Positions 1-64,000 of a stretch of 64,000 nt of DNA are shown piece after piece. The DNA is from a virus. The position numbers and the translations under genes were made by a program. The notes beneath the pieces were generated by a model that was given only the letters and a program-made list of their open reading frames with translations, was not told the origin of the DNA and ran no database searches. The stretch is from the IMG/VR virus record IMGVR_UViG_3300045988_098456. One strand, 5' to 3'. Position 1 is the stretch's first letter. Each line of letters starts with the position of its first letter.

Positions 1-11
1 TCATTTACTTT

Positions 12-263
12 ATGGTTTATATTTTTCCAATGGTTTTGATATTGGCGAGCCGATTCTTCTTCCTATGTTGGAGATACAGAATACCATTCTTCTATTTCTT
101 TGGTGTGAATGCGGCTCACATTGTAGAATGGAGTTGGTACACAACCAATGACATGATAGATTTCTGCTTTACAGTTATGGTAGTTACGGCAATATTCTAT
201 CTGTACTCTTTTGTGGATTTGTTTATCAGCAGAACTAGATTAGGACGTAAAATATTCGCATAA
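12..263 (+). CDS. hypothetical small hydrophobic protein (weak call)
   Basis: 83-aa ORF at the window edge, rich in aromatic and hydrophobic residues. No promoter seen. May be spurious. Confidence 0.2.
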   Translation: MVYIFPMVLILASRFFFLCWRYRIPFFYFFGVNAAHIVEWSWYTTNDMIDFCFTVMVVTAIFYLYSFVDLFISRTRLGRKIFA

Positions 264-302
264 AAGCGATTTTTGAGAATTTTTCGTAAAAACAAATGTA
301 AT

Positions 303-641
303 ATGGCTAAGATATTGAATTATAAGATACTCGGTACGGCTCTAAAGTCACTAAGCGATGCTTGCTTTAAAGCAGACGAGCAACAGAGAAATGGTGAAAA
401 GGTCACCGCTTGCGGAATGAGTGATGATGATTTGGATAGATTGTGTGACATCATTCCAAATATGCTCAATCCGATGATGAGCACAGAGGAAGTTAAGGAA
501 AAGCTTCACGTTTCTGATGCTACCTTAAACAGAATGGTTGCTAGAGGTGACATTCCGAATGGAGAATGCAAGAAGCGAGGGCATACCCGATATTTTAAGA
601 AGTGGGATATTCTGCACTTCATAAAGAGCAAGAGAAAATAA
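303..641 (+). CDS. excisionase/MerR-type HTH DNA-binding protein
   Basis: ORF track 273..641, first ATG at 303. The C-terminal segment LHVSDATLNRMVARGDIP...RYFKKWDILHF resembles an HTH_17/excisionase-type helix-turn-helix. Confidence 0.45.
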   Translation: MAKILNYKILGTALKSLSDACFKADEQQRNGEKVTACGMSDDDLDRLCDIIPNMLNPMMSTEEVKEKLHVSDATLNRMVARGDIPNGECKKRGHTRYFKKWDILHFIKSKRK

Positions 642-776
642 TAGTTGAACATGTAAGTGTTCCTTACAAGTTGAGTAAGAGAGGTAAGTGATTGCCTCTC
701 TTTTTTTGTTTCAGTTTTCGTGAGTGACTGTTGCAATTTTTGCAACTGTCACTCTGACTTCCCCTTTTTTTTGTTT

Positions 777-1286
777 TTACATTTTCAAAAAGTCTTCTAT
801 ATCTATGTACTCAATACCGAAATTCTCCGCACATTGTTTGTCGGAGTCCGAGAAGTCACCTTCTTTTCCGCTAGCATCACCTATCATTATCAGCTCACTT
901 TTCTTCCAAGAAGAATACGACTCAAGCATTCCTGTATTTGGCTTTCTCATTCCTATCTCTGCATGCGATGGGCAATACATAGAGTTGACGAAGATATTTC
1001 GTCCGGTATGATTGCGAAGATATTTTTGCATAAAGCTTTCAATAGCCTTTATCTTTCCGATGAAATCCTGTTCGTCAACAAATTGAGGGATTCCTCCTTG
1101 GTTTGAGACTATTTCCACATAGTAAAGAGTAGGGAATGCATCTACAATCTTATCCAAAACCTCTTTACGGATTTTGAAATCTGTTACATCTGTAGGAAAG
1201 GTGTTTCCTGATATAGTTGTAATAATCGTGTCGTCTAAATCAATGAATAATACTTTTTTCTTGATTAAATATCCTTTTTCTGTCAT
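777..1286 (-). CDS. HAD-superfamily polynucleotide 3'-phosphatase (PNK3P-like)
   Basis: 169 aa. DxDxT motif FIDLDDTI, SNQGGI motif II, RKPNTGM, and GDASGKEGDFSDSDKQCAENFGIEYIDIEDF match the PNK3P/HAD-IIIA pattern. Confidence 0.65.
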   Translation of the reverse strand: MTEKGYLIKKKVLFIDLDDTIITTISGNTFPTDVTDFKIRKEVLDKIVDAFPTLYYVEIVSNQGGIPQFVDEQDFIGKIKAIESFMQKYLRNHTGRNIFVNSMYCPSHAEIGMRKPNTGMLESYSSWKKSELIMIGDASGKEGDFSDSDKQCAENFGIEYIDIEDFLKM

Positions 1287-1339
1287 AATTTTGCTTTTTT
1301 CTATATTGATATATTAATATCTTTATCTACGAAAATTAA

Positions 1340-1440
1340 GTTTGTAAAACACAGTTGTTCCGGTGTGTCTCACCATTTTTATTACAATGCAAAGATACGA
1401 CAAAAAAGATGGCCTTGCAAATAAATTAATGCAAATTTTA
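1340..1440 (-). repeat. promoter-leader module, shortened minus-strand copy
   Basis: The reverse complement reads ...ttgcaaggcc..gtcgTATCTTTGcattgtaat..aatGGTGAGACACACCggaacaactg. The -7 box is at 1390..1397 and the GGTGAGACACACC box at 1362..1374. It sits upstream of the 777..1286 gene. Confidence 0.6.
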
Positions 1441-1445
1441 AAACG

Positions 1446-1790
1446 TTATCTGTTTTTAATGAAATCATTAACAATTCTCTCTATGGTGTCTTGCTTGATA
1501 GCTATAGGGGCATCACCTTGATATTCTATCACTTGGTTGCCGCATTCCTTCCAAAATAGGTTGCTATTGATGCGTTCGCCATCTACCAAGATCCAATCCG
1601 GATGATGTTCAAACGAATGCATATTAGTTAGCGGAACGAAAATGAATAATTTATTCTCCATCTTGTTTACGAGTACCGACAAGTCATTATCATCAAATGT
1701 AATGATAACTCGATTTTCATTCTCAGATAGAACGTTAAAATCCTCATTAAAACGTTCATAAAGGTAATTTTTGATTTTCGAACAACTCAT
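1446..1790 (-). CDS. hypothetical protein (paralog of 32185..32481)
   Basis: 114 aa. Shares the motif VPLT..H.F......VDGE.I.S..F with the plus-strand ORF at 32185..32481. Confidence 0.55.
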   Translation of the reverse strand: MSCSKIKNYLYERFNEDFNVLSENENRVIITFDDNDLSVLVNKMENKLFIFVPLTNMHSFEHHPDWILVDGERINSNLFWKECGNQVIEYQGDAPIAIKQDTIERIVNDFIKNR

Positions 1791-1866
1791 ATTCTTGTAA
1801 TTTTATAGGAGGGCAGATGGAAAAATCCAAGGTCTGCCCACCAAGTTAAACTTATAAGGAAATCTT

Positions 1867-2235
1867 CTATAATATCGACTGACAGAGCCATCCCATAAGA
1901 TAGCATGGTTCTTCGCCTTGCATATCTATTCCCAGATGGTTGCATATATGTGCTACTACATGAAACATTTCATGTGTGAAACTATTTATATACTCACCTT
2001 CAGAAGTAGATTTGCAAATGAGCACAACACTTGTTTTCTTTGAAACATTTGTGTATGTCAATCCTTTGTTTGAAGAATCGGTTGAAATGTGGTCGTATGC
2101 ATCCAATAATGGTTGCCCCTTACAATCAATGGAACTTAGTAAGTCCATAGCTTCGTCAACCTCTTCTTGATTAGCTACATGACATACAATCACATTCCAA
2201 TCGTATTTCTCCAAGTAAATTTCTTGTTTAATCAT
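1867..2235 (-). CDS. small HExxH (zinc metallopeptidase-like) protein
   Basis: 122 aa with THEMFHVVAH. Overlaps the upstream gene by 4 nt. Paralogous to the truncated ORF at 63718..64000 (CHEASHACD). Confidence 0.5.
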   Translation of the reverse strand: MIKQEIYLEKYDWNVIVCHVANQEEVDEAMDLLSSIDCKGQPLLDAYDHISTDSSNKGLTYTNVSKKTSVVLICKSTSEGEYINSFTHEMFHVVAHICNHLGIDMQGEEPCYLMGWLCQSIL

Positions 2236-2660
2236 AATACATCATCCCATGGAATGCCGATACCATTATGGTTGCAATCGGCATAAAATCTATTAAAAAT
2301 AAATCCGTCCGCTTGGTCTGGGTCATCCACCATATCCTTAATGAATTGAGCCAAAGCAGCTTCGTCCTTTAAAGAGGACTTAAAGAAATCGGCTCTAGCC
2401 ATGTTTGCGACATAGACGAAATCGTAATTGTCGGCATTCTCCAACTTTACGTTATTGACTTTAAGAAGTTCCTCGACTGTATCTTTTTCTGTCGGTTCAA
2501 CTTTTTCGAGCTTACCAGTCGTTGCGTTTGTCTTGCGAATTAAGGTAATAGCCCAATCGCACATCTTTTTATTGAAGTGCCAGCCATTGTAGCGAAGGTA
2601 TGCAATCATCCCTTCAGGCTTCATATCGTATGCGTCAAGTGGTATTTTGTATCTTCCCAT
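2232..2660 (-). CDS. hypothetical protein
   Basis: 142-aa ORF in the minus-strand operon. Its stop region overlaps the start of the downstream gene. Confidence 0.55.
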   Translation of the reverse strand: MGRYKIPLDAYDMKPEGMIAYLRYNGWHFNKKMCDWAITLIRKTNATTGKLEKVEPTEKDTVEELLKVNNVKLENADNYDFVYVANMARADFFKSSLKDEAALAQFIKDMVDDPDQADGFIFNRFYADCNHNGIGIPWDDVL

Positions 2661-2712
2661 AATAAAAGCTTTTAAAGGAGGTGGAGATTTCTCCCCACCT
2701 CAAAGTGTAATA

Positions 2713-2952
2713 CTAATAGCGATAACCGCCACCTCTGCGACCACCATGTCTTTCACCATAGCGGTCATCATCGTCATCATCCCAATTGTCTCGGTAATCC
2801 GGCATTGGGCTTCTGTGACCCATTCGTCCATACTTGTCATCCCCCATTTCATCAATGCAGTGCATGAGTTTACCACCATACTTAAGCATCTTCTCTACAA
2901 GTTCCGACATTTCATTTACCTTGTTTTCGGTAATTTCTATCATGTATCCCAT
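2713..2952 (-). CDS. hypothetical protein with acidic and Gly/Arg-rich tail
   Basis: 79 aa. The C-terminus reads DNWDDDDDDRYGERHGGRRGGGYRY. Confidence 0.45.
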   Translation of the reverse strand: MGYMIEITENKVNEMSELVEKMLKYGGKLMHCIDEMGDDKYGRMGHRSPMPDYRDNWDDDDDDRYGERHGGRRGGGYRY

Positions 2953-2958
2953 AATGAT

Positions 2959-3477
2959 TTACTTTTTTGTATTAACTTTTTCCAAAGCCACTGACAACAT
3001 AGACTTAATATCGGTCAAAGTTCCCTTCATTCCGCTAACCTCGCTTTTGAGATTATTGATGTCTTCTTCCTGTTGTCTGTCTTTGGCTATTTGTGGATTC
3101 AATACGGCACGCATCTTTGCGCACTCTTCCATAACCTTTTTGTGGTATGGCTCGCTTTCCACAATCTCCTTAGAATGCCGATACATAGCCTCAACTTCCG
3201 CATCCATAGCTTCACGGCTTTCAGAAACCACGAGGTTTTCCGAATTTGCAATTTGCATATTGGATGGGAGTTGTTTGAACTCCATTTGTTCATTAGGCAA
3301 TTTTACGACAACATCAACGGTAGTCTCCATTGGTTGTGGGTTGAATTGCCCAGGAGTATATGTCGGGAACTTAGGTTGTGGGTTACTGACCGACACAACC
3401 TGTCCGATTTTAAGACTTGGGTTTTCACCCTTGTCAAGCACATAAAATATGCTGTTAGGTCGAAGTCCTTGAAACAT
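2959..3477 (-). CDS. hypothetical protein (possible virion or scaffold-like, coiled-coil C-terminus)
   Basis: 172-aa ORF tightly spaced with its neighbours on the minus strand. Confidence 0.5.
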   Translation of the reverse strand: MFQGLRPNSIFYVLDKGENPSLKIGQVVSVSNPQPKFPTYTPGQFNPQPMETTVDVVVKLPNEQMEFKQLPSNMQIANSENLVVSESREAMDAEVEAMYRHSKEIVESEPYHKKVMEECAKMRAVLNPQIAKDRQQEEDINNLKSEVSGMKGTLTDIKSMLSVALEKVNTKK

Positions 3478-3496
3478 AGCTTTGTAATGTTAATTG

Positions 3497-3841
3497 TTAA
3501 ACAATACCCGTCATTAGCTGAAGGGTGTTAGTATCTCGCTCGAACCAAAACTGATAAACTCCAGTTCCTGCAATGTCGGCTACCGTCAAAGGATTGCCGT
3601 TGAACTTAGTTACAGCTTGGGTTACGCCATTGGTCTCGAAAAGGATTGGCAGCGTATTTGTCGTACCAGTCGGAATAGCTTGATGTAGGTTCACAAAGAT
3701 AGTTCCCCTATAGTTAGCATTCACGAAGGCGTGGTTTCTGAACGAGAAAACGACATTTTCGGTGTTCACCACCACGCCTGTAGATGCGATAGCTGCCGAG
3801 CCGTTACGATTAACCCATGCAAAAGGTCTCATCCATAACAT
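3497..3841 (-). CDS. hypothetical beta-rich protein
   Basis: 114-aa ORF, 18 nt downstream of the 3860..4846 gene. Confidence 0.5.
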   Translation of the reverse strand: MLWMRPFAWVNRNGSAAIASTGVVVNTENVVFSFRNHAFVNANYRGTIFVNLHQAIPTGTTNTLPILFETNGVTQAVTKFNGNPLTVADIAGTGVYQFWFERDTNTLQLMTGIV

Positions 3842-3859
3842 AGCAGCCTCCTTTCCTAA

Positions 3860-4846
3860 TTAACCCCAAAAGCTTGCATTGTTGACACCATTAAGACCAT
3901 ATAAGCCTGTTTGCCAAGCAACGCAATTTGGAACAGCAGTAAATGGACTGTAGCTGGTTGTAACAGTTGATGGAAGCTTACACTTGATACCATCTACCTC
4001 TTTTTGCAAGCCAGCCAACATAGCGTTGACAGGTGCTATAGCTTGACCTACAATCTGCGAAGTCATGGCAGAAGACTTATAAGTTCCATTCTCTTCACGA
4101 AGATGGTCTATCTTGTCTTGCATATCTCTGAGTTCTGCTTGGCGTTGGCCATTAACTACGGTCTGAGTACTATCTTTAATAGCATTCAAAATGTCGCATG
4201 TCTGACCCTTGGTTTCGAAAGCAACATTAGAAAAACCTCGTTCCTGACTTACGGCTACATTGTTGATGGCATTCTGCAAAGTGCCAGTCTGCTGACACAT
4301 AGCCAACTTGACGTTTCCGTCCATAGCCGTAATATTGTTATTTACACGGCAGCAGCAATCAGCGAGTTGTGATGCAATCTGCATGTTACCTTGCTGAAGA
4401 GCGTTGATGGTTTGCATTCCGCTCATGCCTACTTGGTTGCCCACGTTCTGAACTTGGGTTGTCAAGGCAGAGATTGCTTGTTGAATCTGTCCTTCAGTGC
4501 AATTGAGCTGAGTAGCGAGATTACTGAGTGCATTACGATTGCCACCGATAGCATCCATAAGCAAGGAACGACCATAGTCATTGTTGATTTCATTGGCAAG
4601 ACCTGCGCCATTGCCACGACCACCAAAGCCGAAGCCATTACCGCCCCAACCACAGAAGCAAAGGATAAAGAGCAGCCAAATGAACCAAGAACCATCGCCA
4701 TTGCCGAATCCGTTATTACCCTTCATCGCAAGAAGGACGTTTGGGTCAACGCCTCTCTGTTGGAGCAAAGGAGCTATTAAGCTCATCATTCCTCCATTGT
4801 TACCTGAACCCTCTGGATTAAAAACATAAGTTTTTGATGTCTCCAT
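3860..4846 (-). CDS. hypothetical Gly/Asn/Gln-rich membrane-anchored protein
   Basis: 328 aa. Gly-rich N-terminus flanks one hydrophobic segment (WFIWLLFILCFCGWGG), followed by a Q/N-rich helical region and a CCC motif. Confidence 0.55.
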   Translation of the reverse strand: METSKTYVFNPEGSGNNGGMMSLIAPLLQQRGVDPNVLLAMKGNNGFGNGDGSWFIWLLFILCFCGWGGNGFGFGGRGNGAGLANEINNDYGRSLLMDAIGGNRNALSNLATQLNCTEGQIQQAISALTTQVQNVGNQVGMSGMQTINALQQGNMQIASQLADCCCRVNNNITAMDGNVKLAMCQQTGTLQNAINNVAVSQERGFSNVAFETKGQTCDILNAIKDSTQTVVNGQRQAELRDMQDKIDHLREENGTYKSSAMTSQIVGQAIAPVNAMLAGLQKEVDGIKCKLPSTVTTSYSPFTAVPNCVAWQTGLYGLNGVNNASFWG

Positions 4847-4905
4847 AAGAATAATCTTTTTGTGTTAAACCTTAATTAAACTAACTCTATGTAACGTTAC
4901 GGCTG

Positions 4906-4913
4906 CAAAGTTA
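4906..4913 (-). promoter_or_regulatory. Bacteroidota-type -7 box (TAACTTTG on minus strand)
   Basis: caaagtta lies 60 nt upstream of the 3860..4846 start, in a 240-nt ORF-free gap. Confidence 0.5.
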
Positions 4914-5087
4914 CGAATAATAAGGATAAGATAAGATAACTCTATCAAACTTTCTTTTAATCACTAATAATCAAGTAGTTAAGGTGATAGGAGGTAATGT
5001 CATACTTCCGGATGCATGAAATCAAATGCTTGTTTGCAAATTCCGTTTGCAGAAAACGAAAAATGCAAACGGAACTGCAAACGGAAA

Positions 5088-5705
5088 TTAAGCACGCACA
5101 AACTTGAAACCAAATTTTTCAGTATAGTATTCCTCTTTAGGGTGTCTTTTTGTCTCGGAGTCATAGCAGAGAATAAACGGCTCACCCTTAGAGTAGAAAT
5201 AGTTATAAGACTTTCGCAAATACATCTTTGCATTCAAAGCCTTTGGGGAGAGCTTTCTTATTCTTAACCTAGTTTCTTGAGGCTTACCCGACAACACTCT
5301 AAGTTCATCCATTTTATATTGCATATGCAGCTTTCTGCCTTTACTAGCATACTTTTCTTTATTCCAATATCTTCTCAAAGACCTGTTACGCTCTTTACGA
5401 ATCCTATTTATCGTTTCTACATCGTGTTTCAAGCCAAGCTTACTGACTTGTCCTAATATTGTAGACTGAGGAATATTCGTTACTTCTGAGATTTCTCTCG
5501 CTGTCATCGTTTTGTACATGTCGGAGATTTTGCGGATAGTCTCATTATTCAATTTATTGTCTATTTTCGTACCACCTAAAATAGTGATATACTTGTATAA
5601 TGTATGTAAGGTTACACCAGCAGCCTTGGCTACTTCCTTTCGTGGGTAGTCATTGATGTGGACTTTGATATAGTCCATCTGTTCTTGTGTTAATCTTCTT
5701 GGCAT
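5088..5705 (-). CDS. double-HTH DNA-binding protein, tandem paralog 2
   Basis: 205 aa. HTH-like segments EVAKAAGVTLHTLYKYI and AREISEVTNIPQSTILGQVSKLGL. C-terminal GEPFILCYDSETKR..EEYYTEKFGFKF is shared with 5690..6331. Confidence 0.55.
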   Translation of the reverse strand: MPRRLTQEQMDYIKVHINDYPRKEVAKAAGVTLHTLYKYITILGGTKIDNKLNNETIRKISDMYKTMTAREISEVTNIPQSTILGQVSKLGLKHDVETINRIRKERNRSLRRYWNKEKYASKGRKLHMQYKMDELRVLSGKPQETRLRIRKLSPKALNAKMYLRKSYNYFYSKGEPFILCYDSETKRHPKEEYYTEKFGFKFVRA

Positions 5706-6331
5706 TCTTCGTCCTCCTCAAAAGAAAATCCGTATTTGTTCTTGTAGAATTCTTCATCCATTCTGCGAGTATTCCGGTCATAACCTAAGATGTATGGTTC
5801 ACCTTCAAACGCAAAATACCCATACTTATTTATAAGATGGTACTTGGCATGATATGATTTTATCGGCATTTCTGAAAATTTGAATTTCGTCTGCTGCGGA
5901 ATACAAGATATAACTCGGAATTTCTCCATCTGTATAGTTCTTTTCCAGCTTTTCACCCTTTTGCCAATAGTTGCTTTATCATATGCTTTTTTTAAGTTAG
6001 CCAAACTATTCTTTTTAAGTCTTTCGATAGTTTCTTCTGAATGAGTAAGCTTTAGCCTTTTAGCAGCCTTGCCTACAGTAGACGGATGGCAACCTACAAT
6101 TACTGCAATCTCTCTGACCGAATGGTCAGGATATAGTTTTGTGATTTGTTCATCACGTTTCTTGTCGGGTTGTGGAACAAGTCTTTTTTGCTCGAACTTA
6201 CAATCGCATTCGTGCATTATTTTATACAAGAATTTAACGCTGACACCCATTCTTTCAGCCAACTTGTACCTTGGACGCTCATTAATATGAGCTTTGATGT
6301 AATCTATTGTTTCCTGTTCTATAATTCTCAT
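5690..6331 (-). CDS. double-HTH DNA-binding protein, tandem paralog 1
   Basis: 213 aa with the same architecture (..DYIKAHINERPR..., REIAVIVGCHPSTVGKAAKRLKL, GEPYILGYDRNTRR..EEFYKNKYGFSF). Overlaps paralog 2 by 16 nt. Confidence 0.55.
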   Translation of the reverse strand: MRIIEQETIDYIKAHINERPRYKLAERMGVSVKFLYKIMHECDCKFEQKRLVPQPDKKRDEQITKLYPDHSVREIAVIVGCHPSTVGKAAKRLKLTHSEETIERLKKNSLANLKKAYDKATIGKRVKSWKRTIQMEKFRVISCIPQQTKFKFSEMPIKSYHAKYHLINKYGYFAFEGEPYILGYDRNTRRMDEEFYKNKYGFSFEEDEECQED

Positions 6332-6368
6332 GTATATTCAGTTTTATGGTGTGACTCACCTTTTTCTG

Positions 6369-6376
6369 CAAAGTTA
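6369..6376 (-). promoter_or_regulatory. Bacteroidota-type -7 box (TAACTTTG on minus strand)
   Basis: caaagtta lies 38 nt upstream of the 5690..6331 start. It diverges from the plus-strand lysis promoter. Confidence 0.5.
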
Positions 6377-6509
6377 AGGAAAAATTCTTGGTTGAGCAAA
6401 TGATTTAGTTTGTTATAACTTTGTTTAAAGAAATATTTGATTATTTGCACAATAATTAATTGTGTAGTTATCCGGTTAGACTGTTTACACATTATTATAT
6501 ATAAATTGC

Positions 6510-6517
6510 TATCTTTG
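6510..6517 (+). promoter_or_regulatory. Bacteroidota-type -7 box (TATCTTTG)
   Basis: tatctttg lies 19 nt upstream of the ATG at 6536. Confidence 0.55.
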
Positions 6518-6535
6518 CAACAAAAACACGAGAAA

Positions 6536-6964
6536 ATGACAGCGGAAACTATTCAATTGATACAGACAGGAATTAATCTTCTTTGTGCGTCAGGTGTAAT
6601 CTCTACGCTGCTATATTATAATAGTAGAAAACGAAAGGAGGCTGCACTCGCATCACAGGAAGAGAATAAGACGATTTCATCGTATGCCGATGAGTGGAAG
6701 GCTCTCTATGAACGTTCCAACGAGTCGGTCGTTAATCTTAATAGTAAAGTAGATGAATTGTATGAAGAAATCAACCAATACAGAATTACGATACGCAATC
6801 TTAGGGACGAGAAGAACGATTTGAAGCTTGTCTTGCATGAGGCACAATGGAATAGATGCATCAAGGATGGATGTCAACTTAGAACACCACCAAGAAAACG
6901 AGATTCTTTAGAAGCATTTGTTGAAAAAGAAGAGAGTGCGATATATCTTGATAGGGAGGATTAA
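6536..6964 (+). CDS. N-terminal TM plus coiled-coil protein (i-spanin-like or lysis accessory)
   Basis: The ORF-track start 6437 overlaps the promoter, so ATG 6536 gives MTAETIQLIQTGINLLCASGVISTLLYY (TM) followed by a heptad-like charged region. First gene of the lysis cassette. Confidence 0.5.
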   Translation: MTAETIQLIQTGINLLCASGVISTLLYYNSRKRKEAALASQEENKTISSYADEWKALYERSNESVVNLNSKVDELYEEINQYRITIRNLRDEKNDLKLVLHEAQWNRCIKDGCQLRTPPRKRDSLEAFVEKEESAIYLDRED

Positions 6965-6967
6965 GTT

Positions 6968-7237
6968 ATGATAAAGTATCTGAAATTACTCATACAAGTT
7001 AATAGCGGACATTCAAGCAAGGCATTCTTTTTAGTGTCCGTTACTTTGATAGGTTTCTTGATGCTCCTGGTTGTTTGCTTTATCTTAGTGTGGGAAGTGG
7101 TAACTTATGGGACTATCAAGACCGATTTGATGGGGTTAAGTGCATTTGTTGGTAGTGTGGCTAGTTTGTTCGTCACGGCTGGCATTACCAAGACTATAGG
7201 GGAACGTGGCGAACATCAATGCGAAAACGATAAATAG
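6968..7237 (+). CDS. holin-like protein (two TM segments, charged C-terminus)
   Basis: 89 aa. Hydrophobic segments FFLVSVTLIGFLMLLVVCFILVW and LSAFVGSVASLFVTAGI, with tail GERGEHQCENDK. Lies directly upstream of the endolysin. Confidence 0.6.
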   Translation: MIKYLKLLIQVNSGHSSKAFFLVSVTLIGFLMLLVVCFILVWEVVTYGTIKTDLMGLSAFVGSVASLFVTAGITKTIGERGEHQCENDK

Positions 7238-7240
7238 ACT

Positions 7241-7789
7241 ATGGCAGATTCAAGTATTTTAAAACCATTCATTCTCTCATTCGAGGGTGGATATTCTAAC
7301 AAAAAGAGTGACAGGGGAGGCGCAACAATGAAAGGCGTGACTCTAGAGACGTTCCGTAAAGTTTATGGTGCTAGTAAAACCGCATCGGACTTGAAGAAGA
7401 TAACCGATGAACAATGGCATCACATATTCAAGAAATATTATTGGGATGCTTGCAAGGCTGACCAAATCAACAACCAGTCTGTGGCTAATCTCTTGGTTGA
7501 CTTTGCTTATAATAGTGGAGTAAGCAGAGCCGTACAAAAGATTCAAACTATCGTAGGAACAAAAGCTGATGGCATCATGGGTAATATGACCTTAGCTGCT
7601 ATCAATTCATACAAACAAGGTCAATGGGCGTTGTTCGATAAGCTGAAGGTGTCACGAATTGCCTTTCTCAATGCGATTGTGAACAATGACCCAAAGCAAA
7701 GTGTGAACCTGCATGGATGGCTTCGCAGGGTTGGAAATATACAATACGGAAAGCTCGTATGTAATAACGGAAAGACAATCACTTGGTAA
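7241..7789 (+). CDS. endolysin, GH108 N-acetylmuramidase with PG_binding_3-type C-terminal domain
   Basis: 182 aa. FILSFEGGYSNKKSDRGGATMKGVTL matches the GH108 EGGY..D.GG.T..G signature. C-terminal part is WLRRV-like. Confidence 0.75.
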   Translation: MADSSILKPFILSFEGGYSNKKSDRGGATMKGVTLETFRKVYGASKTASDLKKITDEQWHHIFKKYYWDACKADQINNQSVANLLVDFAYNSGVSRAVQKIQTIVGTKADGIMGNMTLAAINSYKQGQWALFDKLKVSRIAFLNAIVNNDPKQSVNLHGWLRRVGNIQYGKLVCNNGKTITW

Positions 7790-7922
7790 TCTTACGAGTC
7801 ACAGGCTCAACTAAAGCATTAGTAAGACCATCATTCTTAATTGGGTGGTGGTTTTTTCTTCACTTTTGAAATTTTGAAAAAGAAAGAATGGGCGAAGAAA
7901 TCGTTCCTTTTGGTTTTATTTG

Positions 7923-7930
7923 TACCTTTG
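7923..7930 (+). promoter_or_regulatory. Bacteroidota-type -7 box (TACCTTTG)
   Basis: tacctttg lies 21 nt upstream of ATG 7951. Confidence 0.45.
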
Positions 7931-7950
7931 CACTCAAAAAGGAGGTTGAT

Positions 7951-8544
7951 ATGGAGCTTAGATTTGACTGGTGGCGTTGGCTCGTTACCATATTGGTAGG
8001 TTTCTTCATCATGCTGATGATGTACGGATGCCGGACAACAAGATATGTAGAAGTGGAAAAGGTGGTGCGAGACACTACTACTTACGCCCATTGGGACTCA
8101 ATTATCAACGAAAGGGTCAATCTTATTCGGGACAGCTTGCTATCTTATCATTGGGAGCAGACCGAAAAACAGGTTAAGGATTCCACATACATCAAGGATG
8201 ATGTCAAGACAAGGGTAGATGAGAGTGGTAAGGTGCTAGGTAAGGATTCTACTCATATAGAGATTAGATACAGGGACAGCAAGGAACTATCCAAGGTTCG
8301 TGATAGCCTTATTCATTATAAGGAGATAGCAGAGCGAGCGAGTATATATAAGGCTCAGAGGGATAGCCTAAATAGAGAATTGAGTATCGCCCAGACCAAA
8401 AAGGAATATATTGAGAAAGACTTGGAGGGATGGGATTTGTTCTATTGGAAATTCGGTATGATTTCCTTTTGGGTCGTTTCCTTAATGCTGGTTACAATGA
8501 TTTTCTTTCTCACGGTAAAATATAAGAAAAAGTTATTTTATTAG
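7951..8544 (+). CDS. spanin-like protein with N-terminal lipobox-like signal and C-terminal TM (u-spanin topology)
   Basis: Start taken at ATG 7951 (ORF track 7888). The N-terminus WLVTILVGFFIMLMMYGC has a Cys after the hydrophobic core. A charged helical middle is followed by the C-terminal TM FGMISFWVVSLMLVTMIFFL. Confidence 0.45.
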   Translation: MELRFDWWRWLVTILVGFFIMLMMYGCRTTRYVEVEKVVRDTTTYAHWDSIINERVNLIRDSLLSYHWEQTEKQVKDSTYIKDDVKTRVDESGKVLGKDSTHIEIRYRDSKELSKVRDSLIHYKEIAERASIYKAQRDSLNRELSIAQTKKEYIEKDLEGWDLFYWKFGMISFWVVSLMLVTMIFFLTVKYKKKLFY

Positions 8545-8600
8545 GTTGGTTTTTAGTTATTAAGGTTTTAGATTGGTTTAAGGTAACAACTTATGGAGAA

Positions 8601-8630
8601 GGGGAATGCGTGAGTATTCCCCTTTGTTTT
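8601..8630 (+). terminator. intrinsic terminator after the lysis cassette
   Basis: Stem ggggaat / attcccc with an 8-nt loop, followed by tttgtttt. Confidence 0.6.
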
Positions 8631-8931
8631 GCAGCTGAGAATATACTTCGGCAGAGCATTGCCGAATTGGGGAGTGGTAGCAAGTCACCCAAGCACTCGC
8701 AAGGGCGCAGCCACGTTAGTCACCCAACAATTCCTTGCAAGTAGCAAGGAAATATGCCAAGGTTGCTCTTTTTTTGTCTTGAAAATGCCTTAGAGTGTAA
8801 AATGTTAAAATTGCAAGCGGATTAATGTATTTATAGTTTTGTATACGTAACTAAAATTGTGTTATCTGTTAAAAATACGCAATCAGAGTAGAATAACACA
8901 TTAAATCCCTTGCAGTTTGAAAATAAATTAG

Positions 8932-8939
8932 TATCTTTG
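8932..8939 (+). promoter_or_regulatory. Bacteroidota-type -7 box (TATCTTTG)
   Basis: tatctttg sits in a 630-nt ORF-free region and starts a ~230-nt leader for the 9173 gene. Confidence 0.5.
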
Positions 8940-9012
8940 CAGCGTGCTTTGTTGGTGCTGACACGCTTACAAGAATCAATAAGATTTTCCGTGGCGAAAG
9001 CCATACCACGAT

Positions 9013-9074
9013 AATCCTTACCTAGATTTCGGTGTCAGACGAATGAAGGGTAAGGATTTCTTTTTAGAATCCTT
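9013..9074 (+). promoter_or_regulatory. attenuator-like alternative hairpins in the 5' leader
   Basis: Three segments are present: aatccttacc (9013..9022), ggtaaggatt (9049..9058) and gaatcctt (9067..9074). Segments 1:2 or 2:3 can pair, each followed by a U-run (tcttttt / gttttg). Confidence 0.35.
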
Positions 9075-9172
9075 GTTTTGAGTCGAAACATTCTTAGATT
9101 GCTCTAGGTTAGCAATGGGCAATAATTGTTGGAGTAGGCGAAACACAGATAAGTTAAACAAATAAGGAATTT

Positions 9173-10009
9173 ATGGGAAAGCATTATTTACATATACGTA
9201 TGGACTTGGTAAAGAAGTATACCTATGGTGCGTCATCGCAAGAAGTGAAAGCGCACAAGGAGACTCTTTGCTTTGCCATTTGGTGTAAGATGCAACGCAG
9301 AAATTCTGTAATATTTAACTTAACCATCAAGGATGTAAAGAAAAAACTCGGTGTAGGCTATCCAAAGGCAAGAAAATTGCTAAAGGATGTCAAGGAGGAT
9401 GGACTCTTTACAGAACTTGGTAACGGGCGATTTATCGTGAATACGTTCCGTGATAAAGAAAAGAAGCCCAATAAAAAGGGCGGTCGCTTCCAAGGGGCTT
9501 ACGTTTGTCGTATTCCTATTAGCAAGGACTATAAGCTAAAGGAGTTATATTCTATAGTCAACAATATTTTGTACACATCGGTTATTAGTGGTGCTCGTCA
9601 AGACTGTTTTAACGTTGGAAACAATAATTGTGCTTGGCATCAACTAACTACTAACTCGTTTGCAAAGGTTGTGAATATGGGACATGGCTCTATATGCAGA
9701 ATCAAGAAGAATCTTATCAGCAAAGGTAAGATTAAGTCCACGTATGCGGAAATGCACATGGCAGATGATAGAAACGAGGGAGAGGTGGAGCGAACATTGC
9801 AAAGGTTTGGTCGTAGGAACTTTACGTTTAACGTAGGCAACCTGCACTATTTAATCATACCTTGCTCTTACTCTTTTGGAGACCGAGAGACTTCTGTTGC
9901 TATCAAGCACAGAATCTATGGTTATAAATTGAAGGGACATGGTGCTTTTAAAAAAGGCACGAACAAATACTATAATGGATCAATAGGATTAACCAATATA
10001 CCTGATTAA
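9173..10009 (+). CDS. hypothetical protein with winged-helix-like segments (possible replication or regulatory protein)
   Basis: 278 aa. KKLGVGYPKARKLLKDVKEDGLFTELGNGRFIV and FAKVVNMGHGSICRIKKNLISKGKI look wHTH-like. No family recognised. Confidence 0.5.
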   Translation: MGKHYLHIRMDLVKKYTYGASSQEVKAHKETLCFAIWCKMQRRNSVIFNLTIKDVKKKLGVGYPKARKLLKDVKEDGLFTELGNGRFIVNTFRDKEKKPNKKGGRFQGAYVCRIPISKDYKLKELYSIVNNILYTSVISGARQDCFNVGNNNCAWHQLTTNSFAKVVNMGHGSICRIKKNLISKGKIKSTYAEMHMADDRNEGEVERTLQRFGRRNFTFNVGNLHYLIIPCSYSFGDRETSVAIKHRIYGYKLKGHGAFKKGTNKYYNGSIGLTNIPD

Positions 10010-10131
10010 AGGTCGAGTTCTATTTTGGACATTTTCATATTAGTAGTTAGTTGGAATATATATTTAGGGAGTCTTTAATAGGCTAACGTGTTCCTTATTA
10101 TATTACGTGTTATTATTATATATACGAGATT

Positions 10132-11124
10132 ATGAAGAAGTATGAATGTTATATAAGTTTAGCTGGTAATGTGTGTGGAGACAAAGGAAGTTATTATTAT
10201 GCGTTTGCCACATTTGAAGGAGAAAAAATGATTGATAGTGTCGCAACAAGTCGGAGTATTTTGGTATATCCTAAAAGTCGTTTTGTCCCGATTTTGACTA
10301 AGGCATTAAGAAAATGCAGAGGTGAGTTCCATGTGTATGTGTACTTACCAAAAGGCTATGATTTTGTAGAATTACCTAATGGTGAATACCAAATATCAGC
10401 TTCGTACTCCTGTTCCGAGATAACTGAGTACACTTATAAGTGCAGCGACAAAATAACAATAAAGAAGTTTGATGAAAAGAGTAAAAGATGTTTGGATATA
10501 CAACAAAAAGCAGAAGAAATAAGAGAAATTAACGAAAATAAAAAATTACACAAGTCAATAGCCAAAGAAATGAAGGCGAAAGATAAAAATAGCAAGAAAG
10601 ACTTGCGTAGGGAAAGATTAGTTCCGAACTATATTTGCTATACCGATGGAAGCTGCGATAATTATTCCACTCATAAGGCTGGCGGTTCGGCTTATATCGT
10701 TGTGAACACGGCTACTGGTGAGTTGGAAAAGGTTAAGACACATCATTGCTTGCATACGACCTCCAACAGAATGGAGATGTTGGCGATAATATCAGCCGTT
10801 AATTATTGCCCGAAAGGTTCTGTCGTCGAGGTTCGAAGTGATTCTAAGTACGCATTAAAGATGTTCCGCTATACAGATTGGGAAATAGGCGCAGATATAA
10901 AGAATCCAGACTTAATTAAGTTGTATCGTAAGTGTGCAAAGGATAAGCTTGTTGTTTTGACTTGGGTAAAGGGGCATAATGGTGATGATTTGAACGAGCA
11001 AGCGGATTGCTTGGCTTTTGGTGCATATGAGAAAGCATTAAAAGAGAATGGCTTACCAATGGCTCCTGAGAAGTATCTTGCTATGAGACGAGGCAAGCAG
11101 ACGGTGTTTGAAACAGATAATTAA
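10132..11124 (+). CDS. RNase H (type 1) fused to an unknown N-terminal domain
   Basis: 330 aa. The C-terminal half carries YTDGSC (D), RMEMLAI (E), VRSDSKY (D) and GHNGDDLNEQADCLA (D), the RNase HI DEDD pattern. Confidence 0.7.
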   Translation: MKKYECYISLAGNVCGDKGSYYYAFATFEGEKMIDSVATSRSILVYPKSRFVPILTKALRKCRGEFHVYVYLPKGYDFVELPNGEYQISASYSCSEITEYTYKCSDKITIKKFDEKSKRCLDIQQKAEEIREINENKKLHKSIAKEMKAKDKNSKKDLRRERLVPNYICYTDGSCDNYSTHKAGGSAYIVVNTATGELEKVKTHHCLHTTSNRMEMLAIISAVNYCPKGSVVEVRSDSKYALKMFRYTDWEIGADIKNPDLIKLYRKCAKDKLVVLTWVKGHNGDDLNEQADCLAFGAYEKALKENGLPMAPEKYLAMRRGKQTVFETDN

Positions 11125-11142
11125 AGATAAATTTGATTTATT

Positions 11143-11496
11143 ATGAAAGAGTTAGGTTTTGATAAGCTATACGTAAAGTTTAGCAATTTATATTGTGAGT
11201 ATCGTAGTAGAAAGCAATTCTTGAAGTGGTTGAAATCCGCAAAGAATCTTTCTGAAGATTTGTTTGAAGTAACGCCAAGTGGAGGTGGTTCGTTTTATGT
11301 TGTGTTGTCTTTTGAAGAGATAAAGGATTTATTTCCGATTATGGAAAACTCATTGCCTAAGTATGAAAACGATATAAAGCAAGTTTTGTTGGCCATAAAG
11401 GAAATGGGACAGCTTGAAGTTGCAAAGATATGGCATGAGGATGATTGGGGTGACGGCTTTGTAGAGGATTTTTGTAAAACCCATGATATTTCATGA
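11143..11496 (+). CDS. hypothetical protein
   Basis: 117-aa ORF. Its stop overlaps the start of the downstream MTase (ATGA). Confidence 0.55.
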   Translation: MKELGFDKLYVKFSNLYCEYRSRKQFLKWLKSAKNLSEDLFEVTPSGGGSFYVVLSFEEIKDLFPIMENSLPKYENDIKQVLLAIKEMGQLEVAKIWHEDDWGDGFVEDFCKTHDIS

Positions 11497-12542
11497 AGAT
11501 ACAGACATTTGAACTATGTGCCGGATATGATTCTCAACTGATGGCTTTGGAACGACTGAAGAAGAAACATTCTGATTTCGATTACGAGTGCATCGGATGG
11601 TCTGAGATAGAGCCAAGCGCAATAACCTTGCATAACGCTTGTTTTCCTAGTCTGTCCGGTAAGAACTTTGGTGATATGACCAAGATAGATTGGAGCAAGG
11701 TTGCTGATTTTGACTTGCTGACATATTCAACACCTTGCCAGTCTGTTTCGCAAGCTGGAAAGCAGGAAGGAATAGAGGAGGGAAGTAACACCCGTTCTTC
11801 TATCCTTTGGTTCACAAGAAACGCCATTATTACCAAGAGACCGAAATACCTATTGATGGAGAATGTTGAGGCTTTGGTTCAAACAAAGTTCATTGGGTTC
11901 TTTAATAAGTGGCGCAAGGAATTAGAATCCTACGGATATGTTAACTATGCTAAGGTGGTAAATGCAGCCGACTGCGGTGTTCCTCAGAACAGAAAGCGTG
12001 TCTTCATGCTCTCTATACGAAATGATGGTGATAAGATAGATTATCATTTTCCGAGAAAGACAAAGCTGAAGAAACATTTGGTAGATGTCTTGGAGGAAAA
12101 TGTGGACGAAAAGTACTTTATGAGCGATGCTCTGCTATGTAAAGAGAAATTTGTGTCAAATGAATGGAAAGAGCCTATGAGTGCAGCTATAAGAACTCGT
12201 TCTGAAGGGAAGTGGATAAAAGGCGAAAAGCATAGTCCAAATGTCGAGCTTGGAAAGAATATAGCCAATACCATTACATCTGCGAGCAAGGACTCCTTGG
12301 TTGTGCTTGGAGAGACAAGGTTGTGCATTAGGCGTTTGACTCCGAGAGAACTCTTCCGTTTGATGGACGTTGACGAAGAATACATAGACAAGATGCTTGA
12401 AAGTGGAGTGTCGAAGTCAAGTCTTCAAAAGGCTGCTGGAAATTCGATTGTTGTAGCTTGCATGGAGAGGATATTGGAGGAACTTTGGTTTTCTGAGAGT
12501 AATGTTAAGGTCGCTGATGATGGTCAGCTATGCTTATTTTAA
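11493..12542 (+). CDS. DNA (cytosine-5)-methyltransferase
   Basis: 349 aa. Motifs FELCAGYDS (I), TYSTPCQSVSQAG (IV, PC), LMENVEAL (VI), GVPQNRKRVF (VIII) and AGNSIVV (X). Confidence 0.85.
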   Translation: MKIQTFELCAGYDSQLMALERLKKKHSDFDYECIGWSEIEPSAITLHNACFPSLSGKNFGDMTKIDWSKVADFDLLTYSTPCQSVSQAGKQEGIEEGSNTRSSILWFTRNAIITKRPKYLLMENVEALVQTKFIGFFNKWRKELESYGYVNYAKVVNAADCGVPQNRKRVFMLSIRNDGDKIDYHFPRKTKLKKHLVDVLEENVDEKYFMSDALLCKEKFVSNEWKEPMSAAIRTRSEGKWIKGEKHSPNVELGKNIANTITSASKDSLVVLGETRLCIRRLTPRELFRLMDVDEEYIDKMLESGVSKSSLQKAAGNSIVVACMERILEELWFSESNVKVADDGQLCLF

Positions 12543-12823
12543 ATATTGACGATATGATGTTTTTAAATAGTAACGAGAAAAAGGAGAAAGCAAATGCTAT
12601 CTCATACAAGATAGATGAGTACATCTGGGGACGAAAGGATTTTGTTACCGATTGCCCCTATGGTGAGAAAGGCAGATACACCAATGCAATTAATAAAGTT
12701 GGTGATTTGGGGTGTAACACTTGCGAATGGCAGGAAAGACACAACCCAAGTGCGCAAGTTGTGATGTGCTCCCATCCAAAGGTGGAGAAGAGCGAAGTTA
12801 AGAAACTTTTTAAGGATTTATGA
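12530..12823 (+). CDS. hypothetical Cys-rich protein
   Basis: 97 aa containing CPYGEKG...GCNTCEW...MCSHP, a possible zinc-binding motif. Confidence 0.5.
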   Translation: MLILNIDDMMFLNSNEKKEKANAISYKIDEYIWGRKDFVTDCPYGEKGRYTNAINKVGDLGCNTCEWQERHNPSAQVVMCSHPKVEKSEVKKLFKDL

Positions 12824-13218
12824 TTATGGATAGGGAAAAATTAAAGAAAGATTACGAGAATGCTTGCAATGCTTACTTGGAGGCATTTTGTGAGAAGCAT
12901 GAGTTTTACGGATTGGATAATCCGGAGACATATTGGATTGATACAGGTGGAATAGCCAATTGCGGTGATTTAACTTTCGATATGGCTACTATTGTAACTG
13001 ATATTGACAAGGATGCTCCAGAAGAAGAGTTGTTGAAGTGGTACGATTATACTATTGAAGCTAGTGAGTTCAATTTGCCTGTTCCAAACTTCGACCATTG
13101 GCTTATGGGGTGTCCTATAACACCAAGTAAATGGTTCGAGAATATGCGAGCAAAGCGCAAGGAGTTTGAGGACTTGTTGAAACAAGAAAATGAAAGGCTG
13201 AAAAATGGAAAGAAGTAA
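12820..13218 (+). CDS. hypothetical protein
   Basis: 132-aa ORF with a 4-nt overlap with the upstream gene. Confidence 0.55.
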   Translation: MIMDREKLKKDYENACNAYLEAFCEKHEFYGLDNPETYWIDTGGIANCGDLTFDMATIVTDIDKDAPEEELLKWYDYTIEASEFNLPVPNFDHWLMGCPITPSKWFENMRAKRKEFEDLLKQENERLKNGKK

Positions 13219-13483
13219 TCTTTTTAATCATTTGTTGAGGATATATGATGAAGGTCTCAGTATGAAGACTACCGAGCTTGAATATGGTACACTTGAAGTT
13301 ACTGTAGAGAATCGAAGCCAAGACAAGAAAATTACATTCTTAGCAAAGGGCATGGAGGATGCCAAGCAGAAAGCAGCGGAATGGCATGTTGGACAAATGC
13401 TCTTGAATTGCGATGATTTCGAGGAGATTGTTATGTTTTTGGCTCAAAGAAAGAAACTTAAAAAGGAAATGTCAAATGGATAA
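13205..13483 (+). CDS. hypothetical protein
   Basis: 92-aa ORF overlapping the upstream gene, followed by a ~300-nt ORF-free AT-rich gap. Confidence 0.5.
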   Translation: MERSNLFNHLLRIYDEGLSMKTTELEYGTLEVTVENRSQDKKITFLAKGMEDAKQKAAEWHVGQMLLNCDDFEEIVMFLAQRKKLKKEMSNG

Positions 13484-13777
13484 GAATTTTAGAAGTTGTT
13501 TTTGTTGCGTCCATTTCTTGGTAATACAAAATACAAGTATAGGAAATATTTTGAAATGCAAGAAAGGTAGCACTACGAAAGTATAAGGGAAGAGAGTGAC
13601 AGAAATTGCTGCAATGTGCAAAAACTACAAAGCGTGTGGCACACGTTAAAGAACATGGTAAGACGAATTTAAGGATACAGGTGATAGTATCAAGAGTGTT
13701 TGAGAAAGAGAAAAATGTAAAAACTTTAAAATAAATGGTAGAAATCATATTAAATAATTAAAATACATTAATAAAAT

Positions 13778-13888
13778 AAAGAAACACATTAAAACGCTTG
13801 CATGTTTCAAATATTCTTTGTATCTTTGCATTGTAATTAAGAAATAAAGGTTATTAATTTGAAAAGGTGAGACACACCATAAAAACTG
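13778..13888 (+). repeat. promoter-leader module, copy B
   Basis: aaagaaacacattaaaacgcTTGCat..N..tTATCTTTGcattgtaattaagaaa..GGTGAGACACACCataaaaactg. The -7 box is at 13821..13828 and the leader box at 13866..13878. Confidence 0.7.
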
Positions 13889-14227
13889 GTGATAATGACA
13901 AAGAAAGAAATTTTAAAACAATGGCTTGATGAGCCGAAAGTGAAATATTGTGGCAGTTCAAATTTTACGTTAGGTTATGGTGATGGCTGGGATTGGGTTA
14001 AAGATACTCTACGACCAGCTATCACGAAGAATGCGATGTTCCTCAGATTCTTGGAGCATGGCTTCCGTGAGATAGAAGAGTTTCTGAAATCCAAGTCCGG
14101 AAAACCTAGCGAGGATGATTGCACATTATATTCCGTTGGGTACAAAGATGGAGTCAAGGATGCTATGATAGCAATAAAGAATAGATTTGAAAATTTAAAA
14201 TTCAAGTTTCAGAAGCCATTAGGTTAG
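13889..14227 (+). CDS. hypothetical protein
   Basis: 112-aa ORF (GTG 13889, or ATG 13895), first gene after module copy B. Its 3' end abuts the omega-RNA scaffold. Confidence 0.55.
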   Translation: MIMTKKEILKQWLDEPKVKYCGSSNFTLGYGDGWDWVKDTLRPAITKNAMFLRFLEHGFREIEEFLKSKSGKPSEDDCTLYSVGYKDGVKDAMIAIKNRFENLKFKFQKPLG

Positions 14228-14470
14228 AACGATTATCCATTCAATCGTCCGGAGCGGATTACCCTCAGCCTCGAATGGAATTGGGAGCTACGTTAGGGAT
14301 GAATGTATAGGCACGTCAGGATGTCCGTCCAAGTTCTGTCCTCTGCGGTTCGTGGTTAAAAGTGGCGAAAGCTGCGGTGCTGCGGACAAGAAACCACCCC
14401 ATAACATTGGCGATGGGCGCACAACCCCACTTTGGTGGGAGATTTATTTATTAATTTAAATTGATTTTTT
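14228..14470 (+). ncRNA. candidate IscB omega-RNA (HEARO-type) scaffold
   Basis: 243-nt ORF-free, locally GC-enriched gap directly 5' of iscB. Helices: 14229-14234/14243-14248, 14322-14327/14383-14388, and 14352-14357/14392-14397, which crosses the previous one (pseudoknot). GNRA hairpin at 14364-14373 and cccac-tttg-gtggg at 14426-14439. The boundaries are approximate. Confidence 0.6.
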
Positions 14471-15718
14471 ATGATTTACGTAAGGAGCAAGGATGGTAAG
14501 GCATTGATGCCAAGCGAGCGTGGAGGGAGGATAGGCTATCTTCTTCGCCACGGCAAGGCTCATGTAGTCAGCCGTGTTCCGTTTGTCGTTCAGTTGGATT
14601 ATGAGAGCACCACCTATACGCAGGAAGTGAGCCTTGGCATTGATGCTGGTTCAAAGCATATTGGCGTTTCAGCTAGTTCCGAGAAGAAGGAGCTGCTTGC
14701 AGCGCAGGTTGAGTTAAGAATTGATGTTGTGAACTTGCTATCTACTCGCAGGGAGTTGAGACGAACAAGGCGAAACCGCAAGACACGTTATCGCAAGTCT
14801 CGTTTTGACAATCGAAAGCGAAAGGATGGTTGGCTAGCACCCAGTGTTGAACAAAAGATTGAGAGTCACTTGAAGGTTATCCGCTTGGTTCATAAGTTAC
14901 TTCCAATTACGAAGACCACAATCGAGGTTGCTCAGTTTGATGCTCAGAAAATCAAGAATCCAGACATCAATGGTGAGGAGTATCAGCAGGGTGAACAAAT
15001 GGGATTTTGGAACGTGAGGGAGTACGTCTTGGCTAGGGATGGGAACAAGTGTGTTCATTGCAAGGGTAAGAGTAAAGACCCAATCTTGAATGTTCACCAC
15101 TTGGAGAGCCGGAAGACAGGTGGCAATTCCCCTAGTAATCTCGTTACTCTATGTGAGACTTGTCACAAGGCTTACCATCGTGGGGAGTTCGAGTTGAAAA
15201 TCAAGCGTAGAAATTCCTTGCGTGATGCAGCCGTTATGAATATTATGCGTTGGGCGGTCTATGAGCGAGCGAAGGAAGAATTTGAGAACGTTCACTTGAC
15301 TTATGGTTATGTAACCAAGCATACTCGCATAGAGAATGGTATTGCCAAGACCCATGCAGCCGATGCTTTCTGTATTGCTAAGAATATTAACGCAATGAGG
15401 TTGAGTACTTTCTTTATGTGCCGTTGTGTTCCTAGCCATACGAGAAGGTTGCACGTTGCCAACCCTAAGAAGGGCGGCATCCGCAGAAGCACGATAGCCT
15501 CTCATAAGATAGGTAAGTCCCGCTTTCAGCGTTTCGACATGGTGCGTTGGAAGGGTAAGGAATGCTTTATCTTTGGCAGCACGCATGGTAATGTTGTTTT
15601 GCGTAAAATTAATGGCGTAAAGGTGCATGAAACGCAAGCTGTGAGTGCCAAAACGATAAAGTTTTTAAAAAGAATTAGAAATAACATTTTAGTGGAAGTA
15701 AGGGCTTCCGAAAATTGA
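14471..15718 (+). CDS. iscB: IscB RNA-guided endonuclease (OMEGA family, Cas9 ancestor type)
   Basis: 415 aa. PLMP-type N-terminus (KDGKALMPSERGG), RuvC-I (LGIDAGSKHIGVS), Arg-rich bridge helix (RRELRRTRRNRKTRYRKSRFDNRKRK), RuvC-II (TIEVAQFD), HNH (CVHCKGK..NVHHLESRKTGGNSPSNLVTLCETCHKAYH) and RuvC-III (KTHAADAFCIA). Confidence 0.85.
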   Translation: MIYVRSKDGKALMPSERGGRIGYLLRHGKAHVVSRVPFVVQLDYESTTYTQEVSLGIDAGSKHIGVSASSEKKELLAAQVELRIDVVNLLSTRRELRRTRRNRKTRYRKSRFDNRKRKDGWLAPSVEQKIESHLKVIRLVHKLLPITKTTIEVAQFDAQKIKNPDINGEEYQQGEQMGFWNVREYVLARDGNKCVHCKGKSKDPILNVHHLESRKTGGNSPSNLVTLCETCHKAYHRGEFELKIKRRNSLRDAAVMNIMRWAVYERAKEEFENVHLTYGYVTKHTRIENGIAKTHAADAFCIAKNINAMRLSTFFMCRCVPSHTRRLHVANPKKGGIRRSTIASHKIGKSRFQRFDMVRWKGKECFIFGSTHGNVVLRKINGVKVHETQAVSAKTIKFLKRIRNNILVEVRASEN

Positions 15719-15724
15719 ATTATT

Positions 15725-16015
15725 ATGGATTTAGGAAAGGCGATTAAGACAATGAGGGTAAGCAAGGGCTTGACCCAACGACAACTTGGTAAGGCTATCG
15801 GTTGTAGTGAGACAAATATGTTGTTTATGGAGACTGGAAGAACGTTTCCACGTAAGAGTAAGATTGATGCAATATGCAAGGTATTGGAGATTCCGATGTC
15901 ATATTTGTTGATGTTCTCTATTACACCGGATGATATTCCGGAAGATAAGCAGAGTTTGTACACAAGCATCGTTGAGCCGATGCGTAACGAATTTATTAGG
16001 GAGTTATTGCGATGA
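15725..16015 (+). CDS. XRE-family HTH transcriptional regulator
   Basis: 96 aa. GKAIKTMRVSKGLTQRQLGKAIGCSETNMLFMETGRTFP is a classic HTH_3 motif. Starts 7 nt after the iscB stop. Confidence 0.7.
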   Translation: MDLGKAIKTMRVSKGLTQRQLGKAIGCSETNMLFMETGRTFPRKSKIDAICKVLEIPMSYLLMFSITPDDIPEDKQSLYTSIVEPMRNEFIRELLR

Positions 16016-16224
16016 AGAAATGCTATTATTTTGTGGCTAAGTATGTCAAGAAAGGCATAACACGAACATGTACTGGTACACAAGAGACGATTGATGGCTA
16101 TTTTGATTTCGTCAGTGCTGGAAATTTTATAGCACAGAAACATAATGTTGATTCAAAAGACGTAATTGTAACTTTTTGGTCTGAGATTAATTCAGTAATG
16201 TTAGATAAATATAAAAAGTATTAG
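16012..16224 (+). CDS. hypothetical protein
   Basis: 70-aa ORF with a 4-nt overlap with the HTH gene. Confidence 0.5.
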   Translation: MKKCYYFVAKYVKKGITRTCTGTQETIDGYFDFVSAGNFIAQKHNVDSKDVIVTFWSEINSVMLDKYKKY

Positions 16225-16235
16225 AAAGCATAAAA

Positions 16236-16415
16236 ATGGTTGAATTTGAGTATGAAGGCAGTATCATTTGGAAAAATTACGATTTCCATTTTTTGCCTTG
16301 TGTAGGAGATAAAGTTGTGATTAACAACCTTACATATAAGATTAAGTCTCGTGTGTTCAAGTGTGATGGGAAGATAGTTAAAGTGGTTTTAAAAAAGGTA
16401 GATAATGAAAGTTAG
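16236..16415 (+). CDS. hypothetical small protein (59 aa, below the ORF-track cutoff)
   Basis: Hand-translated as MVEFEYEGSIIWKNYDFHFLPCVGDKVVINNLTYKIKSRVFKCDGKIVKVVLKKVDNES. It fills the gap and overlaps the next start. Confidence 0.4.
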   Translation: MVEFEYEGSIIWKNYDFHFLPCVGDKVVINNLTYKIKSRVFKCDGKIVKVVLKKVDNES

Positions 16416-16746
16416 AATAGTTAAACATGTTTGTGCCGATGGAGTAGAAAGAGGTATCTTGGAGTACCGTAACCATTGGTGGGAGAAGTGGAAGCCATTG
16501 CATCAGGACGGAAAGCTGGCTTATGTTTCATATATGGGAACGAAACCATATAAGTCATTGCAGGAAGAGTGCTTTGATGTACTTGGATTGAATGAAGAAC
16601 AGATAAAGGTTCGTGAACAGATGTTCCGTTATATCTTGGATGCTGAAGAGGTATACATTGGTGCAAGAATTGGTAACGAATATCATATCGGCTATGATGT
16701 TGATAATGATGAGAGTCTTGAAACGCTTAGAAATTTGGAGGAATAG
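16405..16746 (+). CDS. hypothetical protein
   Basis: 113-aa ORF in the plus-strand array. Confidence 0.55.
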   Translation: MKVRIVKHVCADGVERGILEYRNHWWEKWKPLHQDGKLAYVSYMGTKPYKSLQEECFDVLGLNEEQIKVREQMFRYILDAEEVYIGARIGNEYHIGYDVDNDESLETLRNLEE

Positions 16747-16748
16747 TT

Positions 16749-17045
16749 ATGATCGGAAAGATTTTTTCGGTTAATACCGATATTGTATATCGTAGAGAGG
16801 AGAGTTTGAATCTCTTCGAAGGCAAGAAAAAACTTGATAAGGTGGTGTCCGGTCGGGTATTCAAGGAACAAATCAAGTTGCTTGGTTTTACCATCAGGAC
16901 AAAGTATTTTTATCAGATTTGCTGTCCACAAGTCAATATGAATGATACCCATGATGTTATTGTATTGAATAAGGTCGAGGATTTGGTAAGGACAGAGTGC
17001 TATAACAAGGTTGTTGAATATTCTAATAGAAAACATCATGCCTAG
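16749..17045 (+). CDS. hypothetical protein
   Basis: 98-aa ORF starting 3 nt after the upstream stop. Confidence 0.5.
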   Translation: MIGKIFSVNTDIVYRREESLNLFEGKKKLDKVVSGRVFKEQIKLLGFTIRTKYFYQICCPQVNMNDTHDVIVLNKVEDLVRTECYNKVVEYSNRKHHA

Positions 17046-17862
17046 TGTTAATTGTTTCAGAAGAGTCTTGTTGAACGTAGGTGGCAAGAAGATAATTATC
17101 AGTGTGCCGCATGGAATGACCGAAACCGAAGTAAACAAGGTTATGATTGTTACTAGAGGTTATCTTCAGCAATATGTCTATGTTGAAATGGTGTTGGCAG
17201 AGTGCTTCATGCAGAAAATCGAAAAGAGTATTCTGAAGAAGAAATGCGTTAGGTTTGAAGTTAAGAAGAAGTGGGTGGACTGTAAGAAGAACCTTCGCAA
17301 GGTGGTTAAGTATTATGACGCTTATGTTCCTAATGCAGATTTCAATAACGAATTCGCAATGACGTTTTATGACAAGATCAGTGGAGACTTGTATAAATTG
17401 CGAGATAAGATTGCGGTGAGGTTACAGAACTTAGGAATTGGTGAAAAATCGGGAGTCTATGCGAATGCAATCATCCTTTATAATCTCACCAACCTTTGTC
17501 TGGGAACTTATGAGAATATCATCCGTAAGCTGTTTGAAGAATTGCACGTTAACTTAATGCAAGCGTTCAAGGATTTTGCCCCAATACTTGCTTTTGAAAA
17601 CTCCTATGACTTCATGGCGTTAGTGATGGATAAGGATTTCGAGAGACTGGCAGACCATTTGATGACCAAAGAAATTCTTTCTTATTTCGACAAGGTGAGA
17701 AAAGGTGTCTTTGACGAACAGACATTGAATGAGGCTGCTATCAATGCAACGGAAGACTTGAAAGACGATGAGAAGGATTTGCAGCGGACATATATAGGAA
17801 TTAATGATTTTATGAAGAGTGACTTTCCTTTGGAGAGAACAACATCAAAGAAAGCAAGCTGA
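17038..17862 (+). CDS. hypothetical alpha-helical protein
   Basis: ORF track 17011..17862, first ATG at 17038, overlapping the upstream stop. Confidence 0.55.
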   Translation: MPSVNCFRRVLLNVGGKKIIISVPHGMTETEVNKVMIVTRGYLQQYVYVEMVLAECFMQKIEKSILKKKCVRFEVKKKWVDCKKNLRKVVKYYDAYVPNADFNNEFAMTFYDKISGDLYKLRDKIAVRLQNLGIGEKSGVYANAIILYNLTNLCLGTYENIIRKLFEELHVNLMQAFKDFAPILAFENSYDFMALVMDKDFERLADHLMTKEILSYFDKVRKGVFDEQTLNEAAINATEDLKDDEKDLQRTYIGINDFMKSDFPLERTTSKKAS

Positions 17863-18119
17863 TGAGAATAGAACCTAGTGAGTTCTTGCCGATAGGTAAC
17901 GAATTTCAGAAAATCTTCGGTGTAAGCTTTGGAAAGTTTATAGATATGCGGTTTCTTTTGGCAAGAAAAGAACTGGTCTTCAACTTGCTGAAGTTCACAG
18001 ATTGGCTTGAAGAGTGCTATCCGGATGAGTGTTCCATAGATGGAGTGAGTTATAATGCTGTTGTCGAGCGAAAGTTTGGTAAGCGAGGTGTTAAAATGAT
18101 AAAGAAGATGATAGGATGA
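17862..18119 (+). CDS. hypothetical protein
   Basis: 85-aa ORF with overlaps at both ends. Confidence 0.5.
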   Translation: MRIEPSEFLPIGNEFQKIFGVSFGKFIDMRFLLARKELVFNLLKFTDWLEECYPDECSIDGVSYNAVVERKFGKRGVKMIKKMIG

Positions 18120-18820
18120 AGTATATGGGTAGTAAGGCTAGAATCGTGCATGAAATATTGCCGATTATGCTGGACAAAGAGCATGATACGTTTGTAGATG
18201 CTTTCTGTGGCGGCTGTAGCGTTATAGAGAATGTTCCGAACACGTATCGAAGGATTGCCAACGATAAGAATAGGTATCTTATCGAAATGTGGAAGTATCT
18301 TCAGAATGATGGGTTTGTCTTCAACCATATTAGTAAGACGTTGTATAACTTTGCACGAGACTGCTATCACGGAAAGAATAATTTCTTCACAGAGGCTGGT
18401 GTCGGACTAATTGGCTTTATGGCGAGCTTTAATGGTCGCTTCTTTGATGGTGGCTATAGCGGACATAATGTTGTCGGCAAGAACGGAAAGGCAAGAGATT
18501 ACATAAGGGAACAGATAGAAAACACAATGCGTGATGTGCCTCTCATCAAAGGTGTTGAGTTCTATAGTGGTAGCTATGATGAACTTGTGATACCGGATAA
18601 TAGTATAGTATATTGCGATTTGCCTTACAAAGCTACGAAAAAGTATGATGTATCAAAGAATTTCGATTACGAAAGATTCTATATATGGTGCATGGAAATG
18701 GCTAGAAGAGGTCATAAGGTATTTATCAGCGAATACCAGATGCCACAGGAGGTCAGATGTGTTTGGGAAAAGGAAGTAACCAATTCCCTTAACCCGAATA
18801 TTACAAACCAATTCCCTTAA
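18116..18820 (+). CDS. dam: Dam-type (D12 class) N6-adenine DNA methyltransferase, C-terminally frameshifted
   Basis: 234 aa. MKYMGSKARIVHEILPIM, FVDAFCGGCSV (FxGxG) and VYCDLPY (DPPY-type motif IV). The last ~11 conserved residues are displaced to the +1 frame by the 28-bp duplication at 18780..18835. Confidence 0.75.
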   Translation: MKYMGSKARIVHEILPIMLDKEHDTFVDAFCGGCSVIENVPNTYRRIANDKNRYLIEMWKYLQNDGFVFNHISKTLYNFARDCYHGKNNFFTEAGVGLIGFMASFNGRFFDGGYSGHNVVGKNGKARDYIREQIENTMRDVPLIKGVEFYSGSYDELVIPDNSIVYCDLPYKATKKYDVSKNFDYERFYIWCMEMARRGHKVFISEYQMPQEVRCVWEKEVTNSLNPNITNQFP

Positions 18821-18835
18821 CCCGAATATTACAAA
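18780..18835 (+). repeat. perfect 28-bp tandem duplication (2 x ccaattcccttaacccgaatattacaaa)
   Basis: Unit 1 spans 18780..18807 and unit 2 spans 18808..18835. 28 nt is not a multiple of 3, and a TAA is created at 18818..18820. Confidence 0.9.
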
Positions 18836-18876
18836 GAGACCTATTGAAAGGTTGTTTACTATTGATTAGGATTAGG

Positions 18877-19035
18877 ATGAAAGAAACTTATTGTTTAGAA
18901 GATACGCTTTACAATACAAAGCGCTACTTCACTATGGAGAATGGAGTGGTGTCAGGAACAGAACTTGCACAAGAATACTTTAACGTGTTCCTTGATCTTG
19001 CAAGTCGGCTTGGTTATAATGTAGTGAAATTATGA
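18877..19035 (+). CDS. hypothetical small protein
   Basis: 52 aa from the first ATG of ORF track 18844..19035. Confidence 0.4.
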   Translation: MKETYCLEDTLYNTKRYFTMENGVVSGTELAQEYFNVFLDLASRLGYNVVKL

Positions 19036-19193
19036 CTAGGCGAGTACACAAGGATTGTCCGTTCACGGCAGAAGAATTGGATGAGTTCAGAGCAGCTTTG
19101 TATAATGTGAATACATCTTTTCACTGCTGTAATGCAGCTCCGGTAGACTGGTCGGCAGGATGGCAGCGGAATGATATAAGAAAGACGAGGTAG
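19032..19193 (+). CDS. hypothetical small protein (53 aa, below cutoff)
   Basis: Hand-translated as MTRRVHKDCPFTAEELDEFRAALYNVNTSFHCCNAAPVDWSAGWQRNDIRKTR. ATGA overlap with the upstream gene. Confidence 0.4.
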   Translation: MTRRVHKDCPFTAEELDEFRAALYNVNTSFHCCNAAPVDWSAGWQRNDIRKTR

Positions 19194-19199
19194 GATTTC

Positions 19200-19630
19200 C
19201 ATAATCGACCAAATACCCACGTGTCAAAGCCGTGTGATGCCCAGCGTGGGGGCGGGATTGTAAACTTAGGAGTCACACGGCTTTATTTTGAAGTTTCATA
19301 ACTACAAATAGCCTATCGCTAATGGTTGTTCCCTTGGGCAGGGAGATAGTTAATACCGCATCGTAAGATGTGAACACTTAAAATTTGCCGACAACCATTG
19401 GCAAATGCCTATTAGTCAGCGGCAGAAACCCTTGGGCAAGGTTGGGAATGGTGCGCAATCTTCAACTTCGCATCTGTCGCTGACAAACGGATGAGTGGCA
19501 TTGGCAACTGAAAGCAATGCGACCCTCGCAAACTTGGAGCGGATTTTCTGATTAAACATTCCGTGTACTGAGTCACTGGGGAGGAATTGGCCCAACAAGG
19601 GTTTAAATCCCTTGTCATCCACTAATTTTA
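19200..19630 (+). ncRNA. candidate large structured noncoding RNA (unclassified)
   Basis: ~430-nt gap with no plus-strand ORF, GC-enriched. Perfect 12-bp helix 19226-19237/19273-19284, crossing helix 19216-19221/19245-19250, 11-bp helix 19319-19329/19391-19401, 11-bp helix 19415-19425/19474-19484, hairpin 19498-19503/19515-19520, and T-arm-like hairpin 19596-19614. Confidence 0.45.
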
Positions 19631-19642
19631 AAAGGTATAATT

Positions 19643-19870
19643 ATGAACGAGTATTGTAAGAATTTGATTTCAAATGGAGTTCCTAGCTGGATAGTAGAGG
19701 AGGCTTATAAATTTACAATTGAGCCTTTGAAACCAACAGAAGGCTTGGTAGGAATTGATAAGGAAAATAGTGAGCTATATAGAAATGTCATTATCGCAGC
19801 CTACATTGAGGGTGCTAGTGCTACATTGGAAAAAGTGAAAAGATATTATGGCGATGAGGAACATAGTTAG
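19643..19870 (+). CDS. hypothetical protein
   Basis: 75-aa ORF. Confidence 0.5.
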   Translation: MNEYCKNLISNGVPSWIVEEAYKFTIEPLKPTEGLVGIDKENSELYRNVIIAAYIEGASATLEKVKRYYGDEEHS

Positions 19871-20087
19871 ACAATGGAACGAGGCAACAGAAGGATATTC
19901 GTACCGCTTCAAAGGTGGAGATATTTTCCTCCGGTTGGTTAAGGCTGAAGGTAGTTATGAATTGCGTAACCCTATAGGTTATGGTGTTCAAGTAGTCATA
20001 TGCAAAGACTTGGATGAAGCAGATGCAAAAGCCAAGGAAGTGCTAGAAGTGTTTTTTGAAGACAAAGTTAACATAAAAGTTATTTGA
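19848..20087 (+). CDS. hypothetical protein
   Basis: 79-aa ORF overlapping the upstream gene. Confidence 0.5.
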   Translation: MAMRNIVRQWNEATEGYSYRFKGGDIFLRLVKAEGSYELRNPIGYGVQVVICKDLDEADAKAKEVLEVFFEDKVNIKVI

Positions 20088-20089
20088 TT

Positions 20090-20359
20090 ATGGACTTAGA
20101 ATTGTTGATTGATAAGATAGACTTTAGTCAAGGTGCAAGGCAGATAGCCAAGCAAGCCTTGGAGTTGGGAATGAAATATCAAAAGGAAGGTGCTTGGCAT
20201 TCGGTTGAAGAATTGCCGGAGTACAACAGACGCATTGTCGGTCTGACTAAGGCTCGTAAGCGTTTCAAGCATCTGAATTTCTTGGGCGAAGAATGGTGGA
20301 AGAAGTTCACCGAGTCTAATACCATCTACAAATGGGCTTATGTGGACGATTTAGTTTGA
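20090..20359 (+). CDS. DUF551-like small protein (W..EELPE ... KWAYVDDL family)
   Basis: First ATG of ORF track 20084..20359. AWHSVEELPEYNRRIV and YKWAYVDDLV are shared with 21621, 22132, 28947 and 44252. Confidence 0.5.
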   Translation: MDLELLIDKIDFSQGARQIAKQALELGMKYQKEGAWHSVEELPEYNRRIVGLTKARKRFKHLNFLGEEWWKKFTESNTIYKWAYVDDLV

Positions 20360-20404
20360 TAGTAATCGTAGAAATCCATAATGCTATTTTGTTTTAAATG
20401 TTTA

Positions 20405-20446
20405 CCCCATCACTATATATAATAATGTAGTGGTGGGGATTTTTGT
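20405..20446 (+). terminator. intrinsic terminator
   Basis: 11-bp stem ccccatcacta / tagtggtgggg followed by atttttg. Confidence 0.65.
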
Positions 20447-20496
20447 GTTAACGTCAGTAAATTATCGGTGTTATATGTTATGATATATTAAAGAAT

Positions 20497-20608
20497 AAAA
20501 GAAACACATTAAAAAGTTTGCATATTTCAGATATTCTTTGTATCTTTGCATTGTAATTAAGAAACAAGGTTACTAATTTTAAAAAGGTGAGACACACCAC
20601 AAAAACTG
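20497..20608 (+). repeat. promoter-leader module, copy C
   Basis: Nearly identical to copy D by eye. -33 TTTGC, -7 TATCTTTG at 20541..20548, GGTGAGACACACC at 20586..20598. Confidence 0.7.
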
Positions 20609-20618
20609 TAAGAAGAAA

Positions 20619-20879
20619 GTGGAAAAGAATAATGTTTATGTAGAGGTGTTGTCAAAGATTGCCAGCATCATGGGTAGAACAAAGGAGTCTATCCAGATGT
20701 CGTCTTCAAATACTCATACGAGTATTACGATGTTTGCCGAAAATAATAGCAAGATTATTGGAAATTGGTATTTTGATGCTTCCGATAGCAAGGAGTTGGT
20801 GGATGCTACATTCAATGGTCTGAAGGCTTTGGTTGAGTCTCTTGAGCACAATAAGAGCAATGACGGACAAGCAGCGTAA
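20619..20879 (+). CDS. hypothetical protein
   Basis: 86-aa ORF with a GTG start 11 nt after module copy C. Confidence 0.45.
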   Translation: MEKNNVYVEVLSKIASIMGRTKESIQMSSSNTHTSITMFAENNSKIIGNWYFDASDSKELVDATFNGLKALVESLEHNKSNDGQAA

Positions 20880-21108
20880 GTACATAGAAAGTCTTATCAA
20901 GAAAGTGTTTCGTAATGCAGATTCGCAGAGCGAAATACTTTCCAGATTGGATATGGTTAAGATTTCAAGCCATCAAGCTTCAGTAATGATACATGCATTG
21001 AAGTTAGAGTGCAACATCGGTCGTTCCGTTCCGTCATATATGTTAATGGCAAACAATCTAAATCCAAAAATGGATGAGTTCTTTAGTATATTAGGGTACG
21101 ATGAATGA
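20860..21108 (+). CDS. hypothetical protein
   Basis: First ATG of ORF track 20833..21108 (MTDKQRKYIESL...). Confidence 0.5.
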   Translation: MTDKQRKYIESLIKKVFRNADSQSEILSRLDMVKISSHQASVMIHALKLECNIGRSVPSYMLMANNLNPKMDEFFSILGYDE

Positions 21109-21137
21109 CGTATTCTTCAAGAAGAAAAGAAGTTGAT

Positions 21138-21413
21138 ATGAAAAAGGTAATTATGATAATAGCCGTTGCCTCCATTTTGGTAGGTTGCAAAGGTAAGGGT
21201 ACAAGAGTCCAAATCTCGGATTCTGTTGACAAATTCAAGGTCGAGAAATTGTTTGTTGTAGATAGTATAACAGTATACAGGTTCTATGACCAAGGAAATG
21301 CTATCTATTTCACTAACCGGAAAGGCAGGGTAGATGCAACACATTCTGAGTACAATCCGGTTACTCATACATACAATGACGATGTTAACGAAACTTTATG
21401 TGAAGGAGATTGA
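21138..21413 (+). CDS. putative lipoprotein
   Basis: MKKVIMIIAVASILVGCKGKG is a signal peptide with lipobox LVGC. The ORF track starts at 21105. Confidence 0.55.
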   Translation: MKKVIMIIAVASILVGCKGKGTRVQISDSVDKFKVEKLFVVDSITVYRFYDQGNAIYFTNRKGRVDATHSEYNPVTHTYNDDVNETLCEGD

Positions 21414-21415
21414 AA

Positions 21416-21628
21416 ATGAATAAACGAAAATGCAAGAAGTTATTCTACAAGGAGAGTGCTAAATGGCTTTTGAAAAGAGGTTGGACTGACGGTTATATAA
21501 GTCCTAATACTATAAAATATGTAGTAAGAAAGTTAGAAAAACTCACAAAGTTAAAACTTTTATACTACTTACATAATAAAGTTGAAGAAGATTGCTTTGT
21601 GATAAGGAAGGAGGTGAACAATGACTAA
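21416..21628 (+). CDS. hypothetical basic protein
   Basis: First ATG of ORF track 21410..21628. Confidence 0.45.
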   Translation: MNKRKCKKLFYKESAKWLLKRGWTDGYISPNTIKYVVRKLEKLTKLKLLYYLHNKVEEDCFVIRKEVNND

Positions 21629-21809
21629 ATGGTACTCTGCAAAAGAAGCTCCAAAATACGAAGAATGGATTCTTACAGAATGGTATGATGGAGACGATGG
21701 ATGTATTAAGTACGATGCTGATTATCTTTACTGTTTTGTTTATTGGAAAGATTATGTAAGGAGAAACAACATCACAAAGTGGTGTTATATTAAAGATATA
21801 AAAGATTAG
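21621..21809 (+). CDS. DUF551-like small protein
   Basis: 62 aa with WYSAKEAPKYEEWIL and ITKWCYIKDI. Confidence 0.5.
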   Translation: MTKWYSAKEAPKYEEWILTEWYDGDDGCIKYDADYLYCFVYWKDYVRRNNITKWCYIKDIKD

Positions 21810-22131
21810 GTATATGAAAGTACTTAAGAAGATTTTTTGTGATCATGTTTTCGATAATCGAAATAAAGGCTTGTAGTGTTAGTCCGAATTTAAAGAGGAG
21901 GTTTGATTATGAAATTATCTGAAATAGAATTAGATTTTTTGTATGAGAAATCTGCCGAGTTGTTTAGAGATAAAGTAAAACAACGAGGGGAAGATTATGA
22001 ACATGATAATAGATGCGCTTGACCTGAAGCAGTTCGCAGAACTCATCTACGAACTCTTGCAAGAGAATCTATAGAAGATGTTAAGATTTTAATTGAAGAA
22101 CTACGTAATAATGGTTATGAAGCTTAATAAA

Positions 22132-22500
22132 ATGGTTTTTGACGATAAGAAAATAGAAGCTGCTGCTAATAAGCATATTGAGACAGAGTATGCTAGATAC
22201 AATAGTGGCGAGGTTGAGGAAGAAATGATTTGTCTTATGGGCAAAGATAGCTTCAAGGCTGGCGCTAAGTGGGCTATCAATGAGTTGATGAAGAATTTAT
22301 GGCATCCAAATACAAAAGAGCCAGATAAGAGCAAGAGCGATATTATTACCCTTGGTTTTGATAACGATGCTTATCTACAATTTAAAGAATCCATTCTTTG
22401 GAATGAGGAATCTTGGAGACATTCGATTAGCAGATGCCAAATCATCAAGTGGGCTTATTTATCTGACATACTGCCAAAGCAGGAAGGAGGTGAGCAATGA
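22132..22500 (+). CDS. DUF551-like protein, paralog of 28947..29264
   Basis: Start chosen by analogy (MVFDDKKIEAAA versus MIDDKKIEGAA). Shared motifs FKAGAKWAINELMKNLWH and IIKWAYLSDIL. Confidence 0.55.
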   Translation: MVFDDKKIEAAANKHIETEYARYNSGEVEEEMICLMGKDSFKAGAKWAINELMKNLWHPNTKEPDKSKSDIITLGFDNDAYLQFKESILWNEESWRHSISRCQIIKWAYLSDILPKQEGGEQ

Positions 22501-22658
22501 AGACTTTTATTTTTGATGTTATGCTCGACGGAAGATTCATCTGCACGTTAAAGTATAAATATTGTGCGCTCTTCCCGATAGATTTTGAAGATTTAGAGAA
22601 GTTCATTATAAGTAAGAAATCTTATCTGAAAGGAAAGGACTATAGAATTGCGTTTTAA
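22497..22658 (+). CDS. hypothetical small protein (53 aa, below cutoff)
   Basis: Hand-translated as MKTFIFDVMLDGRFICTLKYKYCALFPIDFEDLEKFIISKKSYLKGKDYRIAF. ATGA overlap with the upstream gene. Confidence 0.4.
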   Translation: MKTFIFDVMLDGRFICTLKYKYCALFPIDFEDLEKFIISKKSYLKGKDYRIAF

Positions 22659-22886
22659 GAAGTAAAGCATATGGCACTGAAATATATTGTGTACAAAGCA
22701 ATACTTTGTTTGGAATTCCTTGCTGGTGGAGTACAATGACAATATTAACAGATAGCGGTGTGTCTACATCTGCTGAGTTTAGTTCTTTGGAGGCTGCACG
22801 AAACTTTCTAGGAAAAAGCAGAGCTGTTGTTAGTCGAAAAGTGATTGAATGATTGTTTAACGCCTTCAAGCATAAATAATAGCAGT

Positions 22887-23063
22887 ATGGATAAAAATGT
22901 TGTGTTATCCAACGAAGAGTTGGAATTACTCATAACAGGCTTACATTGTGTAGATGAACGTAGTTATAATTTTTATACTACAACATATACACCTTGGAGT
23001 GAAGCTAAAAAGATAAAAGAAAATTTGCGAATAAAGCTCAAAAGATTATTGTTAAATGTTTAA
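22887..23063 (+). CDS. hypothetical small protein
   Basis: First ATG of ORF track 22845..23063 (MDKNVVLSNEELELL...). Confidence 0.45.
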   Translation: MDKNVVLSNEELELLITGLHCVDERSYNFYTTTYTPWSEAKKIKENLRIKLKRLLLNV

Positions 23064-23088
23064 CGCATCTGGGCATAAAAAATAGAAT

Positions 23089-23247
23089 ATGCAAGGACAA
23101 TTAGTTGATTTACGTTATGCGTATAAAGCCATTTGCAAAGCTTTGTTTGTCAAACAGGGGCAAGGTAATGAGTGGATGCAAAGAGATAGACAAGAAGCCT
23201 TAAAATTGTTGCGTCAAATACAACGTATTTTAAGCTATACTTATTAA
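23089..23247 (+). CDS. hypothetical small protein (52 aa, below cutoff)
   Basis: Hand-translated as MQGQLVDLRYAYKAICKALFVKQGQGNEWMQRDRQEALKLLRQIQRILSYTY. Bounded by two junction repeats. Confidence 0.4.
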   Translation: MQGQLVDLRYAYKAICKALFVKQGQGNEWMQRDRQEALKLLRQIQRILSYTY

Positions 23248-23273
23248 CGCCTTCGGGCATAAAAGATATTAGT

Positions 23274-23501
23274 ATGAAAATAAGTGATTTAGTTAAAAGC
23301 TTAGAGAAAATCAAGGCAAAACACGGAGACTTGCCTATTGCTTTTGAGGTAAGTGATGATGATTGTTGTCCTATAGTCAAAATACACGTCACAAAGATAT
23401 ATGACGATGATAGCACAATTTTAGAAGCAGGTTTCTGTGAGGTAAGAAACTTAGGTGATGGAGAGAAGTATTTAAACATTAGCGATATGTTAGGTGGTTA
23501 A
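23274..23501 (+). CDS. hypothetical small protein (paralog of 23672..23824)
   Basis: 75 aa, MKISDLVKSLEKIKAKHGDLPIAFEV..., compared with MKASELIEHLKSYIDITGGDSEVLVF. Confidence 0.5.
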   Translation: MKISDLVKSLEKIKAKHGDLPIAFEVSDDDCCPIVKIHVTKIYDDDSTILEAGFCEVRNLGDGEKYLNISDMLGG

Positions 23502-23528
23502 CTCCTTCAGACATAAATAAATAGTAAT

Positions 23529-23660
23529 ATGAATGCAACAGAAGCAAAGAAGACGCTATTTGAGATTAGAAAAAATCTTATTGACGATAAGCAGAAGCAT
23601 GCTATTTGGTTAGCAATCAAAGCTATTGATTATTGTATAAGATTGAGAAAAGGATATTAA
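23529..23660 (+). CDS. hypothetical small protein (43 aa)
   Basis: Hand-translated as MNATEAKKTLFEIRKNLIDDKQKHAIWLAIKAIDYCIRLRKGY. Bounded by junction repeats. Confidence 0.35.
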   Translation: MNATEAKKTLFEIRKNLIDDKQKHAIWLAIKAIDYCIRLRKGY

Positions 23661-23671
23661 CAGATAGTAAT

Positions 23672-23824
23672 ATGAAAGCAAGTGAGTTGATAGAGCATTT
23701 AAAATCTTACATTGACATCACGGGTGGAGATAGTGAAGTACTTGTATTTGATAAAGCAGATATTTCTTGTGATATTAAGAATACTTCTACAGATGGTGAT
23801 TATATATTTCTACACATCATCTGA
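23672..23824 (+). CDS. hypothetical small protein
   Basis: First ATG of ORF track 23633..23824. Confidence 0.45.
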   Translation: MKASELIEHLKSYIDITGGDSEVLVFDKADISCDIKNTSTDGDYIFLHII

Positions 23825-23887
23825 TAAATATACAACGAAGATACCAGAGTAAATAACTATCCCTTATGGGATATAAATATAAGTAAT

Positions 23888-24067
23888 ATGGTAGTATTGT
23901 TAACGATTTTAGGAACTATCTTTCTGATAGTTAGTGCAATATTTTGGTCAGAAACGCCAAAGTTGAGAACAGTAAGTATTGTAATTGCGACAGTGGCAGC
24001 AATACTTATGACCTTATGTTATGTAGGCTCTGTGCTTGCACAATATATTATAGAATTTACGAAATAA
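23888..24067 (+). CDS. small two-TM membrane protein (59 aa, below cutoff)
   Basis: Hand-translated as MVVLLTILGTIFLIVSAIFWSETPKLRTVSIVIATVAAILMTLCYVGSVLAQYIIEFTK. Confidence 0.4.
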   Translation: MVVLLTILGTIFLIVSAIFWSETPKLRTVSIVIATVAAILMTLCYVGSVLAQYIIEFTK

Positions 24068-24119
24068 TTAACTAACCACCCTCTTCTTGGCAACAGGGAG
24101 AGGGTAAAAAGAAGAGAAT

Positions 24120-24368
24120 ATGAGATTAAGTGAATATAAAGCAGGTACTATCTTAGTTGATGGTGATGGCAAAGTGTTTATCCATGATGGCTTTATTAAC
24201 GCTGATGGATATGGTGTGATTATTGGTGCGGACTCTGATGGAATGATTCAAAAATCAAATGGCATTGGTAACTGGATGAAGGAAGGATGCTGTAGAGAAG
24301 CAACTCCACAAGAAGTCATGGAGTTCTTTGCCAAGGTGCGCAAAACACAGAAGATTATCAATTACTAA
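24120..24368 (+). CDS. hypothetical protein
   Basis: 82-aa ORF. Confidence 0.5.
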   Translation: MRLSEYKAGTILVDGDGKVFIHDGFINADGYGVIIGADSDGMIQKSNGIGNWMKEGCCREATPQEVMEFFAKVRKTQKIINY

Positions 24369-24380
24369 GGAGGATAAGCA

Positions 24381-24515
24381 ATGACTATAACAATACCAAT
24401 GTGGCTACTATATGTCGTAGGATGCATTGTAGCAATCGTATTATTATTTTGTTCGTATGTTGGAATAATTTTTCTGTGGGGTTTTTATGACCCTTTAAAA
24501 AAATTTAGAAAATGA
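24381..24515 (+). CDS. small single-TM protein (44 aa)
   Basis: Hand-translated as MTITIPMWLLYVVGCIVAIVLLFCSYVGIIFLWGFYDPLKKFRK. The stop overlaps the next ATG. Confidence 0.35.
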   Translation: MTITIPMWLLYVVGCIVAIVLLFCSYVGIIFLWGFYDPLKKFRK

Positions 24516-24865
24516 GCAAAATGAACGTCAAAAAGTCTCTTCTAGATGTTGTTAAAAGCAATAACTTAGAGATACTAAAAATAGATTTATTCAATGATTT
24601 TGAGTTGTTCGTAAGGGAAGGAACTAGGGAACGTAATGAGTATTGCAAGATTTATGCAACATTAGACGATTTGGATTTTGATGTAGAGGCTTTCTTGCTT
24701 AATGATGAAGTACGTGGAATTGTATACTGCCAAGATAAAGACACAAAAGAACCAGTGTGGATTGAACCTTGGAGTGACGAATGCTGTTCTTGGTGGCAGA
24801 TTAGTAGAGTTCCTTCCTTCTATAAGGATAGACTTAAAGATTTAAATATGAAAAAATATGAGTAA
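24512..24865 (+). CDS. hypothetical protein
   Basis: 117-aa ORF. Confidence 0.55.
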   Translation: MSKMNVKKSLLDVVKSNNLEILKIDLFNDFELFVREGTRERNEYCKIYATLDDLDFDVEAFLLNDEVRGIVYCQDKDTKEPVWIEPWSDECCSWWQISRVPSFYKDRLKDLNMKKYE

Positions 24866-25007
24866 AGTATCGGCACTAACAATTATTGATGATATGATTG
24901 AAAACTATACTAGAATGATGAACGCAGGAAATAAGAAAGTTCTTGTTGTTCACGCTAGAAGTTTTCTAAAACTAATCAAGCAAGAGTTAGAACTTAAAGA
25001 AGAATAG
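24858..25007 (+). CDS. hypothetical small protein (49 aa)
   Basis: Hand-translated as MSKVSALTIIDDMIENYTRMMNAGNKKVLVVHARSFLKLIKQELELKEE. Overlaps the upstream stop. Confidence 0.35.
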   Translation: MSKVSALTIIDDMIENYTRMMNAGNKKVLVVHARSFLKLIKQELELKEE

Positions 25008-25009
25008 TT

Positions 25010-25189
25010 ATGGAAAGAATATTCGAAGTAAATATTAGAGTTACTATTGATTCTAAGTGCAATGATAGTGACGATAATATTATAGAAGAACTTATGTATG
25101 GAGCAGATAAATATTTCTATCCATATTGTTGTAATAACGAACATATAGAGCATACTAATAGTGTTGCTTATAAAGTTAAAAATAAATGA
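25010..25189 (+). CDS. hypothetical small protein (59 aa)
   Basis: Hand-translated as MERIFEVNIRVTIDSKCNDSDDNIIEELMYGADKYFYPYCCNNEHIEHTNSVAYKVKNK. ATGA overlap with yopX. It replaces the antisense ORF 24950..25195. Confidence 0.4.
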   Translation: MERIFEVNIRVTIDSKCNDSDDNIIEELMYGADKYFYPYCCNNEHIEHTNSVAYKVKNK

Positions 25190-25551
25190 GAACAATTTTA
25201 TTCAAGGCAAAGAAACTGAGTGATGACGAATGGGTAAAAGGTTATTTGGTAAAGTCACCTTTCGGAACATTCATCGAGTGGTATGATGATTCTATCTGCA
25301 ACAAAGAAGAAGTCGACCCCTCTACCGTCTGTCAATATACTGGACTGAAAGATAAGAATGGAGTTGAAGTTTACGAAAATGACATTGTGAAAACAGACGA
25401 TTGGGAAGAGACAATTTGTAATGTTGAATACAAAGATTATGGATTCTGCTTGTGTGGAAAATGTTTTATTGATGGCATAATGCCTTTGTATATTGCTGTA
25501 GATATTTGCGACTTGTATGTTCTTGGAAACAAATTCGATAATGAGAAGTAG
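25186..25551 (+). CDS. YopX-family protein
   Basis: 121 aa. MRTILFKAKKLSDDEWVKGYLV...STVCQYTGLKDKNGVEVYENDIV matches the YopX pattern. Confidence 0.7.
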   Translation: MRTILFKAKKLSDDEWVKGYLVKSPFGTFIEWYDDSICNKEEVDPSTVCQYTGLKDKNGVEVYENDIVKTDDWEETICNVEYKDYGFCLCGKCFIDGIMPLYIAVDICDLYVLGNKFDNEK

Positions 25552-25554
25552 CAT

Positions 25555-25818
25555 ATGATAGAAAAGATATTAGAAATAGTAGCTCAAAGACTGAATGCTT
25601 TAGCCACAAAGATTTTTAAGGAAGAGTCTTATCCTTATCTTCCTCCTCTTTCAAGAAGAGAACGAAGAAAGTTTGAACGTGACAACCAAAAAGCTGAGAA
25701 GAATATAGCATTATGTCGTAGATGCATGAAGAACTCTCCTAGTTGGTGGTGTCCAGGAGAACGTTGCTATTTCTTCCCTTATCGAAGACACGTATTATTT
25801 GGAGATAAAAATAAGTAG
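25555..25818 (+). CDS. hypothetical protein
   Basis: 87-aa ORF. Confidence 0.5.
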   Translation: MIEKILEIVAQRLNALATKIFKEESYPYLPPLSRRERRKFERDNQKAEKNIALCRRCMKNSPSWWCPGERCYFFPYRRHVLFGDKNK

Positions 25819-25821
25819 CAT

Positions 25822-26208
25822 ATGGAAATTGTAATTTTATATATAAGTGTTAGTCTTATTTATATATTACTTGCTTGCTTGGATGGAGAAGATGTAAAAC
25901 CGAAATGGAAACAATGGCTAGCTGACAAACTAGGCATCAAGCCAAAGATAGAAGTTAGATACATAAAGCCACAAGTTATTAAGCTTCATTCAAGAGTTGC
26001 AATGTCAAGCTTTGAAATGCAATATTATTGCCGTGACAAATCTGGCATGGAGCAATTGAAGAGAAGAGCAATAGAAAGTGTGTATGATGGCATTCTTCGG
26101 GAAATGAAGGTAAATGGATTAATTTCTATTTCGCAATATAATGACATTTATAGTAATAACACTATTTATGAGGGGGCATGTGAAATTTATAAAACAAGTA
26201 ATGTATGA
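25822..26208 (+). CDS. hypothetical protein with N-terminal TM
   Basis: 128-aa ORF with N-terminus MEIVILYISVSLIYILLACL. Confidence 0.5.
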   Translation: MEIVILYISVSLIYILLACLDGEDVKPKWKQWLADKLGIKPKIEVRYIKPQVIKLHSRVAMSSFEMQYYCRDKSGMEQLKRRAIESVYDGILREMKVNGLISISQYNDIYSNNTIYEGACEIYKTSNV

Positions 26209-26528
26209 AGATAAGACAAGCTAAGAAAATTTTGAATATGATGGAGAGAGGAACGGACACACGTTACTTCGATTCCAAATATACATTTAAGGGAGAGAGT
26301 AGATTCATTCCTAGATTAAAGAATCTCTATCAGAAAGCAACTATCAGATGGAATAAGGTAAATATGCCGAGTGCCAACGTTAGTTTGTTTCGTTCAATTT
26401 TGAGAACTTCAAAGGAATGCGGTCGTTGTAAACATTTCAATGGTATGTTCGCAGGAAGATGTACTAAACTACATGAGTATGTTGAAAGCAGCGATTGGTG
26501 TCATGGAACGTTTTTCCATAGAAAGTGA
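26205..26528 (+). CDS. hypothetical protein (MKIRQAKKI family, copy 1)
   Basis: 107 aa. The N-terminus MKIRQAKKILNMM is shared with the next gene. Confidence 0.5.
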   Translation: MKIRQAKKILNMMERGTDTRYFDSKYTFKGESRFIPRLKNLYQKATIRWNKVNMPSANVSLFRSILRTSKECGRCKHFNGMFAGRCTKLHEYVESSDWCHGTFFHRK

Positions 26529-26535
26529 GGTTGAT

Positions 26536-26805
26536 ATGAAAATAAGACAAGCTAAGAAGATAATGAAGCAAGTCTATAAGACTAGATATTGGGCTTATAG
26601 GCAAGGCTATTATTGTGGCAAGAAAGATGCTGGAAAGCTAGCCGGAGACCATCGTTTGTTAAAGGCTATGCGTCTTACAAAGAAGTGGAAAAGCCGCAAG
26701 ATACGAAACGAAGCGAATAAAATGTTGAAGAAAAATCCGTTAAAACCGAGTGATCTTCAACGTAGTGATTTAAGATTAATGAGATATGGATGTAGCAAAG
26801 CTTAA
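26536..26805 (+). CDS. hypothetical protein (MKIRQAKKI family, copy 2)
   Basis: Internal ATG of ORF track 26440..26805 gives MKIRQAKKIMKQVYK. Tandem paralog of the previous gene. Confidence 0.5.
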   Translation: MKIRQAKKIMKQVYKTRYWAYRQGYYCGKKDAGKLAGDHRLLKAMRLTKKWKSRKIRNEANKMLKKNPLKPSDLQRSDLRLMRYGCSKA

Positions 26806-27121
26806 TCGGGAAATTTTAGGCGTAGATTTGGAATACAAAAACGTCTATATTGATGCGGAGAACACAAGAATGATACGTGCCAAATTACTTGATGGGTATT
26901 GCGATTTGGTTCGCACAGATGTGTGGACTGGTCGTGTGAATCATCCGGAAGAGCATGATATTGTAAAATATACGGCAATCTCTTGGTATAGAGAAGAATT
27001 TGTCGGTGGAGTTGATTTAGGTCGAAACTATATGCATGCTAAATATAAGTTCTTCGAGTTGGTTGTGAATAAAAAATATATTTTGGAAATGAAACATAAG
27101 AAAAATGAAAATGCTAGATAA
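26786..27121 (+). CDS. hypothetical protein
   Basis: 111-aa ORF. Confidence 0.5.
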   Translation: MDVAKLNREILGVDLEYKNVYIDAENTRMIRAKLLDGYCDLVRTDVWTGRVNHPEEHDIVKYTAISWYREEFVGGVDLGRNYMHAKYKFFELVVNKKYILEMKHKKNENAR

Positions 27122-27533
27122 TAAGTTAATCATAGATATTCCTAAAGGAATGGAAGTGGATATTGAAAAAAGTGACTTGAAAGCGGGCATTATAGCATTC
27201 AAGAAGAGACCCTTCAGCTATGAGGATGTTATATCTACTTTAATAGACCGTGGTCTTGGCCCTGTCGTTGCTAATGTTACTAATAGCAATGTAGAGAAAA
27301 TTGTTGCATTGGATAAGTTAATGGATATAGCTAAGTGTTATAATGGAGATTGGAAACCGGATTGGAATTCTAAAGAATATAAGCATAATATTATGCGAAC
27401 CAGCGAATATGGTATTACTTCTAGTATTGATTATAACGAAGGTGCTATTTACTTCAAGAACAAAGAAGATGCCCAAGCCGTTATTGATAATCCGAATTTC
27501 AGAAGCATTCTTGATGCAATCTATAAGGACTAA
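27105..27533 (+). CDS. hypothetical protein
   Basis: 142-aa ORF. Confidence 0.55.
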   Translation: MKMLDNKLIIDIPKGMEVDIEKSDLKAGIIAFKKRPFSYEDVISTLIDRGLGPVVANVTNSNVEKIVALDKLMDIAKCYNGDWKPDWNSKEYKHNIMRTSEYGITSSIDYNEGAIYFKNKEDAQAVIDNPNFRSILDAIYKD

Positions 27534-27538
27534 GGCTT

Positions 27539-27778
27539 ATGAAGGAAATGTTCTTTAAGAGTGTAGAGTTCCGTGAAGTCCAGCATTTGGCTTTCTCGGA
27601 TGAATACATAACCGCATATGTATCTGTGAATAATGTTCCGAAGATATACATGAGTGTTAATACACCTCGTGACGAATATGGGTTTGTGAAAGGCAAGGCA
27701 AAACGTTACTTTAGAGTAGGGTTAGGGAAATGGCTCACCGAACGAGCGTTTGTTAAGAAATATTTTAGTGAAGAATAA
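27539..27778 (+). CDS. hypothetical protein
   Basis: 79-aa ORF. Confidence 0.5.
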   Translation: MKEMFFKSVEFREVQHLAFSDEYITAYVSVNNVPKIYMSVNTPRDEYGFVKGKAKRYFRVGLGKWLTERAFVKKYFSEE

Positions 27779-28783
27779 ATGAATATAAAAAAGTCAGATA
27801 TGGGAAATAAGATTAATGTAGCGGTAATCCTTAAGGATAAGACTCAAGGAACTAAGTTGTATAATTGGTTATATAATACAAATGTAGAGTTAGATTCAAT
27901 CAGTACAACGGATAAAGAAACAGCTATATGGTGTACAAAGCAAAAAGATATTAATACCACCACTCATTTTTGTTTTTCCAAATTAGGAACTATGAAAGGA
28001 TGTCTTGATGGTTTACAGATTCTTCTTCCTTCAAAAGAAATGCGTGATTGGCGCAAGTTCGCCTGGAAGAAGGGCGATTTGCTTGTCAATAGTTGTGGAT
28101 TTCAGTGCATTTTCAAAGAATGGGCATCTGATGATTATACAAAGTTCAACGGATGCTATTCTAATAGCAGGGATGGTTACGAAGATGTATCAAATGCAGA
28201 AACAGCTAAGTTTGACAAGTTAGATAACAATACTGCCTATGGTTATATAAGAGAGATTGAGAAAAGATGTGGTGGTAAGTTAAACCTTGAAACTTTGGAG
28301 ATTGAAAAGCCTGAGTTCAAGAATGGGGATATTATCAAAATGGCTTGGGATAAATATTCAGCTATAGTAATATTTTGGGAGTATAGTAATTTTGGGAAAG
28401 GCTTTGATTCCCATGTCTTTTTTAATATTAAGACAAAAATTATAGAATATAATATTCATGGTCATATTCTCCAAGATACGATTTTAAGATTAGCCACAGA
28501 AGAAGAGAAAAAACAGCTCTTCTCTGCTCTCGAAAAGAGAGGCAAGGCTTGGGATGCTGAGAAGAAACAGATTGTTGATTTGAAGCCAAAGTTTGATGAG
28601 CTGAAACCATTTGATAAGGTTGTAGTAAGATGTAGCGAAGCAGATAGATGGTCTATAGATTTCTTTAGTTATAAAGTACATAACGGATATATATGTACAG
28701 GAGACGCTTGGTTTGGATATTGTCTTCCTTACAATGAGGAGACTGCAAAGTTAATAGGTACAACTAAAGATATGGAGGTTTAA
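27779..28783 (+). CDS. hypothetical protein
   Basis: 334-aa ORF starting immediately after the upstream stop. Confidence 0.6.
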   Translation: MNIKKSDMGNKINVAVILKDKTQGTKLYNWLYNTNVELDSISTTDKETAIWCTKQKDINTTTHFCFSKLGTMKGCLDGLQILLPSKEMRDWRKFAWKKGDLLVNSCGFQCIFKEWASDDYTKFNGCYSNSRDGYEDVSNAETAKFDKLDNNTAYGYIREIEKRCGGKLNLETLEIEKPEFKNGDIIKMAWDKYSAIVIFWEYSNFGKGFDSHVFFNIKTKIIEYNIHGHILQDTILRLATEEEKKQLFSALEKRGKAWDAEKKQIVDLKPKFDELKPFDKVVVRCSEADRWSIDFFSYKVHNGYICTGDAWFGYCLPYNEETAKLIGTTKDMEV

Positions 28784-28786
28784 GAT

Positions 28787-28933
28787 ATGGACGAAGCTTT
28801 TAAGAAAGAACTTATAGGGCATTGTAAAAGGCAAATGCAACGCTTTGAGAGAATGGGAAGAACAGATTCTTTTGCATATAAAGAACATGCTGTTTTACTT
28901 AGTTTTCTTGAACGTCCATATTTACATTTTTAA
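28787..28933 (+). CDS. hypothetical small protein (48 aa)
   Basis: Hand-translated as MDEAFKKELIGHCKRQMQRFERMGRTDSFAYKEHAVLLSFLERPYLHF. Confidence 0.35.
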   Translation: MDEAFKKELIGHCKRQMQRFERMGRTDSFAYKEHAVLLSFLERPYLHF

Positions 28934-28946
28934 TATAACAATAGTT

Positions 28947-29264
28947 ATGATAGACGATAAGAAAATAGAAGGAGCCGCAAGAAGATACAGCAAAGTGACG
29001 GATTGTGATAATGAAGAAGCCTTATTAATTGAAGAAGGCTTTAAGGAAGGTGCTGAGTGGGCTATCAATGATTTCTTGAAGAACTTGTGGCATCAAACAA
29101 ATAAGGAGCCAGAAGGATATGATGAATGGATATTGCTGCACTATAATGTAGGCAACTATTATTCATTAGCTCAAGTCAAAGAATTCAAGTCTTGGAAAGG
29201 ATTTGTTGAGAATATGCCTATAGACGGGTGGCTCTATATTGATGATTTATTCTCAAAGGAATGA
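28947..29264 (+). CDS. DUF551-like protein, paralog of 22132..22500
   Basis: Internal ATG of ORF track 28845..29264. Motifs MIDDKKIEGAARRY, FKEGAEWAINDFLKNLWH and IDGWLYIDDLF. Confidence 0.55.
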   Translation: MIDDKKIEGAARRYSKVTDCDNEEALLIEEGFKEGAEWAINDFLKNLWHQTNKEPEGYDEWILLHYNVGNYYSLAQVKEFKSWKGFVENMPIDGWLYIDDLFSKE

Positions 29265-29275
29265 GGTGAATGCAA

Positions 29276-29449
29276 ATGACCGATGCAGAATTTAATAAGT
29301 TTGTGCTTATGCTAGAGAACGAAGCGTTTCGGTTTTCGAGAAGCCAAAACGAATTTAAGGAACATCGAGTAGTGATAGAACAGTCTTTCAAGATAGGAGG
29401 GATGTTCATTCTTCGAGAGTTGGAAAAGTATTTTAATCAAAAGAAGTAA
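29276..29449 (+). CDS. hypothetical small protein (57 aa)
   Basis: Hand-translated as MTDAEFNKFVLMLENEAFRFSRSQNEFKEHRVVIEQSFKIGGMFILRELEKYFNQKK. Confidence 0.4.
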   Translation: MTDAEFNKFVLMLENEAFRFSRSQNEFKEHRVVIEQSFKIGGMFILRELEKYFNQKK

Positions 29450-29453
29450 GCGT

Positions 29454-29591
29454 ATGATATTATATGATAATCAATGTTTTGAGCTTTTAAAAGCTCTGTG
29501 TTATAGTGTTCCACAGAATCCAAATGTCGGTAGGTTTGAGATTGCAAACGTTATACTTGACACATTACAAAAAATAAAAGATGCGGATTAA
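29454..29591 (+). CDS. hypothetical small protein (45 aa)
   Basis: Hand-translated as MILYDNQCFELLKALCYSVPQNPNVGRFEIANVILDTLQKIKDAD. Ends in a junction repeat. Confidence 0.35.
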   Translation: MILYDNQCFELLKALCYSVPQNPNVGRFEIANVILDTLQKIKDAD

Positions 29592-29621
29592 CAGCTTTCG
29601 GGCACAAATTTAAAGATAATG
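29588..29621 (+). repeat. seventh copy of the intercistronic junction repeat
   Basis: ttaacaGCTTTCGGGCacaaatttaaagataATG has the same stop-hairpin-ATG layout as the 22857..23890 array. Confidence 0.5.
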
Positions 29622-29795
29622 ACAAAGGAAGAAATATTGGAAAAGGCATCTGATTTTGAGGATGAAGATGAGTTTGTGAAGTGTGATAGATTGCCGTTCA
29701 CTGAAGAATTGTGGCTTTTACATCAGCTAGTGTATATCGGCTTGTCTTGCACCTATACAGGTCGTGGCTATATAATTGAAAAACTTAAAGATTAG
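29619..29795 (+). CDS. hypothetical small protein (58 aa)
   Basis: Hand-translated as MTKEEILEKASDFEDEDEFVKCDRLPFTEELWLLHQLVYIGLSCTYTGRGYIIEKLKD. Confidence 0.4.
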   Translation: MTKEEILEKASDFEDEDEFVKCDRLPFTEELWLLHQLVYIGLSCTYTGRGYIIEKLKD

Positions 29796-29799
29796 TAAA

Positions 29800-30576
29800 A
29801 TGGAAGCGAATGATTATTTGAAGGCTATGCAAGCTATGGACGAATTGGATAGACTTGTAACTAGTGTTTATCCGGATAAGTTCAAGTTGGTCTGCAAGAA
29901 GCATGGAATAGATGAATGCGAGGCGATGAACATGTATTCGTACTTGCAAAAGATGCATAAAGGTCAGTCTTGGTTAGTTAGATACAAGCCATTGGAATAT
30001 CTAGAGCGTGTGTTAACACTAGCCAAAGAAGCTTATGCGTCTTACATGAACAACGGCTTGATTCTAAGTATGGTCAATTTTGGTGATAAGTATACAAGAA
30101 TACTTGTAATATTTGAGAAAGATGGCGTAAGAAGCCAACAAGAATTTGACCTTAGAGAGCAAAGAACATATGTTGATATAGCGGACTTTATTGGAAATGG
30201 TTACTCCATCGTATCTGTTATCCGTCAGTCTGACAATGTTGATAGCGAAAAGTTTGTTGGAGAAAAGGATGAGCGAAGTCATCGTATTCCTATTTACGAT
30301 GGTGACGTAATGCTTTGTTACGTGAATAAACCGGAATTTTGGAGTTCAGATTGGCGTAATAGCGGACTTTATATTTGCGAGAGCGGCTCATATCATAGAT
30401 TGCTATACACCCCGAATAAGGGGTACGTAAGACATGGAGAGCCTGATGTAGATGAAGACTTCACCCTTGATATTGGGGAAGAATCCTTCAGTAGTTATGT
30501 TATGACTTTGAGTCAGTCTTGGTATAAGTTGGGTAATGTTCATGCAGGTATAGGCTTTTTGAAGGAGAAAGAATAG
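29800..30576 (+). CDS. hypothetical protein
   Basis: First ATG of ORF track 29776..30576, 258 aa. Confidence 0.6.
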   Translation: MEANDYLKAMQAMDELDRLVTSVYPDKFKLVCKKHGIDECEAMNMYSYLQKMHKGQSWLVRYKPLEYLERVLTLAKEAYASYMNNGLILSMVNFGDKYTRILVIFEKDGVRSQQEFDLREQRTYVDIADFIGNGYSIVSVIRQSDNVDSEKFVGEKDERSHRIPIYDGDVMLCYVNKPEFWSSDWRNSGLYICESGSYHRLLYTPNKGYVRHGEPDVDEDFTLDIGEESFSSYVMTLSQSWYKLGNVHAGIGFLKEKE

Positions 30577-30584
30577 AAGAGTAA

Positions 30585-30612
30585 AAGGAGAGGAATATCA
30601 TTTCCCCTCCTT
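30585..30612. terminator. hairpin between convergent genes (possible bidirectional terminator)
   Basis: aaggagagg / cccctcctt (8 of 9 pairs) with flanking A and T runs. Overlaps the 3' end of the minus-strand repressor gene. Confidence 0.4.
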
Positions 30613-30939
30613 TGCCTTAATCTCCAGCTCGATAGGCTTGCCGCAATGAGGGCAGATGATAGCCGGAGATTGCGGAATGGATGGCTGCTCTGGTTGAACC
30701 TTTTGCAATGGCTCATCTGTAAGAAGTTGCCAATCCTCTACATTTAATGCAATAGCAATTTGATGCAAAGAATCTATGCTAGGAGTTGTTTTTCCATTTA
30801 CTATAAGTGAAATAGCATTAGCGGTTACTCCTATTGCATCTGCTAATGATTTAGCCTTCATTTGTCGTAAATCTAGATAATACTTAATGCGTTTACTTAT
30901 ATTAATAAGGTATTCGCTTTTAATGTTGCTTTTTATCAT
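30598..30939 (-). CDS. XRE/cI-type HTH repressor-like protein
   Basis: 113 aa. RIKYYLDLRQMKAKSLADAIGVTANAISLIVNGKTTPSIDSLHQIAIALNV is an HTH_3 motif. It is the only minus-strand gene between 6.5 and 64 kb. Confidence 0.7.
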   Translation of the reverse strand: MIKSNIKSEYLINISKRIKYYLDLRQMKAKSLADAIGVTANAISLIVNGKTTPSIDSLHQIAIALNVEDWQLLTDEPLQKVQPEQPSIPQSPAIICPHCGKPIELEIKAKEGK

Positions 30940-30965
30940 AAAGTAATATTTTGATTATTTAGGCG

Positions 30966-30973
30966 CAAAGGTA
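30966..30973 (-). promoter_or_regulatory. Bacteroidota-type -7 box (TACCTTTG on minus strand)
   Basis: caaaggta lies 27 nt upstream of the repressor start. Confidence 0.5.
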
Positions 30974-31100
30974 CAAAGAAATAAAGTAATAATGTGCTAA
31001 AATCTGTAAAAAGTAAGTAATAATTAGATAACAAAGGTTAAAAATAAAGTAAAATATTGATTTTTCTCTCAAAACATTTGGTTATTATCCAAAAATTACT

Positions 31101-31108
31101 TACCTTTG
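31101..31108 (+). promoter_or_regulatory. Bacteroidota-type -7 box (TACCTTTG), divergent from the repressor promoter
   Basis: tacctttg lies 89 nt upstream of ATG 31197. Confidence 0.5.
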
Positions 31109-31196
31109 CAATGTCTTTAAGAGATAAAGGCTTTAAAGTTTAACTATTAATTGCTGTTATACAGCCGAGTCGGCACTCGTAAAACGGTTTGAGGAT

Positions 31197-31535
31197 ATGA
31201 CTACTTCAATTAAGAACAAGATGAGAAAGGTAATGCAGTTGGCACATAGAGCCTATCAGTTGAAATCAAGTTCAATGTCTTGGGTTGAGTGCTTGAAACA
31301 GGCTTGGCAGGTCGTAAAGCTTGAGGCAGCGATGAAGACCAAGGTAGTAGAGTTCTTTTTTATGAAGATGAATGGTGAGGTAAGACAAGCCTTTGGTACT
31401 CTCCTTCAGAGCCACATTGACTACACTCCAAATGGTACTGGTCATGCAGCATCAAGAGATTGCATCCGATATTGGGATGAAGAAAAGGGCGCATGGAGAC
31501 AATTCAAGGCTTACAACTTCTTGCGAGTTGCATAA
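31197..31535 (+). CDS. hypothetical protein (possibly DUF2693/SH3-barrel type)
   Basis: 112 aa. VVEFFFMKMNGEVRQAFGTL...IRYWDEEKGAWRQFKAYNF resembles the DUF2693 pattern from memory. Confidence 0.4.
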   Translation: MTTSIKNKMRKVMQLAHRAYQLKSSSMSWVECLKQAWQVVKLEAAMKTKVVEFFFMKMNGEVRQAFGTLLQSHIDYTPNGTGHAASRDCIRYWDEEKGAWRQFKAYNFLRVA

Positions 31536-31629
31536 AGATATATACACGTTCTAAGATGTTTGGCGAGGCTTTAATAGGGGTGAGCCTTTAATCACCCCTT
31601 TAGTTAAGGACTTTTAAAGTATTTGAGAT

Positions 31630-31878
31630 ATGGAGACAATCGCTAAGTGTTTGAAAGAAGTGTTCTACAAAGGGCATCATATAACCAAGGTGGAGGACGT
31701 TTTTGGTCAGGTTGCCGTTCGCATTGATAATGTAGTTGAACCGGACTACATAAGCATAGCAGAGGCGAAACGAGTAATCAATGGTAAAGCCCCAAAGTGG
31801 TTTAATGATGGCTATATGTGGGACGAAGCCAGCAAGAAGGTAGTAAAAGACCCTAACGCTTTCCGATGGGAGGAGTAA
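31630..31878 (+). CDS. hypothetical protein
   Basis: 82-aa ORF. Confidence 0.5.
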   Translation: METIAKCLKEVFYKGHHITKVEDVFGQVAVRIDNVVEPDYISIAEAKRVINGKAPKWFNDGYMWDEASKKVVKDPNAFRWEE

Positions 31879-32192
31879 GAAAAGATAAGGTAAAGAACTT
31901 AATACAATTGGTTATGGAAAAGTTTATCAATGATGGTGGTTATGTCTTCGAGAAAACAAATGAGTTTCCGGATGGCTATGAGATTTGGGCGATTGGTCGA
32001 AGAAATTTCAAGCACAAAGGCTACGTACCATTGTGCGAGGTCGATGAGAACTTCAACGTCAAAAGAGATACCTTGAAGGCTTTGAAAGTCAAGGATGAAG
32101 CATTTGCTTTGGCTTTGCTCTATGAAGCCGTGAAAAGAGGTGTAAACAAGAAGAAGTATAACAAAATGTTAAGTGCAAAAGAAAATGGATGA
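31866..32192 (+). CDS. hypothetical protein
   Basis: 108-aa ORF. Confidence 0.5.
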   Translation: MGGVRKDKVKNLIQLVMEKFINDGGYVFEKTNEFPDGYEIWAIGRRNFKHKGYVPLCEVDENFNVKRDTLKALKVKDEAFALALLYEAVKRGVNKKKYNKMLSAKENG

Positions 32193-32481
32193 GAATTTCT
32201 TGAATGTGCTATATATCGAGCACACAGACAAAATAGGCGTTTTAAAGGACGATAAGAACGAAAGGGTATCAGTTATCCGTGGGACGGACAAAACGCTTGT
32301 AGAACGCAAAAGAGAGGGTAAAACGTACCTTCTTGTACCTTTGACAAAGAACCACACATTTGTTTGCAAGGGTAATAGTATTGATGTGGATGGTGAACAT
32401 ATTAAGAGTGAAATCTTCTTCCGCAAGGATTCTTGCCAATGGATTGAGATTGACAAAGAAATGCTATTCAAGGTAGCGTAA
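32185..32481 (+). CDS. hypothetical protein (paralog of 1446..1790)
   Basis: First ATG of ORF track 32173..32481. TYLLVPLTKNHTFVCKGNSIDVDGEHIKSEIFF is shared with the minus-strand ORF. Confidence 0.5.
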   Translation: MDENFLNVLYIEHTDKIGVLKDDKNERVSVIRGTDKTLVERKREGKTYLLVPLTKNHTFVCKGNSIDVDGEHIKSEIFFRKDSCQWIEIDKEMLFKVA

Positions 32482-32501
32482 TGAATAAGGAGATTTAAGC
32501 G

Positions 32502-32759
32502 ATGAAAGTATATGTAGTAATATCTTCATACCAACATGGACTGGGTGAGGCAGTTGAGGTTGACGCAGAAGTCTTCTCTACCATAGATAAGGCAAGAAAA
32601 GCGATAAGACACAAAGGGATGAACACTTTGGAGAATTACAAGCGAGTTTTGAATTGCGATGATTATCTATACAATATCTCAGATTCTTTCTTCCATATCT
32701 CAGACAGCGAAGGTGAGACGTGGGATAATTTCGATATTGTAGAACAAGAATTAAAGTAA
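32502..32759 (+). CDS. hypothetical protein
   Basis: 85-aa ORF. Confidence 0.5.
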   Translation: MKVYVVISSYQHGLGEAVEVDAEVFSTIDKARKAIRHKGMNTLENYKRVLNCDDYLYNISDSFFHISDSEGETWDNFDIVEQELK

Positions 32760-32766
32760 TATAGTT

Positions 32767-33015
32767 ATGAAGATTAATGAAATCAAAAATATCTTAGATT
32801 ATGCAAAGGAGTGTGGTCGTCTAGTAACAATTACACTTGTAAGTGGGCAAGTGTCTCATATAAACTTCAGTAAGAAAACAAAGACGTTTACTGCTACAGA
32901 TGATGTAATCTTAGACGTAGAGGGACATCTTGTGATAAAATATGATACGGATGGAAGTATAGATTACATTGATAGCGATTCCATCATTCGCATATTTAGT
33001 AAAGAATGTGTTTAA
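32767..33015 (+). CDS. hypothetical protein
   Basis: 82-aa ORF. Confidence 0.5.
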   Translation: MKINEIKNILDYAKECGRLVTITLVSGQVSHINFSKKTKTFTATDDVILDVEGHLVIKYDTDGSIDYIDSDSIIRIFSKECV

Positions 33016-33034
33016 CAATTGATTAGATAAGAAT

Positions 33035-33283
33035 ATGGATGCAGGTCATGTGAATGTGATATTAGGCGAAGCCGAGGACAAAGGTCTTAGAGGAAGTATC
33101 AACTTGGTAGGTGGAGCAAAGATAAGTTTCGACTTCAATAGTGTTGGTGTTGAAACCTCTTTCAATTGCAATACAAAGAACAGAACACTTATGATTGGAA
33201 GTGGAAGTACAGTAGTGTTTACACGTAAATATATTGATTGTAGCTCTATCCAGTATATTGAAGTGTTTGAACGTACAAAATAA
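33035..33283 (+). CDS. hypothetical protein
   Basis: 82-aa ORF. Confidence 0.5.
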   Translation: MDAGHVNVILGEAEDKGLRGSINLVGGAKISFDFNSVGVETSFNCNTKNRTLMIGSGSTVVFTRKYIDCSSIQYIEVFERTK

Positions 33284-33300
33284 TTATAGGAGACAAGAAT

Positions 33301-33585
33301 ATGAATATACTAGACTATTATGAGGTTGTCACCTCAAAGATTTTCAAGTTGGAAAGCATGAACGAGGGGCTTGTATTGATAGCACCGGAGCAGGAGGTAG
33401 ATGGAGTCCGTTCCTTGATGGTGGGACTATATGTGCCAGAGCATGAACGATACAAAATGTATACTTTCCGTTCCTCTATGAACGAGGGTGAACTTGGTGA
33501 CAAGTATAAGGCAATGGTCGGCACGATGGATGTGCTTAAACCGGATTGGGACAGAATCTCAAAGAAAAGACTGAAGAGGATCTAA
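33301..33585 (+). CDS. hypothetical protein
   Basis: 94-aa ORF. Confidence 0.5.
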   Translation: MNILDYYEVVTSKIFKLESMNEGLVLIAPEQEVDGVRSLMVGLYVPEHERYKMYTFRSSMNEGELGDKYKAMVGTMDVLKPDWDRISKKRLKRI

Positions 33586-33750
33586 CCTCTTACCTCCTTA
33601 AGTACAGAAGAAACATACTTGATGGTTATTTATCTGAATACATCAAGCAAAAGTGTGTTGAAATATCTGAGAATGCAAATTATTTCAAGATTATTTTTAG
33701 AAAAGATGAAAATAAATTAGAGTTTTCTTGCATTTCTCGAAGGTTTTTAT

Positions 33751-33758
33751 TACCTTTG
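33751..33758 (+). promoter_or_regulatory. Bacteroidota-type -7 box (TACCTTTG)
   Basis: tacctttg lies 29 nt upstream of ATG 33787. Confidence 0.5.
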
Positions 33759-33786
33759 CGAATGTAAACAACAAAACAATGAGCTT

Positions 33787-34191
33787 ATGAAAGTATTATC
33801 TATTCGCCAGCCGTATGCTTGGTTAATCGCTATCGGCTGCAAGACCATTGAAAACAGAACCTGGAATAGAAAGTTCCGTGGTCGTTTCCTTATTCATGCA
33901 AGCCAAGCCAAACCCGAAAAACTTGACGGATGGCAGAAGAGCGCAATGAAGAAATATTGCCAAGAGCATGGTATTGTTATTCCAGACTTCAAAGACTTGC
34001 CAACGTCATCCATTATCGGCAGCGTAGAGTTGGATGATATTCAATTCCATGAGGCTTATCCGGATGCGTTTGCTGAAGATTTTCAGTATCACTGGTTCTT
34101 GAAGAATGCTAAATTGTTCGATGAGCCGATTAGAAACGTCAAAGGCAAGTTGTTCATCTGGGATTATGAGTACAATGAAGCCGAAAAGTAA
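33787..34191 (+). CDS. ASCH domain protein
   Basis: 134 aa. MKVLSIRQPYAWLIAIGCKTIENRTWNRKFRGRFLIHAS is a typical ASCH N-terminus. Confidence 0.7.
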   Translation: MKVLSIRQPYAWLIAIGCKTIENRTWNRKFRGRFLIHASQAKPEKLDGWQKSAMKKYCQEHGIVIPDFKDLPTSSIIGSVELDDIQFHEAYPDAFAEDFQYHWFLKNAKLFDEPIRNVKGKLFIWDYEYNEAEK

Positions 34192-34306
34192 AATAACAAT
34201 ACTTCTGTAATAAAAATACAAGTCGTTGAATGTTAGCATAAAAGTGCTTGTGGGTATAAGAGGTAAATAAGAAAATAATATAAACATATTATAAAATATT
34301 GAAGTT

Positions 34307-35023
34307 ATGAAGAAGAAATTGATAATTGCCATCATCGTAGCTATCGTTGTGATAGGTGGCGGCATTGGTGGCTATATGTACCATTTCAGTCAAGTTAAGG
34401 CTGAAAAAATGGCTAATTACAAGAAGGCGTTATCTGATTATCGCTTCAATAGTAATAGATTGATATATTCTTTAGATTTCATAGCAACGGATTTTATTAT
34501 CAATTGGAATTCTGCTATAATGAATAAAAAGGCTATGAACGCAAAGAATGAAATTGTTCCTTGCTCCGATTTCGAGGATGCCGTTTCTTCTCGATATGCC
34601 TTCTATGATAAGTATGGTGCATATAAGATTTTGGATAGTGTATATGTCTCATTAGGAAAGCATTTGGAAAAGATGCGTGTAAATTCTAATGAAGACCAGC
34701 AAAAAAATGTGGAAAGCTGTAGTAAGGAATACAAGGAGTTGAATAATGCTATAGTTTTTGTAAAAAAGCCTTATGGCTCATTGGTGCAATACTCTAAACA
34801 GAAAGGAGACTTATTCTTTAAACTTTATGCTTTTGATAGCGAATTGGCTAAAGTTTCCCCATTGGAAGAAGATAAGGGCGATGAGAGAACAAAAGCAATG
34901 AATATGGAATTATACGGAACGCATTTGTTTGTTGCGGCAGACTTTGACAAAGAGCCGCAAAAGGCTCAAAAGCAAAGTTATACGTTTAGTAACATCACTA
35001 CAAATTGGATTTATTTAAAATGA
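34307..35023 (+). CDS. membrane-anchored hypothetical protein
   Basis: 238 aa with the N-terminal TM KKLIIAIIVAIVVIGGGIGGYMY. Confidence 0.55.
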   Translation: MKKKLIIAIIVAIVVIGGGIGGYMYHFSQVKAEKMANYKKALSDYRFNSNRLIYSLDFIATDFIINWNSAIMNKKAMNAKNEIVPCSDFEDAVSSRYAFYDKYGAYKILDSVYVSLGKHLEKMRVNSNEDQQKNVESCSKEYKELNNAIVFVKKPYGSLVQYSKQKGDLFFKLYAFDSELAKVSPLEEDKGDERTKAMNMELYGTHLFVAADFDKEPQKAQKQSYTFSNITTNWIYLK

Positions 35024-35108
35024 TGGTTCTATTTTAATATAAAAAAAGATTTGGTAGCAGCTACCTTTTAGGCGTGTGGCTTCATTGTTGAAATAGATAA
35101 AGAACTCA

Positions 35109-35142
35109 GAGCCTTCTGCATGTGAATGTGGAAGGCTTTTTT
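35109..35142 (+). terminator. intrinsic terminator
   Basis: Stem agccttc / gaaggct with a 14-nt loop, followed by tttttt. Confidence 0.6.
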
Positions 35143-35251
35143 GTATCTAGACATTATTCTTTGCACTTAAATTTTTTGTGAAATAGCACACCTTTGTTCT
35201 TTCGTTATTCCTTTGATTATTAGCTAATTTTGCCAATAAAATCATATAAGG

Positions 35252-38200
35252 ATGGCACAGTTAGAATTTAATATCAAAGCGAATTTCGAGGAGGTTACGA
35301 AACTTCGTTCCGAGTGTGAAAAGTTGAGGGCTGAGTTGTTGAAGACCAACAAGTCAACCGACCCAGCTATTGTTGCGGATTTGACGGAAAAATATGCAGA
35401 TGCAAGCAATCGCTTAAAGGATTTAACGCAAGCAGCTTCAAGAGCCGCTTACGTGATGTCTTCTGAGTTTAATAAGAAGATGCAAGCAGCCGCAAGGGAA
35501 GTTTATAGCTATGAACTTCAAATGCAAGCTACCAAAGACCGAATAGAGAAAATCCAACAGCAAATCACGAACAAGAGATTAACTCTTGGAATTACAACGG
35601 ATAAGTCATCCATAGATTCTTTGCAGAAGAATATTGACTATTTAAAAGGCTCTTTGGCAGGTCAAACAGCTCAGTTGAAGAACTTAGAAGGAGGTGCTGT
35701 CGGTGCTCGTCAGACCTTGGAGAATATGCGGAATGAGTATGTTTTGTATGCAGGTTCAGCAAATCCGGCAAAAGAGGCAACAAATATGTTGACCGATAGC
35801 ATGAGCCAAATGATAGAACGTATGAAGTCAGCTCCGACTGCTGGAGAAGGAATGACTAGTTTGTTCCAAAGAGTTACTGGCGATGCTCACATGCTTTCGG
35901 CAACATTACTTGGTGGCTTAGGATTTGAACAATTAACACGTAGCGTTTTTAATACTCGTTCCCAATTCCAGCAACTTGAAATATCTTTCAATACCATGCT
36001 TGGTAGTGCTGATAAGTCTAAGCAATTGATGGACGAACTTATCCAAACGGCAGCTCATACACCTTTCGATATGTCCAGCATTACGGGTGGCGCAAAACAA
36101 CTTTTGGCATACGGAACGGAAGCGAAAGATGTTAACAAAACCCTTGTACAGCTTGGTGACATTGCTTCGGGCTTGAACATTCCGCTTGGAGACCTTGTTT
36201 ATCTTTATGGAACGACCGTTTCGCAAGGAAGAATGTTCACAATGGATTTGCGTCAGTTCATGGGTAGAGGTGTCCCATTAGCAGAAGAATTGGGTAAAAT
36301 CTTACACCAAAACACAACTGAGGTTCAAGAGTCTGTTTCTAAGGGAAAAGTCACATCAGACATCTTCAAGGAGGCTATCGCTAATATGACGCAAGCTGGC
36401 GGTCGTTTCGGAGGCTTGATGGAGCAACAATCAAAGACATTGGAGGGTCAGTGGAGTAACATTGGCGATTCCATCCAGCAAGCGTTCAACGAAATCGGCA
36501 AAAAATCCGATGGCGTGTTCTCTAGTGGATTGTCAATTATTTCAGCTATGGTAGAGAATTGGCAAGAGGTAATAAAAGTTATTGGTGTAGCTACAATAGC
36601 TGTTGGTTCTTATCGTGCATCGTTAATGGCGGCTGCTTCTATTCGCAAAGCTGAGGAAGCGCAACAAGCCGATGATATGATGAAGGGAATTGATGCAGAA
36701 ATCAAGCGTTTGCAAGACCTAGAGAACTCAAACTACAAGTCGCTGGGTAAGGACAAAAAGCAAGAGCGAGTAAGCAAACAACAAGACTTGGCAAGTATTG
36801 TTGGAGATACTGCTGTGTCCGATGATTTTGTAAAGGCAAGGTTAGATGCAGCCGAGCAAGAGGGCGTTATTTCGGCACAAATGCGTTCACAACTAGAGAC
36901 GAAACGTGAACTTTTACAGACTCAGCAACAAGCAACTGCACAAAGCCAGATTGAGCTTGATGAAGAAAAAAGAAAGACAGAGGAACTTCGTCAACAAAAG
37001 ATAGAATCTCTTAAAGATGATTTGAAGACTACCACGGAGAAAATATCAAATCTTGATGATAGGGATGTAGAGTTGGCTAGACAATATACAGCAGCTTTGA
37101 ATGATTTGCAAGATGCCCAAGATGCCTTTGCTGAGGCTCAAAAATTGGTTGAAGAAACCGCTGATGGTGCAAACTTGGCTTTTGACTCCGAGGGTAATGC
37201 CGTGAATGCACTAGAAGCAAAGGAACGTTTGGCAACCGCTGCGAAGAAAGTGAATATTGCGCAAACAAATGTTTCGACAATTGCAAGTCAGCAAAGAGGA
37301 GCTGCGCTTATTCGTGAGCAATTACAAGAGAGACAAGCGACACTACAAACGCAGTTGAATTCGGTTAGTCAAGCTACCAATACGACTACGAAAAAGGCTA
37401 GTACTTTAGCTACGGTTGCTTCAACGGTAAAAAATGCCATCCATACAGCAAGTGTTAAAATAATGACAACTGCTGAATTAATGCTTAGTAATGCGGTAAA
37501 ATCCACAACTATGGCTTTAAAGGGAATGTGGGCTGCTATGCTTGCAAATCCGATTACTGGTATTATAACATTGGTAACAACGCTTGCTAGTGCCGTTGCA
37601 ATGTTCGGAGGTGAAGAGGAAGATATTTCTGTTGACACAAAGCATTTTGGAGATTCTGCTGAAAACACAAGGGCGAAAGTTGATGGCTTGCTTAACGTAA
37701 TGAGGTCTTCTAAGGAAGGAACTGATGCTTACAACAAAGCTAAAGAAGAACTTATCCAAACATACGAGCAGTTCGGGATTAAGTGTGATGCCGAAAAGGA
37801 TAATTTAACAACACTTAAAGGGAAGCATGATGAATTTGTTGCAACTTTACAATTGGAGAATGCTGAAAGAGAAAAGGCTAATGCTTTAATGTCTGCCACT
37901 TCCCAATACACAGAAGCAAGAAACAAAGAAGATGACAATTTTAGCAAAGACTTATCCGGTCATTGGTATCAAGGTGGGCAACATGTAGATAAGGAAGATA
38001 TAACATCAATACAAATGATGTATAATTCCATAGCAACAGATGAGGTTTTAGATAGGCTGGCTAAGTTGAAGCAAAGAGTAGATGATAGCACATTGTCTTA
38101 CAAGGAGCATATAGATGCTTTTAATATTTACACAAATGCAGTTAAAAAGACATTTGCGCCTATTGATTCGTTCTTAGAAAAACAACATTACAATATAGCG

Positions 38201-41200
38201 ACTATAGAGAATACTGACCATTCGATATTGGAGCATACGAGTAATCTTGCAAAATTAAAGACAAGTTATAAAAACGCAGAGGATGCGATAATGAAGGCGG
38301 CTGCTGAAAATGTAGATTGGAATAATACACAGGCTAGGTCACAATGGGTAGCTCAGCAAAATAAACAAAGCATAGATGCCTTAACTTCCTCAACAGACCA
38401 GCTTATTTCTATATGGAATCAGGAATATGGATTAAATTTAAAAATCCATTATGATGATACAGAAATACCAAGTTGGATGAAATCTTTAACGGATAAGCAG
38501 TTGCAATCTTTGATTAATAGACGTAAGGCGGATTTAAATAGGCAAGAGCAATACCGAACTAATCATAAAGGAAGTAAATTGCTGACAAAACAAGGAAATC
38601 AGCTAAGAGACGAAAATGCCAATAGGCTTGATGTAGCTATGGCTGGTTCTATTCTGAAAGATAGAGAGGCGAAAAGAAAAGCCGACGCAAATAAGCCGAA
38701 GGAAACGACAAAGAAAACTACACCTAAGAAAACAGGTGCAACGGATGACCCACAAGCAAGAGCGTATGAACGCAAGAAGGCTGAGGAGGACTATTCCAAG
38801 TCTATTTCATCCTATTCGGAGAAAGCTATCCAAGACATGACCAAGAACCGCATCAATGCGATGAATGAGGGTTATAGCAAGGAATTGGCTAAGATTACCG
38901 AGAATGCCGACAAGGAGAGAAAGGCGGTAGAAGAAGGTATAGACAAATTGGTTGAGGCTAGGAAAAAGCGTGACCAAGCTGTTTGGGTTAATTCCGGCAA
39001 GGGTCGTAAGGCTAATATGTGGAAACAGAGCAAAACCGATGAAGAGTATAAGAATGAGGTTTTGAATGAAACCATGAAGGATAGCAATGGTAATCCGGTT
39101 AAGGTAAATGGAATGGAGATGACCATAGGCATGAGTGTTGCTAATCAGATGAATGCAATTCGGGATAAGGCGGTAAAGCAGAATGAGGATGTGCTTGCTA
39201 AAGAAGCGCAAAGCATGTACGATTATCTGAAGACTTATGGCACATTCCAGGAGCAGAAGTTAGCTATTGCTGCCGATTATGCTAAGAGGATTAGCGAGGT
39301 TGAAAACTCTACGGATTCGGACTCAAACAAGCAATGGAAGATAAAGTCTTTGAAAGAAGAGCAGAAGAAAGAGACGGATTCGGTTGAGACTAATGCTATT
39401 ATGCAGAAGATAGACTGGTATCAAGTCTTCGGAAATGTTGGTGGCATTATGAAAGATGCGCTTGTTCCTTTATTGGCTGATCTGGATAAGTTCGTAGGTA
39501 CGGATAAGTTTCAAAATTTGGGAGCAGACCAGCAGAAGAGTATCGTTGATGCTATGCAGAATATCCGTAATTCGATTGGCAATACAAGTGATTTGGGTTG
39601 GAAAGACCTTGCAAGGGACGTTGTAGCTTATCAGGAGGCTCTGAAGAATGCGAAAATTGCACAAGAGGAATATACGGAAACGGAAACCGAGCTTATACCT
39701 CGAATTAAGGATTTGCAAAATCAGATAGCGAATGCGAAAAAATCGGGCAATGTCGCAGAGCAAGCTAGATTGCAAAATGATTTGAATAAAGTTCAAGGTC
39801 AGTTAGCGGAGTCCGGCAAGAAGATAGTTACGGCTAACACAAAGGTTCGTTCAAGTGGTCAGAAGTTGGCACAAACCACACAGAATGTAACGCAACCGAT
39901 TTCCGCTATCCATGAGTTCCTTTCAACTTCCGGACTATCCGATTTGGCATCTCTTTGGGATAGTTTCGACCAACTTAAAGGTGGAATTGACGGATTGAAA
40001 GCTTTGGATGAGGCTAAGAAAGCGGCTGATGGTCTGAAGGATATGGGCAAGGAAGCCGCAGACGCAGCCGCAGACGCTGGCAAGAAAGCTGGTGATGCGC
40101 TAAGTGAAGGATTGTCAAAAGCTGGACTAATAGGTCAAATCGTATCTGCCATCTTGACGATACTTGATGTTTTGAAGGATGGTATCGGAACATTGATTAG
40201 CAGCTTGATTGATACAGTTCTGAATGCGGTCAATGGTATATTGAAGAACATTCTAAGTGGTGAGTTTATCACACAGATAGGAGGGTCTTTGGTAAGCGGT
40301 ATCGGTAATATTCTCAATACAATCTCGTTTGGTGGCTTCAATAGTTTGTTTGGAGTAGGTGGAAACGCAAAAGAAGTAAACCGGACTATAGACAAATTGA
40401 CGGCTAGGAACGAAATCTTGACGGATGCAATAGACAGATTACGTGACTCTATAGACAAGACTAGTGGTATCAAAGCCGTAGAAGACTCAGAAAAAGCTGA
40501 AAAACTTCAAAAGGAAAAAGAGCAAAACCTAAAGGACATCATGGTGGCGCAAATGGGTTATCATGGCTCTCATAAAAGTTTTAACCATTATTTCCGAGGA
40601 TTTTCGCAAGAGCAAATCAATAAGGTGTCTGAAGCGATAGGTAGACAATGGAATGGAAACCTAAGCGACATACGGTCTGCTGATGAAGCTAATGCGTTGT
40701 TGCAAAATCCTGATATTGTTAACAAGATTCAGAACACTGGTAAGGGAAATTATGGAGGAAGAGTCCTCGAAAAGTTGAAAGATTATGCGGCTGAGGCAGG
40801 AACATTAGAGGATATTGCTGATGACCTAGCAGAAAGCTTGACGCAAATATCTTTTGATAGTTTAAAGAGCGAGTTCATAGATACTTTGATGGATATGAAT
40901 TCCTCTGCTCAGGACTTCTCTGATAATTTCTCCAAGATGCTTATGCAAGCCGTTCTGAAAGCTAAGGTAGATGATTTGTTGGGTAATGATATGCAAGCAT
41001 TCTATGATGAGTGGACGGAGCGAGCTAAGGCAAATGGTGGCAAATTGTCTCAGACGGATATTAATGAATTGAAGGGAAGGTACGATGAAATGGTTCAAGA
41101 AGGACTGAAGATTAGAGATGAAGTAGCCGAAATAACTGGTTACAAGCAATCTTACGAGCAGTCAGCTTCTTCCGGTTCTTTCGAATCAATGAGTCAAGAT

Positions 41201-41527
41201 ACAGGAGAAGAGTTGAATGGTCGTTTCACTGCGGTACAAATTGCCACAGAGGGAACGTATGAGGAAACAAAGCTCATAAATACCAAGTTGGATGCTATTG
41301 CGGCTCGTGATGGTGGTACAGAGGGCAGCTTATTGACGGCTAGCGTGAATACCATTATGGGAAATGTAGGAAATATTTGGTTAGCTGTTGATGAGGGTAG
41401 AACTATCCTTGCACAAAGCTTAATGTACTTGCAGTCGATTGATGAGCGACAAGAGCGATGGCATAAGCCTATGTTGCAAGCATTCAATGATATACACGAA
41501 TTGAAAGATAAGATGAGTAGATTGTAA
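35252..41527 (+). CDS. tail tape measure-like protein (2091 aa)
   Basis: SFNTMLGSADKSKQLMDELIQTAAHTPFDMSSITGGAKQLLAYGTEAKDVNKTLVQLGDIASGLNIPLGDLVYLYGTTVSQGRMFTMDLRQFMGRGVPLAEELGKIL matches the TP901-type tape-measure core. The protein also has long coiled coils and several Gly-rich hydrophobic segments. Confidence 0.75.
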   Translation: MAQLEFNIKANFEEVTKLRSECEKLRAELLKTNKSTDPAIVADLTEKYADASNRLKDLTQAASRAAYVMSSEFNKKMQAAAREVYSYELQMQATKDRIEKIQQQITNKRLTLGITTDKSSIDSLQKNIDYLKGSLAGQTAQLKNLEGGAVGARQTLENMRNEYVLYAGSANPAKEATNMLTDSMSQMIERMKSAPTAGEGMTSLFQRVTGDAHMLSATLLGGLGFEQLTRSVFNTRSQFQQLEISFNTMLGSADKSKQLMDELIQTAAHTPFDMSSITGGAKQLLAYGTEAKDVNKTLVQLGDIASGLNIPLGDLVYLYGTTVSQGRMFTMDLRQFMGRGVPLAEELGKILHQNTTEVQESVSKGKVTSDIFKEAIANMTQAGGRFGGLMEQQSKTLEGQWSNIGDSIQQAFNEIGKKSDGVFSSGLSIISAMVENWQEVIKVIGVATIAVGSYRASLMAAASIRKAEEAQQADDMMKGIDAEIKRLQDLENSNYKSLGKDKKQERVSKQQDLASIVGDTAVSDDFVKARLDAAEQEGVISAQMRSQLETKRELLQTQQQATAQSQIELDEEKRKTEELRQQKIESLKDDLKTTTEKISNLDDRDVELARQYTAALNDLQDAQDAFAEAQKLVEETADGANLAFDSEGNAVNALEAKERLATAAKKVNIAQTNVSTIASQQRGAALIREQLQERQATLQTQLNSVSQATNTTTKKASTLATVASTVKNAIHTASVKIMTTAELMLSNAVKSTTMALKGMWAAMLANPITGIITLVTTLASAVAMFGGEEEDISVDTKHFGDSAENTRAKVDGLLNVMRSSKEGTDAYNKAKEELIQTYEQFGIKCDAEKDNLTTLKGKHDEFVATLQLENAEREKANALMSATSQYTEARNKEDDNFSKDLSGHWYQGGQHVDKEDITSIQMMYNSIATDEVLDRLAKLKQRVDDSTLSYKEHIDAFNIYTNAVKKTFAPIDSFLEKQHYNIATIENTDHSILEHTSNLAKLKTSYKNAEDAIMKAAAENVDWNNTQARSQWVAQQNKQSIDALTSSTDQLISIWNQEYGLNLKIHYDDTEIPSWMKSLTDKQLQSLINRRKADLNRQEQYRTNHKGSKLLTKQGNQLRDENANRLDVAMAGSILKDREAKRKADANKPKETTKKTTPKKTGATDDPQARAYERKKAEEDYSKSISSYSEKAIQDMTKNRINAMNEGYSKELAKITENADKERKAVEEGIDKLVEARKKRDQAVWVNSGKGRKANMWKQSKTDEEYKNEVLNETMKDSNGNPVKVNGMEMTIGMSVANQMNAIRDKAVKQNEDVLAKEAQSMYDYLKTYGTFQEQKLAIAADYAKRISEVENSTDSDSNKQWKIKSLKEEQKKETDSVETNAIMQKIDWYQVFGNVGGIMKDALVPLLADLDKFVGTDKFQNLGADQQKSIVDAMQNIRNSIGNTSDLGWKDLARDVVAYQEALKNAKIAQEEYTETETELIPRIKDLQNQIANAKKSGNVAEQARLQNDLNKVQGQLAESGKKIVTANTKVRSSGQKLAQTTQNVTQPISAIHEFLSTSGLSDLASLWDSFDQLKGGIDGLKALDEAKKAADGLKDMGKEAADAAADAGKKAGDALSEGLSKAGLIGQIVSAILTILDVLKDGIGTLISSLIDTVLNAVNGILKNILSGEFITQIGGSLVSGIGNILNTISFGGFNSLFGVGGNAKEVNRTIDKLTARNEILTDAIDRLRDSIDKTSGIKAVEDSEKAEKLQKEKEQNLKDIMVAQMGYHGSHKSFNHYFRGFSQEQINKVSEAIGRQWNGNLSDIRSADEANALLQNPDIVNKIQNTGKGNYGGRVLEKLKDYAAEAGTLEDIADDLAESLTQISFDSLKSEFIDTLMDMNSSAQDFSDNFSKMLMQAVLKAKVDDLLGNDMQAFYDEWTERAKANGGKLSQTDINELKGRYDEMVQEGLKIRDEVAEITGYKQSYEQSASSGSFESMSQDTGEELNGRFTAVQIATEGTYEETKLINTKLDAIAARDGGTEGSLLTASVNTIMGNVGNIWLAVDEGRTILAQSLMYLQSIDERQERWHKPMLQAFNDIHELKDKMSRL

Positions 41528-41551
41528 ACTTAATTTGTGCCATGTTAAAGT

Positions 41552-41586
41552 AAGAGGGGAATGCGTGATGCACTCTCCTTTTTTTT
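41552..41586 (+). terminator. intrinsic terminator
   Basis: Imperfect stem aagagggg / ctctcctt followed by a T8 run. Shares the core ggggaatgcgtga with the terminator at 8601. Confidence 0.5.
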
Positions 41587-41704
41587 ATGGAGAAAGTTTT
41601 TGTTTTTCACAATATAGATAAGTGTTGTTAAACTGAATTCTAATTTTTGGTAGAGTGGAATATAATAGTTATCTTTGGGGTCGAATTTCAAAACTTATAA
41701 GGAT

Positions 41705-42601
41705 ATGAAGATATTAGAACCGAGATATGAAATCCTATCCCAAGGCAAGGGCATGGATGGAGTTTATAAACAGATAGAGTTGTGCGGTCGCACATGTTAT
41801 GCGTCAAGTATGAAGATAGATAAAGACAGCGCAAAGCCTTTCGTTGAGCGTATGGTAAGCAGCAATCATCTTGCCATGTGTGAACATGGAACAATTTATC
41901 TCCATGTTGCTTACGATAATGACTTCTTTGTTCCGGAGTCTCTACTGGTCAAGCACTATCGTGAGAACAAATATTCAAAGGTGATGCAGATTGGCAGCGA
42001 CTACTATATCACAACTAACTACAGAGTGATAGTTGAAAATAACTGGTTTGAGGATTTGGACTATATTTGCGAGCCTACGGAATGGCATGAGAAGCGAATA
42101 ACAGTCCGATTTACTACACAGATTGCAGTAAGTAGAGAGGCTAACAGACATCGTGTAGATTCCGTAGCGGAACAAAGCACTAGATATTGCAACTATAGTA
42201 AGGATAAGTTCGGAGGCGAGATTGCTATCAACAAACCAAAGTGGGTTAGTGATGATGATACGGTTAATCCATTGTCTTTTGATGGTGGAACATTTGTTGA
42301 CCTATCAAAGAACATCGGTAGTTATGAGCATTGGAGTCCGGTAGAGAAATGGTGGTTTGCCAATAGAGTATGTGAAATGATGTATTTGTCTTTGGTTAAG
42401 GATGATGGTTTGAAACCACAAGATGCGAGAACTATTCTTCCTCTTGATACCAATACGGAGCTGATTCATACCGCATTCGTGAGTGATTGGCTTCATTTCT
42501 TCGATTTGCGCTCAAAGGGAACTACCGGAAAGCCACATCCTGATATTGAGGTCTTGGCAACCCCATTGATGAAAGAGTTCAAGGAACGAGGTTTTATTTA
42601 A
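41705..42601 (+). CDS. thyX: FAD-dependent thymidylate synthase ThyX
   Basis: First ATG of ORF track 41675..42601. Contains the ThyX signature RHRVDSVAEQSTRY (RHR-x7-S). Confidence 0.8.
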   Translation: MKILEPRYEILSQGKGMDGVYKQIELCGRTCYASSMKIDKDSAKPFVERMVSSNHLAMCEHGTIYLHVAYDNDFFVPESLLVKHYRENKYSKVMQIGSDYYITTNYRVIVENNWFEDLDYICEPTEWHEKRITVRFTTQIAVSREANRHRVDSVAEQSTRYCNYSKDKFGGEIAINKPKWVSDDDTVNPLSFDGGTFVDLSKNIGSYEHWSPVEKWWFANRVCEMMYLSLVKDDGLKPQDARTILPLDTNTELIHTAFVSDWLHFFDLRSKGTTGKPHPDIEVLATPLMKEFKERGFI

Positions 42602-42607
42602 TCGCTT

Positions 42608-43078
42608 ATGAAGAAGAAAGCCAAGCAAATAGCCAAGGTGATGAGCAATGACTCTTTGGAGGTTGTTGCTCAGATGATTGTTGATGAGGCAAAAGGCGTG
42701 CGCTATGAGGTGTATGCCGATGGTTCTAGCAAGAAAGATAAGTGTGGTTGCGGTTGGCTTGTGCTTCATAAGGGAGCGATTATCAAAAGTGGGAAATATA
42801 CATTTATCACAGCTAAAGTGAACGATTCGGTGAGAGCCGAAATAAGGGCGGTCATTCGTGCATTGGGTGATTGCCCTCTTTCATGTTCTGTTGATGTATA
42901 TGTGGATTGCCAAGTAGCTATCGAAAGAATACAGGCATGCAAGTTAGGAGATTTGCAGCCTATATATAATAAGGTAGCGAAAGACAAGACGATAAGATAC
43001 CATTGGGTAAAGGCTCATAGAGGTAATATGTATAACGAAATGGTGGATTCTTTGGCTTTTTCTGCTACAGAAAGTTAA
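42608..43078 (+). CDS. RNase H (type 1), stand-alone
   Basis: 156 aa. VYADGSS (D), VRAEIRAV (E), VYVDCQ (D) and HRGNMYNEMVDSLA (D). Confidence 0.7.
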   Translation: MKKKAKQIAKVMSNDSLEVVAQMIVDEAKGVRYEVYADGSSKKDKCGCGWLVLHKGAIIKSGKYTFITAKVNDSVRAEIRAVIRALGDCPLSCSVDVYVDCQVAIERIQACKLGDLQPIYNKVAKDKTIRYHWVKAHRGNMYNEMVDSLAFSATES

Positions 43079-43113
43079 TTTTGTGTCTAAGTGTATAATA
43101 TGAGTTAAAAGAC

Positions 43114-43224
43114 AAAAGAAATACATTAAAAAGTTTGCATATTTCAGATATTCTTTGTATCTTTGCAATGTAATTAAGAAACAAGGTTATTAATTTGAAA
43201 AGGTGAGACACACCGTAAAAACTG
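43114..43224 (+). repeat. promoter-leader module, copy D
   Basis: -33 TTTGC, -7 TATCTTTG at 43158..43165, GGTGAGACACACC at 43202..43214, and ..gtaaaaactg ending 10 nt before ATG 43234. Confidence 0.7.
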
Positions 43225-43233
43225 TGATTCGTT

Positions 43234-43455
43234 ATGAATACTAGATTGAGTAAGAAAGAGACAATGGTTTATGGCAACATCGGAGTGATGGCAGACGTAA
43301 TCGGAGGTAATAAGTACTTCACTTTTGCAGATTTGTATGATTTCGATTTGGATAATACCAAGGATGAGTTGAAAGAAATATTAAACTCTTTGACCGAGAA
43401 AGGTTATTTAAAGAGTTTTAATGATTTCGATAAAACTTATCGAGTTTTAAAGTAA
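43234..43455 (+). CDS. hypothetical protein
   Basis: 73-aa ORF. Confidence 0.5.
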   Translation: MNTRLSKKETMVYGNIGVMADVIGGNKYFTFADLYDFDLDNTKDELKEILNSLTEKGYLKSFNDFDKTYRVLK

Positions 43456-43621
43456 GAATAACAAAGGAGATATAAAATCCAATTACAATATAAATTTAGA
43501 GCGTGAGACACACGTAAAACTGTATTGAAACAATGAAAAAGGTATTTACAATTGAGAATGCATTAGCATTTTTGTTTGCTCTTGAAATAGTATCATTAAT
43601 ATTTTTTCTAGGATAGGGCTT

Positions 43622-43840
43622 ATGCAGATTAAGTTTGGTAAGATAAAGTTTACTGCGGCTAAGTCCGAAAAAGGATGCCGCTTTGATGCTTGCTACAAAG
43701 GTGAGCATGTGGCTTTTGAGAGTGAAGATATGTCTTTGTATGATGATGTCTTTTCTGATAATAACAGAAGAGCAAAGGCTGCAAAGAGGGTGATTTACGA
43801 GAACATAAAGCATAAGTATTATGAGAACCATAGAGATTAG
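43622..43840 (+). CDS. hypothetical protein
   Basis: 72-aa ORF. A leader-box-only copy (gtgagacacacgtaaaactg, 43503..43522) lies upstream. Confidence 0.5.
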   Translation: MQIKFGKIKFTAAKSEKGCRFDACYKGEHVAFESEDMSLYDDVFSDNNRRAKAAKRVIYENIKHKYYENHRD

Positions 43841-44255
43841 CGATTTCAACGCTGCCGATGAATTTGTCGTTGAGGCAATGATGCAAGATGGCAAATTCAA
43901 GGTTATCGGCAAGGTTATTATTGACAATAACCTTCTGAATGATGATGATTTGGAAACCATCTGGGATTATGCCAACTGGGAGACGAACGGCTATGAAAAG
44001 ATGGTTGTCTCTAATGGAGTGTATAAAGGCTTAAAAGCATTTAGTGATGGTCGAATGTTCTATGTAATTACGGATGATGAGGTCGGAGTTGTAAACGACA
44101 ATATCATGGTACGTAAGCATTACGATGTCAACAATGGCTATTATATAAAGTCATCAAGGTTACACAAGGAGCAATCCAAGGATTTGTGGTGCTTTGGTAG
44201 TTGCGAGACCATAACTAACGAATATAAGTCAAACCCTTTTATATGTGGTAAGTGA
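43821..44255 (+). CDS. hypothetical protein
   Basis: 144-aa ORF. Confidence 0.55.
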   Translation: MRTIEISDFNAADEFVVEAMMQDGKFKVIGKVIIDNNLLNDDDLETIWDYANWETNGYEKMVVSNGVYKGLKAFSDGRMFYVITDDEVGVVNDNIMVRKHYDVNNGYYIKSSRLHKEQSKDLWCFGSCETITNEYKSNPFICGK

Positions 44256-44509
44256 TGGCAAAAAAGATTAATCATATTAAACCTTCCTTCATTGAAGGCG
44301 GTGAAGTTTGGCATGATATTGATAAGTTCCCGATGCTAGACCATACAATTCTAGTAGAGTTGCAAGTAAAAGGCTCAGACGGATTGATTTACCGGACGCA
44401 AGATGTATGTATTGAGCGTGCGGATAGGTTCGTACCTACGATGTCTTTTGTTCCTAAGCGTTGGGCGTATGCAATAGACTTAGCTCAATGCAAGCAACTT
44501 GAAGAATGA
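44252..44509 (+). CDS. DUF551-like small protein
   Basis: 85 aa with VWHDIDKFPMLDHTILV and PKRWAYAIDL. Confidence 0.5.
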   Translation: MMAKKINHIKPSFIEGGEVWHDIDKFPMLDHTILVELQVKGSDGLIYRTQDVCIERADRFVPTMSFVPKRWAYAIDLAQCKQLEE

Positions 44510-44889
44510 AAACAAAATACAAAACTAAGAATAAGCATATGGAAGAATCAAGAGGTGTTTACACATCACCTGTCTTGTATAATGAACAAAGTGGTAGAAA
44601 CGAAGGTGTATGTGTAAGAAAAGAACTTGGAGCAGTTGTTGCAATCGACAATGAAGATGAGTTTAAAGATGTTTTTTCAAGGGATGGTGAGGTTGATGTA
44701 TTCAAGCAGTTACTATCACAAGAAGTGTATCGTTTCTATACAGAACACAACGCATTCCCTACTGATCCTTTGATTTCTTACAAGATGGATGGCGACATTA
44801 TCTTTGTTTTCGTTGAAGTAACAATCGGAAAGATGTATGGCGGTTATGTGTATATTGTACATTACAACTTTGCAAGCACGGCATCATAA
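44506..44889 (+). CDS. hypothetical protein
   Basis: 127-aa ORF. Confidence 0.55.
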   Translation: MKTKYKTKNKHMEESRGVYTSPVLYNEQSGRNEGVCVRKELGAVVAIDNEDEFKDVFSRDGEVDVFKQLLSQEVYRFYTEHNAFPTDPLISYKMDGDIIFVFVEVTIGKMYGGYVYIVHYNFASTAS

Positions 44890-44904
44890 TAAACAAGTTT
44901 GATT

Positions 44905-45039
44905 ATGACAGTAGTAAGAGAAAGATTAAAAATTGCGGCTCAGATTGAGGTGCTGGAAGATATTGCTATTGATTATAGGGGAAAGACTATAGATAACATC
45001 ATCCAACAGCTAGAAGCAAGATTGAGTGTGCTGAAATAA
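44905..45039 (+). CDS. hypothetical small protein (44 aa)
   Basis: Hand-translated as MTVVRERLKIAAQIEVLEDIAIDYRGKTIDNIIQQLEARLSVLK. Confidence 0.35.
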   Translation: MTVVRERLKIAAQIEVLEDIAIDYRGKTIDNIIQQLEARLSVLK

Positions 45040-45065
45040 GTTCAAATTCCGGTAGTTGGAAGATT

Positions 45066-45422
45066 ATGAGTGGTGGACGTTTTGATTATGCTCAGTATAG
45101 GATTGCTGACATATATACAAAGATAGAAGATTATGTTGATGGTCATCCATTGGATGAGGAAGATGAAAGATGTTTTCTCGAAGACAGATGGTTGGAGGAG
45201 GATGAAGACAAGTATGTTAGAAAGCATCATCATACGATGCCTAACAGATATGGCTTATCTAAAGAGACTATCAAGGAATTCAAAAAGGGTATTGAGCTTC
45301 TGAAGAAAGCTCAGGTTTATGCCCAAAGAATTGATTGGCTTCTTTCCGGTGATGATGGAGAAGATAATTTCCATCTACGTTTGAAAGAGGATTTGGAAAA
45401 TTTAAAAAGCAAAAAAGGATAG
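45066..45422 (+). CDS. hypothetical acidic protein
   Basis: 118-aa ORF. Confidence 0.55.
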   Translation: MSGGRFDYAQYRIADIYTKIEDYVDGHPLDEEDERCFLEDRWLEEDEDKYVRKHHHTMPNRYGLSKETIKEFKKGIELLKKAQVYAQRIDWLLSGDDGEDNFHLRLKEDLENLKSKKG

Positions 45423-45425
45423 ATT

Positions 45426-45923
45426 ATGAGTTGGAATTATCGCTTAGATACACCTATGATGCAATTAGCAGAAGAGGTGAACAAGAAATATGATACCGAT
45501 GCAGGTAAGATGCTTCTTTGCACTTATCTCTTCATGGTATCAAGTGAAGAGGTCAAGGACAAACAAGCTTTCTTTGATTGGGTAGAAGAATTGAGTAAGT
45601 CCTGTAAGTGCGATGCGGTAAGGGAGTACGTGAAAACCAACGGCAAAACCGACTGGCTGCATGGTGGATTCAGTAAGCCGATTTACCGACACTATAAGGG
45701 TAATTTTTATGAGTACCTTGGTGAGGTTAGTGATAGCGAGACTTCAGAAGTAAAGGTAGCGTACCAAGCGTTGTACGGACAACATGAGGTTTGGGTGAGA
45801 CCAAAGGAAATGTTCTTTGGAAATGTTGAGATTGATGGTAAGCCAGTTCCTCGATTTGAGAAGGTAGATTTAAAAGACTTAGAGAAACAAACCGAGAAGA
45901 GCAATGGACAGAGAAAAGATTAA
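45426..45923 (+). CDS. DUF1653-domain protein
   Basis: 165 aa. IYRHYKGNFYEYLGEVSDSETSEVKVAYQALYGQHEVWVRPKEMF fits the DUF1653 pattern. Confidence 0.55.
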   Translation: MSWNYRLDTPMMQLAEEVNKKYDTDAGKMLLCTYLFMVSSEEVKDKQAFFDWVEELSKSCKCDAVREYVKTNGKTDWLHGGFSKPIYRHYKGNFYEYLGEVSDSETSEVKVAYQALYGQHEVWVRPKEMFFGNVEIDGKPVPRFEKVDLKDLEKQTEKSNGQRKD

Positions 45924-46053
45924 GAGCTTGTTAGGTCAAGCAATCTTGCGAGTGAATGAAGTCGTACCGAATTTCGAAGACTTGGACAAGGTTCTTCCTT
46001 TGCTTAGACAGGCAATTGATGAATTAGATAAGTCTGATTCGGGTTCAGTTTAA
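45904..46053 (+). CDS. hypothetical small protein (49 aa)
   Basis: Hand-translated as MDREKIKSLLGQAILRVNEVVPNFEDLDKVLPLLRQAIDELDKSDSGSV. Confidence 0.35.
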   Translation: MDREKIKSLLGQAILRVNEVVPNFEDLDKVLPLLRQAIDELDKSDSGSV

Positions 46054-46065
46054 AAAGTGTGGAAA

Positions 46066-46599
46066 ATGGAAAATAAGCAGACGATAAAACCAAAGGTAGT
46101 TCCCTTTGAGATAGCCAAACTTCTGAAGGAGGTTGGTTACGATGAGAAGATAGCAGAATTTTGGGCTTATGCTAGTCCTTGGACAGCAAAGGGTGGTATT
46201 CGTAAGGGTGGAAAATATAATGAGCATTACGGCAGTTATATTGCTTACTCCAATTCCGAGTGGGAGAAATCCAATATTGAGTTTTCTGCTGCCTTAAAGT
46301 TGAATAGTAAGCATCCGGCAATATCCGCTCCAAGCTATGATATGGTGCTTGATTGGCTTTTAGAGCATTTCGGTTATTATATTTGTGTTGCAAATGTCTC
46401 GAAAGGTAAGTTCTGCTGGCAAACTACATCATGGTGTGTAGAGGAGGGGTTGTGCCATACGGATGGTAAGGAATATTCCAGTAGATACGAGGCAATGGAT
46501 GCGGCATTCAAGAGTATCTTAAAGGCTCGTATTGAGAATAAAGATAACGAGGTGATCAAAAGACTTTCTGAAGAAATACAAGATGGAAAGAATTTATGA
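46066..46599 (+). CDS. hypothetical protein
   Basis: First ATG of ORF track 46057..46599. Confidence 0.55.
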   Translation: MENKQTIKPKVVPFEIAKLLKEVGYDEKIAEFWAYASPWTAKGGIRKGGKYNEHYGSYIAYSNSEWEKSNIEFSAALKLNSKHPAISAPSYDMVLDWLLEHFGYYICVANVSKGKFCWQTTSWCVEEGLCHTDGKEYSSRYEAMDAAFKSILKARIENKDNEVIKRLSEEIQDGKNL

Positions 46600-46918
46600 T
46601 ACTTTTGTACACACAATAATTATGAAGTTAGAAGCTCGTTTATGTACTGAACTCGAATGTATTTATAAGAATATAACAAACAAGATTGTTGAGAAGAAAC
46701 GTAAACTTACCAACGAAGACTTAATTGAGTTTCAGAAAAAACTACAAGAAGTGTACGACACGAATGCTGCTATTCGTGAAAAAGTTACTGGCATTAAAGA
46801 TTCCAAGAATTGTATCTTAACTAAAGAAGCATGTGAAGAGTTAATAAAGCGACTTAGCGTGATTAATATAAAAGAAGATGAACAAGCAAAGAATGATAGA
46901 GTGGATAGCCACTTGTGA
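46583..46918 (+). CDS. hypothetical protein
   Basis: 111-aa ORF. Confidence 0.5.
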   Translation: MERIYDTFVHTIIMKLEARLCTELECIYKNITNKIVEKKRKLTNEDLIEFQKKLQEVYDTNAAIREKVTGIKDSKNCILTKEACEELIKRLSVINIKEDEQAKNDRVDSHL

Positions 46919-47255
46919 TACAGGTATCTCTTCAATGACTATGTGGAGTGCATTAATGGGGGTAAAACGAAAGAAAGATTTGAATATTCCCAAAGACAAT
47001 AGTGACTTCCGTAGATGCTATGACATGGTAGAATACGGACACGTAACCTTGGATGAGCTACAGGTTATAAAGAAGCAATATCCTTGGTTTGCTCCTGTTG
47101 TTGACAATTGGAAGGAATTGTCTCTTTTGTTTGAAGAAGAGCTGGACAAACGCTTGTATATGCGAATCCGTCAGCTTTGCAAAGAATCAGACGCTATCCG
47201 GTATGAGGTAAGGGGAGGACTTTATTATGAAAGGGTGTTTTGGTATAATGTTTAA
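46878..47255 (+). CDS. hypothetical protein
   Basis: 125-aa ORF. An alternative start at 46893 would reduce the overlap. Confidence 0.5.
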   Translation: MNKQRMIEWIATCDTGISSMTMWSALMGVKRKKDLNIPKDNSDFRRCYDMVEYGHVTLDELQVIKKQYPWFAPVVDNWKELSLLFEEELDKRLYMRIRQLCKESDAIRYEVRGGLYYERVFWYNV

Positions 47256-47274
47256 TTAATAAAAGATAGAAAGA

Positions 47275-47631
47275 ATGAATAAAGACAAATTAAAGGTCAG
47301 CTTTGAGATTGACCGCTACAAGGTAATTGGTATGCTTTCACGTAATTGTGAGAATGCTGAAGAGTACAACGAGATTATGGATATTCTTGAAGGCAAGAAT
47401 GAGTTTGTGCGTGATGCGAATGGTAACGAGGAACTTGCAAGCCGCATTTGCAATTATGCTTTGGACTCTATCTTGGTAGAGAATCCAGATTTGGCTCTCC
47501 GTAAGCGTTTGGATAAGGAACAGAAAGGCGAGGATGCTCCTGATGGAATTTCAAATGTTATCGAAATCAAAGGTGATGACGCAAAGAAACTTGTAGAAAC
47601 CCTTTGTGGTATTCTCCGCAAGGATAAATGA
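47275..47631 (+). CDS. hypothetical protein
   Basis: 118-aa ORF. Confidence 0.55.
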   Translation: MNKDKLKVSFEIDRYKVIGMLSRNCENAEEYNEIMDILEGKNEFVRDANGNEELASRICNYALDSILVENPDLALRKRLDKEQKGEDAPDGISNVIEIKGDDAKKLVETLCGILRKDK

Positions 47632-47695
47632 TGTAAAATACATCAAAAGAATATAAATAAACACTAAAACGCTTGCAAGAATAAGAAAAAATGCT

Positions 47696-47703
47696 TATCT
47701 TTG
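47696..47703 (+). promoter_or_regulatory. Bacteroidota-type -7 box (TATCTTTG) for the tRNA cluster
   Basis: aaacactaaaacgcTTGCaag...tgctTATCTTTGcatcg has the same upstream half as the repeated module. It lies ~145 nt upstream of the first tRNA. Confidence 0.55.
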
Positions 47704-47848
47704 CATCGTGTTTGAAACAGATGGCCTTCTGAGAGGTCGCTTCTACCATAATAAGTCAAGACTTAGGAGTTTACGGCAGGGGTTCCATGTTACCCAGCCC
47801 AGCTAGACTATAACAAGGAAACTCTAATTAGGGTGAGAATCCCTAGAT

Positions 47849-47921
47849 GCTGCATTAGACAAGTGGTTAAGTCGCCAGCTTTTCACGCTGGTATTCAAAG
47901 GTTCGAATCCTTTATGCAGTA
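47849..47921 (+). tRNA. tRNA-Glu (anticodon TTC)
   Basis: Hand fold: acceptor GCTGCAT/ATGCAGT (G1-U72 wobble), 3-bp D stem, anticodon arm CCAGC-TTTTCAC-GCTGG, T arm AAAGG-TTCGAAT-CCTTT. 73 nt. Confidence 0.8.
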
Positions 47922-47927
47922 CTAAAT

Positions 47928-47998
47928 TGCCCTATGGTGTAATGGTAACACTACAGGTTTTGGTTCTGTCATTAGTGGTTCGAATCCACTTGGGGCAA
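47928..47998 (+). tRNA. tRNA-Gln (anticodon TTG)
   Basis: Hand fold: acceptor TGCCCTA/TGGGGCA (U1-A72), D stem GTGT/ACAC, anticodon arm ACAGG-TTTTGGT-TCTGT, T arm AGTGG-TTCGAAT-CCACT. 71 nt. Confidence 0.8.
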
Positions 47999-48028
47999 CA
48001 AGATGGAATTGGTATATGTTCCACACAA

Positions 48029-48113
48029 GGTGCGATATTCAAGCGGTTAAAGAAGATAGACTGTAAATCTATTCCCATTGTGGGTTCGGTGAGTTCGAAT
48101 CTCCCTTGCACCA
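48029..48113 (+). tRNA. tRNA-Tyr (anticodon GTA), long variable arm
   Basis: Hand fold: acceptor GGTGCGA/TTGCACC, anticodon arm ATAGA-CTGTAAA-TCTAT, variable arm CCCA-TTG-TGGG, T arm GTGAG-TTCGAAT-CTCCC (one U-C mismatch). 85 nt. Confidence 0.75.
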
Positions 48114-48135
48114 CGAGTAACTTTTGTCGATTACG

Positions 48136-48208
48136 AGGAATGTAGCTCAGTAGTAGAGCACTTGGCTTGGTAACTAAGGGGGCGTTGGTGCAAATCCAAC
48201 CATTCCTT
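48136..48208 (+). tRNA. aberrant tRNA with 8-nt anticodon loop CTTGGTAA (Thr-GGT-like or Pro-TGG-like)
   Basis: Hand fold: perfect acceptor AGGAATG/CATTCCT, D arm GCTC-AGTAGTA-GAGC, anticodon stem CTTGG/CTAAG enclosing 8 nt, T arm GTTGG-TGCAAAT-CCAAC (G at position 55). 73 nt. Confidence 0.5.
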
Positions 48209-48211
48209 TAC

Positions 48212-48283
48212 GCTTTCGTAGCTCAGTGGCAGAGCATAGGATTTTTAATCCTAGGGTCGAAGGTTCGAATCCTTCCGTTGGCA
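48212..48283 (+). tRNA. tRNA-Lys (anticodon TTT) with two U-U mismatches in the acceptor stem
   Basis: Hand fold: D arm GCTC-AGTGGC-AGAGC, anticodon arm TAGGA-TTTTTAA-TCCTA, T arm GAAGG-TTCGAAT-CCTTC. Acceptor GCTTTCG/CGTTGGC pairs at only 5 of 7 positions. Confidence 0.6.
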
Positions 48284-48465
48284 CAATGATACACAAGAAG
48301 AGAGCCGTGATGTTTGTTTTGTTGGAATCTCGGACATCTGTCAACGGGAAAACGTAGGAAGCAGATGGAGTGAATAAAGTTGTGAATAAGCTTATGAACT
48401 AGGTGAACAAGCGGAATGGCTCTCTTTTGTGCTTCATTTGATGGTTTAACGAAAAATTGAAGAAT

Positions 48466-48735
48466 ATGAAAAGTCCGTTAAGAATGGCAGTCGCTTTAGA
48501 AAAGAACAACAAGGTATATCCAAAAGATGTACGGAAGTTCTTGATGGGATTGTACGCCACGCTGCATTTGACAGATAACGCAACGGCTAAAGATATGGAA
48601 AAGGTGGTTTATTATGCTTTTCGGAATGGCTATCTGCTAGGTGTTAAGTCTGAAGGTGGTGATGACCAAAAAGCGTATGACAGACTGCCGGATTTGGGAG
48701 TAGAAGAAGATATTGGTGATGATTTAAGAAGATAG
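48466..48735 (+). CDS. hypothetical protein
   Basis: First ATG of ORF track 48457..48735. Confidence 0.5.
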   Translation: MKSPLRMAVALEKNNKVYPKDVRKFLMGLYATLHLTDNATAKDMEKVVYYAFRNGYLLGVKSEGGDDQKAYDRLPDLGVEEDIGDDLRR

Positions 48736-48770
48736 TTGATAAAATTGGTAATTAGTTAGTAAAGTTTCTA

Positions 48771-48803
48771 GGCTTTGGTGTGTGAACATCGAAGCCTTTT
48801 TTT
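48771..48803 (+). terminator. intrinsic terminator
   Basis: Stem ggctttg / cgaagcc followed by ttttttt. Confidence 0.6.
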
Positions 48804-48919
48804 ATATATAATAAGGTATATAAAGAGGGTAATTGTTAATAAGGTGCATATATCAGTTATCGTAAGTTAAATAAATAAAGAAAAACATTAAAAAGCTTGC
48901 ATGTTTCAAAACTTATTTG

Positions 48920-48927
48920 TATCTTTG
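48920..48927 (+). promoter_or_regulatory. Bacteroidota-type -7 box (TATCTTTG), diverged copy of the repeated module
   Basis: aaaaacattaaaaagcTTGCatgtttcaaaacttatttgTATCTTTGcatcg, with a diverged leader box GGTGAGAGCGACACC at 48984..48998. Confidence 0.6.
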
Positions 48928-49034
48928 CATCGTCAATCAAGATAAGTTGGTTGATTTGCCGAGTGACAAGTTTCACTCAATAAGGTGAGAGCGACACCAA
49001 GGGGTAAGACCCAAAACAACTAGCACAATTGATT

Positions 49035-49964
49035 ATGTCTAAGCAGACTGGTTTTTCATTCGCAAGTTCAAAGAAGTCATTAATTGAGACTATTGACGAA
49101 ATCAAGAAGTCAAAGATGCCTCGCAACGAAAAGATTGTTGCATTGAAGGCTTGCGGTCTTCGTGAGAAAGAAATCTCCGATATGTTGAAGGTCTATGTAC
49201 CAAGCGGTTCAACTTCAACGAGATTCGTTTATACATTCGGTGTTGAGATTGAATGTGTTCATGCCGAGCGCAATGCCTTGATAGAGGCAGGTCGTCAGAA
49301 TGGTGTTGATATTCATTCTGAGGGTTATAACCATACCGATAACAAGAGCTATTTCAAGATTGTTAGTGATGCTTCAGTTGGTGGTGATGTTGACCCTAAC
49401 GAGGTTGTAAGTCCGGTATTGAATGGCAATACAAATGGTATGGCAACTTTGAAGAAGGCTATCAAGTCTTTGGATGCTGTAGGTGCAAGAGTTAATTCTA
49501 CTTGTGGTCTTCACGTTCATATCGGTGCATCTAAGTTGACAGGTGAGCAGTATGTTAACGTTTTCAAGAATTATCAGAAGCTTGAAAGATTGATTGATAG
49601 TTTCATGGCTCCTTCAAGAAGAGGTAATTGCCGTTGGGCAGCCAGCTTGCTTGACAAGGATTTCTCTAATTGCCACGGCAATTACGATATTAGACGTAAT
49701 GTATTTCATGGAGATAGATATTACAAGGTCAATGCAGAGAGTTATGCACGTCACAAGACTATCGAATTTCGCCAGCATCAAGGTTCAACAAATTATAAGA
49801 AGATTGAAATGTGGGTTAAGTTCTGCGCAAAGCTTGTCGGTTGGTCTCGCAACAATGTCTTCACTAGTGAGGTTATGAATATCGAAGATATACCTTTCTT
49901 GAATAAAGAAGAGAAGGCTTTCTTCCAGAGCCGTAAGGATGCATTTGCAGCCAATAATGATTAA
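49035..49964 (+). CDS. amidoligase (Amidoligase_2, glutamine-synthetase-like fold)
   Basis: First ATG of ORF track 49029. YTFGVEIECV, IVSDASVGGD..NEVVSPVL, STCGLHVHIG and HKTIEFRQHQGS match the phage/ICE amidoligase pattern as I recall it. Confidence 0.65.
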   Translation: MSKQTGFSFASSKKSLIETIDEIKKSKMPRNEKIVALKACGLREKEISDMLKVYVPSGSTSTRFVYTFGVEIECVHAERNALIEAGRQNGVDIHSEGYNHTDNKSYFKIVSDASVGGDVDPNEVVSPVLNGNTNGMATLKKAIKSLDAVGARVNSTCGLHVHIGASKLTGEQYVNVFKNYQKLERLIDSFMAPSRRGNCRWAASLLDKDFSNCHGNYDIRRNVFHGDRYYKVNAESYARHKTIEFRQHQGSTNYKKIEMWVKFCAKLVGWSRNNVFTSEVMNIEDIPFLNKEEKAFFQSRKDAFAANND

Positions 49965-50040
49965 TTAATGTAGTCCTAGGGTAAAAGCCCTAGGACACAA
50001 AAAAACAAAGTATTACAAAGAAAAAAGAAAGGGTAAAGAT

Positions 50041-50574
50041 ATGTGTGTTATTATTGTATGTCCGAAAGGTGTTGCTTTACCATCCGTAGATGAGCTGAGG
50101 GCAGCGTATATGAGAAATCCAGATGGTTGTGGGTTCGTGAGCGAGTCTGACCATTACAAGAGTTTGCATTTCTCTACATTTATCCGTAGATTAATGAAGC
50201 GAGATATAAATGAGAATGTAATCATACATTTCAGATTTGCTACTCATGGTTCTGTCTGTGTCAAGAATTGCCATCCATTCTACAAGGCAGGTTATTGGTT
50301 CGCACATAATGGAGTGCTCCCGATTTGCTCCGAGCATGATAAAACAGATAGTCAAATTTGTTTTGAACGTTTCATTTATCCTACTATCAAGAAATATGGT
50401 TGGGGTTCTGATGAACATATGAAAGAAATGAACAAATGGACAGCTCATGGTTCTAAGTTTGCAATGTTGCATAATGGTGAGATTGTGAAGTCCGGTAAAT
50501 TCATAGAGCGTGATGGACGGTTCTATTCTAATTTGAATCATTTGGGTTATATGAGAAATGTAATAAACTTTTAG
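50041..50574 (+). CDS. class-II (Ntn) glutamine amidotransferase-like protein
   Basis: 177 aa. Cys2 nucleophile (MCVIIV), NPDGCGF, HFRFATHGS, NCHPF and FAHNGVL. Confidence 0.65.
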   Translation: MCVIIVCPKGVALPSVDELRAAYMRNPDGCGFVSESDHYKSLHFSTFIRRLMKRDINENVIIHFRFATHGSVCVKNCHPFYKAGYWFAHNGVLPICSEHDKTDSQICFERFIYPTIKKYGWGSDEHMKEMNKWTAHGSKFAMLHNGEIVKSGKFIERDGRFYSNLNHLGYMRNVINF

Positions 50575-50608
50575 AGGATTAATGTTTAGGTTCTTTTTAT
50601 TCGACAAG

Positions 50609-50645
50609 CGTCAGATGTCCGTGAGGATATTTGGCGTTTTTTTTT
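50609..50645 (+). terminator. intrinsic terminator
   Basis: Stem cgtcaga / tttggcg (two G-U pairs) followed by a T9 run. Confidence 0.5.
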
Positions 50646-50796
50646 GTTATATAAGGAGTTCTATTTGTGTTGCTATTAATTATTAGTTTATGTGATGAAA
50701 TAGCCTTAAATCGCTTAGAAATGCCGTTATTACTCACTTTTGCTTAAAAGTGAGATACTTGCAAATGGTTTAGTGCATTTATTATTCTTTTCGTAT

Positions 50797-50804
50797 TATC
50801 TTTG
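50797..50804 (+). promoter_or_regulatory. Bacteroidota-type -7 box (TATCTTTG) for the head module
   Basis: tatctttg lies 29 nt upstream of ATG 50833. Confidence 0.55.
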
Positions 50805-50832
50805 CACTAGTTTTAACAAATATATCGAAAGA

Positions 50833-51690
50833 ATGAAAGATAAAATTTTCCAGTTACTAAAACAAGAGTATAAGTCTCTTGGGTTAGGTGATGAAGTTCT
50901 TCAGGCACATGCCGAAATGCTTGATAAGATGGGGCTTGTTACTGATGACAACATCGAGACAGTGGTTGCTAGTCAAAAGAGTTTTTTGGAGTCCTTGCAA
51001 AAGGACAATGACCGCAGAGTTACCGATGCCAAGAAAAAGTTCGAGGAGGCACAGAAGGCTAAAGAAGATGCTGAACGCAAGGCTGCTGAAGAAGAAGCCA
51101 AGAAGAAAGCTGACGAAGAAGCCAAGAAAGCCGCTGAAGAAGCCGAAAAGAAACGCTTGGAGGAATTGGCAAAGAAAAACGAAATGCCGGATTATCTCAA
51201 AAAATACTTTGAAGAGCAAGCAGCAGAGAAGAAAGCTTCAGATGAAGCAAGAACCAAGGAACGTGAAGAGTTCAAGAAACTCGTTGAGACCTTGACTCAG
51301 AAGAACACAGACCAAGCCAAGACTTACAACGAACAGATGGAGGCGCAAAGCAAGACCATTAAGGAATTGCAAGAAACTATCCAAAAGCAAGCTGAGGAGG
51401 CTAAGGCTAAGGAAGAGGCTGCTGCGAAGGCAAAGGCAAAGGCAGACCACGATGCGAAGATTTTATCAAAGGCTAAGGAGTTGGGCATTCCCGAAAGTCG
51501 TATCAACGAGGGTTTCACCTTGAGCGATGATGCTACAGATGAAGCTATCGAAACATACCTCTCCAAGGTAGCGAACAACTACAAGGCGTTGCAACAACCA
51601 CAATTCGGGGGCAGCTATCGTGCTAGCGAGGGCGAGCCAACAAAGGAGGACGTTGACAATGTAGCCGCTTCATTAGTTCAGTCACTTTAA
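50833..51690 (+). CDS. probable capsid scaffolding protein (Ala/Lys/Glu-rich coiled coil)
   Basis: Internal ATG of ORF track 50740..51690. Contains AEEEAKKKADEEAKKAAEEAEKKRLEE low-complexity helices. Lies upstream of the capsid gene. Confidence 0.5.
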   Translation: MKDKIFQLLKQEYKSLGLGDEVLQAHAEMLDKMGLVTDDNIETVVASQKSFLESLQKDNDRRVTDAKKKFEEAQKAKEDAERKAAEEEAKKKADEEAKKAAEEAEKKRLEELAKKNEMPDYLKKYFEEQAAEKKASDEARTKEREEFKKLVETLTQKNTDQAKTYNEQMEAQSKTIKELQETIQKQAEEAKAKEEAAAKAKAKADHDAKILSKAKELGIPESRINEGFTLSDDATDEAIETYLSKVANNYKALQQPQFGGSYRASEGEPTKEDVDNVAASLVQSL

Positions 51691-51702
51691 AAATTGAAAA
51701 AC

Positions 51703-52155
51703 ATGAATCAGGAATTGAAGACTACAAAAAAGCAAATTGTCTTTGGTGAGGATTCCGTCATTATCCAGAAATGGGAAGGCGACATCAAGGGCGGTCGTGC
51801 TTTGGATTGGACAGGCGTAAAAGATGAAGTTCTTTACGCAGGTCGTGTTATCGTGACAGATGGTAAGGGAACTTACAAGCCATTGCCTATTGAAACAGGC
51901 AATTATAAGGCTTTGGGTACTTCCAGTGACCCATTGGAGCATTACAAGTATGCGGGTGTTCTCTATCGTTCCATTCTGAACGGTGAACCAGCGGCAATTA
52001 TGACTGCTGGACAAGTTAACAAGGTAGCAGCTAAGGCTGCAAATGGTGCAGACTTTCCGGATGCGTTCCTTACAGCTATGCCAAAGATTGCTTTGGTTAG
52101 CGATGAGGATGCAAACAAGTTCGATGAGTCTGATGCAACCATGGACAAAGACTAA
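51703..52155 (+). CDS. possible head decoration or auxiliary capsid protein
   Basis: 150 aa between the scaffold and major capsid genes (lambda D/E-like order). The call is positional only. Confidence 0.3.
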   Translation: MNQELKTTKKQIVFGEDSVIIQKWEGDIKGGRALDWTGVKDEVLYAGRVIVTDGKGTYKPLPIETGNYKALGTSSDPLEHYKYAGVLYRSILNGEPAAIMTAGQVNKVAAKAANGADFPDAFLTAMPKIALVSDEDANKFDESDATMDKD

Positions 52156-52172
52156 AAGAAGGAGGATAACAG

Positions 52173-53261
52173 ATGGAAAAATCACTTTATTTTCAGTTGG
52201 TCAATAAATACTTCCCACAACTTGTTGCAAGTGTAGTAGAGAAGTTGAACGGAAAGAATCAGACTGCATTGACCTATATGTACCGAGACCACTTGACTAA
52301 CACATATAGTCAGGACGGACGATGGGCATCAATTACTGCGGAATACACACGAGTTGCTGCTGATGTTGTATCAATGGATGCAGAACTTCCATTGAAGAGC
52401 CGTGATAAGGTTTCAACCGCTGAGGGTCAAATCCCAAAGGTTGGTATGAAACTTTACATGTCAGAGAAGCAGCTTAAGGATTTGGATAACATGATTGCGC
52501 AACGTTTGCCTCAGCCACAGATTTTGCGTAATTTGTTTGCAGACCTTCCTCGTTGTATTCAGGCGGTTTACGAGCGTATTGAAGATATGTTCCTCAGTGA
52601 GCTGTCAACAGGTGTAGCTTTGGCGACTCGTTCCGGTGGTACTGGTGTCCGAGTTGATGTAGGTTTTGCCGAGAAGAACAAGTTCGGTCACGGTGCTAAG
52701 GCTTGGGACGCAGAGGATGCAACTCCTCTTGATGACATCCAATTGGTTTACGACAAGGCGATGGAAGACCAAAATACCATCACTACTTGTTATCTTGATG
52801 ATTACACAATCAAGTTGCTTGGCAAGAACAAGCAGGTTCGTGCTCAGTTTGCCTTCAATCAAGGCATTGCAACCAATAGTAATAGCAATATTCCTATTTT
52901 GAGCTTTGAGCAGATTGCTTCTATCTTCAGAAATAAGTGGCAGACTAACTTGGTACGTGTAGCCCGTACAATCAAGACCGAGATTAACGGCAAGAAGGGA
53001 ACACACAACCCTTGGGCTAAGGGTCACATGACCTTTACATGCTATGACAACTTGGGTGATTTGTTCTGGACTAACGTAGCCGAAGCTACAAGACCAGTTG
53101 CAGGTGTTACTTATCAGTCAGCCGATGAGTATATCTTGGCTAGCCGTTATTCTACTAACGACCCACTCCGTGAGTTCACCAGCTCACAAGCAATGGTTGT
53201 TCCTATCTTGAATAACGTTGATGCCATCTACTCTTTGGACTCAACACAAGCGGTAGGTTAG
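52173..53261 (+). CDS. probable major capsid protein
   Basis: 362 aa. Size and position (scaffold - small protein - this gene - connector genes) fit a lambda gpE-like major capsid. No motif was verified. Confidence 0.55.
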   Translation: MEKSLYFQLVNKYFPQLVASVVEKLNGKNQTALTYMYRDHLTNTYSQDGRWASITAEYTRVAADVVSMDAELPLKSRDKVSTAEGQIPKVGMKLYMSEKQLKDLDNMIAQRLPQPQILRNLFADLPRCIQAVYERIEDMFLSELSTGVALATRSGGTGVRVDVGFAEKNKFGHGAKAWDAEDATPLDDIQLVYDKAMEDQNTITTCYLDDYTIKLLGKNKQVRAQFAFNQGIATNSNSNIPILSFEQIASIFRNKWQTNLVRVARTIKTEINGKKGTHNPWAKGHMTFTCYDNLGDLFWTNVAEATRPVAGVTYQSADEYILASRYSTNDPLREFTSSQAMVVPILNNVDAIYSLDSTQAVG

Positions 53262-53265
53262 GCTT

Positions 53266-53724
53266 ATGAGAGGTGAGGTAATTAGTCCGTTCCGTGATAA
53301 GTTCCATTTTAACACCATCTATGAAGTTGGTGCAATCTTGGACTTTGACGAAGAACGCATGAACTCCCTTATCGAACGTAAGCTTTGCAAGATGTTGGAG
53401 GTGCAGGATGATAACCATTCTGCACCTCTAAAAGACGATAAGGAAATTAAAGATACTCCTAAAAAGGAAGTCTTGAATGATGGAAAAGAAAATCCTGTAA
53501 AGGAAGAAGAAAAGAAGTCAGAAGAGACACCTAAAAAGGAAGTCTTGAAGGAGAAAAAGGAGAGCAAGCCTAAAAAGGAGAAAACCTCAAAAAAGGATGC
53601 TGCCGAGTCAACCGAAGAGAATTTCCAAAAGGAGAATGTAGAAGAAGAACTTGACGAAAAAGCAAAGAGCGAGCAGGAGGCTGCAAAGAAAATCGCTGAG
53701 GCTATGAGTCAGGCTCAGAAATAA
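53266..53724 (+). CDS. Lys/Glu-rich low-complexity protein with internal TPKKEVL repeat
   Basis: 152 aa. The nucleotide repeat cctaaaaaggaagtcttgaa occurs at ~53458 and ~53530. Confidence 0.5.
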   Translation: MRGEVISPFRDKFHFNTIYEVGAILDFDEERMNSLIERKLCKMLEVQDDNHSAPLKDDKEIKDTPKKEVLNDGKENPVKEEEKKSEETPKKEVLKEKKESKPKKEKTSKKDAAESTEENFQKENVEEELDEKAKSEQEAAKKIAEAMSQAQK

Positions 53725-53733
53725 GGATGTCAC

Positions 53734-54069
53734 ATGAAGATAAGAGAATACATTTCGCAGAAGTTTCGTGCTTGGAATATTACCGATGCTCAATTGGAAG
53801 ATATTTCGTCAGGTATAGACCTTGACGAAGAATATACGTCTGATAATTCCCAGGTTGTAGGCAAGGCGATGATTTCCGTAATCGAGGAACTGATGCTTGC
53901 TCCATATATGAGCAATGTGAACGAAAATGGATTCTCTGTATCTTGGGACTACTCTAGGATAGGACAATACTATATGTGGATTTGCCGTAAGTATGGTGTT
54001 GCTCCGGATGATGAAGTGGTGGCAGCTTTAGGGCTTTCCACTATCACGGATAAGTCTGATATTTGGTAA
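53734..54069 (+). CDS. possible head-tail connector protein
   Basis: 111 aa. Positional call only. Confidence 0.3.
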   Translation: MKIREYISQKFRAWNITDAQLEDISSGIDLDEEYTSDNSQVVGKAMISVIEELMLAPYMSNVNENGFSVSWDYSRIGQYYMWICRKYGVAPDDEVVAALGLSTITDKSDIW

Positions 54070-54080
54070 ATGTCTAGGTT

Positions 54081-54395
54081 ATGTTATATTCCCCTCATAT
54101 ATTAAAGAAGAAGTTCGTGAATAAGGTTGTCAACAAGTACAACGAGGTCATTAGCTCTTCTGAGGAATGGAAAGAAATGGGGCGTTGTCGATGCGATGAC
54201 AACTCTACCGAGCATTTCACTACCGATAATGGTAGCATATATACACCGAAATATCACATTGTTTGTGACAAGTGCCAGATTTCCGAAGGTGATGAAGTAA
54301 AGGTCTATTCCGATGATGGAAGCTACCGAGGAGGTGGAAAGGTCTATAATGCCCCTAAGTGCAATTATCTTGGTTATATGAGTATCTATGTCTGA
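54081..54395 (+). CDS. possible head closure or adaptor protein
   Basis: 104 aa. Positional call only. Confidence 0.3.
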   Translation: MLYSPHILKKKFVNKVVNKYNEVISSSEEWKEMGRCRCDDNSTEHFTTDNGSIYTPKYHIVCDKCQISEGDEVKVYSDDGSYRGGGKVYNAPKCNYLGYMSIYV

Positions 54396-54678
54396 TGTTA
54401 TAAAGGATGAGATAGACGCTTTCTTTGCGCAGGGAGAAAGGGAAGTAGATGAATTCCTTGATAGGTTAGGTAAAACTGCTGTTGAGCTAGATAAAGCTAA
54501 CGGAAACTACAGAAACCGCACAGGTAATCTCAGAAGGTCTAACTATAGTAAAGTACATGACCACACCTTAACCCTTGGCAACAAAGCGGAATATGCGTCT
54601 GATGTTTCCTCTAGGGGATATGATGTTATTGATTCGGGTATTCAGTATATCAAGAAAGAAATCGAAGATATGCGATGA
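54388..54678 (+). CDS. HK97 gp10-like tail/neck component
   Basis: 96 aa. NYRNRTGNLRRSNYSKV matches the TGNLRRS signature of the HK97-gp10 family. Confidence 0.5.
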   Translation: MSDVIKDEIDAFFAQGEREVDEFLDRLGKTAVELDKANGNYRNRTGNLRRSNYSKVHDHTLTLGNKAEYASDVSSRGYDVIDSGIQYIKKEIEDMR

Positions 54679-55103
54679 TAACAGAAATAGATGCTGGTCA
54701 TGTAATCTATGATGACTTGGAACTTATGGGATTGGAACGAAGACTGAAAGGACATCTGACAAAGGGTGGACTTGAAGGGGAAAGACCTATGGTCGGTGAG
54801 AAGATTCCTGATGAAGGCATGATAGTAATCATTCCTAAGCGCATGAGTGCAGACAAGACATATTTCAACGATTGTACTATAGAGGTAAACATATTGCTCA
54901 AAGATATAGAGGGCGAGGCTAATCCTCAATTGAACGAGCTTTTAAAGAAGGCTATTCAAACCCTGTCCGACAATGAGGTCGGAAAAGCTGAGGATGTATG
55001 GTATCGCTATTCTATCCGTTCCCACGGCATAGAGCAAGAGAGTAGGTTGAGTTGCCATTACGCAAACATTACTATTGATTTTGAAACATTAAACGTAAGA
55101 TAA
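54675..55103 (+). CDS. possible tail terminator or completion protein
   Basis: 142 aa. Positional call only. Confidence 0.3.
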   Translation: MITEIDAGHVIYDDLELMGLERRLKGHLTKGGLEGERPMVGEKIPDEGMIVIIPKRMSADKTYFNDCTIEVNILLKDIEGEANPQLNELLKKAIQTLSDNEVGKAEDVWYRYSIRSHGIEQESRLSCHYANITIDFETLNVR

Positions 55104-55104
55104 G

Positions 55105-55662
55105 ATGAAACCATTTATTGGAATCAAGAGAATTTGGTATGGTGCTCCTCTTACCGAGGCAAATACACCTGCTAAGTTGGCTACATGGTTGAAAACCGCT
55201 ACAGAGGTTAAGAACAGCCATGAGGGAACATGGGGATATTCTCAGGATGACCCTAGTGTTACCGAGTACAAGAACGAGCTGAACGGACAGGTTTACTATC
55301 GTGACAAGACCGATGAGGGTGCTAAGACAATTACATTCTCTATTGGTGTCTTTTCATGGAAGAATAAGGTAGACTTGCAGGGTGGTAAGATGTACAAGGC
55401 AACTGGAGAAGAGACTACAACGGAGGCAGATGCAGTAGGTTGGTCTTCTAGCCAAGATTTGGCTAATATCAACAAGTGTATCGTTGCTCAGACCAAGACC
55501 GGAAACTACATCGTTTTCTCAAATGCGGCTATCGTAGCCAAGGGAGACCAGCAGGACAAGAATATCACTTTGGGTATTTCTGCCGTTGCCATGGAAAGTG
55601 AGACCAATGGTGTGGCTGGCGAGTACCAATGGGAAGGTTCTGCGGTTGTGGAACAGGGATAA
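55105..55662 (+). CDS. possible major tail (tube) protein
   Basis: 185 aa. Lies directly upstream of a chaperone-like gene and is followed by a hairpin plus T-run. Positional call. Confidence 0.4.
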   Translation: MKPFIGIKRIWYGAPLTEANTPAKLATWLKTATEVKNSHEGTWGYSQDDPSVTEYKNELNGQVYYRDKTDEGAKTITFSIGVFSWKNKVDLQGGKMYKATGEETTTEADAVGWSSSQDLANINKCIVAQTKTGNYIVFSNAAIVAKGDQQDKNITLGISAVAMESETNGVAGEYQWEGSAVVEQG

Positions 55663-55684
55663 TTCATAGGCAACAACTGATAGA

Positions 55685-55716
55685 GGGGGGTGGTGTTAAA
55701 GCCGTTCCCCTTTTTA
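55685..55716 (+). terminator. possible intrinsic terminator or attenuator after the tail-tube gene
   Basis: G-rich/C-rich stem aggggggtgg / ccgttcccct (with wobbles) followed by ttttt. Confidence 0.4.
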
Positions 55717-55729
55717 AATATTCAGAACC

Positions 55730-56113
55730 ATGAGCAAGGCAAGTAAATTAGTTACGGATGCAATTCTTGGAGAAGACACCGTAACGATAATCGTGAATGG
55801 AAGGGTTTATTACGTTTCACCACCAACTATTATAAAATTGGTCAAGGCGGCTAAATACCTTGACTGTTTCGAAGAGTGCAATACCTTAGCGGAAGTCTTA
55901 GGCATTCTTAAGAATTTGAATGATGCTTGTAAGGCGTTGTCCGTATTCATACAAGGCGATGAATCCATTAGTGAAGAATTATCTAAAGGAACGCTTGAAG
56001 AGGTTGTCAATGGCTTACAAATGGCTTATTCCTTAATCTCTATAAAGGATTTTCAGACGCTATCAATTTTGGCGAAGAGTGCGGCAAGGATGATAGCAAA
56101 ACCACGACCATAG
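55730..56113 (+). CDS. possible tail assembly chaperone
   Basis: 127 aa. The position fits, and the -1 frame stays open across its 3' end (55999..56304). Confidence 0.35.
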   Translation: MSKASKLVTDAILGEDTVTIIVNGRVYYVSPPTIIKLVKAAKYLDCFEECNTLAEVLGILKNLNDACKALSVFIQGDESISEELSKGTLEEVVNGLQMAYSLISIKDFQTLSILAKSAARMIAKPRP

Positions 56114-56304
56114 GTAACGATACACTCTTAGGGCAGATTGCATCTTTTATGGATAGTCTGCACTTATCTTACCAAGAAGTAGTAAAAGAGATACCTTATA
56201 GAAACTTATTGCTGATGGCAAAAGACAAGCAAAGAGTAGCATGTGGTGATGTAATGTATGAGGTAACGGAAGAAGAGTTTGGAATGAACTTCAAAAAAGG
56301 ATAA
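55999..56304 (+). other. -1 frame open window overlapping the chaperone 3' end (frameshift extension, or a separate 51-aa ORF from ATG 56149)
   Basis: The frame one nt behind 55730..56113 has no stop from 55999 to the TAA at 56302..56304. I found no canonical X_XXY_YYZ slippery heptamer. Confidence 0.3.
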
Positions 56305-56369
56305 GTTTAAAATAATGCAAATAAAGTATTAAAAGCACTAAAACATTTGCAAGTTAGCGAGATATTTTT

Positions 56370-56377
56370 TATCTTTG
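56370..56377 (+). promoter_or_regulatory. Bacteroidota-type -7 box (TATCTTTG)
   Basis: aagcactaaaacaTTTGCaag...tttTATCTTTGcaagc has an upstream half related to the repeated module. Confidence 0.55.
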
Positions 56378-56435
56378 CAAGCGCAGAACAAAAAAGGATA
56401 AAATGGCGATTTAAGAAATTGATAAGATATTAGAG

Positions 56436-56516
56436 ACACGAAACCCGATGGACTATACCGAAAGGCAGTCCGAGTCACTATTCCTTTGACTTTGCAATCG
56501 GTAGTTTCGTGTTTTT
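56436..56516 (+). promoter_or_regulatory. long nested leader hairpin with U-run (attenuator-like)
   Basis: Nested pairs acacgaaac/gtttcgtgt (56436-56444 / 56504-56512), ccgat/atcgg and ggact/agtcc, followed by ttttgtgt. Lies between the promoter and ATG 56531. Confidence 0.4.
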
Positions 56517-56530
56517 GTGTTTAAAATAAG

Positions 56531-56833
56531 ATGCAAGACGTAAGGTTGATATTTGAGATACTGGTTTCTATGTTGCTTTGCGTTTGTCTCATATTGCTTG
56601 CTGTAAGTAGATATAGGCAAAAGAAAAAGCGTGAAGAACCGGAGCGAAAGGAAATGGACTTGATAGACTTCTTTTCTTTGGGAGGAGTTGCCTATTATTG
56701 GAACAAAGGTGGTAAGCAGCAGAAATGCTACACATACGAAGAATTTCTGAAAATCAAGGCTGACTACGTGGAGCTTTGGTTGAATCAGAACAGATATATT
56801 TTTAACTCTCAATTAGATTGCGATGATATATAG
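56531..56833 (+). CDS. small membrane protein
   Basis: 100 aa with TM segment IFEILVSMLLCVCLILLAV followed by a basic stretch. Confidence 0.5.
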   Translation: MQDVRLIFEILVSMLLCVCLILLAVSRYRQKKKREEPERKEMDLIDFFSLGGVAYYWNKGGKQQKCYTYEEFLKIKADYVELWLNQNRYIFNSQLDCDDI

Positions 56834-57053
56834 AGTATTTGTTTTGTTGCCGACAATAGTTGTATCAGATGGCATTGTTGGTATAGCTTGGCTAGGAAAG
56901 GTTTTTAGCTTGCGATATGGAAAGAACAAGAAAAAGAGCAAGAATGTATCCTTAATGATAGGATATAACACAGGAATGTCTCTTAAGTCGAAAATAGACG
57001 ATAACGCTGCGGATGATTATTTAAGACGCATTGCCGAAGAAAACAGAATCTAA
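56823..57053 (+). CDS. small membrane protein
   Basis: 76 aa with N-terminal hydrophobic segment VFVLLPTIVVSDGIVGIAWLG. Confidence 0.45.
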   Translation: MIYRVFVLLPTIVVSDGIVGIAWLGKVFSLRYGKNKKKSKNVSLMIGYNTGMSLKSKIDDNAADDYLRRIAEENRI

Positions 57054-57057
57054 ATTC

Positions 57058-57077
57058 AAGGGTTAGAAACCCTTTTT
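57058..57077 (+). terminator. intrinsic terminator
   Basis: gggtt-aga-aaccc hairpin followed by ttttt. Confidence 0.5.
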
Positions 57078-57146
57078 ACAACCATATTACTTGTGGTTAT
57101 TTTTATACATCGGTTTTTATTAACGATTGTTTTTTATGGTAGATAA

Positions 57147-58253
57147 ATGTATAAAAACGAGCACAAGTTCCCTTATAGATGGACTAAAAAAGATGCTAAT
57201 TTCACAAAAGACAAAGGTAAGGTGATGTCTTGCTTTTGTTGTGGAGGTGGAAGTTCCTTTGGTTACAAACTAGCTGGCTACGATGTTGTAGCCTGTAATG
57301 AGATAGACCCAAAGGTTATGAAGATGTACTTGAAGAATCACGATGTCAAGTATTCTTTCAATTGTGATATTCGTGAGTTGATTGCCAATATCAATATGGG
57401 GGGGCATATTATGAAAGAAGAATTGCATAATCTGGATATATTGGATGCTAGTTTCCCTTGTTCGGTATTCAGTATTGCAGGTGATCGTGAAAAGGCTTGG
57501 GGAAAGGAAAAAGTATTCAGAGAAGGTCAGAAGGCACAAAGGCTTGACGATTTGGCTTTCTACTCTATCGACCTCGCTAAAGAACTAAAGCCAAAGGTAG
57601 TTGTTTTTGAGAATGTCCAAGGTTTGTTACAAGGTGAAGCTGTCGAGTACGTAAAAGAGATTTATAAGCAGATGGATGATGCCGGATATATCTTGCAACA
57701 TTGGCTTCTCAATGCACGTAACATGGGTGTTCCTCAAAACAGACCTAGGGTGTTTTTTATCGGGTTACGTAAAGACCTTTGCGAGCCGTTTATGGTTCAG
57801 AAGGATTTATTCGAGCGAGTGCCTAAGATTGATATGGACTTTAATGAGAAAGAAATTGTCTTGGATGAGTTTTCTGACTATAGTGGAAGACAGATTCCTA
57901 AAGGAGTGATGAAGTATTGGGTGCATAGAAATGAGAAAGATAATTCTATCGGTGATATTGTCAAGCGGATGGATAATCGTCTTTCTATGTTTAATAATAT
58001 GTTTCTTAAAAAGAATAAGGTATGCAATACTATATCAGCAATGGAAGATAGGCTTGTGTATTTTGATAATCCAAGCTATATTTCTGCGCATGATACGATT
58101 TTAGCATCAACATTTCCTGAAGATTATGATTTCGATGGCATGAAGCCTTGGTTTGCTTGCGGAATGTGTGTTCCTCCAGTTATGATGGCTAATGTTGCTA
58201 CGAGAATCTGGGATTGTTGGTTATCAAAGATTAAAAAGGAGGAATGCGCATGA
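57147..58253 (+). CDS. DNA (cytosine-5)-methyltransferase (second copy)
   Basis: 368 aa. CFCCGGGSSFG (I), ASFPCSVFSIAG (IV), VVFENVQGL (VI), GVPQNRPRVFFIG (VIII) and GMCVPPVM (X). Confidence 0.8.
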   Translation: MYKNEHKFPYRWTKKDANFTKDKGKVMSCFCCGGGSSFGYKLAGYDVVACNEIDPKVMKMYLKNHDVKYSFNCDIRELIANINMGGHIMKEELHNLDILDASFPCSVFSIAGDREKAWGKEKVFREGQKAQRLDDLAFYSIDLAKELKPKVVVFENVQGLLQGEAVEYVKEIYKQMDDAGYILQHWLLNARNMGVPQNRPRVFFIGLRKDLCEPFMVQKDLFERVPKIDMDFNEKEIVLDEFSDYSGRQIPKGVMKYWVHRNEKDNSIGDIVKRMDNRLSMFNNMFLKKNKVCNTISAMEDRLVYFDNPSYISAHDTILASTFPEDYDFDGMKPWFACGMCVPPVMMANVATRIWDCWLSKIKKEECA

Positions 58254-58987
58254 TAACAGCAAGTATGACTTCGGGTGATATACGTAGAGTACGAAACTTA
58301 GATGAAGCTAGAATCTATGAGTTTCAGATGCGAAAAGCTAATGAGCTTAAACGTGAAATGAGAAAGCAGAACGTAAGGCAAATAACAAAGACCTTTGAGT
58401 TTGCTACACCGAATGCCGATTATTTCATCGTTGTCGGTGTAAAACATGGCGATGTATTTGCTTCTGGTGTGTTCATTTATCTGAAGGAAACCAACGAGTA
58501 TATTCCTATGAGTAGAAACGAGGGGTATAGCGAAGATTGTTTTGCTATGAGCGTTCATTTTCTGAAGAGATTTGCAGAAAGGTTTTTGAAAAAAGACTTA
58601 CCGATTGCCAAGATATTGCAAAAGATATATACATCGTTTACAGGTGCGGTTCAGCTCTATAGTGATGGCAAGACAAGAAGGGTGGTATTTGCAATTCCGG
58701 AAGGGCTTATACTCACAGAATACGAGCAAGAAAAGCATATCATCCACTACAAAACCTTTGTAAGCATGGATATGCTAAAGAAGACACAGAAGCGAAGTTA
58801 CGAGAAGATAAGTGCATTTCTCATGGAGTCTTGTCAGCAAATAGCTAAAGCAAGAGAAACCGGAAATGACGAAAGGCTGTGCGTTGTGTACAGAAGGTTT
58901 TACAATGATATTGATTTGCTAGATACAAAGGAGGCGCAAGCCATATATTCAAGTTTCTTTGAAAAAGGAGGTAACAATGAAAGATAA
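58244..58987 (+). CDS. hypothetical protein
   Basis: 247-aa ORF overlapping the MTase stop. Confidence 0.55.
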   Translation: MRMITASMTSGDIRRVRNLDEARIYEFQMRKANELKREMRKQNVRQITKTFEFATPNADYFIVVGVKHGDVFASGVFIYLKETNEYIPMSRNEGYSEDCFAMSVHFLKRFAERFLKKDLPIAKILQKIYTSFTGAVQLYSDGKTRRVVFAIPEGLILTEYEQEKHIIHYKTFVSMDMLKKTQKRSYEKISAFLMESCQQIAKARETGNDERLCVVYRRFYNDIDLLDTKEAQAIYSSFFEKGGNNER

Positions 58988-59480
58988 ATGTATAACAAGG
59001 TTTCTTGGTGATATAAAGCCTATAAAGAATTACGAAAGGTATTATGTTAGCAAGCTGGGACATGTTTTTACTATTGGGAGAACGTCTCAATTAAAGGAAA
59101 TCGCTCCTTGCAAGACACCAAAAGGTTATCTGAAGGTATGGCTTTACAAGAATGGAAAGCGCAAGATGTTTTATATCCATCGTTTGGTAGCTCAGGCTTT
59201 CTTGGAGAATCCAGAAGCGTTGCCGATGGTGAATCATAAGGATTTCGACAAGACGAATAATGATGTAGACAACTTGGAGTATTGCACCGCAAGATACAAT
59301 GTGATTTATTCTGCTATAGCAAAGAAAACATCTTCCGAATACTTGGGTGTGACTTGGAATAAGAGTGTAAGAAAATGGCAAGCGCAGTATCAGATAGGTA
59401 AAAAGAAAATATATATAGGTTGCTTTGATACGCAACAAGAGGCTCATGAAGCTTATGTTAACGCTATAAAAGAGATTTGA
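58977..59480 (+). CDS. HNH homing-type endonuclease with C-terminal AP2 DNA-binding domain
   Basis: First ATG of ORF track 58959. YIHRLVAQAFLENPEALPMVNHKDFDKTNNDVDNLEY is HNH_3 type. YLGVTWNKSVRKWQAQYQIGKKKIYIGCFDTQQEAHEAY is AP2. Confidence 0.7.
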   Translation: MKDKCITRFLGDIKPIKNYERYYVSKLGHVFTIGRTSQLKEIAPCKTPKGYLKVWLYKNGKRKMFYIHRLVAQAFLENPEALPMVNHKDFDKTNNDVDNLEYCTARYNVIYSAIAKKTSSEYLGVTWNKSVRKWQAQYQIGKKKIYIGCFDTQQEAHEAYVNAIKEI

Positions 59481-59481
59481 T

Positions 59482-60195
59482 ATGCTTGAATTTGATAGAA
59501 TATACAATTCCGACTGCATAGAAGGAATGAAACAAATAGAGAGCGGGAAAGTAGATTTAATTGTTACTGACCCACCATATTGTATCTCCTATAAGACGGG
59601 ATGGAGAGCAGACGACCATCGTTTTTCGAAGGAAATACTCAATGACGATAATGAGCAATTGATTATTGATTATATGAGCGAATGCTACCGGATTTTGAAG
59701 GATGATAGTGCTGCTTATATCTTCTGTAGTGCAAAGACCTTGGACTTTTTTATGCAACAAGCGAGGAACGCAGGGTTTACCATTAAGAATGTGATAATTT
59801 GGCGAAAGAACAACCATACGGCTGGAGATTTAGATGCGCAATATGGTCAATGTTACGAGCCAATCCTGTACTTAAATAAAGGCAGACGAATCATAAACGG
59901 AAAGCGTTTGGAGGATGTGTGGGACTTTGATAGAGTTCCATCAGATAAATTGGTACATCAGAACGAGAAACCAATCCCCTTGCTTATGCAATGTATCTTG
60001 AAATCATCGAACGAAGGAGATTTGGTGTTTGATGGCTTTATGGGCAGCGCAAGTACTGCTCTGGCTTGTATGCGGACAAATCGGAATTACCTTGGTTTTG
60101 AATTGGATGAGGATTATTTCAATGTGGCACAAAGAAGAATTAAGGAAGAAATGTTAAATCAAAAAGATATGTTTGGATATGCTGGAGTTAAATAG
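59482..60195 (+). CDS. beta-class N6-adenine/N4-cytosine DNA methyltransferase
   Basis: 237 aa. DLIVTDPPY (motif IV) is N-terminal and FDGFMGSASTALAC (motif I) is C-terminal. Confidence 0.8.
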   Translation: MLEFDRIYNSDCIEGMKQIESGKVDLIVTDPPYCISYKTGWRADDHRFSKEILNDDNEQLIIDYMSECYRILKDDSAAYIFCSAKTLDFFMQQARNAGFTIKNVIIWRKNNHTAGDLDAQYGQCYEPILYLNKGRRIINGKRLEDVWDFDRVPSDKLVHQNEKPIPLLMQCILKSSNEGDLVFDGFMGSASTALACMRTNRNYLGFELDEDYFNVAQRRIKEEMLNQKDMFGYAGVK

Positions 60196-60895
60196 AATTT
60201 ATCAAGGTGATTGTCGAAAGCTTTTAAAGCTGATTGATAGTGATAGCATAGACCTCGTATGTTCTGATGTGGCTTATCCTGTTCAGTCTAGGGGTGGCTC
60301 AGGGAGTATGGGAGGATATTGGACGGAATCTCAAACAAGAAAGGGCAAGATATTCAAGAATAACGATATTGATATTTCGGACTACATCAATGATTTGTAC
60401 CGGATATTAAAGGACAGGTCGCATTGCTATCTGATGTGTAATGATTATAATTTAATGCACTTTCTTGATGTGGTCGGAAAAAGTGAGTTCCATTTTACCA
60501 AATGCTTAATATGGGATAAGTGCGCAAAAATATGTGGCCGCTATTATATGGCACAGAAAGAGTATATCATCATGCTACGCAAAGGTAGTGATAGGCCGAT
60601 AAATGAATGTGGTACGTCTGACATTCTGAGTGTTCCTATTCCAACCAACAAGCGCAAGGATAAGGATGGTTTGATTAATCAGACTGAAAAACCTGTAAAG
60701 TTGATGGAGACATTAATCAGAAACTCGACAAATGTTGGTGATGTTGTTCTAGACCCATTCATGGGGAGCGGTACAACGGCAAGAGCTTGCGTAAACCTTG
60801 AAAGAAAGTATATAGGTTTTGAGATAGACCAGCGACAAGTCGATTTTGCCAATAACGAATTAAAGAACATGAGTAGGCAATTAAGTCTTTTTTAA
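60179..60895 (+). CDS. beta-class DNA methyltransferase homolog with degenerate catalytic motif
   Basis: First ATG of ORF track 60173. DLVCSDVAYPV stands in place of (D/S/N)PPY. Motif I LDPFMGSGTTARAC is intact. Confidence 0.6.
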   Translation: MLELNRIYQGDCRKLLKLIDSDSIDLVCSDVAYPVQSRGGSGSMGGYWTESQTRKGKIFKNNDIDISDYINDLYRILKDRSHCYLMCNDYNLMHFLDVVGKSEFHFTKCLIWDKCAKICGRYYMAQKEYIIMLRKGSDRPINECGTSDILSVPIPTNKRKDKDGLINQTEKPVKLMETLIRNSTNVGDVVLDPFMGSGTTARACVNLERKYIGFEIDQRQVDFANNELKNMSRQLSLF

Positions 60896-60905
60896 AACTA
60901 TTGGT

Positions 60906-61124
60906 ATGTGCAAGGTGTTTTGTTGTAATCCTGTTGTAAGAAATGGGAATAAAGAAACAACGGATGCTCTTATAAGAGCTATGAGAGGCGAAGCCTTAAA
61001 ACGAGGGTTGGTACGTGATGAATTGATAGGTTTTTGCAACCGATTCTTGAGAGAAGGCGAAATCAAAGCTTGTATAGAGCATTCGCTAGATAATTTCAAA
61101 CGTTATTTTTGGAGGTATCATTGA
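60906..61124 (+). CDS. hypothetical protein
   Basis: 72-aa ORF. Confidence 0.45.
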   Translation: MCKVFCCNPVVRNGNKETTDALIRAMRGEALKRGLVRDELIGFCNRFLREGEIKACIEHSLDNFKRYFWRYH

Positions 61125-61125
61125 T

Positions 61126-61755
61126 ATGAGAAGAAGAAAGTTGAACAAGTCTCCAGTGCTAGGCTTCTGCGGATTTGTTATCGGTTACGAATGCAAGGAA
61201 AAGGGAATAAAGCTGATGGAGTGCGATAAGGCGCAAGCAGATGCAATCATAGTTCCTCATCACTTTTCACACAAGGTAACGAAGAATAGTTGCTTGAATC
61301 TTTTGGTATTGTATAAGGATAAGATAAGTGGTGCAATGCAAATAGGGTATGGAATCCGACCGCACATCAAGACTGAAAAGTGCGAAGTGTTGGATTACCA
61401 TCAAGTGAGGGAATTTGACAGAATGTGGTTGTCTGATGATATGCCAAAGTTTAGCGAGACGATTTGCCTATCTCTCTTGCATAAGTATATTAGGGCAACA
61501 CATAAGGAAATCAAGTACCTTATTTCTTATGCCGATACGTCCATAGGTAACAAGGGAACTATATATAAAGCTGCAAACTATGAGCATATTGATACCATTA
61601 AGGCAGATTTCTATGTGTTACCAAGTGGTGAGCGTGTGCATCCGGTTACTATGTGGCATCGGCACAAGACAAGAGCATGGGAGGTTCTGACGGAACTATA
61701 CCCAGGAATAAAAAAGGCAGAAGGGTTTCAACTTAAATTTCTGAAGAAGTTATGA
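61126..61755 (+). CDS. Mom-like GNAT-fold DNA-modification acyltransferase (tentative)
   Basis: 209 aa. AIIVPHHFSHK, REFDRMWLSDDMPKFSETICLSLL and YLISYADTSIGNKGTIYKAANYEHI resemble the HHY..., ELxR...N.eS and SYAD..GH.G.IY.A.N pattern I recall for the Mom family. Confidence 0.45.
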   Translation: MRRRKLNKSPVLGFCGFVIGYECKEKGIKLMECDKAQADAIIVPHHFSHKVTKNSCLNLLVLYKDKISGAMQIGYGIRPHIKTEKCEVLDYHQVREFDRMWLSDDMPKFSETICLSLLHKYIRATHKEIKYLISYADTSIGNKGTIYKAANYEHIDTIKADFYVLPSGERVHPVTMWHRHKTRAWEVLTELYPGIKKAEGFQLKFLKKL

Positions 61756-61970
61756 AGAAAAGAAATAAATATATTCCTTGTCATTTGCATCCAGATCCTG
61801 AGCATTGGGTTAGAAAAGGTCAATCTTGGAAGGCGAAGGTCGCTTATGAAAGCGAGGATGATGCTTGGGAGTTTCTGAATCAGAATCCGAAGTTACGGGC
61901 ACAAGGTATGGCGGTGTATCGGTGTAGGATATGCAACAAATATCATATATGGCACAAGAATAACAAATAA
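61752..61970 (+). CDS. small zinc-ribbon-like protein
   Basis: 72 aa with CHLHPDPEH ... CRICNKYHIWH. ATGA overlap with the Mom-like gene. Confidence 0.45.
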   Translation: MKKRNKYIPCHLHPDPEHWVRKGQSWKAKVAYESEDDAWEFLNQNPKLRAQGMAVYRCRICNKYHIWHKNNK

Positions 61971-61985
61971 AAAATATAAACAGCA

Positions 61986-62267
61986 ATGATAGTAATAAAA
62001 ATCAAAACATGGAAAGACTGGAAGAAGGACTTTCTTGATTGGGTGCAAGCACCTAGGCGCAGTACTTGCAAGGAGTACGTAGATTATATGGAGGCTTTAC
62101 AAAATCAGGTTCTCTACAAAATAATAAACGACACTTGCGATAAATACGGAAATATGCGTGAGGATCAAATTCAAGACATCACCGAGGCAGTCGAGAGATG
62201 CGTTGCTGAGTGTGCCAAAGAAACACGCAAGTTAATCGATGAATGTCAGCCCGCAAAATTATTCTAA
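61986..62267 (+). CDS. hypothetical protein
   Basis: 93-aa ORF. Confidence 0.5.
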   Translation: MIVIKIKTWKDWKKDFLDWVQAPRRSTCKEYVDYMEALQNQVLYKIINDTCDKYGNMREDQIQDITEAVERCVAECAKETRKLIDECQPAKLF

Positions 62268-62329
62268 GACTGCAACTTTCATTACACTGCCGTGAAATTG
62301 TTTAACTGATAGATTTAAAACAACAAAGT

Positions 62330-63022
62330 ATGATAGAACTGAATAAGAAAAGTATGATAGAACAGAATAAGATATATAATGAAGATTGCCTAGAAGGAAT
62401 GAAAAGGATTCCTGACGGGAGCGTAGATTGCATAGTGACGGATATACCCTACAATGAATGCAATCGTACCGACAACGGTCTAAGGAACTTAGATAAGGAT
62501 AAAGCAGACATCGGAATATTTGATGTTGCTATGCTGACAGAAAATCTATGCGAAAAGACCAAAGGCAGTATCTATATGTTTTGCGGTTTTAATCAAGTTT
62601 CTACTATTCGGCAAGCTATGTCACAAAAAGGTCTGAGCACAAGAATTGTCGTATGGGAGAAAACGAATCCATCGCCTATGAATGGTTCGGTTATTTGGCT
62701 AAGTGGAGTTGAGTTGTGCGTTTATGGTAAAAAGCAAGGCGCAACATTCAATTTCCATTGTAAGAACACCGTTTTCAGATACCCTTGTGGGGGGGGTAAA
62801 ATTCATCCAACACAGAAGCCAGTGGAGTTGATGTCACAGCTAATAGCTGCAAGTACAAAAGAAGGCGATACCGTCTTAGACCCATTCATAGGCAGCGGCA
62901 CTACCGCTATCGCTTGCATCCGTGAGAAGCGCAATTTTATCGGTTTTGAACTGAACAAGGAATATTACGACAAGGCTTGCAAGCGTATTCGTTTAGAACA
63001 AGCGCAGCCTGTGTTATTTTAA
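62330..63022 (+). CDS. beta-class N6-adenine/N4-cytosine DNA methyltransferase
   Basis: 230 aa. DCIVTDIPYNE (DPPY variant), HPTQKPVELM and LDPFIGSGTTAIAC. Confidence 0.75.
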   Translation: MIELNKKSMIEQNKIYNEDCLEGMKRIPDGSVDCIVTDIPYNECNRTDNGLRNLDKDKADIGIFDVAMLTENLCEKTKGSIYMFCGFNQVSTIRQAMSQKGLSTRIVVWEKTNPSPMNGSVIWLSGVELCVYGKKQGATFNFHCKNTVFRYPCGGGKIHPTQKPVELMSQLIAASTKEGDTVLDPFIGSGTTAIACIREKRNFIGFELNKEYYDKACKRIRLEQAQPVLF

Positions 63023-63041
63023 ATCATAAATAGTTGAGATT

Positions 63042-63428
63042 ATGAAAAAAGAAGATAGACTTAAAATATATCGCAAATACGATGGGCATTGTGCTTATTG
63101 TGGCAAGAGTATAGAGTATAAGGATATGCAGGTTGACCATCTTGTTCCGAAGAATCGAGGTTGTTACTCTCGGTGGAGCGACAAGGAGGGAAAGTTTGTA
63201 GTATTTCATGGCGATGATTGCATGGAGAACTATATGCCATCTTGCAGGTCTTGTAACCTTCGTAAGCGTGATATGAGTTTGGAACAATTTCGCTCAGAGA
63301 TTACAAGACAGGCTAAAGGATTGCTTAATGGCAAAGCTTCTTTTCAGGTAAAGATGTCGCTAGCTTATGGTTTAATCGAAGAGCACTTTGATAGACAAAT
63401 TGAGTTCTACTTTGAGAAATTTAAATAG
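63042..63428 (+). CDS. HNH endonuclease
   Basis: 128 aa. HCAYCGKSIEYKDMQVDHLVPKNRG ... MPSCRSCNLRKRD is an HNH/McrA-type motif. Confidence 0.7.
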   Translation: MKKEDRLKIYRKYDGHCAYCGKSIEYKDMQVDHLVPKNRGCYSRWSDKEGKFVVFHGDDCMENYMPSCRSCNLRKRDMSLEQFRSEITRQAKGLLNGKASFQVKMSLAYGLIEEHFDRQIEFYFEKFK

Positions 63429-63436
63429 TTGAGAAT

Positions 63437-63721
63437 ATGAAGAAGTTTAAGAAGTCGATAGAGATTAGCACTGAGAATATTTCAGACGTTCTTCAAGTGC
63501 CAATTGTTACAAGTTTATACAAGACTAAGAATTTTAAAAATCCTTGTCTTGAAGGTCGTAGCGTTCCTTATGATACTATAGCATTGATGTATGTTCATAT
63601 CGAAGGCTTTGATAGCGATTTTTGTATTGACCAAGGCGACATTCTCGCTCTTGATATTTGTGATACTTGGTATGCTTTTTCGAGGAAAGGATGGGAAGAA
63701 CATAAAAACGATGAGGTATGA
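63437..63721 (+). CDS. hypothetical protein
   Basis: 94-aa ORF. Confidence 0.5.
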   Translation: MKKFKKSIEISTENISDVLQVPIVTSLYKTKNFKNPCLEGRSVPYDTIALMYVHIEGFDSDFCIDQGDILALDICDTWYAFSRKGWEEHKNDEV

Positions 63722-64000
63722 AGATGAAAGGATATTACGAATACGACCAGCCAATTTACCCACACTTATTGTGTGTTGGGGTTGGGTTGCAGTTTGAGGA
63801 TGCAAAGAAAGCATTCTTGAATAATGATGGTACGGATATTGAAAAGTACGATTTTTTAAATGGTGATGGATTTACTTATTACGGACTTCACATAAGAGAA
63901 ACAGGAAGAAAGTGCGTTCTTGTTTTATTCAGTAGCAGTAAGGCTATGCGTATGAATGTAATTTGTCATGAGGCTAGTCACGCTTGCGATGCTATCGAGG
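63718..64000 (+). CDS. small HExxH protein, truncated by the window end (paralog of 1867..2235)
   Basis: Open frame from ATG 63718 with no stop before the window ends: MKMKGYYEYDQPIYPHLL...VLVLFSSSKAMRMNVICHEASHACDAIE. Not in the ORF track because it has no stop. Confidence 0.5.
   Translation, partial: MKMKGYYEYDQPIYPHLLCVGVGLQFEDAKKAFLNNDGTDIEKYDFLNGDGFTYYGLHIRETGRKCVLVLFSSSKAMRMNVICHEASHACDAIE

Follow-up and report, generated by a model that had tools for sequence, protein, structure and literature searches.

An IscB gene behind a HEARO-type omega-RNA

The DNA analyzed here is a stretch of 64,000 nucleotides from IMG/VR virus record IMGVR_UViG_3300045988_098456, referred to below as the window. 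The source is a tailed gut phage, as a tape measure protein and a major capsid protein are encoded. An open reading frame of 415 amino acids on the plus strand (14471..15718) is an intact iscB gene; IscB is an RNA-guided DNA nuclease and the ancestor of Cas9. Its product scores 354 bits against the NCBIfam model NF040563 (RNA-guided endonuclease IscB, guided_IscB), for which the cut-off is 175, and matches the Pfam families RRXRR (4.4e-60, residues 2-174) and HNH (8.6e-8, residues 194-237). Solved IscB structures, such as OgeuIscB, match it at 1e-47. The three RuvC motifs, GIDAG (RuvC-I, residues 56-60, catalytic D58), IEVAQFD (RuvC-II, residues 151-157, E152) and THAADAF (RuvC-III, residues 294-300, H295/D298), align to those of OgeuIscB. 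The HNH domain carries CVHC (194-197), VHHLE (208-212, H209/H210) and NLVTLCETCH (223-232), the arginine-rich bridge helix RRELRRTRRNRKTRYRKSRF occupies residues 93-112 and the PLMP-type N-terminus reads ALMP (residues 11-14). The initial annotation, which had described an intact IscB with all of its catalytic motifs, was therefore correct on this point. The profile models end near residue 305; the alignment with a Geobacillus IscB continues to residue 415, with 50% identity from end to end, the presumed TAM-interacting C-terminal domain included. OgeuIscB and other HEARO nucleases, among them virus-associated clades, have the same order of domains and the same catalytic residues, but the window protein is shorter (415 vs 496 amino acids). 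Intact iscB open reading frames of 404-421 amino acids are present in all 24 of the copies examined and dN/dS is 0.07-0.13 (against the 12 copies with a finite estimate), which indicates strong purifying selection on iscB throughout these copies. The predicted function of the protein is RNA-guided, TAM-dependent cleavage of double-stranded DNA, to which the dN/dS values and the ATRR motif beside guide matches (see below) lend indirect support.

An omega-RNA had been proposed 5' of the gene, and comparison of homologues supports it. RNAalifold on 19 copies gave a same-strand scaffold at 14200..14449 (+) with 71 pairs, compensatory changes at 14 of them and almost no broken pairs. The Rfam model of HEARO (RF02033) matches 14247..14425 (+) over its entire length (positions 1-211 of 211; E 9.5e-12), but the score of 62.7 bits does not reach the gathering score of 83. 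Scores are 71-78 bits for sister copies and 105-153 bits for canonical relatives, the latter above the gathering score; a scan of the whole window at the gathering score returned tRNAs only. The model misplaces P1 in the clade of the window IscB. Here P1 is formed by 14206-12 and 14250-56, with CG<->UA covariation in seven sequences, and contains an A.C mismatch in the window copy. The scaffold starts with AUUCAA, followed by P1, which encloses two hairpins, then by the HEARO core and lastly by a hairpin on the 3' side. That hairpin (14426..14449, +) is terminator-like, with CCCAC-TTTG-GTGGG followed by a U-rich run and three stem pairs that covary in 7 of the 19 copies, and it is probably the 3' end of the omega-RNA. 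From there to the ATG of iscB, on the same strand, are 21 nt.

Among the helices listed in the initial annotation, the GAAA hairpin is supported. The crossing hexamers are indeed complementary, but 8 of 19 homologues disrupt each of them, they are incompatible with the better-supported helix 14347-55/14380-88, and they were rejected as the native fold. The reported GC enrichment holds: the omega-RNA core has 55% GC, against 45% in iscB and 34-37% in the flanks. The folding energy of the single window sequence is unremarkable (z = +0.49), and thermodynamic stability was dropped as support for the RNA since it was not significant.

Guide, target and ends of the element

The 5' flanks vary among copies, and the sequence is constant from 14200 on. 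About 20 different flanks in related gut-phage contigs all break at the same sharp 5' end, ATTCAAGTT (ATTCAAG...). The unit thus begins at 14200 and not at 14228, where its start had been placed. Because scaffold and mobile unit start at 14200, the guide is predicted to lie at about 14184-14199. The predicted guide GATTTGAAAATTTAAA (14184..14199, +), whose length of 16 nt is assumed by analogy, consists of variable flank DNA outside the element and overlaps the 3' end of the open reading frame 13889..14227, as had been anticipated. The 16 nt 5' of the Rfam match, GATTATCCATTCAATC (14231-14246), were rejected as a guide: they are constant in all copies and therefore belong to the scaffold, and they gave no meaningful target.

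A perfect match to the guide followed by ATAGGAGG, which starts ATAGGA, occurs in 98 IMG/VR phage contigs and represents the unoccupied allele; the empty site is also found in MT835610.1. In the window, unlike in the unoccupied allele, the guide is followed by ATTC. The predicted target of the nuclease is thus intact in the unoccupied allele and lost in the occupied one, as in a homing element. All guide matches found were at the same site in sister phages, so that self-copying of the element between phages is probable. Directly after the guide match, ATRR stands at 7 of the 10 sites for which an unoccupied allele is known (background 3%, P = 2e-9), and positions 3-4 are purines at 9 of them (P = 3e-4), whereas the element itself begins ATTC. 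The IscB of Geobacillus stearothermophilus (GstIscB) has the TAM TTCAT (= ATGAA) (Meers 2023, 10.1101/2023.03.14.532601), which the ATRR motif fits. From these sites, ATRR is the likely TAM of the window IscB. Synonymous TAM variants at site s9 (ATGA vs ACGA) may be resistance alleles. The window target ATAGGA also fits the OgeuIscB TAM NWRRNA (PMC12660989).

The mobile element, composed of omega-RNA scaffold and iscB, spans 14200..15718 (+), about 1.52 kb, as delimited by the shared 5' end, the unoccupied allele and an insertion in a homologue; its 3' terminus is uncertain within 15715-15724. A terminal inverted repeat of 23 nt has its arms at 14199..14221 (+) and 15699..15721 (+), which are 87% complementary. 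The initial annotation saw no room for a right end between iscB and the next gene. The distal end, however, lies within the last iscB codons, where a subterminal hairpin, GGAAG-TAAGGG-CTTCC (15694..15709, +), and the terminus at about 15718 are located, and a homologue (L031) ends alike. The hairpin is conserved in most copies elsewhere; covariation was looked for in it and none was seen. By its likeness to canonical relatives, it may be a transposon-end hairpin. The two end hairpins of the element differ from each other (AGCC../..GGCT vs GGAAG../..CTTCC), while two relatives (L053 and L058) are canonical. The downstream phage gene, an HTH_31/HTH_3 regulator (15725..16015, +), is outside the element and has the same position in unoccupied alleles; its ATG at 15725 is 6 nt past the iscB stop.

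The unoccupied allele has 12 nt where the window has 14200-15724. The junction ATTATT (15719..15724, +) occupies the place of ATAGGAGGTTAA in the unoccupied allele, and the window allele is therefore not a clean insertion, 12 nt being replaced by 6. Since these 12 nt are missing from occupied alleles, the empty sites are not excision products. After ...GTTGA, all copies continue AT(A/T/C)A. At another site, comparison of homologue L031 with L181, and with 73 unoccupied contigs in all, revealed a clean insertion of 1516 nt with no target duplication, with the guide on its 5' side and ATAAC on its 3' side. Insertion beside a TAM without target duplication, the mark of IS200/IS605-type elements, is therefore seen in L031 and not at the window site. 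Most alleles replace adjoining phage DNA instead of simply interrupting it. At most sites the remainder of the guide-bearing gene is replaced, and at two sites this gene encodes a DNA methyltransferase. One recent renewal of the guide, by a deletion beside the omega-RNA end, produced L005 from an L029-type allele.

Two mechanisms were considered for these junctions. One-ended strand transfer by TnpA leading to guide-side deletions was rejected as a general rule, as the motifs adjacent to the guide are ATGG/ATGA/ATAG and those at the 3' end ATAA/ATTA. TAM-side deletion by microhomology as the single mechanism fits only one site (s7). The sequence ATTCAAGTTYCGGAAGCC is a candidate query for scanning metagenomes for junctions of this element family.

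Phage context and distribution

The upstream phage open reading frame (13889..14227, +) encodes 112 amino acids with no Pfam family, and its last nine codons and stop codon come from the element; in unoccupied alleles it ends ...AAT TTA AAA TAG. It is preceded by a module with a TAnnTTTG-type motif, TATCTTTG (13763..13888, +). As had been observed before, this module is repeated: further copies lie at 20483, 43115 and 48867, and the four share 86-91% identity. We infer that it is a promoter, and transcripts that read through into the omega-RNA are likely to start there. IscB elements depend on an outside, upstream promoter on the same strand (Meers 2023, 10.1101/2023.03.14.532601).

No Y1, serine or DDE transposase was found among the 79 window open reading frames by a Pfam scan. 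A crude and weak HUH/Y1 motif expression found no TnpA in the window open reading frames or in the +/-4 kb flanks of loci L001-L074. The earlier statement that TnpA is absent from the 64 kb is in agreement with these results. No adjacent TnpA-sized candidate was found at cellular IscB loci of Geobacillus, Sharpea, Lachnospiraceae and Prevotellaceae. TnpA is nearby in only about 1.5% of iscB genes (Meers 2023, 10.1101/2023.03.14.532601); about 98% are without an adjacent transposase. The absence of TnpA, the guide in the flank and the upstream promoter, which had been considered unusual, are usual for IscB elements according to Meers 2023. HEARO/IscB loci in phages have been reported before, with more than 16% of the contigs viral or prophage (Goltsman 2022, PMC9755519). 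That study is confined to viral occurrence and says nothing of empty sites, of guides that match the flank or of movement inside a phage population.

Occupancy is polymorphic among near-identical phages: 98 contigs are unoccupied and a handful occupied. The element is present in about 5-8% of related contigs, and any drive must therefore be weak, young or countered. The nearest relatives of the window by flank are unoccupied phages, and the occupied alleles comprise at least three flank haplotypes with one common 3' junction. As judged from these flanks, the distribution of the element is not explained by vertical descent. The search of IMG/VR gave 33 loci at 82-95% identity, whereas the nearest clearly cellular relative has 59% identity; one copy at 85% (L052) comes from a contig of 15.6 kb that was assigned to Lachnospiraceae by binning. 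The clade of the window IscB is essentially phage-only. Candidate hosts are Bacteroidota, to judge from the promoter type, and a Prevotellaceae relative stands at 59%. Copies at different sites diverge by 8-22%, and transposition is therefore not recent.

Derivatives of about 335 nt that consist of the omega-RNA with both ends kept and iscB absent occur at four loci (L002, L132, L138 and L256). In L002, such a mini element adjoins a full-length copy, and contig 104928 (L138/L258) contains a second 5' end that is cut off where the locus ends. They resemble miniature IS200/IS605 derivatives or stand-alone omega-RNAs, but are found in phages, at the junctions of full-length copies. A BLAST search of the window for a second element copy or remnants found none, and a search of GenBank phages matched two unannotated faecal phage records only.

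Homing between phages and its alternatives

We consider it probable, at roughly 60%, that the segment from 14200 to about 15718 is a non-autonomous element of the IS200/IS605 (ISC) type which carries iscB, lies between two phage genes and spreads by homing among phages that infect the same cell. Homing and inter-phage competition had been among the roles proposed in the initial annotation, and a role of this kind is the best-supported function. Transcription from the module at 13763-13888 would read through the open reading frame 13889-14227 into the element and yield an omega-RNA composed of the flank guide of about 16 nt (14184-14199) and the scaffold from 14200 to about 14449. IscB made from 14471 would bind this RNA. 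The complex would spare its own genome because the guide match there is followed by ATTC. In a co-infected cell, it would cut the unoccupied allele of a sister phage at GATTTGAAAATTTAAA followed by ATAGGA, and repair of the break from the occupied genome would copy the element in, a homing event with the character of a gene drive that would also handicap the competitor. Jumps to new sites would require a Y1 TnpA in trans, probably from the host. Points counted against this reading were the omega-RNA score below the gathering score, the P1 mismatch, low occupancy, the unclean window allele, the failure to find TnpA, the atypical ends and the 8-22% divergence between sites.

A more far-reaching version is only tentatively put forward. 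The phage-restricted IscB lineage might act in gut phage populations as an RNA-guided gene drive that needs no TnpA and overwrites accessory genes of sister phages. In such a drive, guides might be renewed via deletions adjoining the omega-RNA end, only those alleles might persist that have an ATRR TAM after the new guide in the wild-type gene, and the mini elements might supply extra guides and so create a natural multi-guide state.

It is also conceivable, but rather unlikely, that the role of IscB is restorative only: an ordinary insertion sequence landed via a host TnpA, IscB reinstalls it after excision and the phage setting is of no consequence. This mechanism is a published one (Meers 2023, 10.1101/2023.03.14.532601), and the clean TAM-adjacent insertion in L031, typical of TnpA, and the low site occupancy are in line with it. 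However, excision, the trigger of restorative homing, should be rare because the 64 kb of phage sequence contain no TnpA, yet iscB is under strong purifying selection. The presence of one insertion allele on several flank haplotypes and the near confinement of the clade to phage contigs also argue against it. The competitor might, alternatively, be killed without conversion, so that the yield of the sister phage is cut and the element spreads via ordinary recombination and the fitness gain of its carrier. The guide and TAM evidence for this is identical to that for homing, sequence data alone do not distinguish the two, and such killing is known for phage protein homing endonucleases, e.g. the PhiPA3 intron endonuclease. 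We regard it as improbable, since a 3' junction common to different flank haplotypes points to movement of the allele itself. Domestication as an immobile phage nuclease directed against the DNA of hosts, plasmids or unrelated phages, suggested in the initial annotation, agrees with an intact nuclease under selection, with its position behind a phage promoter and with the degenerate termini of some site-A copies in other phages (L002, L008 and L029), but is very improbable, as the guide is local phage flank with its sole matches at the same site in sister phages, giving no support to an attack on host or plasmid DNA, and as the unit is polymorphic among near-identical phages, occurs at many sites and has conserved ends that are retained even in the miniature derivatives; it is an ordinary mobile element and not a domesticated gene.

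Among the closest known systems are the IS605-family IscB elements of Geobacillus stearothermophilus (Meers 2023, 10.1101/2023.03.14.532601). They share with the window element the D58/H209/H210 numbering, an upstream omega-RNA whose scaffold is the transposon end and whose guide lies outside, the absence of tnpA from the element, an ATGAA-type TAM and a distal end near or within the end of iscB. The window element differs from them in its replicon, a phage instead of a chromosome, and in its omega-RNA, which has a remodelled P1 and scores 63-78 bits in this clade vs 153 for the Geobacillus type. Unlike canonical IS200/IS605 relatives, it has two unlike end hairpins and the 23-nt inverted repeat, and unlike the Geobacillus elements, alleles of its family mostly replace adjacent phage DNA. 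The free-standing homing endonuclease genes of T-even phages (Seg, Mob; marker exclusion) resemble it in their position between conserved phage genes and in the predicted cutting of the empty allele of a co-infecting relative, with copying together with flanking DNA. Seg and Mob recognize their target by protein, whereas the window element would do so by an RNA guide and a TAM, and its insertion would distinguish self from non-self by separating the guide match from the TAM. Nuclease-dependent, TnpA-independent spread driven by TnpB has been described for IS605 in plasmids (Mears 2025, as cited in PMC13565253), and spread into unoccupied homologous replicons is termed "transposon non-restorative homing" in that review. 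The window element differs in having IscB and not TnpB and in residing in phages and not plasmids, and its proposed homing is deduced only from natural variation. No paper on IscB homing in phage populations was found in the literature searched, the coverage of which was incomplete.

How iscB elements persist and spread without an adjacent transposase, as is the case for about 98% of iscB genes, is a matter of continuing debate. Homing into phages or plasmids that share a cell has been suggested in theory, and for TnpB it has been demonstrated in plasmids. The present locus and its relatives provide a natural test system for RNA-guided homing between viruses, with close phages that carry or lack the element, known guides, a target and TAM that can be read from the unoccupied alleles, some 20 different 5' flanks (sites) and miniature derivatives. 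The locus also supplies a compact IscB of 415 amino acids with a likely ATRR TAM. Accessory genes of phages, such as those for DNA methyltransferases, can be displaced by IscB elements.

Limits and mobility of the element

Both flanks of the element are collinear with those of a related faecal phage, MT835610.1, which carries 12 nt (ATAGGAGGTTAA) in place of window 14200-15724. IscB proteins 82-95% identical to that of the window were present in 33 IMG/VR phage loci. The species-representative genome collection held one copy at 85% (15.6-kb contig) and otherwise no IscB above 59% identity, the next best (59%) being from Prevotellaceae. Likeness to the window starts at ATTCAAGTT (14200) in every related locus and stops near ...CTTCCGAAAGTTGAAT (~15720), while the 5' flanks of the copies are unrelated, giving 16 sites initially and ~20 after a scan for the element 5' end. 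The decisive case is locus L031, where a 1516-nt copy sits between ...TATTCAGGT and ATAACAATTT...; because these two sequences are directly joined in 73 other phage contigs, the insertion is clean, without target duplication, with the guide on one side and ATAA on the other. This is the signature of an IS200/IS605-type insertion.

The initial annotation had read the locus as a domesticated phage nuclease. Its observation was confirmed, with corrected coordinates, and its interpretation was partly supported; domestication was not, since the locus is a discrete mobile element with empty sites, ~20 flanks and the clean L031 insertion. Nor is there a lack of room for a right end: the distal hairpin (GGAAG-N6-CTTCC, 15694-15709) falls inside the last iscB codons, likewise in canonical relatives, so the 6-nt gap to the next gene does not speak against a transposon end. 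No Y1, serine or DDE transposase was detected among the 79 window ORFs scanned, so the reported absence of TnpA holds. However, this absence, the flank-encoded guide and the upstream promoter, all considered unusual, are published properties of IscB elements: tnpA is near only ~1.5% of iscB genes, the guide is encoded outside the element and an upstream same-strand promoter is needed (Meers 2023, 10.1101/2023.03.14.532601).

The termini form a 23-nt inverted repeat (87%) and the hairpins at the two ends differ, unlike the usual end arrangement of the Sharpea/Clostridiales and Geobacillus relatives. A second, more distant IscB family (54% identity; IMG/VR phage contigs L035, L038/L039) has the same hairpin at either end, as is usual, and its canonical HEARO RNAs (the Rfam omega-RNA family) score above the gathering score; L035 has HEARO at 8787-9021 and 3724-3946, one copy being extra and stand-alone. 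Copies at site A in other phages (L002, L005, L008-L010, L015, L029) have an intact iscB and degenerate termini, with 5' ends reading ATCCTAG, GATTTTG or TTTCAAG and ATAGTATCTATAAG in place of the 3' hairpin; from these ends, they may be immobilised yet still homing. Miniature copies of ~335 nt (L002 5946-6280; L132; L138; L256) contain both ends and the omega-RNA without iscB, bear an added CATCCC-TTCG-GGGATG hairpin and share their junctions with full-length copies. The one in L002 lies beside a full-length copy, and this genome would thus have several guides. MT835610.1 has its own 87%-identical copy (11183-12708), probably at insertion site s2, ~11.5 kb from its empty window-type site.

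The window comes from a tailed phage and encodes a tape measure protein, a GH108 lysin, Mom, many DNA methylases and, at 52173-53261, major capsid protein E. A repeated module of ~115-125 nt (13763-13888, 20483-20608, 43115-43228 and 48867-48942, 86-91% identical; weaker at 47625-47709) contains TATCTTTG and stops just 5' of gene starts; it looks like a Bacteroidota-type promoter, which hints at the host phylum. In a five-tRNA cluster (47849-48284), ARAGORN assigned no amino acid to the tRNA at 48135-48209, reading its anticodon as the four bases 'tggt'; Rfam rates it as a normal tRNA (59 bits).

The IscB protein and its omega-RNA

The 415-aa ORF 14471..15718 (+) is an IscB, as initially annotated: it matched NCBIfam NF040563 'RNA-guided endonuclease IscB' at 354 bits (cut-off 175), Pfam RRXRR over residues 2-174 (4e-60) and HNH, and aligned to solved IscB structures including OgeuIscB (E 1e-47) across the RuvC-I, RuvC-II, HNH and RuvC-III motifs. 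A Geobacillus IscB is 50% identical end to end, C-terminal domain included, and the residues mutated to inactivate GstIscB share numbering with window D58 and H209/H210.

The proposed upstream omega-RNA matched the full HEARO model (14247-14425, E 9.5e-12), although its 62.7 bits fall below the gathering score of 83. Scores were 63-78 bits in the window's clade against 105-153 bits in canonical relatives, a gap explained by misplacement of P1 in the former by the Rfam model. The consensus fold of a 19-copy alignment has 71 pairs, with compensatory changes in 14 and almost none broken. The scaffold begins at the element boundary, where GUUYCGG (14206-12) pairs with CCGRAGC (14250-56), with CG and UA exchanged in seven sequences; this helix encloses ~41 nt and is the counterpart of P1 in the Rfam consensus, where P1 encloses 42 nt. 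The guide therefore lies at ~14184-14199; 14231-14246 was ruled out as guide, being constant among copies. A covarying hairpin plus U-run (14426-14449) is probably the RNA 3' end. Each of the two crossing hexamer helices proposed initially is broken in 8 of the 19 copies, and a competing helix shows eight double changes at three of its pairs; the GNRA (GAAA) hairpin is upheld. Folded on its own, the window sequence had an unremarkable energy.

Guides, targets and gene-replacing alleles

The window guide GATTTGAAAATTTAAA is followed by ATTC (the element) in the window and by ATAGGAGG in 98 IMG/VR phage contigs; the occupied junction was matched exactly by only 4 contigs, alongside a few variants of it. 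At ten sites an unoccupied allele matched the guide with 0-1 mismatches. The four bases after the match were ATRR at seven of these, against 3% of window positions (P = 2e-9). The AT might be due to an ambiguous boundary, as the element starts with those two bases too; this does not hold for positions 3-4, which are purines at nine of ten sites (P = 3e-4) where the element itself has TC. This motif agrees with the TAMs of GstIscB (TTCAT, = ATGAA; Meers 2023, 10.1101/2023.03.14.532601) and OgeuIscB (NWRRNA; PMC12660989). The window also has near-perfect targets (1-2 mismatches, several at TAM-proximal positions) of guides from IscB copies at other sites in related phages: 11751-11766 (then AAGG), 16236-16251 (ATGA), 18109-18124 (ATGG), 26876-26891 (ATGG), 47187-47202 (ATGA) and 58249-58264 (ATGA). 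At site s9 (equivalent to window 16252-16255), L007, L008-L010, L015-L018 and L029 have a perfect guide match followed by ACGA instead of ATGA; this TAT-to-TAC change is synonymous, would disrupt the TAM and may represent a resistance allele to drive.

In occupied alleles except L031, wild-type DNA is replaced from the guide match to the next gene's start. The replaced DNA comprises 12 nt at the window site s1 (ATAGGAGGTTAA), 145 nt at s9 (a 59-aa ORF), ~211 nt at s2 (26892 to ~27102, the rest of ORF 26786..27121), ~250 nt at s4, ~670 nt at s8, 769 nt at s5 (two-thirds of C5 methylase 11493-12542) and 1175 nt at s7 (D12 methylase 18116-18820 and more), where the 3' junction falls in GAAGTT microhomology. 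Motifs adjoining guides (ATGG, ATGA, ATAG) are unlike those past the 3' end (ATAA, ATTA). Locus L005 is 97.8% identical to L029 with the same 3' junction, but 250 nt have gone from its 5' flank; by this comparison its guide-side deletion is demonstrably recent.

The gene replaced at s8 in L019/L030 is ORF 58244-58987. Just past it, an intergenic 11-nt match to the element 5' terminus (ATTCAAGTTTC, 58947-58957; chance expectation ~0.03 per window) may be an element footprint. An ORF for a homing endonuclease of the classical, protein-only type (NUMOD4 + HNH_3 + AP2, 58977-59480) adjoins s8, among DNA methylase genes that form a block at 57147-63022.

Probable spread between phages

The closest flanks to the window (left/right 95.5/98.2%, 94.0/98.4% and 93.5/99.0%) all belong to unoccupied phages. 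The flank haplotypes of the other occupied alleles differ from that of the window (93.6/95.4%, 83.0/96.3%), yet the 3' junction GTTGAATTATT|ATGG is common to all. The empty alleles are ancestral and not excision products, since their 12 nt are missing from occupied alleles. All 24 copies examined have an intact iscB ORF, and dN/dS against the window iscB was 0.07-0.13 in the 12 copies giving an estimate (dS 0.3-1.5). A purely 'restorative' role following TnpA excision fits less well with this conservation, with a phage lacking TnpA and with the same 3' junction on several haplotypes. Rather, the flank haplotypes, the conserved iscB and the missing TnpA favour homing driven by the nuclease, or at the least the cutting of competitors, and the element most likely homes from one co-infecting phage to another.

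As early as 2022, viral or prophage sequences were reported to make up more than 16% of HEARO/IscB contigs (Goltsman 2022, PMC9755519). For TnpB in plasmids, homing into other replicons without TnpA has been demonstrated, according to a 2026 review that lists such homing in phages as theoretical (PMC13565253). No paper on IscB elements of this kind among phage populations was found in our incomplete coverage of the literature. The window element adds a new member, restricted to phages, to the IscB/omega-RNA IS family already known. Its inverted-repeat termini and gene-replacing alleles are not canonical. Although ordinary in kind, it provides natural data of unusual completeness on RNA-guided homing.

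Follow-up and report, generated by a model that had tools for sequence, protein, structure and literature searches.

A structured, tRNA-shaped element as a candidate noncoding RNA of Segatella copri phages and its partial replacement by a tnpB cassette in sister phages

The species 1 and 2 RNAs of T4 are phage stable RNAs encoded together with tRNA genes. We describe here an ORF-free structured region from a phage of the gut bacterium Segatella (Prevotella) copri, located at 19194-19642 on the plus strand of the 64,000-nucleotide stretch of DNA analysed, which is termed the window. With phage stable RNAs and tRNA-like structures, the element shares an acceptor/T-type minihelix of 12 bp, a T-loop-like heptaloop and the order of the cloverleaf arms. 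Like the stable RNAs encoded with tRNA genes, it appears to be embedded in a longer transcript and could be cut by tRNA-processing enzymes, and like the phage's own tRNAs it encodes no CCA. It differs from tRNA in the replacement of the anticodon arm by a 58-nt three-segment arm and in the presence of two extra 5' domains without counterpart. The YrlA Y RNA is a bacterial tRNA mimic (PMC4201824); in contrast to YrlA, the element has its ends at the acceptor stem and no known Ro/Rsr partner. With the large phage-associated noncoding RNAs GOLLD, ROOL and HEARO it has in common its large size and several domains, here in a phage whose host is a gut bacterium, although the element is at most half their size, matches no Rfam family and has a much narrower distribution, in one phage clade.

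The locus also bears comparison with the TnpB omega-RNA systems of the IS200/IS605 family (ISDra2-type). Sister phages carry tnpB with a covarying omega-RNA scaffold at this position, the guide being 19567-19584, and the element seems to offer TAM and target to a mobile element directed by a guide RNA, as its "empty site". The element itself, however, is neither an omega-RNA nor a transposon end; the window lacks tnpB and has an orphan omega-RNA 10.6 kb away. Similarly to IStrons, the tnpB-bearing allele has a long structured RNA 5' of tnpB and further structure 3' of it. In contrast to IStrons, no group I intron or other intron family was detected at E ≤ 10 in the element of the window or in positions 850-2560 of the tnpB-bearing contig L125, the flanks are not exons of one gene, and the 3' structure is the flank of the target. 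The IStron reading was rejected because of this lack of an intron match, and because the downstream ORF has its own start and the upstream context varies.

We propose that the core of the element (19294-19625, plus strand) encodes, as a gene-like module, a structured noncoding RNA specific to one clade of S. copri tailed phages, and assign to this reading a probability of about 0.5.

Location and architecture of the element

Every helix and repeat listed in a first-pass annotation of the window was recovered at its coordinates when the sequence was re-read and the repeats were recomputed. The 12-bp helix 19226-19237/19273-19284 is perfect, the cccacg/cgtggg pairing is situated at 19216-19221/19245-19250, and the 11-bp helices 19319-19329/19391-19401 and 19415-19425/19474-19484 contain one G-U pair apiece. 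The gcattg/caatgc hairpin occupies 19498-19503/19515-19520. The direct repeat cccttgggca starts at 19331 and 19429, and CCCTTG occurs for a third time at 19609, where it forms the 3' arm of the final hairpin caaggg-tttaaat-cccttg (19596-19614), which is followed by tcatcc that pairs with ggatga at 19489-19494. The G+C content is 0.45-0.50 in the region and ~0.37 in the surroundings. As the annotation had stated, 19194-19642 is the largest plus-strand gap without ORFs of at least 50 aa between ~6 and 30 kb, and the only ORFs of at least 60 aa in the gap are two antisense ones. All neighbouring genes are on the plus strand, and no nuclease, reverse transcriptase or recombinase was found among the neighbouring ORFs, with the exception of an HNH gene at 14471-15718.

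No TAnnTTTG box is present on the plus strand from 18346-18353, a weak box in the Dam gene, to 20541, and the strongly recurring form of the box, TATCTTTG, is missing from 15568 to 20541. A strong terminator is located at 20405-20438. Judged by these signals, the element is without its own promoter or terminator and lies inside a plus-strand operon ending at this terminator. It ends 21 nt upstream of ATG 19643, the start of ORF75, to which it is always linked even when the upstream context, which varies freely, is different. The window contains one copy of the element, and so does each of the related contigs.

Folding upheld the annotated structured element. Its limits need to be revised, in that the first hairpin (19212-19293) is separable and less constrained and the core starts at 19294. 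The RNAfold z-score of 19194-19642 is -2.83 on the plus strand versus -1.71 on the minus strand. For the core, z = -3.99 against shuffles; this value is lower than those of all 18 control windows from the same genome (mean -0.80, sd 1.17), the best of which (-3.18) holds a real omega-RNA. In the consensus fold, drawn from 38 distinct sequences, the core is predicted to form three closed domains, A, B and the tRNA-shaped C. The features are as follows.

19212-19293, plus strand: 5' hairpin module, with a 12-bp stem (19226-37/19273-84) and a 35-nt loop
19216-21 with 19245-50, plus strand: possible pseudoknot of the 5' module
After the hairpin, plus strand: U-rich run of the 5' module, UUUAUUUUG
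19294-19317, plus strand: conserved leader UUUCAUAACUACAAAUAGCCUAUC at the start of the core, left single-stranded by the consensus fold
19318-19402, plus strand: domain A, with a 13-bp closing stem (19318-30/19390-402)
19332-43, plus strand: motif CCUU-GGGC-RGGG of domain A
19357-72, plus strand: inner hairpin of domain A, CGCAUC-GUAA-GAUGUG, with a GNRA loop
19415-19484, plus strand: domain B, with an 11-bp closing stem (19415-25/19474-84)
19430-41, plus strand: hairpin CCUU-GGGC-AAGG of domain B
19451-54/19470-73, plus strand: second hairpin of domain B
19489-19621, plus strand: domain C, a tRNA-shaped four-way junction
19489-94/19615-20: acceptor-like stem of domain C, then a two-nucleotide linker
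19498-503/19515-20: D-position hairpin of domain C, with an 11-nt loop
19524-81: long three-segment arm of domain C
19582-95: hypervariable linker of domain C
19596-601/19609-14: T-like hairpin of domain C, with the loop UUUAAAU
19621: discriminator-like A of domain C

Natural variation and selective constraint

A search of homologous phage genomes found the element, at 91-97% identity, in ~120 related contigs. Divergent family members came to light neither by a 23-mer scan, which returned relatives of 91-96% identity only, nor by a gapped double-motif scan (CCCTTGGGCA...CCCTTGGGCA), which added just unrelated coding repeats of environmental viruses, nor by synteny via ORF75. The last approach reached homologues at 69-80% protein identity, and the element there is still 92-97% identical.

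The diversity of the core is 0.040, and the lowest value of the region, 0.020, is observed at 19489-19566. The third codon positions of the four flanking ORFs have diversities of 0.058-0.159 and the spacer 19194-211 has 0.129; the element is as low as the first and second codon positions of the neighbouring genes. To judge from these values, the core is under purifying selection. The 5' module has a diversity of 0.074, above that of the core, and includes one informative change only, A19275G, which turns U-A into U-G. This module is missing upstream of the core in the contigs L084 and L167, where homology resumes at the leader 19294-19317, and MT835610, L039 and L044 have a recombination breakpoint at 19211, the left edge of the module. 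The leader occurs once in the window and is nearly invariant across the 38 distinct sequences.

Paired cells amount to 99.6% in the alignment of these 38 sequences. Nine stem polymorphisms are seen in at least five of them and all nine retain the pair, eight via G-U or A-U and one (19596/19614) by compensation, a pattern that is indicative of a plus-strand RNA. Watson-Crick pair changes seen at least twice make G-U in ten instances and A-C in two, and a further 12 G-U pairs are invariant, at which the opposite strand would have A-C. Six polymorphic pairs of domain A change to G-U, while two rare changes break a pair. In domain B, G19422A converts G-U to A-U (16 of the 38 sequences), and in domain C the combination of C19596G and G19614C, present in 10 of the 38, changes the stack from 6+6 to 7+5 bp. 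The covariation that the first-pass annotation had put forward as a test is seen as maintained pairing with a single truly compensatory pair and without statistical covariation, because all homologues are at least 91% identical; for sequences so closely related, shuffle controls are weak. Two further pairings, an extended domain A stem (19304-29/19391-416) and a leader/AUG pairing (19295-304/19638-47), received no support from the natural variants. Low diversity and pairing-respecting substitutions favour a conserved, selectively constrained plus-strand structured element rather than a decayed gene. We regard the element as a real and apparently new RNA family, for which covariation is thin.

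The same data bear on two other explanations. It is improbable that the region has no function, being a spacer rich in G+C or a site that acts at the DNA level (origin, packaging, protein-binding repeats), and is conserved only via close kinship. Homologues that are all at least 91% identical, the threefold presence of CCCTTG and the fact that the element can be lost would agree with such a site, but a diversity 2.5-3 times below that of the neighbouring third codon positions and the adjacent spacer would not, nor would the strand asymmetry of G-U tolerance or a fold z-score that is extreme for the genome.

It is very improbable that the constraint reflects a small antisense protein gene of 67-68 aa (~19416-19622, minus strand), with the RNA folding being incidental. 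When all polymorphisms are counted, there is no periodicity in this frame (p = 0.38-0.57, as against 1e-3 to 1e-6 in three of the four neighbouring ORFs), even though 8 of the 11 commonest polymorphisms in 19416-19584 fall at its third codon positions (p = 0.02). The frame is open in 36 of the 38 distinct sequences and is now and then predicted as a gene in metagenomes; nevertheless, three length variants (1- or 2-nt indels) at 19585-92 shift it after residue 10. The minus strand has no TAnnTTTG box from 18635 to 20063, and each neighbouring gene is on the plus strand. The product has no Pfam match, and a search of 5.8 billion proteins yielded only three near-identical clusters, without a homologue below 89% identity. 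An antisense gene would also leave the constraint and pairing in 19294-19415 unexplained.

Relation to tRNA and to known RNA families

In a comparison with Rfam 15, no family reached its gathering score, and the matches at E ≤ 10 were noise, both for the element of the window and for the tnpB allele. The first hairpin gave the best match, to the L31 leader (19.1 bits as against a gathering score of 33.2), and the SD/AUG region gave one to the DUF2815 RNA (16 bits as against 41.2). Consistent with the earlier view that the element is not a tmRNA, RNase P RNA, SRP RNA or intron, none of these was matched in Rfam, and the ARAGORN search for tmRNA was likewise negative at default and 70% thresholds.

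The tRNA-like 3' end that had been proposed stands as a likeness of form, given the 12-bp stack, the heptaloop, the arm order and the A CTAA trailer, while the Rfam tRNA model and default ARAGORN are silent on it. The tRNA model (RF00005) has no match in 19000-19800 at E ≤ 10, and scores of 47-67 bits were obtained with it for the five true tRNAs of the window (47.8-48.3 kb); default ARAGORN reports no tRNA at the element. A relaxed ARAGORN search (80% thresholds, introns) called a tRNA at exactly 19489-19622, which was discarded in view of 90 calls per 64 kb at those settings. The acceptor-like and T-like stems stack into 12 bp, as 6+6 or, in the G19596/C19614 variants, as 7+5, which is a resemblance and not a statistical match. 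The T loop of tRNA is a 7-nt loop of the type UUCRANY, in which C56 is near-universal. The T-like heptaloop of the element, UUU(A/G)AAU, is closed by G-C and has U in place of C56. The arms follow the order acceptor, D, long arm, variable and T, in which two nucleotides link the acceptor strand to the D-position arm, itself atypical, and a hypervariable linker takes the "variable" position. In its discriminator and trailer, A followed by CTAA, the element is identical to the phage's own tRNA-Glu.

The shared discriminator and trailer hint at a route by which tRNA-processing enzymes might release the RNA from the operon transcript. RNase P would cut 5' of G19489 and the 3' endonuclease after A19621, the latter as for CCA-less phage tRNAs. 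The products would be a stable tRNA-mimic RNA, with or without domains A and B, and a downstream mRNA with a 21-nt leader, and the released stable RNA could then engage a tRNA-binding factor.

The element might instead be a purely cis-acting intercistronic element that processes, stabilises or translationally tunes the flanking mRNAs and is never a free RNA; this we consider unlikely, though deserving serious attention. The first hairpin, with the U-run after its 12-bp stem, may then be a leaky terminator, the structure may protect the ends and, perhaps, the ORF75 start may be occluded, as 19295-304 is complementary at 9 of 10 positions to 19638-47, AUG included. The lack of an own promoter and terminator would fit as well, together with the end of the element 21 nt before ATG 19643 and its constant linkage to ORF75 despite differing upstream context. 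However, common variants at 19638 and 19642 break the leader/AUG pairing, and the initiation region of ORF75 is the same in tnpB alleles that are without most of the element. In addition, a processing signal would not require as much as three elaborate domains whose loops are invariant, or a stretch of 78 nt in which diversity is 0.02.

The tnpB cassette of sister phages and possible functions

BLAST of the loci reached via the downstream ORF revealed that 19404-19566 is replaced by a 1.28-kb ISDra2-like tnpB cassette in ~30 sister contigs. The spacing falls into a short class of 208/209 nt (122 loci) and a long class of 1322/1325 nt (30 loci), and the long, tnpB-bearing allele is found in about a quarter to a third of the sister phages. 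The cassette of L125 matches the Pfam families OrfB_IS605 (1.6e-25) and Cas12f1-like_TNB (1.2e-16); its TnpB aligns full-length to ISDra2 TnpB (E 1.7e-42) and the RuvC motifs are present. Domain A is retained whole in this allele and domain B is deleted, while the ORF75 initiation region is unchanged. As far as natural alleles can tell, the element is dispensable.

The IS right end, ...GAGTATGTCAA, adjoins 19567 in all long alleles, which places the omega-RNA guide in the 3' strand of the domain C long arm. Downstream of the right end, the first 18 nt are the same as 19567-84 in half of the short alleles. One guide region is shared by each of the 25 distinct long alleles; of the 48 distinct short alleles, only some half match it perfectly. 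The inferred recognition site is as follows.

19563-19584, plus strand: inferred TnpB recognition site of the intact allele, TAM-like GTGT (19563-66) followed by the guide-equal sequence ACCAGGTCACTGGGGAGG

The window has the intact allele and reads ACTGAGTCACTGGGGAGG at this site, with three seed mismatches to the guide (CTGAG as against CCAGG; CTAGG and CTGGG alleles also occur). Among the short alleles, no stem positions are more polymorphic than 19569-71. The intact allele would be the natural target of the TnpB-omega-RNA of long-allele phages in co-infection, in a homing-type gene conversion, and the allele of the window, with its three mismatches in the TAM-proximal seed, would escape cleavage. 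Other IS copies adjoin tRNA sequences preceded by TGGT or GGGT; together with GTGT, this makes no more than three independent contexts from which the putative TAM was deduced. The left-end flanks are unusable for this purpose because most canonical copies are located downstream of paralogues of one 123-aa phage gene and are not independent. The presence of the same IS in phage tRNA genes parallels the homing endonucleases of the T4 tRNA cluster (PMC2330249). An intermediate allele, with an intact RNA and the full IS left end, was found zero times in viral contigs, and the five matches of one metagenome scan were due to chance. We also note, as a point against an important function, that two thirds of the RNA is lost in many apparently successful phages.

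The first-pass annotation had set aside an omega-RNA. This holds for membership in that class, for which the local covariance model is negative, but not for the locus, as sister phages have tnpB inside the same element with the element's sequence as guide. The covariance model of the local omega-RNA (R1) consists of a closing stem UAUAC/GUAUG around three hairpins and the end GAGUAUG(U/C)CA(A/U/C). It scores 149.4 bits (E 9e-38) at 8633-8760, which served as the positive control and is the true orphan omega-RNA of the window, whereas in an unfiltered scan nothing in 19000-19900 exceeds 2.9 bits (E > 1), and it has no match inside 22 short alleles. A tblastn search of the window with TnpB hit 8628-8741 only, leaving no remnant at the element. 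In a PATE/MITE test, the IS end sequences were absent from the element, which is present once per genome. The orphan omega-RNA and PATE readings were ruled out by the covariance model and copy number, and an assignment of the 3' part to an omega-RNA scaffold or transposon right end was ruled out by five independent IS copies, in which the right end stops with ...GTATGTCAA precisely at the junction.

A relic of mobile DNA, whether a non-autonomous IS200/IS605 derivative (PATE/MITE) or an orphan omega-RNA after tnpB loss, whose ends or scaffold would account for the structure, is thus quite improbable in the light of these scores, the tblastn result and the copy number. The right-end hallmark GAGTATGTCAA is also absent from the element, the IS right end is at the 19566/19567 junction so that the 3' part of the element is flank and not IS, and domain C is one structural unit across that junction. 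Such a relic would have explained the TnpB cassette at the same locus in sister phages, the true orphan omega-RNA elsewhere in the window, and the gross layout of domain C, which is that of the local omega-RNA with a closing stem around three hairpins.

The preferred reading, a gene-like module for a structured noncoding RNA, can be extended to a function, although such an extension is speculative and rather doubtful. The RNA would be a phage tRNA mimic with two accessory domains that binds, and so titrates or redirects, a host tRNA-directed factor, for which an anticodon nuclease, another tRNA-targeting defence, or a tRNA-processing or modifying enzyme are candidates, and its gene would be a TnpB battleground between phages. 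The TnpB-omega-RNA of rival genomes would cut and convert the gene, and survivors may escape by seed changes tolerated in the RNA helix as G-U pairs.

If the RNA is expressed, it would represent an uncharacterised multi-domain RNA family with a tRNA-mimicking module in phages of a very abundant human gut bacterium, a setting in which almost nothing is known of phage RNA biology. Whatever the function of the RNA, the locus offers a clean natural case of a TnpB/omega-RNA cassette whose presence varies within a phage population. With the guide, its uninterrupted target and candidate escape variants to be seen in public data, RNA-guided homing between co-infecting phages is directly testable.

The element and its conserved core

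The window belongs to a tailed phage encoding a tape measure protein of 2091 aa, a GH108 lysin, two DNA methylases, an HNH endonuclease and RNase H, and the same phage sequence is carried by a Segatella copri MAG contig. Related contigs in IMG/VR number well over 100 and measure 60-130 kb; MT835610, from human stool, is the one unannotated relative in GenBank. The element, the ORF-free region 19194-19642 directly upstream of ORF75, is 91-97% identical across all copies, including those in which the identity of the ORF75 protein is down to 69-80%, and none of the search routes turned up a distant homologue. It is a clade-specific, constrained, plus-strand structured element of no known family.

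The helices and repeats listed in the first-pass annotation were all found in place when read from the sequence and recomputed. Its further descriptions also hold: the element is enriched in G+C (0.45-0.50 versus ~0.37 in the surroundings), forms the largest plus-strand coding gap (449 nt free of ORFs, the longest stretch between about 6 and 30 kb), and is structured above chance, with a folding z of -2.83 on the plus strand versus -1.71 on the minus strand.

Relatives reveal two upstream breakpoints. MT835610, L039 and L044 lack 18116-19210, a stretch encoding the Dam methylase along with two small ORFs, and homology returns at 19211; L084 and L167 are unrelated to the window as far as 19293. 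These breakpoints mark off the first hairpin (19212-19293) as a separable module, which has a higher diversity (0.074) and a U-run at its trailing end and may be a leaky terminator. By sequence comparison, the conserved core is placed at 19294-19625; its folding z is -3.99, against a mean of -0.80 (sd 1.17) for 18 control windows of the same genome, the best-folding of which holds a genuine omega-RNA. We also note that a 28-bp sequence (ccaattcccttaacccgaatattacaaa) is present in two perfect tandem copies at 18780-18835, at the 3' end of the gene for the Dam-type methyltransferase; the duplication alters and shortens the C-terminus compared with relatives such as L125 (...NPNITKRPIERLFTID).

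Consensus fold of the core, built from 38 distinct sequences
19294-19317, plus strand: leader
19318-19402, plus strand: domain A, a 13-bp stem and inner hairpin with a GUAA cap
19415-19484, plus strand: domain B, an 11-bp stem
19489-19621, plus strand: domain C

Standard pairs make up 99.6% of pair cells in this fold, versus 33-46% with partners slid by 1-3 columns. All nine polymorphisms present in at least five sequences keep pairing, eight of them by a G-U or A-U switch, and the ninth is a double change, C19596G with G19614C. Changes of Watson-Crick pairs seen at least twice lead to G-U in ten cases and to A-C in two, and 12 invariant G-U pairs would read A-C on the opposite strand. The pattern fits a plus-strand RNA, the relatives being too close for statistical covariation. 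Nucleotide diversity supports constraint on the core.

Nucleotide diversity in and around the core
Core 19294-19625: 0.040
Core, paired positions: 0.033
Core, unpaired positions: 0.052
19489-19566: 0.020
First and second codon positions, four flanking ORFs: 0.018-0.046
Third codon positions, four flanking ORFs: 0.058-0.159
Spacer 19194-19211: 0.129

The closeness of the relatives leaves some room for an element that is functionless or acts at the DNA level; set beside the pairing pattern and these values, such a reading is improbable.

The region also appears noncoding, as first proposed. Neither antisense ORF has a Pfam match, length variants of 1 and 2 nt at 19585-19592 shift the antisense frame after ~10 codons, and with all polymorphisms pooled this frame has no codon periodicity (p = 0.38-0.57), while three of four real neighbouring ORFs give 1e-3 to 1e-6. 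Searched against 5.8 billion proteins, the antisense product matched three near-identical clusters and nothing more distant. An antisense micro-protein gene could draw on the fact that 8 of the 11 commonest polymorphisms in 19416-19584 occupy antisense third positions (p = 0.02); all of these also sit in loops, linkers or G-U-tolerant pairs, and such a gene is very improbable.

Transcription and the tRNA-shaped domain

The octamer TATCTTTG, one fixed form of the Bacteroidota -7 box TAnnTTTG, has ~20 exact occurrences (e.g. 6510, 8932, 13821, 15568, 20541, 41670, 47696 and 48920 on the plus strand), often ahead of gene blocks and the tRNA cluster, and probably marks phage promoters used by the host RNA polymerase. 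This form is absent from the plus strand between 15568 and 20541, and no TAnnTTTG box of any form occurs on that strand between a weak one inside the Dam gene (18346-18353) and 20541. A sigma-70-like match at 19612-41 depends on a TATAAT that most relatives lack. The only convincing terminator, at 20405-20438, follows three small ORFs downstream of the element. Since the element has no promoter of its own and the terminator lies only there, it would be transcribed within an operon and would need processing to become a free RNA. A purely cis-acting, intercistronic element would suit this arrangement, and is unlikely, though less so than the other alternatives.

The Rfam scan returned no Rfam 15 family at threshold, the weak matches being to a generic hairpin and the SD/AUG region, and ARAGORN identifies neither a tRNA nor a tmRNA in the element. 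With 80% thresholds and introns allowed, ARAGORN calls exactly 19489-19622; the same settings yield 90 calls across the window, so this call carries no weight. Judged by Rfam 15 and the literature searched, the RNA represents a new family.

The tRNA-like 3' end of the first-pass annotation stands in part: the 12-bp stack, T-like loop and trailer favour it, while the Rfam tRNA model gives domain C no score and the C56 position is U. The acceptor-like and T-like stems adjoin without a gap, giving 12 bp together, and the 19596/19614 double change turns a 6+6 arrangement into 7+5, the canonical acceptor/T split of tRNA. The T-like loop is UUU(A/G)AAU closed by G-C, a UG dinucleotide follows the 5' acceptor strand, and no stretch of the element varies more than the linker at the variable-arm position. 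The A after the stem and the trailer CTAA match those after the CCA-less tRNA-Glu of the phage. Unlike in tRNA, the arm at the D position forms a hairpin of 6-8 bp closing an 11-nt loop, and a 58-nt three-segment arm stands where the anticodon arm would be. We regard domain C as a tRNA-shaped module rather than a tRNA. We propose that tRNA-processing enzymes would release the RNA at this domain, and that the released RNA would act as a stable tRNA mimic.

Among five clustered phage tRNAs, that at 48135-48209 (plus strand; tRNA model score 59 bits) has an 8-nt anticodon loop, for which ARAGORN gives the 4-base anticodon tggt; it may be frameshift-suppressor-like or otherwise unusual.

Interruption by a TnpB cassette

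Of ~150 loci gathered via ORF75, about 30 have a split element. This long allele keeps 19200-19403 and 19567-19642 and carries, in place of 19404-19566, 1.28 kb with an ORF of 378 aa and a TATCTTTG promoter of its own. The ORF is TnpB by Pfam (OrfB_IS605, Cas12f1-like TNB, HTH_OrfB_IS605), aligns over its full length with ISDra2 TnpB (8bf8; E 1.7e-42) and contains the RuvC motifs. Distinct sequences number 25 long and 48 short alleles, the window having the short, intact form. The element is non-essential, and in sister phages it serves as a TnpB insertion site with a guide-matching flank.

The phage population has this TnpB at other sites too, and copies are also present in Prevotella bivia and a rumen Prevotella. 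Every IS copy has a covarying hairpin followed by GAGTATG(T/C)CA(A/T/C), where homology ends. In the long allele this right end abuts 19567; therefore, 19567-19625 is flank rather than transposon. ISDra2-type TnpB takes as omega-RNA guide the sequence immediately 3' of the right end. The predicted guide of the long allele is thus ACCAGGTCACTGGGGAGG, the 3' strand of the long arm of domain C.

A covariance model built from 24 such IS 3' ends has no match in 19000-19900 when searched with filters off, nor any inside 22 short alleles, which rules out the element as an omega-RNA or PATE and bears out the earlier remark that it is not an obvious omega-RNA. An IS relic, a reading prompted by the cassette at this very site, is accordingly very improbable. 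The model does match 8633-8760 (plus strand) over 128/128 positions (149 bits, E 9e-38), a complete orphan scaffold with a tnpB remnant at 8628-8741 in which just the final 38 codons survive. The scaffold immediately follows the terminator of the gene upstream and would use GGTTGCTCTTTTTTTG as its guide; in sister phages, tnpB is complete at this position.

Other copies of the IS (L222, L223, L244, L245) adjoin phage tRNA gene sequence, with right-end flanks TCGACCCCCACAGC (T loop/T stem) and (TCAATGGT)AGAACGTCAGTC (D loop), so their guides would target tRNA genes, reminiscent of the homing endonucleases of the T4 tRNA cluster. Chromosomal TnpB relatives of 69-72% identity in Prevotella bivia (L173) and a sheep-omasum Bacteroidaceae MAG (L176) have an IS200-type tnpA (Y1 transposase) upstream in divergent orientation and hence are complete IS200/IS605 elements; all phage copies lack tnpA. 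The ENA metagenome scaffold L262 (98-2524) carries a rearranged long allele in which tnpB is cut short at its 3' end and two stretches are duplicated, one of 88 nt from tnpB and one comprising the first 182 nt of ORF75. The omega-RNA end and 19567-19625 are missing from this allele, which may reflect a genuine rearrangement or an error of assembly.

Origin of the long allele and possible conflict

Polymorphic 19569-71 always keep pairing with 19534-36, and strand 19615-20 pairs with 19489-94. Domain C straddles the junction as a single structural unit, so the short allele represents the intact form and the long allele the disrupted form. We infer as the simplest history an insertion 3' of GTGT (19563-66), and then a deletion that took out 19404-19566 together with the outer portion of the IS left end. 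(T)GCA is common to both deletion edges (edge marked by a slash: resident CCATTGGCA/A; left end ...AAACTGCA/CTTAATTA); the search found no intermediate allele.

TAM-like tetramers at three independent targets
GTGT: before the 19567 target
TGGT: before the IS copy in a phage tRNA gene D loop
GGGT: before the IS copy in a phage tRNA gene T loop

These tetramers suggest a TAM ending in KGT. The guide region starts with ACCAGG in all long alleles, compared with only about half of the distinct short alleles, the rest reading ACTAGG, ACTGGG or ACTGAG; as the long alleles share common descent, this contrast is no formal test. The ACTGAG of the window mismatches the guide at positions 3-5, where mismatches block cleavage by ISDra2 TnpB. 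All variants preserve the RNA helix via G-U pairs and may merely mark where the helix tolerates change. They also fit escape from TnpB cleavage during co-infection, in which TnpB would convert intact alleles and escape variants would arise.

The RNA belongs to an already known kind, phage structured RNAs with a tRNA-like module, and it is narrowly distributed, with thin covariation and a putative function. The TnpB polymorphism adds to the use of the locus beyond the RNA, as a natural setting in which RNA-guided homing between phages can be tested.
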